From a virus (Duplodnaviria > Caudoviricetes), in IMG/VR virus record IMGVR_UViG_3300034684_000247, positions 1 to 30,000 of that record: a stretch of DNA of 30,000 nucleotides, one strand, 5' to 3'. Within the stretch, counting starts at the first letter, position 1; every line of letters begins with the position of its first letter. Position numbers and translations under genes: made by a program. The notes below the pieces were generated by a model that saw nothing but the letters and a program-made list of their open reading frames with translations, made no database searches and had not been told where the DNA came from. Shown one piece after another: positions 1 to 30,000 of the stretch.

Positions 1-107
1 GTTGAGGTTGAACCCCATGCGTCGTATGCACTGTATGCAGTCTTCTTCACAGTATTTTCGGAGTTCAGTTTTGAAGCGGTAATCAATTCCCCTGTTGCCC
101 ATGCCAT
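1..107 (-). CDS. 5' part of a probable tail-associated protein (MAWATGELITASKLNSENTVKKTAYSAYDAWGSTS...), truncated by the window edge
   Basis: ATG at 107 overlaps the TGA of the upstream gene (TGATG). The frame is open to position 1. The 'W..G..ITA.KLN' start resembles N-termini of phage tail fibre proteins. Not in the ORF track. Confidence 0.7.
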   Translation of the reverse strand, partial: MAWATGELITASKLNSENTVKKTAYSAYDAWGSTS

Positions 108-2074
108 CAGTTAGCCACCGCTCCATATACCTTGTTTGACGTACCTTGTGTATTTATCTGTTTTGCAGATAAAACCCCAGCTGAGGCAGAAACATATTCA
201 GTTCCTCCTGAATTTTGAATTGATAATCCTTTCATCCCACCTTGAGTAAATGCCCAATAACTTCCAGAGGTGTGACCTGTATATGAGCCGAAAACGAATG
301 TGATATCATATCCACTTATTGTATATTTCTTATTTATAGGTATTGTAATTTCGGCACCGTATGAACTTCCATTATTGACTGATACATCAAATGTATCTTT
401 GGGGATTGGAAAAGAACGAATAGCTCTAGCATAAGGCCATGTTATTTGTGTGCTAGTTGATGTCTTGCCCGTCGAAGTTGCTCCCCAATAAATACTATAA
501 GTTCTTGCATTAGTGGGGTATTCACTAATTTCACTAGAAGACCAATAACTATCATGCACGCCAGTACCAAATCCATACGCTGGGCCTAATGTAGTTATAG
601 CTAGTCTTAATTCTTCAGAACTAGGCAAATACCAATCACTATATCCACCATAAGATAAATTATTACAAAATGAAGCAGCAGGAGCCGAACTACCAAAAGC
701 AGAAATGATTGCTGCTGTATTACTCTTTCCTGTCCCAACACCAGTTGGAAGCCCTTTATAAGGAGATGTAGGCCCCCATTTCAGCCGAGAAGACTGTGTG
801 GACGCTGGAGAACACTCATATACTGTGTCATTTGTAATATGAAAAATCTTCCCACCACCTGGTCCTATATCACCTATAGAGTAGATTGGTGCTAATGTCC
901 TTATTCTAACCCTTGCACTTACTGCAACTGCTCCAGATTTAATTATTGTCAAATCATTCAAACCAGAACCATAAAAAGTCGGCCCTGAAATAATTCCGCT
1001 TTCATCTCGAATACTCACCCGCGCATTTGTTGCCGCATCTTTTCCGGTTCTTAAAGTACCAATTAATTTGGCATTAATTGCTTGTAAAAGCCCATTAGGA
1101 GATAAGTGATATCCTACTCCGTCTTCAGAAGGTACTCCTTCCTTGGTAAACCCTGAGAAAATTGCACCATTAACCAATTCAACATTCTTGGATTTAAATT
1201 CTCCGCTGCTGGATAAATAGAAACCAGCGCCCGATGAAGGAGGATTCCCATCTGATGTATACCTTGAATAAAGAGAACCTCCACTCATTATCTCTATTTG
1301 ATTTGCAAATAGCTTTTTAACGAACGCCTCAAGCGTTGCAATTCTCTCAAATACCGTTCCGATGCCATTTGCCTGTGCCCACACGTTAATATCTTGGATA
1401 TCACCCGACTTCAGAATTTCCATGAAGTGGCGTATCTCAAACTGATCCATTCTTTGTGGAGGAAGTACCTCTATATCAGAAATGATGCCATTATTCTTCA
1501 CGAATGAACCAATCACAAACATCGATGTTGAGTATTCTTCCAGAGTATTGTAGGACACCCATTTCTTGGACTCTCCATTTGCTGTGAGTTTTGCAAAATG
1601 GATTGAGCTTCCGTCAAAGAGGACATACCCTTGACCATCATTGGTAAGGGTCTCTGAATATGCGTTTACTTGATGCCTTGCCCCTTCAGCATATAAATAG
1701 GCAAATGGTGCAGTCAGCGTTCCATCCTCAGCAAATCCCTTGACATGTAGGGTTGTCCCATCAGCATAGATACCCAGTTCTCCCGGGTTGCCTGGAGGTC
1801 CCTGAGGGCCTTGTTCTCCAGTATCCCCTTTTGGGCCAGTATCACCCTTGTCCCCGGTAACCCTGATAGGGGCGTCCCATGCGGTATAGGTCCCATCAGC
1901 GTAGGCAAGCCTTTCACGCTTCCATACATAATATCCTGATTGTGGTGCTGGGACAGAAGATCCCCACCCCGTAGTGGGCGGGGTCGTAGCCGAAGTGGAG
2001 GAGGCGTACTCTGCCTGCGGGAGAGCCCCATCCTGTACGTCTGTTATTGTTATCTGTCCAATACCAATTGCCAT
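107..2074 (-). CDS. Tail fibre / receptor-binding protein with a short collagen-like segment and an internal DUF1566 (Lcl-C, C-type-lectin-like) domain
   Basis: 655-aa ORF with a GAGG RBS. About 9 Gly-X-Y triplets (GDKGDTGPKGDTGEQGPQGPPGNPGE). DUF1566-type motifs YSIGDIGPGGGKIF, GGYSDWYLPSSEEL, YWSSSE and RAIRSF at ~410-883. Lies at the distal end of the tail genes. Confidence 0.8.
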   Translation of the reverse strand: MAIGIGQITITDVQDGALPQAEYASSTSATTPPTTGWGSSVPAPQSGYYVWKRERLAYADGTYTAWDAPIRVTGDKGDTGPKGDTGEQGPQGPPGNPGELGIYADGTTLHVKGFAEDGTLTAPFAYLYAEGARHQVNAYSETLTNDGQGYVLFDGSSIHFAKLTANGESKKWVSYNTLEEYSTSMFVIGSFVKNNGIISDIEVLPPQRMDQFEIRHFMEILKSGDIQDINVWAQANGIGTVFERIATLEAFVKKLFANQIEIMSGGSLYSRYTSDGNPPSSGAGFYLSSSGEFKSKNVELVNGAIFSGFTKEGVPSEDGVGYHLSPNGLLQAINAKLIGTLRTGKDAATNARVSIRDESGIISGPTFYGSGLNDLTIIKSGAVAVSARVRIRTLAPIYSIGDIGPGGGKIFHITNDTVYECSPASTQSSRLKWGPTSPYKGLPTGVGTGKSNTAAIISAFGSSAPAASFCNNLSYGGYSDWYLPSSEELRLAITTLGPAYGFGTGVHDSYWSSSEISEYPTNARTYSIYWGATSTGKTSTSTQITWPYARAIRSFPIPKDTFDVSVNNGSSYGAEITIPINKKYTISGYDITFVFGSYTGHTSGSYWAFTQGGMKGLSIQNSGGTEYVSASAGVLSAKQINTQGTSNKVYGAVAN

Positions 2075-2083
2075 GAACGTCCC

Positions 2084-3079
2084 TCAGCTTACTGTACAAA
2101 TAAATGTTGATCTTGCTTCCACATCGGATGCCCCAACCGATTTGGTTTTCCCCGTACCGTACGGAGAACTGGTACCATCCTTGTCCACCTTCGCCCATGT
2201 GTAGGTATATTCAGTCCCTGCAGCATCTATCTCTTCCCCATTCTGGTAAAGATGAGCAGTTATATCAGTGGAAATGACACCATTCTTGAAGATTTCACCA
2301 TTGGAGGATTTCACCACAACCTGGATTGGGTCGTTGAAATCCATGACGCTTACAGGATCAGAGGTGTGGGTATCAGCTGCCACTGTATCCGAGATGATTA
2401 CCCGGTATTGCTGTATGCTTGCAACATCACTCTGATTCACCGTGAAGTCCACAGATGTAGCAGAGGTTATATCCGTCCATGTTGCCCCCACAAGCTTCTG
2501 CCATTGATACGTAAGGTTCGTGGTGTCCTTGGTGGCACCCCGGTACAGATGGGCCGTCAACTTCGTAGAGGAAGGCACCTTGTTCTTGAATACAAACCCG
2601 GGATCAGCAGAAATCTCAGCAATTGCAATATTGTTCCCGTCGGTAACCTTGTTGAAGGTGACGGAATTCTTGTAGATAAGATCCAATCCGGTAGTTGGAT
2701 CGGTGTAAACAATGGTGCAGATGTATTCCACAGAGAATACGGTTGCACTGAAAGGCTGGCTCGAAACAGTAAGCGCCTTTGGGAAGGATGATGCGACAGT
2801 CTCCCCCGAGCTTAGGTCATTCTCCCCAGTCTGAAGGTTGCTCTTCCTCTTCCATGTAACACTCTTGATGTTTGTCCCTGCCACCATCAAGTCTGTACTG
2901 CTACCAGCTTTGAACAGGCTTGGTGTAAGCACCAAGTTGTTGTCGGTAAAATCAGGTAAATACGTCTGACTGTCACCATTGTAACGAATGGACTTATTGT
3001 GGTTTGATGAGATATACCCTGTAAGGGTAACTGCATCATTGAAATCCATGATTGTTATCTGACCAATTGATACTGCCAT
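2084..3079 (-). CDS. Tail-associated structural protein built of about three Ig-like beta-sandwich repeats
   Basis: 331 aa, Thr/Ser/Val-rich. Repeated pattern LTPSLF..VTWKR..YICTI, LTAHLY..YQWQK..YRVII, ITAHLY..YTWAK..FICTV. RBS AAGGAG. Confidence 0.7.
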   Translation of the reverse strand: MAVSIGQITIMDFNDAVTLTGYISSNHNKSIRYNGDSQTYLPDFTDNNLVLTPSLFKAGSSTDLMVAGTNIKSVTWKRKSNLQTGENDLSSGETVASSFPKALTVSSQPFSATVFSVEYICTIVYTDPTTGLDLIYKNSVTFNKVTDGNNIAIAEISADPGFVFKNKVPSSTKLTAHLYRGATKDTTNLTYQWQKLVGATWTDITSATSVDFTVNQSDVASIQQYRVIISDTVAADTHTSDPVSVMDFNDPIQVVVKSSNGEIFKNGVISTDITAHLYQNGEEIDAAGTEYTYTWAKVDKDGTSSPYGTGKTKSVGASDVEARSTFICTVS

Positions 3080-3080
3080 T

Positions 3081-4199
3081 TCAGCTCCTTTCCCTCAGCA
3101 AGTCGCAGAAGAAATTGCTCCTCCCGACTACATCATCTTGGGTAATTGTCAATGTCCTCCCACCTGTAGAGTAGTGGGTTGCATTCCAAAGTTCGTCAGC
3201 ATGGGTATCCTCACTGACCCTCCGCCACCTGAAATCCTCATCTGTGAAATTCGCTGTGATATCCTCACCCCCTTTCCAAACCCGTGCCTCCATGACCGTT
3301 GAAAACGTATCTGTTGTCCTGAATACTGTCCCGTTATGGCTGATGATCTGTAATTGATAGGCATCTTCTCCAGGAGGACCCGGAACTTCCTTCGAGAGCG
3401 TGATGAAACCACTCTTTTCGTAGTACATCGAATCGCTGTAATAGGATTTGAATTTACACATGAAAGATCCATATCCATAGACAAGATCACTGTAGGAAAC
3501 TGTGAGAGTCTTGCCTGTAAGGTCCTTCCCTTCTCCCCATTCAGCATCACCCGTTCGATCCTCCGTTATTCTGCTCCAGGAAAAGTCAGTATCGGCATAC
3601 TCCGCAGTGACATCTTCCCCGTTGTGTAAAAGCATAACGGAGAGAGTGGTGGAAGTGTTATCAAGGGGAACAGATAACCCCAATGTACTTTTGATGCGCA
3701 CCTCGAACCTTTCTCTCCAATCCAAACCATTCAACATGCCTGTCGTATATTGGAAGAAGCGTTCTTCTAAAATCGAGGACGTGTCGTAATAATTGTTGAA
3801 AAGAGCCATCATTTCTTGATGGGAGGCAATTTCTGATGAAGTCCCCAAGTCTTCCAGAAGAGGCTGGAGATATCCACCCAAAGCATTGAATGCAGATATG
3901 TACACTTGGTATTCAGAAGTACCGGTAATCTCTTGTTCCTCTGACTTGGTGACCATCAGAGCATGGTTGCTCATGATTATCCGGTACTCACGGGCAAGAA
4001 TCTGTTTTTCTTGGGGAGTAACATGATTATCTGAAGAAATTTCATCTATCTGTGCCTTGATTGCAGAGGTATCCCTTTTGAGCAGTTGTGCATCCAATCC
4101 CTGGGCGAACTTCGCTACATAGTCTTTCTTGACCCCCTTGAGTTCGATAAGTTCATCTACTATGAGGCTCTTACCTGCATTGTTATACTGGTTGCTCAT
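3081..4199 (-). CDS. Tail-associated protein with an N-terminal helical region and two Ig-like repeats
   Basis: Probable start is ATG 4199 (GGAGGA RBS, ATGA overlap with the upstream stop), not 4211. Internal duplication HNGEDVTAEYADTDFSWSRITEDRTGDAEW / WKGGEDITANFTDEDFRWRRVSEDTHADELW. Confidence 0.7.
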   Translation of the reverse strand: MSNQYNNAGKSLIVDELIELKGVKKDYVAKFAQGLDAQLLKRDTSAIKAQIDEISSDNHVTPQEKQILAREYRIIMSNHALMVTKSEEQEITGTSEYQVYISAFNALGGYLQPLLEDLGTSSEIASHQEMMALFNNYYDTSSILEERFFQYTTGMLNGLDWRERFEVRIKSTLGLSVPLDNTSTTLSVMLLHNGEDVTAEYADTDFSWSRITEDRTGDAEWGEGKDLTGKTLTVSYSDLVYGYGSFMCKFKSYYSDSMYYEKSGFITLSKEVPGPPGEDAYQLQIISHNGTVFRTTDTFSTVMEARVWKGGEDITANFTDEDFRWRRVSEDTHADELWNATHYSTGGRTLTITQDDVVGRSNFFCDLLRERS

Positions 4200-7100
4200 T
4201 GATCCTCCCACAAACGGCCATAGTTGGCACCGAACAATTCAAAGGGGTTTCTTCCTTCGTATGCCTTTATTGCTCTGTTGATGAAGGCTGTCGGCAAACC
4301 TTGGATTGCCCCCACCCCATCCAAAAGGTCCCAAATTCGCTTGTCCATCTTTTCCCAATCAGTCCAATCGGTCCCCAGCGCCCTTCCAAATGCAGACGGG
4401 AGGTCCACAAGATCCCCACCATAGAATCCGCTCAATCCCTGGGAAACCATGCTCCCCACATACGGAAGGGAATAGCTCGCAATCATACTGAACACTTCAT
4501 TTCTCAGCCTCTTCCAGTATTCATCGTCATCTTCCCCATCCCTACGGAAGGCAGCCCCAGATACCAAGATGATCAGCCCACCGGATATTGCCATGTTCAT
4601 CACAATCCCGAACATCTTCCTTATCTGCTGGGGATCCTTGGTCATCTGGTAATTTTTCCAGCTTGTCGGCAAGTCGTACCAAACCATGTTGATGTATTGG
4701 AAGATCTGGTTCGTGAACAGCAATGCTGTCCTCACCCAGGGACTTTTCTTTCTCTGTACCCCGGCTAGATCCGTGGTAATTGATGTCGGCTGTGTCTCAC
4801 TGATCAGTTGGGTAGCCCTGAATGCGGCTTCCTTTCTCAGCGCTTGCTCAGCCATGTTCTCCGGGTTCCTCCTGATATATGTGTCATAGGCGGCAAGCCA
4901 GAGGGTATATACCGCCGCATGGTCCATCATCTGGATTCCTTTCATACCGATTTTTTCGTTGAATTCCTGTACCTTCGAGGAGAAAGCCCCATCGAAATCC
5001 GTTGCCTGGTACTTCTCCACCTCGACGGAGATTGCACGCTTCTTCATATACGGACTCATCTCATGGATAAATTCAATCGCCTGCTTATTTGTCCTAGGAT
5101 TTGTCAGCCTGAGAGCTGCCTGTGCCAATTCAATTGCCCCGATATCACCACGGATTGCAGCGGAAAAAGAGGGCAACTGCTTCAGCATTGTAAGGAAATT
5201 AAGCGAAAGTGCAGCAACAGCTGCATTGCTGACAATCTTGCTCCCCAGTTTCTCGATATCGTCCATGATAGATTGCGGGGACCCTACATCCTTGATATAT
5301 TCAAGCACCTGGTCATAGTATCGTTTCCCAAAGCGCATCCTGATATTCTGGCCCACTGTCCCACGGACCATCAGGTAATTCATGTCCCGGACCCAATCAG
5401 CCCACTGGATGAAGTGTTCCTGCCGTTTGATCTGGCTGGTGTAGGTGTGTGTCACGTTCAGTTTCAGGGGATAGATGGCATGTACATTCACCGGTTTGGT
5501 CATGCCCTTGTCCACCCAACGGAGGGATTCACGCATCGCCCCATTGATGATGTCCATGTTGCCCTCATCCTCTACCCCGTCGGCAATAAACGTAAAGTAT
5601 CTTTCCCTCCTGCCAAGGTTCTGGTTGTACACCTCATAATAGACATCGCGCATGCGTTCCCAAGTCTCATCCCCCCCAAGACTGTCAATCATGTAGTCCC
5701 CCCACTTCTTCTCCTTCTCGGTGAGGGTGTCAATTGCCTCATTGATCTGATCCAGTGAAATACCGTTGCCCCGGTTATGGATGAGCTTCTGAAGACCAAT
5801 CGGGTTCTGGGAATACACATACAACCCAATCACTTCCCCCTTGGTGAGCGTTTTCTTCTGACCGGAATACATCGTGTAAGTGTAGGCATCCTTCGCAAGA
5901 GCCCTGTTATCGATACCAAGTTCCTTCATCACCTTGTCGGCTTCTTCTATTCTCCGTAGTGATTCCCTGAGCTCTTCTGTCTGCTTCTCATACGCCTGCC
6001 TCACCAACAGATCATATAAATACCCTTCCTTGTTCCCATCGAGCATACGCGCAATCCTCTGCATCTTCCCGATGGAGGATTTGATTGTATTGAAGATGGC
6101 TGCAAAGGTGCTCTCTTGGTACTGTTCCCGCTTGGTGGTGAGATCATCGAGGATATCCCCTACAACAGATCCATATCCCGGGTTAATCTCAGGATTCTCT
6201 CCATAACTCTGGCGATAAATCTGCACAGCAATGTTCTGCAACCTGTTCTGTCGCTCAAGGATTCTCCTTTCCAGCATGACCCGTGCGTCAAGTCTCATCA
6301 GGTGGGCCCCATCCAAGAGAGCCCCCAGATCCTCCAAGGACCATTCCCCAATCGGCTTGCCGTACATGATCATCTTCATCATGTCTGATCCAAAATACTG
6401 CCCCATTTGTTCAGGCAGATTCACCGGATACATTTTCTCCCCGAACAAGCGCTGGATTGCAGAGAACATCGGTTCATATGAGGCATCCAGAGTCTCCGGC
6501 TTGAAGACAATTTTCTCCTTGATGCGTTTTTGCAACCTCTCTATCTCGTCACGCAACTTCCTCGAAGCCTCGCGCTTCTCGAGTGTCTCAACTCTGGAAG
6601 TAAGGACTCTTGTTCTCTCATTGGCTTTCGTAAGTTGCGACCTAAGATCTTTTACTCTTTCCCTACGCTCCTCGAGGGCCTTCTTGAGTTGGGTGGTATC
6701 CCCGTTTTTCCTTGCTTTTTCTTCGAGTTCCTTGAGTGATTCCCCTTGTTCCTCTAGGGCGTGTTTAGTATCAGCCAATTCTTTCCGGGCTTGGGAGAGT
6801 TCCTCCTTCACAATCCTGATGTCACGTTTTGCTTGGGTCCCCAACTCCTTCAGTTCCTTGTTTGCCTGTCTTTCAAGAGCCAGTACCCCGTTATGAGTGG
6901 CAAGACGTTCCCTGGCATTGTACTGATCCCGCTTATCGGTAGTTGTCCTGAGATGGGCTGCTACCTCGCGATCACTCATATCGTCATAGTTCATCGGGCT
7001 GTCCAGCGCTTCTTGGATATCTTCCCCCAGGGAATCATAGTAGGCTTCCCTGTCTGCATGACCGCTCGGCAATTCTCCCCTATACGCCTTCACACGATCC

Positions 7101-10100
7101 TCAGCCTGCTCGATATACTGGAGAGCCCTTCTGTATGGCCTGGGATCTTGCTGGACCAATGCTCGTGCCCTTTGGATTTCTTCTGCAGTGGAGTCAGTAT
7201 CCAATTGCTTGACAAAGGTAGAAACTCCCCTGAAGGATCCCCAGCGATGAACAACCCTATCCAGTTTCGGATCAACATCAAGATACCCTTTGAGAGTTCT
7301 CCCCAGCGCAATGAGAGCCTTGTCGGTCCCTGTATGCAGCCGGACAAATTGTGCATCCTTTTCCTTAGGGGTCATGATTCGTGAGTATGCATGAACCCTT
7401 CGATAGAAGGACTCATCCACTGCTGGCCAAGGGCCTACCTCACCTCTCATGTATTCCAGGTACTCGTCGAGGTCGACAAATTCCTTTGCCATTGAAAGCA
7501 GTTGGGGGAACTCCTTCAGCCTTTCCCTGAACTGCAGTTCCCTATCCGCCCACTCCTGTCCAGCATATTCTTCCAGAATCTTGTCAGGGATCCAGTAATA
7601 GGCCTGTACCGCCTTCTTTACTTCATCCGCCCTTCTACGCAGAACCTCTTGTTTCGCTTCTTCAGAGAGCTGATATAAGGTGGGGGAACTTTCAAATACA
7701 TAATTGTCAAACTCATGATTTCTATGACGTCTTCTGTATTCCCTTTGTTGCCAAGAGAAAATTGACGTACTGTAAATTTCGGCTGACTGGAGAGCAGAGA
7801 CAAATTCATTGTCTTTGACAAGAATCACATCCCTGACGAATACTCCTTCATTCTGGTACCGTTCTTCACCATCAGCGATGGCCTTTTCATAGAGTGTTTC
7901 ATCCGATGTCACAACAAACACATATACATAACCCTCTCGTTTTATGGTTGCAAACACATCGTCAAAATCCACTGTATCTTCGATTGGCTGTACATCCAGA
8001 ACCTCGTTCTGGGTGTTGACATATAACAGAATCCCCTTCCTATCTTTCATAATCGAAAGAGCATATTGCCCGACTGCCTCATGAGAATATGAAATGCCAA
8101 GGGATGTCCTTGGTTGCATCGGAACCTTATGGAAACCTTCACCAGATAGGAATGTGTAGAGCTCAGTGCTCATATCCGACTTGATCATGCTAAATTTATT
8201 ATGGTCCAGAATGATATGCCCCTTGAATCCAGGGATGTTTTCACTATAGTTCCGTGAAACCCCAAAATCCTCCTTGGAAGGTTTGACATTCCCAGAGGGG
8301 TGGTTGTGCAGGAGGAAGAACCCATCCGCCCGTCTATCAATCATCATTTCAAGTATGTCTTTGGGAAAGCGTGAGGTAACTCCTATCGTCATACCTGGGA
8401 GCCCGGAGGTAAGAGCATGATGCTCAAGGATTTCTACTGCCCCTTCTCCGATATCCTTGGTGATGATGACGTGGAAATATTCAACTTTCGGGTTCCGATA
8501 TATTGAAAAGAGTTTTGCCAAATCAGTGGATGACCTGACTTTCGTCCCCTTGAAATCTATTTTCCTGAATCGTCTCCAATCCCCATCGATAATTGGTGAG
8601 GATTCTGTGCCGTCATACCCCCATTGCGTCGGATCCCCTCTCAAAGGCCCCCAACCAGGTAATTCCTTGCTGGCAGCTTTCCCCAGTCCAAACAATGACT
8701 GATCTGGGAATTGACTATCATACTTCTGGTCTACGCCTGACTCCGGTTTGAGGTCCATGAGTTCTTCGTCTATGACATTGATTATTCTCTGTAGGTTGTC
8801 CTCGTCGTAGTTCTCACTATCATCATGCCTGATGATTTCCAATTCACCCCGGACCTCCACATCAATTCCCTTCAGCATGGAATCCATGTCGATCTCATGA
8901 GTGAATTCGTGCTCTTCCTCGAACCCTTCGCTCCCCAAGTAATATGCAGAAGAACCAATATTTGCATCATCAAATACGATGATGGTATTCTCATCGGTAA
9001 ACCTATCATTGATGAGGATCACCCCATCATGTCCATCTTGCCTTGCCTGGGCAATCATGCCGATCCACTCATCACTCACCGTGGGATCTGTCAAATCAAT
9101 CTCGACAGGGTTCTCGAGATTTACATATGCCCCTATGATGGTCGGGTCCCAGCTCTGCGCTCCCCTGTCTATGAGATCCTCAATATCCTCAAGGCTGGAA
9201 TCAACCCAATTGATTTGTCTAACCACTGGATCGTCAGCATTCGGAGACAATCCCCGATCATGCAACTCCTGGTACAGCTCCTCTCTCAGTTGTTTCAGGA
9301 TCAGAGCCCGAGGAGGCATTGCACTTACGGCATATGATTTTGCAGTGTCTTTGCTGGTTGAGAAAAAATGTCCTTGCAATGCATCCAAAGCATCAGTGTT
9401 TCTTCCCAACAATCTCGAGGAATAATCCGTAAACAACGAAGCAGACCCGTGATATACCATCAACGGGTTGCCATTTGCGTCCTTTATCTTGGTGTTCTTG
9501 AATTTCTCATCGAAGGCGACGGACCCTACCGGGGGCGCCTTCTGGAACAGTGATGTCCTTAGTCTTTCTTCGGTTCTTCTGAGTTGTTCTCCTGAGTATC
9601 TTTCGAGGAGCTCTTCGTATAATTTCCCCCGATCAACCACCCACGAGAATAAATCGGATCGTCGGCTGATATTTCCTTTATCAAGGATCCCTTCCCTTTC
9701 GGAACCTTCACTCCTTCCTTCAGACGCATCATATCCGTATTCTCCCTCAACCCATATTTTACCGGATTCAGTTATCCCTAAATCATCAGCATAATCTTCT
9801 ATGAATTCCCCAAGTACATCAAGGAAATCCTCATTGTATATTCTTGGTACATGGGAAACATCATCCGTATGTGGATTCACTATTATTATCTCATCGGGGG
9901 CTGATTGTGTAAACCCTACATCCTCAAAGATATTTCCCAACAATGTTGCAATCCTAGTGACTTTCTCACGACTCAAATCTGCATTGAAGGCAATTTTCAC
10001 CGCTCGTGCATACTTTCCCCCAACTATGGCAATATCCTCTTCCTGCAATTTGCCCTTTTTGATGTCTTTCTCATTTTTCTTGAGATATTCACTCCTATAT

Positions 10101-13100
10101 GCATCTGCCTCAGCCTGGGTGTTAACCTTGCTTTTCTGTAATGTGGTTTGCCCTACCACCTTACCGTTTTTATCCCGTTTATATTTAACCACCTTGAACA
10201 TGAGTTCTTCAGATTCTGTCTTTGAGAAAATCGGAACAGGATTCGGACGGAAGAAAGGGACAACATCCTGTTTGAAGATGTATTGCAATGCCCTCGCATA
10301 TTTTCTCACCTGATCAAAGGAAAGATCTTGCCCTTTAACCCTTGATGGGTATAGGGAAGATATAACAGCCGGGGCTATTCTGGACTGAGATCCCTTATAG
10401 CTCAACAAGGTATTTGTTGTGGGAACCCCCAATGCCTCGGCAAGAAGGTCTTTCCCCCCCACATCCACAACTAGGGCAAGAGCTTCCCTAGTGAATTGCT
10501 CTTGTACAGGAATAGAAGCATTATTGATTTCATAACCAAGATCGGGTGCAGGAATTGCTTCCCAGGTAACAACCTGGGAGGATGCCTGTATAGCTTCCTT
10601 GAAGGAAAACCCTGAACGTTCTGCCTCTTTTCTCACTTCCTCTGATGTCCCAGCATACTTCAGCGCATTGCTTCTCCATCTCTGTAAATGATTTACCCGC
10701 TTCTCCCCGGAAGAGGCATATTGCACGTTCCCCTCGTCATCCAGCCATGCATCCCCTTTTTCAAGGGAAACCTTATTCGTCATGGCCTTGACATGAGGCA
10801 TTTCATACCTGGTCTTCATAGCAGTCCAAATTGCCGCCTGCACCTGATGTGGAGTCCAAGGGTCCTCACCTGGCAACAGCTTTGCATTGCGCTCTGCAGC
10901 CAATCTCTTCGTTGTGTTCTCGCTGAAAGAGTATTTGCCGGTTCCCTTGTCATTGCCGTACGATTCTACGATGTAGCCGAAAGCCCGGGCCATCCAAAGG
11001 TCCATCGTGGCAACATCGCTCGTATCCATGTCGGGGAAAGACTCAGGATACTTGCTGATCAATTCATTGATCAGGTTATCGTAAAAGGACCCTGTCTTTC
11101 TCCCAATCCATGTTTCGTTGTGATATAAGGCCCTTCGTGCCTTCTCGTCATTGACCCCTATCCCAGACTCAAGAGACTCTTCAGGTAACCCAGCTTTCCA
11201 ATGATTAAATGCCCTGATTGCCATGAGAGTGTTCCCAGGAACATTGTTGTTTGGCGAATATATTGCAAGGAGCTGGATGAATTTTCTGACTTGCTCCGGA
11301 TCCCGATCCAACATTTTCCAGACTTCCAGAGCACTCTCTTCATACCAATAACGGCCTGATACACCCTCACTTATATATTTTCTAAGCTCCCTGAGCAACC
11401 TGTTCCAGTCCTTCCTGTCCTTGACCCATTCAGGTGCACCCTTGATGATGCCGGTAGAGGTAATCTCCGGTTCCCAATGACGATAAGCCTTCAGTAATGG
11501 ATCAGACTTCTGGTACAACGTGTCACTGCGATAGTTGAACCGCTTTGAAGGGGGTACAATGTTCCCATCCTCATCACGCACGATGAGATCAAACAATTTT
11601 CGATTGTTCTTGGTGTTGCGGTATGCATAAGTCCTGCCATCATCATATCCCAGCTCTGCGATGGAATTCACATCCCACCATACATGCTCCAACGGTACAG
11701 AATGGCTGATGATCCTGTATCCCCCCGGGATCATCCTTCCTTCGTTCCTGGCATATTCGACATCAGGCGTGACCCAGTCCCCGTTTCTGAACCAATCCTC
11801 TTTCACATTCTTGGGGATTGCACGATACAGACGGATATTCCCTCTGCCGTATCTTTCCAACCGGTCCAATGCAGACCTTACCTTCCAGAAGGAATACATT
11901 TCAGTATCCCCTGCATACCAGCGGGGGTGATCCCAATAGTCCTTTGGCAATAACCCTGATTCGTCAAGCCTAGCCAGATTGGCACTGAAGTTATCCTTGC
12001 TGTTCGGAGCCTGATGTTGCATCCTGAAATCATTGGAGGAGATGTACCCTCGTCTTCTGGCCATTTCATCCACGATCCGTTGGGCTGTGGTTTCGTCGCC
12101 TGCCTCCAGCGCCTTGAAATAACGATCGTCAGCTGAGGACTCCTGGAACAAAGGACCCCTTGGGACTGATTCAATACTGTAGGGTTCAACCGATGCTATA
12201 CGGATCTGTTCATTCCTGAACACAACAGCTTCCACAACCTCCCCATTGCGCAGATCAAGCACCCCGTCATACCCATAGGATTGGATTTTCTCTGCAAGCA
12301 ACTTCCCAAACTCCGAGGAATATTGCTCCACTCTTGGGTTCTCTTTTACAATTTCGTCTCTAATTTTACTCCATTCTTTGTCCCATTCCTGATCATATCG
12401 AAGAGGATTATCCATTTTCAAATATGCATGGTAGATATATCCTATATTGTTTTTTGTAGCATAGGTCTGCGCTATACCCTTGTCCCCGGTAAAATAATAC
12501 CCAGCACCCAGATATCCGTTGTCATTATCCTGTGTCCGAATGAAATCATCGAACATGTTCGGGCTTCCATGCAGCAATTCAATCGGATTCCCATTCTCAT
12601 CCACGACCTTGCTTTCACCGAACCATGCCTTGAATGCTTCGCTATTAATAGGGGGGGCTTGCTGGAAGAGAATGTTCGGATTATTTGAATCCCATGTACC
12701 TTGGTTGTTTACTGATTTAATCTTTGTGGGAGCGAAGACAACGATCTCATTACCGAAACGAGCAGCATCATACCCAAGGTTTTCAGCAATCTGTATGTCA
12801 TACTGCTGTGCAAGAGCTAAGAGGTCCTGATTGCTTGCGTTATCAAACCCAGGCTCCATCCATACTACGTCAATCTTCAGTCCATCTAGGGACCGTTCTT
12901 CTCTAGCTTTCGCTCTTTCATGGAAATAGTTTTCTGTATCGGCCTTCTTCTTCTCAAAAAACTTTGCTCCAGCTTGTCTACCTTTTTCTGTATCGTCAAA
13001 AGATTTCCTTACTTCTTTCCCATATCCTGCTATTTCTGATTCTGGGACTTTATCATTTAACCTGTCTATAATTCTTGATCTATCTTCATTACTTAGGTTA

Positions 13101-16100
13101 CCCCAGTCTAATAGCCTTTCAGCGCTAATATAAACCGGCATGATATTAGCCCCATACTGTTGTGCTTTACGTATATCAGGAGTGAAATAATATCCATATC
13201 CCAATGATGGTAGCTTTTCTCCGGTATTACTAAAAGTTGTAAATGCAGCATCAGTTCCATGATACACAACCAGCGGATTCCCGTTCTCATCCACGACCTT
13301 GCTTTCACCAAACCATTGCTTGAATGCTTCGCTGTCGGTTGGTGGAGCTTCCTGGAAGAGGATGTTAGAGTTACTCCCGTCGAACGTTCCGATGTTGCCG
13401 GTTGCGGATTTGATTTGGGTGGGTTTATAGACTACATATGATTCTGATCGCCCTGATGAGGATGGATCTGTAAACGCTACCCCGTCATAACCAATGTACT
13501 CGGCTGTACGTAGCACATCATCTTGATAGTTTTGATAGAAGTCTTGTGTTCCGTATGACCTGTTGGCATCTACGCCCGATTCGCCAATCCCATCACGGAA
13601 CAATATAACATCTTCAATAATGTGGTCATAATCTTCTGAACCCTCGGTAGCTTCTACGGCTTGATTGATTTTCAAATCCTGCTCTTCTTCTGTATCAAGT
13701 TCCCAAAGGTATCCGAGCTCTGAAAATTCTGAATGATCATAATAACGGCTCTCCAGATAGCTTCCTAAATCTGACGGATCATACTTGCTGCCGAAAGCAC
13801 TTGTTAACACCTCTTTTCTAACGGAATACTTATCCAAATAGGCGGGGTTCCTTATGTCCAGAAACACCTCATATATTTTTCCCCCATAGAAATCCGCTGT
13901 ATTTTTATCTGGCGCAAAGAAAAATCCGTATGATGTTCTTTGCTCTGCAAATGTATCAAATTCATTGGGTGAACCATGATAGACAATCAACGGCTCCCCA
14001 TTTTCATCGACAACCTTGGAAGCGTTCTCAGGATCATTGATCCAGTCCCCAAACCATTCTATGAATGCGGGAGTACGCACCTGCACCCATTGACGCTCGG
14101 TGAGATTGGTAGGTTTCCCATTTGGGGCCTTCATCCACTGGTCAGTGTTGTAATACCTGTCGTGTAGCTCGGCATACTCGGCCTGAAGTTGCTCCTGCTG
14201 ACCTTGTTCTTCCTCAATTGAAATTGAATAGATATCATCGGGGTCAAAGATAGCGACAGTGTCTGATTCAAGACCGCTCGGGGAGTCACCGATATTCCTG
14301 AAATAAACTCCATTGTACCCTTCCAGGAGTGCCTTCTCGATTGTCTCATCAATATTGACATCTCCCTCTACTTCCAGAAGATTCGTAGCGCCAAGATACA
14401 CCCTGTTCAGGACAGGGTCTGCCTCTGATGGGAATGCATTGAAATCTCCTGTTGCAAGTGAGGACTCTATGCTTGCAAGCTTTTCGTCTGCTTGGTTGAT
14501 TTGCTCTTCCAAGTCCTCAAGCCTCTGGTCATATTCTTCTGTATCAATCTCATCGTTGTGCCACTGCTTGGTGATGCGCTCGCTTTCCTCATTCAGATCA
14601 TCCATCAAGGCCTCAAGACGCACTTGCTCCTCTCGCATTGCACGAGCCTCAGCTGCAAGGTCTGCATACTCTTGTGCAACCTCCTCGCTATCAGTAAAGA
14701 AGAATGCCTTGCCTGCACTGTTGGCCCCAGTAATGAGCCCTTGCTGAGTTGGGCTATAATCATCTATCGCACGATCGCTACCGTGGAAAAATACACGGAG
14801 GGACCCATCGGGATTCTTCAATGTTTCATGTGCACTCTTCGCAATCATCCTATACTGGAACGAACCTGTTGCAGGGGCTTTCTGTTTCAGTGCCACTCCT
14901 GGGCCTGATGTGGGAGGCGTCCCTTCCTTGGTGTTTGAGACAATCAGGTTGTCAAACATCTGTTTCACCTCTGGGTCCAGCTCACCACCGAACTCTAGGA
15001 CGAAACGTTGGAGCACAGCCTTCATTCGTCTGAAGATGTTGCTGAGGCCTTCTGTCGGGGCCTCTCCTGTCCGCAAGTATCTGACAAAGTCATCGGCAAA
15101 TGCTTCCTCATTTGCTTCGACCACTTTCAACGCGGCCTCAAATGAATCAAATGTCTGGTCTCCCACAACATATCTGTCACCCACCTTGTTGATGTCCTCA
15201 ATCCAGACACCAGTGGAGCCCTTCCCATAATGGGCTGTAAATTCGGCGATCTGTTCCTTTGTCGCAGTACCACGCAAGAAGTGCCCGATCTCATGGAGCA
15301 GGGTGGAAGCATCCGCCCGTTCGGTGAGATGGATTGTATATTGTTTCTTCCCATCCACCGTTATGTTGTTGATATACCCGCGCTCCCCCTCAGGAGATGC
15401 CTTCACGAGCTTGAACAGCAGATTCTCCCTGAGCATCTGGTCAGTGCTGATACCAAGTGTGTCGGCAACCAGTTTAATTGCATCTACATTGCTCTCGAGA
15501 TCTGCAGTTGAAATACGTCCTTCCGTATGGGATGACAAGTCTCCCAATGCCCTCTTGATTGTCTCTCGCTCCTCCCATGCAAGAGCTTGTTCCTCGGACA
15601 CCCTTGCCAAGCTATATGGGGACTCTGGATCATCGTAATAACTGATGTCTGGGTCGGTACCTTCCTGCCCTTCCTGCAATACACGCAAGGGAACCCTGCG
15701 GATTGCTCCATTCTCATCGCGAAGGATGATGTCAGCTCCATTCTCTTTTTCTTCCACAGATTCGATATTTGGGGCGAGAAGGTAAATTGCACGATTCATG
15801 GCATCGCCATCCTCAAATGCTATGCTCTCATCACCTAGAAGCTTCCCTCCTGTGGCAATCGCCGCACGGTTTAGCAGGGACATGCGATCATCCGTTTCCA
15901 TCGGGGCAAGGTCCTCTACAATAACCTCCATTGCCTCTGCATTCTTTTTCCTTGCCTTGGCTGCTTTCCTTGCCTCGTATTCATCCACAGGGGCAAGATG
16001 GGTCCCCACGTTGGCAACCCTGATGGGATCAATTTTTGAGTCGGGTTCTTCCTTGCCATCTTCCTCGACATCAGTTTTCGGCACGCTGACAAATGAACTA

Positions 16101-17299
16101 TCCACAGGGACTGAGGCATCGGTGGTATTGAAGTTTTTCTTTGCTTTGGCCCGTAGGGATGCTGAAACGACACCCTGTCCGATACCAGCTGAAAGCATGC
16201 TGGTAAGGAACATGCTTTTCCCTGCATCAAGGAAAGCCTTTGTGCCTTTCCTTATGCTGTCCCCAAGAGAGATCAGGTCGAATTCCGCCCCATCCTTGTT
16301 TGCCATGGCCTTCAAGGCATTGGTGAACCCATCCTCCAGGCCTGACTGGATCCCCTCCTCCACCGACTCTCCTGCCGTACCTTCAATGCTCTTGAAAGTG
16401 AAATTCTTGAATGCGTTGGCCAGCCCTCTCTCAAGATGTTTGACCAGTTCCCTGTCTGTGAATTTCGTCTTGAGCTGGCGATACCATGGGAACAGTTCCA
16501 TGCTTCCAAGTTCCACGAGCCCCATCATGCCTGCAAGGCTGTGGAACAGGGCTCCTCCTGCAGGGGAGTCCCAGGGAAGGGTGTTGTTTTCGGCGTCCCT
16601 CATGTTCATTACGTCATAAAGGACGTTGCCTGCCTGGGAATATCCTGTAGTGAAGAGGTTCACTCCGTTTGCGGCAATTCCCCCTCCCTTGGCAAGCACT
16701 TTCGAGACCGCCGGGCCCCACACCTTGTTGGCGACACCACCCGGTATCCATGAGAGGAGTGCACTGGTGAGAATGAATTTAGCGGAGGAAACAGTAGGCT
16801 GTACGCCCGAGAGCACAAGGTCACCCAATTCCCCGTATGATTCGAACAACGGGGCCTTCAAGGCCTTCGCATTGTACTCATCCGCATTCTCAAGAAACTT
16901 CGTATCTCCGGTCATTCGGTACAATGACGTATTGATACCACGCATCTCGGTCCAATAGGCTTCCTGTGCCTTGTTCTTCAATGCTTCCCAATAGGTCTTG
17001 TCGCGTGTATCTATGCCTGTAGCGGCTGAGGCAAACCCAAACTCAGCCATCTTGTTTGCGGTCTCCATGTCAATGCCGAAATTGTTGAGCATGATGGCCG
17101 TATCATGCTTTGCTATAGCACCATCAGGATCGGGGGAGTTGTAGATGATTTGCTCAAGCCCTTCCCTTGTCTTTTGCTCAATATCGAACAATCCAACCTG
17201 CAAATCGGGAACGCCGAAATCCTTTGATCTCTCAGGGTTTCCAATCTTGAGCATCCGCATGATTTCACTATTCTGCATCAATTTTTCAAAATCTGTCAT
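4196..17299 (-). CDS. Giant (4367 aa) polyvalent internal-virion/ejection protein: HExxH metallopeptidase, six ART-like domains, HhH-glycosylase-like domain, RadC/JAB domain, helical C-terminus
   Basis: Uninterrupted 13.1 kb ORF in the last ejection-protein position. Motifs: LLHEIGH (15281-15295) plus EEAFA; five [YFL]HG[ST]...[FY]F[TSA] repeats; one LYRA..WVT..ELGY domain; SP..N/K..SF/DLWMAR/QVQAAIW; HNHPSGNVKPSKED (HNH at 8300-8308). Confidence 0.85.
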   Translation of the reverse strand: MTDFEKLMQNSEIMRMLKIGNPERSKDFGVPDLQVGLFDIEQKTREGLEQIIYNSPDPDGAIAKHDTAIMLNNFGIDMETANKMAEFGFASAATGIDTRDKTYWEALKNKAQEAYWTEMRGINTSLYRMTGDTKFLENADEYNAKALKAPLFESYGELGDLVLSGVQPTVSSAKFILTSALLSWIPGGVANKVWGPAVSKVLAKGGGIAANGVNLFTTGYSQAGNVLYDVMNMRDAENNTLPWDSPAGGALFHSLAGMMGLVELGSMELFPWYRQLKTKFTDRELVKHLERGLANAFKNFTFKSIEGTAGESVEEGIQSGLEDGFTNALKAMANKDGAEFDLISLGDSIRKGTKAFLDAGKSMFLTSMLSAGIGQGVVSASLRAKAKKNFNTTDASVPVDSSFVSVPKTDVEEDGKEEPDSKIDPIRVANVGTHLAPVDEYEARKAAKARKKNAEAMEVIVEDLAPMETDDRMSLLNRAAIATGGKLLGDESIAFEDGDAMNRAIYLLAPNIESVEEKENGADIILRDENGAIRRVPLRVLQEGQEGTDPDISYYDDPESPYSLARVSEEQALAWEERETIKRALGDLSSHTEGRISTADLESNVDAIKLVADTLGISTDQMLRENLLFKLVKASPEGERGYINNITVDGKKQYTIHLTERADASTLLHEIGHFLRGTATKEQIAEFTAHYGKGSTGVWIEDINKVGDRYVVGDQTFDSFEAALKVVEANEEAFADDFVRYLRTGEAPTEGLSNIFRRMKAVLQRFVLEFGGELDPEVKQMFDNLIVSNTKEGTPPTSGPGVALKQKAPATGSFQYRMIAKSAHETLKNPDGSLRVFFHGSDRAIDDYSPTQQGLITGANSAGKAFFFTDSEEVAQEYADLAAEARAMREEQVRLEALMDDLNEESERITKQWHNDEIDTEEYDQRLEDLEEQINQADEKLASIESSLATGDFNAFPSEADPVLNRVYLGATNLLEVEGDVNIDETIEKALLEGYNGVYFRNIGDSPSGLESDTVAIFDPDDIYSISIEEEQGQQEQLQAEYAELHDRYYNTDQWMKAPNGKPTNLTERQWVQVRTPAFIEWFGDWINDPENASKVVDENGEPLIVYHGSPNEFDTFAEQRTSYGFFFAPDKNTADFYGGKIYEVFLDIRNPAYLDKYSVRKEVLTSAFGSKYDPSDLGSYLESRYYDHSEFSELGYLWELDTEEEQDLKINQAVEATEGSEDYDHIIEDVILFRDGIGESGVDANRSYGTQDFYQNYQDDVLRTAEYIGYDGVAFTDPSSSGRSESYVVYKPTQIKSATGNIGTFDGSNSNILFQEAPPTDSEAFKQWFGESKVVDENGNPLVVYHGTDAAFTTFSNTGEKLPSLGYGYYFTPDIRKAQQYGANIMPVYISAERLLDWGNLSNEDRSRIIDRLNDKVPESEIAGYGKEVRKSFDDTEKGRQAGAKFFEKKKADTENYFHERAKAREERSLDGLKIDVVWMEPGFDNASNQDLLALAQQYDIQIAENLGYDAARFGNEIVVFAPTKIKSVNNQGTWDSNNPNILFQQAPPINSEAFKAWFGESKVVDENGNPIELLHGSPNMFDDFIRTQDNDNGYLGAGYYFTGDKGIAQTYATKNNIGYIYHAYLKMDNPLRYDQEWDKEWSKIRDEIVKENPRVEQYSSEFGKLLAEKIQSYGYDGVLDLRNGEVVEAVVFRNEQIRIASVEPYSIESVPRGPLFQESSADDRYFKALEAGDETTAQRIVDEMARRRGYISSNDFRMQHQAPNSKDNFSANLARLDESGLLPKDYWDHPRWYAGDTEMYSFWKVRSALDRLERYGRGNIRLYRAIPKNVKEDWFRNGDWVTPDVEYARNEGRMIPGGYRIISHSVPLEHVWWDVNSIAELGYDDGRTYAYRNTKNNRKLFDLIVRDEDGNIVPPSKRFNYRSDTLYQKSDPLLKAYRHWEPEITSTGIIKGAPEWVKDRKDWNRLLRELRKYISEGVSGRYWYEESALEVWKMLDRDPEQVRKFIQLLAIYSPNNNVPGNTLMAIRAFNHWKAGLPEESLESGIGVNDEKARRALYHNETWIGRKTGSFYDNLINELISKYPESFPDMDTSDVATMDLWMARAFGYIVESYGNDKGTGKYSFSENTTKRLAAERNAKLLPGEDPWTPHQVQAAIWTAMKTRYEMPHVKAMTNKVSLEKGDAWLDDEGNVQYASSGEKRVNHLQRWRSNALKYAGTSEEVRKEAERSGFSFKEAIQASSQVVTWEAIPAPDLGYEINNASIPVQEQFTREALALVVDVGGKDLLAEALGVPTTNTLLSYKGSQSRIAPAVISSLYPSRVKGQDLSFDQVRKYARALQYIFKQDVVPFFRPNPVPIFSKTESEELMFKVVKYKRDKNGKVVGQTTLQKSKVNTQAEADAYRSEYLKKNEKDIKKGKLQEEDIAIVGGKYARAVKIAFNADLSREKVTRIATLLGNIFEDVGFTQSAPDEIIIVNPHTDDVSHVPRIYNEDFLDVLGEFIEDYADDLGITESGKIWVEGEYGYDASEGRSEGSEREGILDKGNISRRSDLFSWVVDRGKLYEELLERYSGEQLRRTEERLRTSLFQKAPPVGSVAFDEKFKNTKIKDANGNPLMVYHGSASLFTDYSSRLLGRNTDALDALQGHFFSTSKDTAKSYAVSAMPPRALILKQLREELYQELHDRGLSPNADDPVVRQINWVDSSLEDIEDLIDRGAQSWDPTIIGAYVNLENPVEIDLTDPTVSDEWIGMIAQARQDGHDGVILINDRFTDENTIIVFDDANIGSSAYYLGSEGFEEEHEFTHEIDMDSMLKGIDVEVRGELEIIRHDDSENYDEDNLQRIINVIDEELMDLKPESGVDQKYDSQFPDQSLFGLGKAASKELPGWGPLRGDPTQWGYDGTESSPIIDGDWRRFRKIDFKGTKVRSSTDLAKLFSIYRNPKVEYFHVIITKDIGEGAVEILEHHALTSGLPGMTIGVTSRFPKDILEMMIDRRADGFFLLHNHPSGNVKPSKEDFGVSRNYSENIPGFKGHIILDHNKFSMIKSDMSTELYTFLSGEGFHKVPMQPRTSLGISYSHEAVGQYALSIMKDRKGILLYVNTQNEVLDVQPIEDTVDFDDVFATIKREGYVYVFVVTSDETLYEKAIADGEERYQNEGVFVRDVILVKDNEFVSALQSAEIYSTSIFSWQQREYRRRHRNHEFDNYVFESSPTLYQLSEEAKQEVLRRRADEVKKAVQAYYWIPDKILEEYAGQEWADRELQFRERLKEFPQLLSMAKEFVDLDEYLEYMRGEVGPWPAVDESFYRRVHAYSRIMTPKEKDAQFVRLHTGTDKALIALGRTLKGYLDVDPKLDRVVHRWGSFRGVSTFVKQLDTDSTAEEIQRARALVQQDPRPYRRALQYIEQAEDRVKAYRGELPSGHADREAYYDSLGEDIQEALDSPMNYDDMSDREVAAHLRTTTDKRDQYNARERLATHNGVLALERQANKELKELGTQAKRDIRIVKEELSQARKELADTKHALEEQGESLKELEEKARKNGDTTQLKKALEERRERVKDLRSQLTKANERTRVLTSRVETLEKREASRKLRDEIERLQKRIKEKIVFKPETLDASYEPMFSAIQRLFGEKMYPVNLPEQMGQYFGSDMMKMIMYGKPIGEWSLEDLGALLDGAHLMRLDARVMLERRILERQNRLQNIAVQIYRQSYGENPEINPGYGSVVGDILDDLTTKREQYQESTFAAIFNTIKSSIGKMQRIARMLDGNKEGYLYDLLVRQAYEKQTEELRESLRRIEEADKVMKELGIDNRALAKDAYTYTMYSGQKKTLTKGEVIGLYVYSQNPIGLQKLIHNRGNGISLDQINEAIDTLTEKEKKWGDYMIDSLGGDETWERMRDVYYEVYNQNLGRRERYFTFIADGVEDEGNMDIINGAMRESLRWVDKGMTKPVNVHAIYPLKLNVTHTYTSQIKRQEHFIQWADWVRDMNYLMVRGTVGQNIRMRFGKRYYDQVLEYIKDVGSPQSIMDDIEKLGSKIVSNAAVAALSLNFLTMLKQLPSFSAAIRGDIGAIELAQAALRLTNPRTNKQAIEFIHEMSPYMKKRAISVEVEKYQATDFDGAFSSKVQEFNEKIGMKGIQMMDHAAVYTLWLAAYDTYIRRNPENMAEQALRKEAAFRATQLISETQPTSITTDLAGVQRKKSPWVRTALLFTNQIFQYINMVWYDLPTSWKNYQMTKDPQQIRKMFGIVMNMAISGGLIILVSGAAFRRDGEDDDEYWKRLRNEVFSMIASYSLPYVGSMVSQGLSGFYGGDLVDLPSAFGRALGTDWTDWEKMDKRIWDLLDGVGAIQGLPTAFINRAIKAYEGRNPFELFGANYGRLWEDQ
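12584..12676. repeat. Intragenic direct repeat, copy A (encodes NILFQQAPPINSEAFKAWFGESKVVDENGNP)
   Basis: 12584-12643 matches 13274-13333 at 56 of 60 nt, with weaker similarity out to 12676. The offset is 690 nt (in frame). Confidence 0.9.
13274..13366. repeat. Intragenic direct repeat, copy B (encodes NILFQEAPPTDSEAFKQWFGESKVVDENGNP)
   Basis: Partner of 12584-12676, read directly from the sequence. Confidence 0.9.
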
Positions 17300-17308
17300 A
17301 CAAATCCC

Positions 17309-20300
17309 TTAAAGCCTTTTTCTCAGAGTATTTGCAGGCATACCCATCAGGTTGTAACGGTATGCCATGATGTCGTCGGTGAGAGTCTTGAGTTCGTTCT
17401 GTTTCGCCTCAAGCTCATCAAGAACGCCATAGTACTTGTCGTCCAACTCCTCTTGGACTTTTACAGGTGAGATCCCGAGCCCTCCCAAGCCCAATACCGA
17501 GGAGGCACTGTCCCTGTTCCGGTCCGCTTGTTGTTTCCTGGAATCGAACATTGGGTCCCCAGCCTGTTTCTTGAGCGCCTCTATCTCATAAGTGAGCTGC
17601 GGGTCGACGTAATCAGCAAACATCACAAGGTTGTGAACCCCGTCGGAGTCTGCTGTTGCCATCCCCCAACCCAAGGTGCCTCGTTTTTCGGCATCTGCAT
17701 CAGTGGCAATGAAGTACAATCCTTCCGCCTTCGGATCCGAAAAAGCCCAATTCTTACCCATGACCTTCATGTCACTGGGTTTGATGCCAAAGGATCCTAT
17801 CAGGGCTTTTTCAAGCGCTCCACCTGCCATCAGGAAAGACACATTCGCCATCACCTTCAATTGTTCAAATCGTGTCCCGTTATCCAGCAGTTCCTGGTAA
17901 TCCTTATATGGAGTGAGTTTCCTGGAGAGTGCATCCTGGACAATTGTCTTGTCGGCATTCCTCAAGCTTCTGATTTCTGGTTGCTGGACCACGTCATAGT
18001 TGATCAGAACGTCATAATCCCCAGCCTGTACGTCCTGCAGGAATGTTGAGACCGTGCTGTGCTCAAGATTTGTAATGCGTTTGGAGATATCCCCGTTTGC
18101 CATCAAGTCAGTGACCTTCTCCAGGTCATCGAGGGAGTTCTTGGCCAGATTATTGACGGCAAACGTCTGGAGTTGTGCCTGCAACTTGGAAAAGTCACTC
18201 CCCAGCAATTCAGGATTCATTGCAATTGCCTTGTTTGCCGAATCATTCAATGTTGTTCTCAGCCGATCCCGATTTGAGTTGTAGACCTCACCCTTCTTGA
18301 CGGGGAATACCTCATCGGCAATCTTCCCGATATAGGCTTGAAGATCCGCCTCCTTGGGGTTCTCAGCAAATGCATACTTCTGGGTGAGCCGTTTATCCTG
18401 CGCAGTTTCAGCCTTGATCAGACCGTTGTTGACGAATCCCTCAACCGCCTGGCGGAGGCTCTCCGACGATACATTCTGGTCACGTCTCAAGGAATCAATG
18501 AAGGATAGTGCAAGGGGACTGTCCACCAGGAAAGAGTCCTTGGTACTGGCCATCTCAATTATTTGCTCCCTGATATCATCATTGCGGATGAGGGCGAGTT
18601 CCTCCTGGGTGAGATATTTCCCTTCACCGTCCTTGATGATCTGGAGCATGTTAGAAACCAGCGCTTCCTGTGTCATCCCTCGTTCCAGAGGAGGACGGGA
18701 TGATGGTATCTGTTCGGCCTTGGGAGCCGTTACCCCAGCCTGCTTCTGTACACTCTCAGCCTCGGAGGCAAGTCTGGCTTGATAGGCAGCTCTTTCTTCC
18801 TTGATTCCCTTCCGTCGCTCCTGACGCTTTGCGGAATATTGCTCATACCACCAAGGATCTGCAGATTCTTCTTCCTCTGATTCCAGGTCTGGCTCTTCCT
18901 CCGATGATTGCTCTTGCCCCTCTGCTGGCTCTTCCTTTTTCTGGTGTGTAATTTTCTCAACTTGCTCGTCAACGATTTCCCTGGCTGCTTCTCGTACAGC
19001 CGCTGATGAAGGCTCTTCCCCCTTCTCGGGAGCTTCCCCACCTGCTCCCATATCCAGAGGGGCCCCCAGTCCCAGAGAGATCTTTGGGACAATTGCCTTC
19101 TCGACTTCCTTGATATGCTCCTCTATGTATTCTTCCCCGCGATCCTCCAACTGGGCCGGGTCAAGCTGCGGTGCTTTCGACCGAGTGGTTTCTGCAATCT
19201 CTGCAATTGTCTGCTCGGGAATCCGGGAAACTGTGCCGATCTCGTCCTGGGTATTCGCAAGCATGTCCTTTGCAACTTTCGTGACATCACTCTCCAAGTC
19301 GAGCTGTGCTTTGGTGAACATCGCCAGAGCCTTGGTCCTTGCCCTTGCTGACACTGGGCCATCATAGCCCTGGATTGCTTCCCTCGCCTCGGATAGGCTT
19401 TTCCCGGATGAGACAAGGGCTTCCCCATAACCGACCAGCAAGGTCGAGCCCAACTCATCACGTTTCTCCGGATCATGGACCAGTTCCACCTGTTTCCATT
19501 CTGCTTCAGTTGGCAATCTCGATTCGTCTGCTATGCTGAGGATTGATGCTTCCAGAAGCTTGTCGTTGTTTGCATATGCATCCTTCTTGGCCTTGAATAC
19601 TCCAAGCCGATGCTTGGCAGGAAGTGCTTCCATCATCCCGTCAAGCATGGATACATCAAAGATCTCACCATCATCATATGCTTGGGCTATCCCAGCGTTC
19701 ACCTCGTCCAGCTGGGAGGCATACATGGTATCCATCTGCTGGTCATATTCAGTCTTCCAGGAACTGACTTGCTTCTTCATCTCCTTCTTCTGGCTTGCAT
19801 CAAGCCCCAACTCAAAGGCAACCTGGTCAATGCTTTCCGTCAGGCTGAAGCTGTCATCGGCATAATGATCCATGTATGATTTCTGCACCACCTGCATTCC
19901 CTTGACCGGTGCAATCGAATACGCATACTCATCAACCATCTTCCCGACGGTCGCCTCGTTGAAGATCTGGAGCTCCTCGAGATGATCCTTGTACCCTTTC
20001 AGGGTCTGTGCATAATCCAGTGAGCTGTCACTGGCCAATGCCGACCCGAGGCCTTCAACCTCAACCTCGATCTCAGCCATCTTCCCCTTGGTCCTGAGAA
20101 TGCCCGCATTGCTGGAGATTTGTTTCTTGTAGACGGGAATATACTCATCCCTGATGGTCCGTTTTGCCTCATCACTCAACAACTCGTTCTCATCAAGCTG
20201 CATCTCGATATCGGCAAAATACGCATCAATCTTCTCTTGGTAACTGTCATAATCCCTGTCGTATTGGAGATTGTAAAGAAACTCCTCATTGAGCCCCTCT

Positions 20301-20464
20301 ATACCGGTGGTTTCCCGGGTGATGTCTGCCTTGTCCTTTGCCTGGTCAAGGGCTTGGTCGTACTTGGCAAGTGATGCTATTCCCCCGAGGAAATTCATCC
20401 CTGTGTCCAAGGCACTTGCCTGTGCATCAGCCTTCAGCCCCGCCACATATGATTTCACACCCAT
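17309..20464 (-). CDS. Probable internal virion (ejection/core) protein, positional equivalent of T7 gp15
   Basis: 1051 aa, apparently helical and acidic, with a low-complexity Glu-rich middle. AGGAG RBS. Assigned by synteny only. Confidence 0.6.
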   Translation of the reverse strand: MGVKSYVAGLKADAQASALDTGMNFLGGIASLAKYDQALDQAKDKADITRETTGIEGLNEEFLYNLQYDRDYDSYQEKIDAYFADIEMQLDENELLSDEAKRTIRDEYIPVYKKQISSNAGILRTKGKMAEIEVEVEGLGSALASDSSLDYAQTLKGYKDHLEELQIFNEATVGKMVDEYAYSIAPVKGMQVVQKSYMDHYADDSFSLTESIDQVAFELGLDASQKKEMKKQVSSWKTEYDQQMDTMYASQLDEVNAGIAQAYDDGEIFDVSMLDGMMEALPAKHRLGVFKAKKDAYANNDKLLEASILSIADESRLPTEAEWKQVELVHDPEKRDELGSTLLVGYGEALVSSGKSLSEAREAIQGYDGPVSARARTKALAMFTKAQLDLESDVTKVAKDMLANTQDEIGTVSRIPEQTIAEIAETTRSKAPQLDPAQLEDRGEEYIEEHIKEVEKAIVPKISLGLGAPLDMGAGGEAPEKGEEPSSAAVREAAREIVDEQVEKITHQKKEEPAEGQEQSSEEEPDLESEEEESADPWWYEQYSAKRQERRKGIKEERAAYQARLASEAESVQKQAGVTAPKAEQIPSSRPPLERGMTQEALVSNMLQIIKDGEGKYLTQEELALIRNDDIREQIIEMASTKDSFLVDSPLALSFIDSLRRDQNVSSESLRQAVEGFVNNGLIKAETAQDKRLTQKYAFAENPKEADLQAYIGKIADEVFPVKKGEVYNSNRDRLRTTLNDSANKAIAMNPELLGSDFSKLQAQLQTFAVNNLAKNSLDDLEKVTDLMANGDISKRITNLEHSTVSTFLQDVQAGDYDVLINYDVVQQPEIRSLRNADKTIVQDALSRKLTPYKDYQELLDNGTRFEQLKVMANVSFLMAGGALEKALIGSFGIKPSDMKVMGKNWAFSDPKAEGLYFIATDADAEKRGTLGWGMATADSDGVHNLVMFADYVDPQLTYEIEALKKQAGDPMFDSRKQQADRNRDSASSVLGLGGLGISPVKVQEELDDKYYGVLDELEAKQNELKTLTDDIMAYRYNLMGMPANTLRKRL

Positions 20465-20473
20465 GCATTTCTC

Positions 20474-21250
20474 CTAAGCGAACATAGCCATGCCCTGGAA
20501 GAACCCGCCGAAGCCTCCTCCTATGATGTCCCACTTTCTCGCTGAATCGAGGGCTTCCCTTCCTTCAGTCTTGAGGTAGTTGATATCACTTGCGAGGTAT
20601 CCTCCCTTGAGCTCATAGGTCTCCTTCGCCTGCGCCAATTGCAGGTCGAGCTTTCCTATTTCCCTTTCCAAGGCATTGTTGTTCTGCGTGATTTTCCTTC
20701 TGTATGCAGCTTCCTGCTGGTTTGCAGAGACATAATTGTTCAAGGCACTCGTGTATGTCTGGTACCTTGCAATCTGGTTCTGTTTCCGAGCTGTATCCTT
20801 TGCCGTAGCTCCTGCACTGATGGCGTTCTCCACACGAGCTTGCGCGGTACCCGTTCCCCGGAAACCGCTTGTTGCCGCTTGTTGCCTAGCCGCACCCGTT
20901 TGTTGGGTGTTCTGTACTTCCAGCGTTGCCAATTGCAATGCATTCACGGTGCTTTGCATGGACCCGGCCGTTGCAGTTTGTTCCAGGGCCATGTCCCTGT
21001 TGGCAAGGGTCTCCTCTGCAAGCAGGTTCAGTTCTGTATTTGCCTCGGCTGTCCCCGCCTTTGCCTGCTCCACCCCCAGGTTGTAGCTTTGTTTTGCTTG
21101 GTTGTAACCGGTATCCAGCAGTGTCTTCTGCCTGTTCAGGTCCTCTAGTTTGTCCTGGTACTCAGCTTCCCGTTGGTCAGCCTTGTTGCGCCCATTGATG
21201 GCACCCATCAGTCCACCTGCTACAGCTCCCAATACCAACAATCCACCCAT
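20474..21250 (-). CDS. Probable small internal virion (ejection) protein, positional equivalent of T7 gp14 / P22 gp7
   Basis: 258 aa. Gly-rich hydrophobic N- and C-termini (MGGLLVLGAVAGGLMGA; IIGGGFGGFFQGMAMFA) flank an Ala/Gln-rich coiled coil. The central 'AATSGFRGTGT' resembles the A.SG..G motif of such proteins. Follows the nozzle gene. Confidence 0.65.
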   Translation of the reverse strand: MGGLLVLGAVAGGLMGAINGRNKADQREAEYQDKLEDLNRQKTLLDTGYNQAKQSYNLGVEQAKAGTAEANTELNLLAEETLANRDMALEQTATAGSMQSTVNALQLATLEVQNTQQTGAARQQAATSGFRGTGTAQARVENAISAGATAKDTARKQNQIARYQTYTSALNNYVSANQQEAAYRRKITQNNNALEREIGKLDLQLAQAKETYELKGGYLASDINYLKTEGREALDSARKWDIIGGGFGGFFQGMAMFA

Positions 21251-22857
21251 CAGCCAACCTCCAATCCATACACCATCGCAAGGATCGTCAACGGCTTGTC
21301 CCCAATTGACCGCACTTCCATCTTCAGTTCCTTGTCATATCCGCCACCGATCCGGACCATCACATCCCCTTCCTCGATGCTTTTCTCATATGTCTCCAAT
21401 CCGTTGTACCCAGCTTGGAATCCCTCGCTGTTCAGCATCCGGAAAACAATCCTGGAGATTTTCTTGGATTTCCCTATCGTGGTCCCGCTTTCCAGTTGCG
21501 TCTCAAACCTGTTTGAGACCATCACGGAGTCAAATGAGATGGGATTGTCTGTATTGTGCTGATCGCTGTACGTGTTGGAACCTTCATCGAAACGTTCAAG
21601 ATGGTAGACACCCCCACGTTCAATGACAGCCACCACATCCTGCCCCATCGGGGTATCCACGACAGAGATGCTTTTTACACGGCCATTGAATGTCCATCTG
21701 GCCCATCCTTGGATCTGGTACAGCTTGTTGTAAGAAAGGACTGCAAGGTCCCCATTGTCCAGGACCATGTATACCCTTGGTTCAGGGATGCGTTGGAAAA
21801 CCCACTCCCTGACCCCCGATGCGAGGATATGGTCTGCAGTGAAAGTCAGGTCCGGGCTGCTGTAGCCACTATCCGCCATCACATAGCCCCTGCAACGTTT
21901 TCGTCCGCTCTGGATGAACAGGATGTCCTCATTCACGTTCAAGGCCTGTAGGGGGGCACTGCCGTACGCTGATGTTTGCACGATGGAAGGTTCCAGTGCA
22001 TTGATGTTGCCGGGCATGATCCATTCTCCGCTCGAGGTACCCACAACCAGGTTCTTCCCGACAGTGAGCCACTCAATCCGGTCATTCCTGTTGGATCCCA
22101 CCTCGAGGATCATCGCGTTGTCGGCACTTGTTACTTCCCTGGAGGTGGTCTTCTCTTCATAGATGAGTGACTGGTCCTCTTCCCAGCCTTCAGGCCAAGG
22201 GGGATCCTTGATCACCTTGTCCACAGAGACAACAACATCATAAGTCCTGAAGTCATTGGTCACGAATGGCCGTGAGGCCCACAACCTGTAGGGATGGTTG
22301 ATGCTGGAGGCAAACCAGAGCCGGTTGCTGCAGTAGGCAACACAGCCTGGATAGTTGCCATCACCTTGGAACAACCCGTCATAGATGTTGTCCGTAGTGG
22401 GCACCAGTGTGGACCATGTGAAGCTTCCCCCGATGTACCGCAACTGTCTGGGTGCATGGTTCCTGTGTGCCAGATACAGCGTCTCGTAATCCTGGGTGAA
22501 CTGGATCTCCGACAACTCTCCAGCGGTATAGGGAACCTTCTTCCCCCCGAGAGCGTCCTCCCCTGACACAATGACTGGGTACAGCGTCCCATCACTGTTC
22601 CTGATATAAATTTCCTCGGGTCGCAGCTCGATGATGAATGAGAGATCCACACTGATCGTGAATGGGATGAGCCTGCATTCCTTTTCCAAGGTATCGAGCA
22701 ATTCAGTACCCGGCCTTCTTGTTATACCTCCCTGCAACATGGCAAGGAAGTTCTCAAGCCGACTGACTCCGGAGTGATAGATCCCAAGGTCCGGCCTTCC
22801 CCCAAGCTTGGGTGACACTTCCCCGCTCGTGAAGTTGTTGATCAACACATCAGCCAT
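21250..22857 (-). CDS. Tail nozzle (tail tubular protein B-like)
   Basis: N-terminal NFTSGEVSPKLGGRPD..Y and NF....GGITRRPGT, then YPGCVAY..NRLWF, and C-terminal PLTILAM, all typical of podovirus nozzle proteins. Confidence 0.85.
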   Translation of the reverse strand: MADVLINNFTSGEVSPKLGGRPDLGIYHSGVSRLENFLAMLQGGITRRPGTELLDTLEKECRLIPFTISVDLSFIIELRPEEIYIRNSDGTLYPVIVSGEDALGGKKVPYTAGELSEIQFTQDYETLYLAHRNHAPRQLRYIGGSFTWSTLVPTTDNIYDGLFQGDGNYPGCVAYCSNRLWFASSINHPYRLWASRPFVTNDFRTYDVVVSVDKVIKDPPWPEGWEEDQSLIYEEKTTSREVTSADNAMILEVGSNRNDRIEWLTVGKNLVVGTSSGEWIMPGNINALEPSIVQTSAYGSAPLQALNVNEDILFIQSGRKRCRGYVMADSGYSSPDLTFTADHILASGVREWVFQRIPEPRVYMVLDNGDLAVLSYNKLYQIQGWARWTFNGRVKSISVVDTPMGQDVVAVIERGGVYHLERFDEGSNTYSDQHNTDNPISFDSVMVSNRFETQLESGTTIGKSKKISRIVFRMLNSEGFQAGYNGLETYEKSIEEGDVMVRIGGGYDKELKMEVRSIGDKPLTILAMVYGLEVG

Positions 22858-22858
22858 G

Positions 22859-23386
22859 TCACCCCTCCCGGCTGTTGTTGTGACATTCCGTGGAAATCAA
22901 TCCATTGAGTGCCCATGTGTACTTCTGAAGCGTTATCTGGTCTATCTTCCCTTCCGGTGCAAGGAGAGGTGCGATTTGGTAGGCAAGTGCATAGGCAATC
23001 AACTCATAGAAATCTGCAGGCACATGGCTTGCAGGCAGGCTTTCCATGATGCCGTATACCACCGGCTCATCCAGATCCGTATAGATTCTCCCCCCTGCTA
23101 CCTCATAGGGGAATTCACTGAATGCATGGACAACCTTGAGCAAACCCTCCGGGAGAAGGAACCCATGAAGATATCCCCTCCCAGGTTCATCGTCTTCCAA
23201 GACAAGCTGGAGCCTGACAATCAGGAACGACCAGTCGAACTCACGCATCACCCTGAGTTGGGCCAGGTTATGATACAGCTTGCACAAACGCACCTCCCTT
23301 GAGGGATTCGGGCTGTCCAGGTCTTCCTGGGTGACCTCGCGATCAAACAGGGAAAGTGCAATGCTGTAAAGCTCAAGGTCTGTCAT
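22859..23386 (-). CDS. Tail adaptor (tail tubular protein A-like)
   Basis: MTDLELYSIAL start, FDWSF motif and F.ELIAY.LA..IAP.L motif. Lies between capsid genes and nozzle. GGAG RBS favours ATG 23386 (or 23389) over 23401. Confidence 0.8.
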   Translation of the reverse strand: MTDLELYSIALSLFDREVTQEDLDSPNPSREVRLCKLYHNLAQLRVMREFDWSFLIVRLQLVLEDDEPGRGYLHGFLLPEGLLKVVHAFSEFPYEVAGGRIYTDLDEPVVYGIMESLPASHVPADFYELIAYALAYQIAPLLAPEGKIDQITLQKYTWALNGLISTECHNNSREG

Positions 23387-23404
23387 CATATGCTCCAACA
23401 ATTC

Positions 23405-23420
23405 GGGGGCCGAAGCCCCC
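23405..23420 (-). terminator. GC-rich hairpin with cUUCGg tetraloop after the head genes (terminator/attenuator or mRNA stabiliser)
   Basis: Minus strand GGGGGC-TTCG-GCCCCC lies 6 nt after the stop at 23427. The U-tract is weak (GAATTGTT), so it is probably leaky. Confidence 0.6.
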
Positions 23421-23426
23421 TGTCAT

Positions 23427-23588
23427 TCACTTTTTCGAGACTGCCTTCTTGGGGGCAGGCTCTTCCTCGGCCAACTTCTCAAGCAGGTTGAAACTGATGA
23501 CCGTCCCTTTTGCCACCTTGATTGTCTGTCCCTTCTTCAGGAACAACCCATTCCAGTAGCAATCCCTCTTGGCTACATAGGTATCCAT
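23427..23588 (-). CDS. Small hypothetical head-region protein (53 aa, MDTYVAKRDCYWNGLFLKKGQTIKV...)
   Basis: ATG 23588 overlaps the upstream TGA (TGATG). Short beta-rich domain with a Lys/Pro tail, as is common downstream of capsid genes. Confidence 0.7.
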   Translation of the reverse strand: MDTYVAKRDCYWNGLFLKKGQTIKVAKGTVISFNLLEKLAEEEPAPKKAVSKK

Positions 23589-23986
23589 CACAAAGGCCTC
23601 ACAACCCCGACTGCGGACCCTCCAGTGAAGGTATCTGCAGTCGCGTTCTTCAGACTGACCCGTACAATCTGGCCGCATCCGTCTGGCAGAGCGGCCTTGT
23701 ACACCTCAGCCCCTTCACCGAGTTCTGCAAGGGGGAGCACCTCACCGGAAGCCACCTGCTTGAATGCACCCTCGGGATCCTTGGTCTCCACAATCACCTG
23801 CAAGGTCGGTGCACCTGCAGAGGCCGCCCCTTCGGCCAGATACACCTCCAGGACCTCATTGGTCTCCACGGTCTGGTTCTTTGCACCAAAATCAATCTCC
23901 ACCCCGTTGTAGGTTGCATTTGCCCCCACCTCGGCCAATGGAAGCATGATCGGGCTGAATACCGTTCTAGTCTTCTCAATAATCAT
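23588..23986 (-). CDS. Capsid cement/decoration protein (Bbp16-like)
   Basis: 132 aa, beta-rich, immediately after the major capsid gene. MII.K start, IDFG, A.LQV..ET and TFTGG motifs. GAGGAGG RBS. Confidence 0.65.
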   Translation of the reverse strand: MIIEKTRTVFSPIMLPLAEVGANATYNGVEIDFGAKNQTVETNEVLEVYLAEGAASAGAPTLQVIVETKDPEGAFKQVASGEVLPLAELGEGAEVYKAALPDGCGQIVRVSLKNATADTFTGGSAVGVVRPL

Positions 23987-23997
23987 CTAGCACCTCC

Positions 23998-25008
23998 TCA
24001 TACCAGCTTGGATTCGGTGGAAAGCATCGAATCACAACGACGGACAACAAACGAGTCGAACATGACATCCCCGATGGCATTCTTGGGAATTGAATCGACA
24101 TACTTTGCAGGGGAGACACGACCCGCATATCCCTTGCGCATGAGGCTGATCACCCTGTTGTTCGCATAGAGTGTCGCCCTGCTCTGGAAGTCCACGGGCA
24201 TTGCCGCGAAGGCATCATAGATTGCCGCCTCAAGGTTGGTGAGTGTAGTGGTCAGGTTCTCTGTTGAGGTATCAATGTTGGCAATCCTGATCACACTCTT
24301 CCTGTTGGCAATCCCAAGACCTGCAGTACAGGCATACTTGGTCTTTGCAACCTCGATGATCGTCCCATCAGGCTGGGTTTCCGCCACATAAGGGTATGCT
24401 GTGAACTCCATGCCGTTGTCCTTCTTGTGGCTCGGATACAACAGGTGTGCACCCTCGTCCACATCCCAATACACGAGGAGCATGGAAGACATCCCATTTG
24501 CGTTGTCACCCTTTGCATCAAGCGTGATGAACGGCAATTGCTCATCACCCGCCACCCCGTCAATGTCTGTCACCTTCGTGAACCGGGGCATGAAGCCAAG
24601 GAACTTTCTCGGGTCCTGGTTGCGGTTGCCGTACAGCAACCCTTCCTCGAGATCCAAGCCGAGTCCACGCAGGTGCCTGCGATCCTCACGCCAGCGAAGC
24701 TCCTTGTCATGGGGGCTGATATCCATGGTCTTCTTCAGGCTTCTCGACCATGCCTCAATGATGCCGAGCTCCTCAGCATACTTCTCCTGCGACCCCTTGT
24801 TTGGCTTGGCTCCTTCGTCAATGGCAACCCAGGTACCACGAGGTGGTTCTCCCTCACGCCCACCGATATCCCTGAGCATGTCGCTCGAGGCCTTCCACGG
24901 TGCATCGTTCCACATGGTTACGCGCTTGGTTACCTCATCCACTACAGGGACGAGATCCTCGTTGTGGGTTGCGGCCGCAACGTCTGCGAATGTCAAATAA
25001 TCAGGCAT
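23998..25008 (-). CDS. Major capsid protein (BPP-1 Bbp17-like, HK97 fold)
   Basis: 336 aa. LLYGN....P..F.GF.PRF, RIANID and C-terminal VRRCDSMLSTESKLV motifs. GAGGAGG RBS. Follows the scaffold gene. Confidence 0.88.
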   Translation of the reverse strand: MPDYLTFADVAAATHNEDLVPVVDEVTKRVTMWNDAPWKASSDMLRDIGGREGEPPRGTWVAIDEGAKPNKGSQEKYAEELGIIEAWSRSLKKTMDISPHDKELRWREDRRHLRGLGLDLEEGLLYGNRNQDPRKFLGFMPRFTKVTDIDGVAGDEQLPFITLDAKGDNANGMSSMLLVYWDVDEGAHLLYPSHKKDNGMEFTAYPYVAETQPDGTIIEVAKTKYACTAGLGIANRKSVIRIANIDTSTENLTTTLTNLEAAIYDAFAAMPVDFQSRATLYANNRVISLMRKGYAGRVSPAKYVDSIPKNAIGDVMFDSFVVRRCDSMLSTESKLV

Positions 25009-25017
25009 TTACCCTCC

Positions 25018-25767
25018 TCAGTCTGGATAATGGACCGGCACCTTGGGGTTCTTCCCCCGTGAGGCTGTGGTGTTGCTCGGGAATGAGCCATCTTCCCTGA
25101 TGGACTCCCCGATTCTCGCCAACAAATCAGCCACTGCCGGGTTGATGCTTGCCCCTGTACGATCCAATGCGCTTGCAAGATTCTCATCGGGTTGTACCAA
25201 CGCTACATACGCCCTGCTCATCGCCTTGCGCTTCTCGTCGTACTTGTCACCCCATGTCTTCTTCAGCTGCGCCTCACACCAATCCTTTCCCTTCTCGATC
25301 AGTTGCTTCGTGGAACCTTCCTGCCCGGCTGAAACTGCATCGAACACCTTCTCTGCAACCTCCTCTGGGACACCGGCTTCCTGCAATGTCGTCTTGAGGG
25401 AATCGGAAATCACTCCGAACGGGTCGGAATCTGCATCCAGACTCTTCTCAAAATTCTCGTATTGTATGGGCTTTGTTTCCCTTGTGTTGCTTCCAGATCC
25501 CTCGCTCCCATCATTCTTGGCTCTTGTGCTCCGCACATAATCCGCCAGCGTTGCGTATTGCTGGAGATCAGCCTCGTTCTTCAGGTCGTTCGGTAGCTGT
25601 GCCATCCACGCAGGGCTGGCCGTACCCTTCCCACCCTCAGGGGTGGAATTGCCAGTGCTTTGGGTTCCCTCAGGTTGCCCAGACCCCTGTTGTTCCATCC
25701 CATCAGCCGCAGGCGCCCCGTTGGCTTCAGGTTCAACAGCAGTGTTGGTCCCATTGTTCGTAACCAT
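25018..25767 (-). CDS. Capsid assembly scaffolding protein
   Basis: Disordered N-terminus, WMAQLP.DLK, LKKTWGDKYD and NPAV..LLARIG.SIREDG motifs. Probable start ATG 25767 with AAGGAG RBS. Confidence 0.75.
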   Translation of the reverse strand: MVTNNGTNTAVEPEANGAPAADGMEQQGSGQPEGTQSTGNSTPEGGKGTASPAWMAQLPNDLKNEADLQQYATLADYVRSTRAKNDGSEGSGSNTRETKPIQYENFEKSLDADSDPFGVISDSLKTTLQEAGVPEEVAEKVFDAVSAGQEGSTKQLIEKGKDWCEAQLKKTWGDKYDEKRKAMSRAYVALVQPDENLASALDRTGASINPAVADLLARIGESIREDGSFPSNTTASRGKNPKVPVHYPD

Positions 25768-25786
25768 CGCGTTCTCCTTCATCCGG

Positions 25787-26059
25787 TCAGTCGACCGGTT
25801 GTTTCCATTCATGGCTGAGCATCCATCTCAGGAGCTCAATCAAGGACTCCTCATCCAGAAGGCCCAGGTCTTCCATCTTCCGTATGCCGTGGTTGTGCAG
25901 TTCCACAGCCCCGGGCTCACAAGGAATCTGGTCGAACACCCCGCATTCACGCAGGGTTCTTGCCAGTTCAAAAAGGCCTTCCTCTGTCCGATAGACGTTA
26001 CGCAACGCATTGCGCATGCTGATGGTTTCCCTGTCTATCTCTTGTTCCTTGTTGATCAT
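25787..26059 (-). CDS. Small protein between portal and scaffold (Bbp19-like)
   Basis: 90 aa with an RNVY.TEEG..EL...L..CG motif. ATGA overlap with the portal stop. Confidence 0.65.
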   Translation of the reverse strand: MINKEQEIDRETISMRNALRNVYRTEEGLFELARTLRECGVFDQIPCEPGAVELHNHGIRKMEDLGLLDEESLIELLRWMLSHEWKQPVD

Positions 26060-27750
26060 CTGCCTACCACCCCTTGCATCATCTCCTGAGCAGAGGACCC
26101 TTCTGGGCTGTTCATCTTCCCGGCTGCATCAGCCTGTATCTTGAGCCTCTCTGCCTCGGCTTGGGCTTCCAGCAATCTCTGCTGGTTCTGTTTGATTTTC
26201 TTCACTTCCGTCACCTCACGGATGATTGTCTGTGGCATCCCGTTTGCACTCATCGCCTGGCGAATCAGCTCATCGAAATCTACATTCACCTGTGCATCCG
26301 GATTCAATTGCATGACAGCTGCGAGAGCCTGCATGCCTTGTGTGATACCGGTCGTCTGGTGATATGCCTTCATGTTCTGCGCGAGTGGTCCATCCAACTC
26401 AACCTTGACCTCCCCTTTCTCAGAAGCCTTGATGAGCTCCTCCGGTGGTGGGGGCAGGTAGCCTCCCTTGCGGAGAATGTTGTACGTCCGCATGACCAGT
26501 GGGGTGATTTTCTCTTCCTGCATGTTCCCGATGATTGAGGAGAGCAATACCAGACCTTCCCCCTTGATCTCACGTACCTCTGTAGCGGTCCTCTGTTGAT
26601 CCTGCCGCATCAGGATGTTGAACAGGTCAGAGTACAATACAGCCTGGAGCATACGGGTCAGAATCTGGATCTGATTTGCAAGATGATTGAGATCGAGGGA
26701 GGACGGGAACAGCTTTGGTTCCCCCGTCTGTGCAAGGTTTGCATAATTCCGCCCACCTGGATTGAGGTTGAGCCTTCCCTTGAGTATCTCAGGGGCAAAG
26801 ATTGGAGGATCTGCCTGTTTTGCGGCGGATGTCGCATACAGGTATTCAAGCTTGTCCAGCTTCTTGATTTCCTCAAGGTATTCAATGACCGGGGAGCTCC
26901 CGTAAGGACTGGTGCCGTTGAGGGTCCACCTATGGACCGCTACAGGGAATTCGTCATAGCCACTCTCTGCAAACACCTCATCACCCACATAGCTGTAGTG
27001 CACAGATGCGAAGCGCTTCTCGGTGGATATGATCGCCTTACCTTTCTTGTCCAACGCATCGGTACGAGGATAGATTGCATGGAGCATCTTGATTCTCTGA
27101 TGGCCTGCACCATTGTGGTACATCCTGAGAACTTCCTTCGGTAGATGGTCCCCCCAGCGCTCATAAGCAAGCTTCACGGGAATCTCGTAGACTCGGAAGA
27201 ACTTGTCCACCTTCCGCATCTCATCCTCCCCGATGTAATACTCCTGCGGGTCGATGGTGTCATACACCATGCCCCCATTATCGAGGTTGTCCACGATGAA
27301 TTCTGCGCTTGTCCCCTGTACAAATGCGTCCTTTGTGGCGAGGTGTGTAGCCGAATAGAAATTGCACTGTGCAAATACATTGAGCAACATGGAGATCACC
27401 TGCTCGAGGTAATCCTTCGCCCCGTAGATCTTGTCCGATCGCTGGAAGTTCTTGCCCTGGGTTGTGAAGCTGAACCAGCGGATATTCTGGCTGATCAGAT
27501 ATCCCATGATCCCATTCACGCTGGTGTTGATGGCCTCCACCTGAACATTGGTGTGTAGTTTTACAGGCTTGATATTGCTGTGCCCAACATTGAAAGCATC
27601 GGTCCTGTGCTTTGCAAATGCGCAAGCTTCCCACCTGATTCCCTCAGTGGGTCGACGGATATCTTCCATCTCCGACAATGTCTCCAGCAATGATTTCTTG
27701 AGGTCTTCCAGCCTCTTTTTCCTTGTATCCACATCACAAGTGAAACACAA
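26056..27750 (-). CDS. Portal (head-to-tail connector) protein, T7 gp8/Bbp21-like
   Basis: About 560 aa with RWF, GY.EFP..V.RW....SPYG.SP and RTATEV..E motifs. Start uncertain (TTG 27750 or GTG 27732). Confidence 0.92.
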   Translation of the reverse strand: MCFTCDVDTRKKRLEDLKKSLLETLSEMEDIRRPTEGIRWEACAFAKHRTDAFNVGHSNIKPVKLHTNVQVEAINTSVNGIMGYLISQNIRWFSFTTQGKNFQRSDKIYGAKDYLEQVISMLLNVFAQCNFYSATHLATKDAFVQGTSAEFIVDNLDNGGMVYDTIDPQEYYIGEDEMRKVDKFFRVYEIPVKLAYERWGDHLPKEVLRMYHNGAGHQRIKMLHAIYPRTDALDKKGKAIISTEKRFASVHYSYVGDEVFAESGYDEFPVAVHRWTLNGTSPYGSSPVIEYLEEIKKLDKLEYLYATSAAKQADPPIFAPEILKGRLNLNPGGRNYANLAQTGEPKLFPSSLDLNHLANQIQILTRMLQAVLYSDLFNILMRQDQQRTATEVREIKGEGLVLLSSIIGNMQEEKITPLVMRTYNILRKGGYLPPPPEELIKASEKGEVKVELDGPLAQNMKAYHQTTGITQGMQALAAVMQLNPDAQVNVDFDELIRQAMSANGMPQTIIREVTEVKKIKQNQQRLLEAQAEAERLKIQADAAGKMNSPEGSSAQEMMQGVVGR

Positions 27751-27769
27751 TTCATGGGGACATTGTGTT
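27744..27769. promoter_or_regulatory. Inverted repeat AACACAAT-N10-ATTGTGTT at the portal start
   Basis: Perfect 8-bp arms at 27744-27751 and 27762-27769. Function is inferred only. Confidence 0.45.
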
Positions 27770-27808
27770 AATCAGCAACGGATAAGTACCCTTGATCGCA
27801 AACGTTGA

Positions 27809-27919
27809 CCCCGCTCTTTTCAGAAAGAAGGTGAGTTGAGTATTGTTGAGTATCGTCCCAAAACTATAACGTCATCCCCACTCTCTTCAGAAAGAAGGTG
27901 AGTTGAGTATTGTTGAGTA
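27809..27919. repeat. Two 44-bp direct repeats with a 67-bp period
   Basis: 27809-27852 and 27876-27919 match at 42 of 44 nt. Identical 34-nt core TTCAGAAAGAAGGTGAGTTGAGTATTGTTGAGTA. 23 unique nt lie between them. Confidence 0.95.
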
Positions 27920-27935
27920 ATTCCCTTACAACTAC

Positions 27936-27974
27936 TATTTATTTTGATTTATTTAATTTATTTATTTATTTATA
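27936..27974. repeat. AT-only tract of degenerate (TTTA)n
   Basis: 39 nt containing a single G, in a genome segment that is otherwise roughly half GC. Confidence 0.9.
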
Positions 27975-28022
27975 GAAGAACAAATGAAGAACAATTGTTC
28001 TACACCTGTAATACACGTGTAA
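27975..28022. promoter_or_regulatory. Cluster of palindromes and 11-bp tandem pairs (candidate operator sites)
   Basis: GAAGAACAAAT/GAAGAACAATT tandem; palindrome AGAACAATTGTTCT (27988-28001); TACACCTGTAA/TACACGTGTAA tandem containing palindrome TACACGTGTA (28012-28021). Confidence 0.5.
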
Positions 28023-28316
28023 AGCATTTGATTGCTCTTATTTTTCTCTATTTCTTTTATCTGACTAATTTTATCAAAATATCTATTGAGCATTTAACCA
28101 ACATCCGTGTTCTACCCCTAAGGGATATCTATTTTTAGATGTCTCTGAGATCAAGGTTTGTTCGACCAGAAGTGTGTCTTATCTAGCTTGGATAACTGGC
28201 AAACGTCAACGTAGATAAACAGGAAATCCCATCCATTCCCGAGGGATTCTTGGTAACCGATTGCTATGTTTGTCTCTATGGTAGGTCTTAATGATTGAAC
28301 TATAAAGGTTGCAAAA

Positions 28317-28345
28317 ACATTGCTTTTACATTGCTTTTACATTGC
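28317..28345. repeat. 11-bp tandem repeat ACATTGCTTTT, about 2.6 copies
   Basis: ACATTGCTTTT-ACATTGCTTTT-ACATTGC, read directly. Confidence 0.9.
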
Positions 28346-28399
28346 ATGTGTTTAAAAGATTTGTGAGATGGACTGTTTCGATCAGAATGGTTCTCCATA

Positions 28400-29968
28400 T
28401 CAAAACGGCTCGTATAATTCCTCTTCCTCCTGGTCCGCTCCCAATCTCCTTCTTAAAAGCTCTTCCGCTGTCACAACATCAGGGTATGTGAGCATTGGGG
28501 TGACTTGCTCATCGGTCAGCTTACTCAACGCATCAAGCATGTCGTCATGGCTGCAGAAGGGATACGCGAGATATTCATCCTGCAGGAACTGTTCCATGAG
28601 ATTGACGGTCTCCCCTTCCCAGTTCCTCCACCAGATCACCTCAGGCATATATATCCGGTGATTGCTGAACAACGGCTCCAGGGATTCGATACGCAGCCCC
28701 TTCGCACTGGTTGCCTTCACGGGATACAGAGGGAACCGGTAATTCCTCAGTTCCATCTGCTCCTCGATATGCTGTGTATCTGCCTGCATACCGACAGATT
28801 CATAGAACACACCCAGGTTGGGCCTGTATTTCTGGTGCAGGGCAAAGAGGGCATTCGTCCTTCCCGTAAGGGACAGCTTGTCCCTGATCATGTCAATCAC
28901 ATAGTAGTTCCTGTCAGCCCCCAATCCAATCACCCACATGACTGTATAGTCAGACTTGCGCTTGATCTTGTCTGCAGGATCTACGATTATCACACGGTTG
29001 AGATTTTCCCAGATTGTAGGAGTCCATGGCTTGATCCACTCCCTCAGGAATCCCATGCTCCCAGCCTGTCTGGGATCACACATCATCTGCGAGGCGTAGA
29101 CCCAAGACCCAAGATCCTTCTTCTTGTCTGCCAGGATTTCCCTCGAGAGCAATACAGGATTCCCATGGTCATCCACGCATGGATAGATTCTTGGTTTGGC
29201 AGACCCTCTCTTGAGGATCACGGAATAGGTGTCGGCGTAATGGTATCTGGTACCGATGATCCTCACCTTTGTAGGCTTCCCCCCTGAACTGGCCCCGGTG
29301 TTCAAGCTCATCTCATATGCTTTGGTGGTACGATCAATCATCTCAGGCGTGGTTACGCTGTCGAGTGTCACAACATCATCATACACAAGAATCGTATAGT
29401 GCCCACCCGTCTTCTGCCCGGTAACCAGTCCTGAAGCGGTGAGAGTGTCTTCCTTGGCCCTGTTCCTTCGTTTCACCCGTATGCTGTCGGTTGTCCATGG
29501 GATCCTTTGCCTGACACCGTTCTCATCGATATAGGTACCTTTCAAGGGATCATCCCAAAGGATCTCGGGGAATAACCATTTAAGGCGCCAATTCGTCTCG
29601 AACTCCGTCTTTACCTGGTTCACGAAACTCTTGGCAAGTGTCTGGTTGAAGCTGTAGATGCAGATTCTTTCCTCGGGATCAATCAGTATATCCTGCATGG
29701 TCTTCAGCCATGTGATGATCGAGCTTTTGTAGTGCTCCCTGGCCCATATGTCTATGAAACCGTCCGGGTGCGCCTGTACCTCTTGGCATCTATCATAGAG
29801 CCAATCACGATTGAAATCCTCGCGTTCACATACGAAAAGGGCAAGGAAAAAGATGTTGTGCCGTACCATGTAACGCATCCATTCCCTCAGCCCTTCCATG
29901 TCATCTTTGCTGTTGAAACCATCTATGATCCGTTGGCATTCCACAATGAACTGGTCACGCGTCACCAT
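28400..29968 (-). CDS. terL: Terminase large subunit
   Basis: 522 aa. Walker A-like AREHYKS, TG.H..ILVYDD Walker B, IIGTRY motif, and nuclease motifs IIVDPA, SDYT and HDDMLDAL. Confidence 0.93.
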   Translation of the reverse strand: MVTRDQFIVECQRIIDGFNSKDDMEGLREWMRYMVRHNIFFLALFVCEREDFNRDWLYDRCQEVQAHPDGFIDIWAREHYKSSIITWLKTMQDILIDPEERICIYSFNQTLAKSFVNQVKTEFETNWRLKWLFPEILWDDPLKGTYIDENGVRQRIPWTTDSIRVKRRNRAKEDTLTASGLVTGQKTGGHYTILVYDDVVTLDSVTTPEMIDRTTKAYEMSLNTGASSGGKPTKVRIIGTRYHYADTYSVILKRGSAKPRIYPCVDDHGNPVLLSREILADKKKDLGSWVYASQMMCDPRQAGSMGFLREWIKPWTPTIWENLNRVIIVDPADKIKRKSDYTVMWVIGLGADRNYYVIDMIRDKLSLTGRTNALFALHQKYRPNLGVFYESVGMQADTQHIEEQMELRNYRFPLYPVKATSAKGLRIESLEPLFSNHRIYMPEVIWWRNWEGETVNLMEQFLQDEYLAYPFCSHDDMLDALSKLTDEQVTPMLTYPDVVTAEELLRRRLGADQEEEELYEPF

Positions 29969-30000
29969 CCAGACCCCCCAGCAACCGTCGTGTCCTTTCC

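Follow-up and report, generated by a model that had tools for sequence, protein, structure and literature searches.

An L[FY]Q tag at module junctions of a giant polyvalent phage protein is a candidate cleavage site for its built-in zincin-like domain

Autoproteolytic release of domains was proposed in 2017 for phage polyvalent proteins, large multi-domain proteins that carry a metallopeptidase (MPTase), several ART-PolyVal domains and RadC (Iyer et al., 2017, PMC5512222); the part of that account available to us gives no sites. According to the same partial source, ArdC and TraC1, although they carry zincins, undergo transfer as full-length proteins (PMC5512222). T4 gp21 and SPN3US gp245 are separate head proteases that act in head maturation and cut ejected head proteins after Glu at a three-residue code, which in T4 includes both ends of the ART Alt (PMC5694885). 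The N4 virion RNA polymerase (vRNAP), gp50, is a giant ejection protein in which enzymatic cargo accompanies an HExxH domain (PMC13434306, PMC5512222); it is packaged unprocessed (PMC5512222), and the sections of the two sources available to us report no junction motif. That N4 vRNAP, ArdC and TraC1 remain whole counts against cleavage. The closest described protein is BPP-1 Bbp10, which appears among the IVP-D homologues listed in the accessible part of PMC4819975.

The window, by which we mean the whole 30,000-nt stretch analysed (positions 1 to 30,000 of IMG/VR record IMGVR_UViG_3300034684_000247), belongs to a BPP-1-like podophage and encodes a 4,367-aa, 496-kDa protein (Table 1). Five ART-PolyVal stretches, DUF7178 and RadC are matched by Pfam, and together with a zincin these disparate activities are combined in one polypeptide whose gene stands among phage virion genes, as in other polyvalent proteins. 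From gene order and homology we infer a Bbp10/IVP-D-like internal virion protein located in the virion; synteny and Bbp10 homology suggest that it is packaged and injected, probably into the host by this short-tailed phage, and it is likely a T7-gp16-like ejection protein with swappable enzyme modules. It shares with Bbp10 the zincin clade, a gene position after the tail genes (PMC4819975, as far as available) and hydrophobic-x-Gln joints, FDQ and FYQ flanking the PBECR1 module of Bbp10. However, Bbp10 cargo is inserted within the zincin, between strands one and two, whereas the cargo here follows a contiguous zincin, and the protein is twice as long. Its C-terminal region, with a single strongly hydrophobic segment at aa 4229, matches 66 stored proteins, L009 among them (21%, E 6e-10), and in the same search did not match Bbp10 itself at E<=1e-5. 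For module 5, the Atlas returned no named family.

Table 1. Coordinates of the giant protein, its modules and junction sites, and the neighbouring genes in the window
Feature	Position	Strand	Basis
Giant polyvalent ORF	4196-17299	-	
Conserved N-terminal region, aa 1-574, without L[FY]Q	15578-17299	-	
Zincin-like metallopeptidase domain, aa 575-790, Bbp10/phrog_9880 type	14930-15577	-	
D663	15311-15313	-	
HEIGH, aa 669-673	15281-15295	-	
Third zinc-ligand residue, E732	15104-15106	-	
Variant junction LKQ (ALKQ, aa 804-806)	14882-14890	-	
Second variant SFQ (SFQ/Y), aa 813-815, just ahead of ART1	14855-14863	-	
ART-PolyVal module 1 (ART1), with coiled-coil insert	14210-14851	-	Pfam
ART-PolyVal module 2 (ART2)	13361-14182	-	Pfam
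LFQ, aa 1314-1316	13352-13360	-	ORF translation
ART-PolyVal module 3 (ART3)	12671-13351	-	Pfam
LFQ, aa 1544-1546	12662-12670	-	ORF translation
ART-PolyVal module 4	12152-12661	-	Pfam
LFQ, aa 1717-1719	12143-12151	-	ORF translation
Module 5, without Pfam family; phrog_2579 match	11519-12142	-	
LYQ, aa 1928-1930	11510-11518	-	ORF translation
Module 6, includes DUF7178	9551-11509	-	Pfam
LFQ, aa 2584-2586	9542-9550	-	ORF translation
ART-PolyVal module 5 (ART5) and acidic segment	8690-9541	-	Pfam
Non-junction ELYQ, aa 2675, within ART5	9269-9277	-	
Worn junction LFG (SLFG/LGK, aa 2869), end of ART5	8687-8695	-	
RadC/JAB module	7679-8689	-	Pfam
LYQ, aa 3208-3210, final junction ahead of conserved C-terminal region	7670-7678	-	
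Conserved C-terminal region, 1157 aa, without L[FY]Q	4199-7669	-	
Podophage morphogenesis genes upstream: terminase, portal, probable scaffold, GP7 major capsid, Bbp16, tail proteins	17309-29968	-	
Two probable internal virion proteins, within the upstream block	17309-29968	-	

An earlier note, made from the DNA letters, had described six L[FY]Q junction sites, an ALKQ variant, the HEIGH peptidase motif, one further LYQ away from the junctions and an ART1/ART2 junction without the motif, and the ORF translation bears out each of these. The seven L[FY]Q occurrences, ELYQ included, compare with 1.16 expected from composition (Poisson P 2e-4, for a pattern picked post hoc). A 119-nt repeat, 80% identical, covers sites 1314 and 1544, so the six junction sites represent five independent contexts. 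At the position of the LKQ variant, relatives have VLFQ, VMFQ, TLFQ or KLYQ; the SFQ variant was absent from the earlier note. Two junctions are without a proper motif, ART1/ART2, where P0001 and L001 have LFQ, and ART5/RadC, likewise absent from that note, where only a worn form occurs (TIFE/LGK in L001).

The tag is enriched at boundaries in homologues. Variable regions totalling 7,811 aa in five relatives contain 27 copies of [LM][FY]Q, of which five define the region end and one is ELYQ, whereas the 9,905 aa of conserved sequence in these proteins contain a single copy (P 4e-9). Relatives carry differing modules in differing order, with the motif at joints after unrelated sequences, in line with the earlier view that domain duplication does not explain it; P0004 has four Pfam domains, each confined to a separate inter-motif segment, and in the distant L071, module 6 is flanked by FNQ and LFQ. 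Of 195 BLAST block ends, 37 lie no more than 5 aa from [LFY]xQ; 500 shifts gave 13.1 +/- 3.1 such cases, with a maximum of 21. Furthermore, ART2 is missing or replaced in close strains, and contigs from two other studies (single contigs, at depths of 3.3 and 9.9) are joined across ART2 or ART2 and ART3, one exactly at 13360. Such swaps at or near the motif would also be expected if it were a translated DNA recombination site for module shuffling. However, the codons vary at 21 junctions (six for Leu; CAG 11 and CAA 10 for Gln), their flanking bases are unconserved, and unrelated junctions share no repeat family; we reject this reading, which the codon variation and the lack of linking repeats largely refute. 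Since module exchange occurs at the motif without conservation of its codons, the constraint acts on the protein. Together, these comparisons support L[FY]Q as a real, selected, protein-level junction signal across the family.

A structural cap for each domain, or a leftover copied with each module, would have no signalling role. The Asn-Ile ahead of the ART-tail motif is predicted to pack against the domain, with a beta-bridge at N1542 (block pLDDT 76), and the motif is retained in the zincin loop of insert-free proteins; both speak for this reading. However, L[FY]Q itself is coil in the predicted model rather than the fold element that would have undone the earlier proposal, the zincin of the window is predicted to fold with no motif in its loop, and the folds and linkers that precede the motif are unrelated to one another and variably spaced from it. 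Indeed, [LFYVM]xQ is found within 14 aa ahead of the RG strand, the second strand of the zincin, in 69 of 74 non-redundant Bbp10-type proteins (L016, L058 and L106 were not anchorable; L015 and L068, whose longest ORF is without HExxH, were excluded), against a background rate of 20%, and its distance from that strand varies between 2 and 12 aa, as would not be expected of a fixed fold element. Close relatives of the domains also bear other tails in other host proteins: the nearest outside relatives of ART3 (48-59% identity) have non-Q tails, its more distant relatives in Bbp10-type proteins (33-37%) have LFQ or similar tails, and module 5 ends in IRFS in the Ser-type host protein P0117. In these two cases the module tail appears to match the type of the host protein, and we consider a cap or leftover improbable.

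The zincin-like domain is a putative peptidase with an intact HExxH...E ligand set. H669, E670, H673 and E732 are invariant in 63 of 63 aligned zincins, and the predicted structure (pLDDT 83) contains an N-terminal helix, a three-stranded sheet, the HExxH helix and the third Glu. It matches phrog_9880 (E 2.5e-13) and BPP-1 Bbp10 (E 6e-4); sequence searches gave no solved relative (best E 0.04, unrelated), and a Foldseek search with the model gave nothing at E<=0.001. In structural comparisons with the model, aminopeptidase N ranked highest (Z 5.7, rmsd 3.4, 83 aligned), with RNase YbeY (Z 5.2) and PPEP-2 (Z 5.1) also scoring; the fold shared with RNase YbeY counts against the peptidase reading. 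P0045 is the sole case of an altered HExxH: it carries EEAIH, whose Glu might still bind zinc, and retains six Q joints. No relatives of P0045 emerged from a search, and the Xanthomonas/Xylella phages with partial matches, considered as natural dead-peptidase members, all retain HExxH. Motif retention in P0045 and the two junctions without a proper motif in the window count against cutting in cis.

The type of ART tail follows the type of zincin. A Q tail is present in 83 of 87 clusters that carry a Bbp10-type zincin, compared with 4 of 34 whose HExxH is of another kind and 10 of 43 that have none, in counts where clusters are phylogenetically non-independent and the query's own ILFQ tail biases toward Q matches. 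A second set, containing one Bbp10-type protein only, has Q tails in 5 of the 21 proteins whose HExxH belongs to another type (Fisher p 0.27). On an ART tree built with tails removed, Q needs 42 changes vs 49.8 when shuffled, three of them forced, which suggests repeated tail switching, although the tree comes from a quick method and is poorly resolved (12 of 152 branches starred). These data support covariation of the motif with the zincin clade. Since the tag tracks the type of built-in zinc protease, it likely marks where the chain is cut into effectors. The earlier note had proposed a cleavage or translocation signal served by the cis-encoded peptidase; the junction signal and its link to the zincin clade stand, and cleavage is a candidate role. 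We put the probability that L[FY]Q is a site of proteolysis by the zincin in cis at about 0.55.

Phage lineage alone could drive both the motif and the zincin clade, and the site might then be cut by another enzyme, for instance a host protease or a head protease of the phage that has escaped recognition, with the zincin directed at a host target or the cell wall; a cell-wall role was proposed for the phi24B gp47 metallopeptidase in a source seen in part. A 264-aa ORF ahead of the capsid gene matches a PHROG labelled 'protease' (E 1e-9) but also resembles T7-type scaffolds, a resemblance that is a lead only. The HK97-type head protease (PF04586) was absent from all five related records, with the control positive in 4 of 14 genomes, a result that speaks against this reading; the gp21 type (PF03420) was likewise found in none of the five, in a search where the control was silent too and the window is a 30-kb record. 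The same zincin and motif occur in the 125-kb phage Lbo-JY46, on a different protein background, and in an archaeal-host virus, which also argues against another enzyme as the cutter, and we regard this reading as quite unlikely.

In other phages the slot holds a different code. At repeated joints of the jumbo-phage-type proteins P0011, P0159 and P0141 it is occupied by [IL]-x-E, which matches, by pattern alone, the sites at which T4 gp21 cleaves Alt, ITE and LTE (PMC5694885, in the portion available). Free ART ORFs stop at the slot in 7 of 44 cases in the second set, and JA13_190 does likewise. Cleavage is suggested by these two observations, and the zincin as the cutter by the covariation. 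A signal that is read and left intact, such as a docking, packing or unfolding tag recognised by the zincin-like domain or the ejection channel, would account equally for the covariation and for one motif per joint. It would also fit N4 vRNAP, which stays unprocessed although encapsidation depends on its zincin region (PMC5512222, seen in part), the motifs of P0045 and the tolerance of Pro after Q. Against it stand the catalytic Glu, invariant in all 63 aligned domains, the known protease pattern in the same slot and the free ARTs that terminate there, and we judge such a signal unlikely, if less so than the other alternatives.

If cleavage by the cis zincin is correct, fusion of cargo to an ejection protein would guarantee its delivery, the HExxH domain would recognise L[FY]Q at the joints, and cuts on both sides of a module would release effectors of 20-75 kDa; release after ejection is our preferred timing, as a guess. 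By analogy with IxE, the scissile bond may lie after Gln. At 7 of 62 sites the residue after Q is Pro, which is awkward for a cut there. Thermolysin-like enzymes prefer to cut before a hydrophobic residue, and on that preference the bond could instead lie ahead of the hydrophobic residue. Picornaviral 3C and potyviral NIa sites place a hydrophobic-aromatic-Gln sequence before a small residue at polyprotein joints; these are unrelated cysteine proteases, and the likeness to L[FY]Q, being convergence or chance, carries no evidential weight. The protein does have a recurrent site at module boundaries, as viral polyproteins do, with cleavage itself predicted.

Self-processing has been proposed since 2017; this analysis adds exact candidate sites, which the accessible text of Iyer et al. 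(PMC5512222) does not give, a candidate enzyme and a link of the site to one MPTase clade. Searches of the openly readable literature turned up no account of this motif, or of processing, for any Bbp10-type protein. Unlike gp21, the candidate enzyme is a zincin in cis, the residue is Gln, and many effectors would come from one chain. If true, this would explain how large cargo on a channel-forming ejection protein can act as separate enzymes, would let the tags delimit effector domains of unknown function as a rule for reading boundaries from sequence, and would provide a DNA-phage counterpart to RNA-virus polyprotein processing. Candidate sites, the candidate enzyme, D663 and cultured phages of harmless hosts with the same code make the question answerable by proteomics. 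Two such phages are Caulobacter phage Jess A, whose gp39 (2039 aa) has predicted joints at Q587 and Q791, and Cobetia phage Carin1, whose gp32 (2854 aa) has them at Q903, Q1492 and Q1605.

D663 is a candidate specificity residue. Tails ending in E occur in four of six proteins without D/N six residues ahead of HE and in 0 of 107 with D/N, an association that rests on two lineages only. A wider picture, which we hold tentatively and at slightly under even odds, is that a widespread group of podophages of bacterial and archaeal hosts have an ejection protein that serves as a self-cleaving effector polyprotein with a hydrophobic-x-Gln code read by the cis zincin, in which incoming modules are re-tagged to match the code of the host protein and a change beside the active-site helix switches that code from Gln to Glu. 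P0007, a point against cutting in cis, has a mixture of Q and E joints, and in P0088 five of five joints end in E.

The window is a 30-kb virus record whose nearest protein matches are Sphaerochaetaceae records, and the host is therefore probably a free-living spirochaete. The giant protein is a phage polyvalent protein. Its HExxH domain matches phrog_9880, BPP-1 Bbp10 and Bbp10 relatives, and since Bbp10 is entered in a table of PMC4819975 as a T7 IVP-D (gp16) homologue, we infer that the giant protein is packaged and ejected. Self-processing of phage polyvalent proteins by their zincin is proposed in the accessible text of Iyer et al. (2017; PMC5512222), which gives no cut site, and no printed account of the motif was found in the open-access article text searched. 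The present analysis adds a family-wide anchor for the motif, covariation counts, the tracking of host proteins by ART tails and a candidate specificity residue. Elsewhere in the window, the ORF preceding the capsid gene matches a PHROG labelled 'protease', yet resembles a T7-type scaffold. Downstream of the giant gene, roughly at the position of the diversified Mtd in BPP-1, sits a tail-fibre-like protein that has a collagen stretch and carries an Lcl domain at its C-terminus; to the left of the window there could be a diversity-generating retroelement.

Features of the window and of compared loci
Feature	Record	Coordinates	Strand
Terminase, portal, probable scaffold, GP7 major capsid protein, Bbp16, tail proteins, two further ORFs	window		(-)
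ORF preceding capsid gene	window	25018-25812	(-)
Giant ORF, 4,367 aa	window	4196-17299	(-)
Module 5	window	11519-12142	(-)
Module 6 (DUF7178)	window	9551-11509	(-)
Tail-fibre genes (same strand as giant ORF)	window		(-)
Tail-fibre-like protein	window	107-2074	(-)
Virus assigned to Methanomicrobiales hosts	L009	4877-10801	
Xylella phage Usme giant gene	L102	3156-10507	
Xanthomonas phage JUN5	L103	3311-10747	
Jumbo phage Tunturi_5 gp225	L019	9437-13225	
Tandem short ART frames	L117	2496-4176	

The earlier note had placed L[FY]Q at module joints, and every one of its motif coordinates is correct. The giant protein holds seven copies against 1.16 expected (P 2e-4, for a pattern picked after the fact), six at joints, two of these being paralogous, and one at a non-joint position (aa 2675); the ART1/ART2 and ART5/RadC joints lack the motif. 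Across five related proteins, the 7,811 residues of the variable region contain it 27 times, five of these copies themselves defining the region boundary, and the 9,905 conserved residues contain it once. The motif is very likely real and selected.

Modules are exchanged at the motif. P0001-P0004, L001, L002 and L013, related proteins and loci, have a common N-terminus, zincin and C-terminus, differ in cargo and cargo order, and carry the motif after unrelated sequences; in P0004, LPD3, PBECR1, ART and MuF_C each occupy one inter-motif segment. The variable region could be mapped in 33 proteins; of their 195 BLAST block ends, 37 fall within 5 aa of [LFY]xQ, versus 13.1 +/- 3.1 in shifted controls, an excess partly inflated by the tendency of BLAST to stop on matching residues. 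Single contigs assembled in two other studies bypass ART2, alone or together with ART3, and one rejoins exactly at 13360. At 21 junctions Leu is encoded by all six codons and Gln by both, and the flanks are unconserved, so the constraint acts on the protein. Module 5 falls in a viral family that has no name (Atlas 0.91), and it moves between host proteins of the Gln type and the Ser type. Module 6 has a 'TMDLWMAR' stretch reminiscent of the region around the catalytic Asp in HhH-GPD DNA glycosylases.

The motif is anchored in the Bbp10-type zincin: of 74 non-redundant proteins, 69 have [LFYVM]xQ in the 14 aa that precede the RG strand (background 20%; five further loci were unusable). The spacing varies from 2 to 12 aa, and proteins that lack an insert have the motif too. 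Bbp10-type proteins place their cargo inside the zincin, between the first and second strands, and in BPP-1 a single module is flanked by the motif on both sides, whereas in the window lineage the cargo lies behind the zincin, the motifs are displaced to it, and the zincin loop lacks the motif and is still predicted to adopt the zincin fold (pLDDT 83). The ART3 model shows the upstream motif as low-confidence coil (block pLDDT 53) and places the downstream one in coil that directly follows a beta-bridge at N1542 (block 76, falling to 51 beyond). A zincin of the same clade occurs, with the Gln joints QFQ and RFQ, in the virus assigned to Methanomicrobiales hosts. The giant gene annotated as one ORF in JUN5 is two in Usme, a break that looks like a frameshift; in JUN5, a second, different HExxH domain is cargo within the insert of the Bbp10-type zincin.

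The residues ending the ART domain, its tail, follow the host protein. In 246 proteins, nearly all from an ART search and grouped into 174 clusters (readable tail in 164), Q is the majority tail residue in 83/87 clusters with a Bbp10-type zincin, 4/34 with another HExxH (one member of each of these two classes is probably misfiled) and 10/43 without HExxH, several of these short or partial; kin are non-independent and the query is biased towards Q. Elsewhere this slot is filled by R-[FY]-S, K-[AS] or [IL]-x-E; the tails of ART3's nearest outside relatives are non-Q, and in a Ser-type protein the ending of module 5 is IRFS. A further 44 ORFs, gathered with non-Q queries and including a single Bbp10-type protein, too few to bear on the Q-zincin link, show Q in 5 of 21 other-HExxH proteins; Q is therefore not exclusive to the Bbp10-type clade. 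Support in the ART tree is too weak for counting tail switches. E-type tails occur in four of the six proteins that lack D/N at the position six residues ahead of HE and in 0/107 that have it, in two lineages only; all five joints of P0088 are E, and P0007 mixes Q and E. Tunturi_5 gp225, which adjoins the portal gene, has ART modules split by x-T-A|[SA] joints, another code, and three short ART frames in tandem at L117 each bear an INEN tail.

We put the probability that the motif is a protease site of some kind at about two in three, and cutting by the cis zincin at slightly better than even. In favour of cutting, the zinc ligands and the catalytic Glu are invariant across 63 zincin sequences, and no HK97-type protease was found in five related records. 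Several observations count against cutting: N4 vRNAP is packaged, and ArdC and TraC1 are transferred, as whole proteins (PMC5512222, section 8); P0045 (3436 aa) has EEAIH replacing HExxH in its zincin-like domain (aa 1330-1340) and keeps six Gln joints; Pro directly follows Q at 7/62 sites; and the zincin's fold matches are middling, RNase YbeY among them. No processing data were found in the literature searched. For a protease site of some kind, [IL]-x-E fills the tail slot at repeated joints of P0011, P0159 and P0141, the last having its best relatives on contigs of 226-282 kb, and by pattern these joints resemble the ITE and LTE sites at which T4 gp21 is described as cleaving the ART Alt (PMC5694885). 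Cuts after Gln would yield pieces of 88, 58, 26, 20, 25, 75, 71 and 134 kDa. A stop codon stands at the tail slot in 7 of 44 ART ORFs and in JA13_190, so the slot is where the free enzyme naturally ends.
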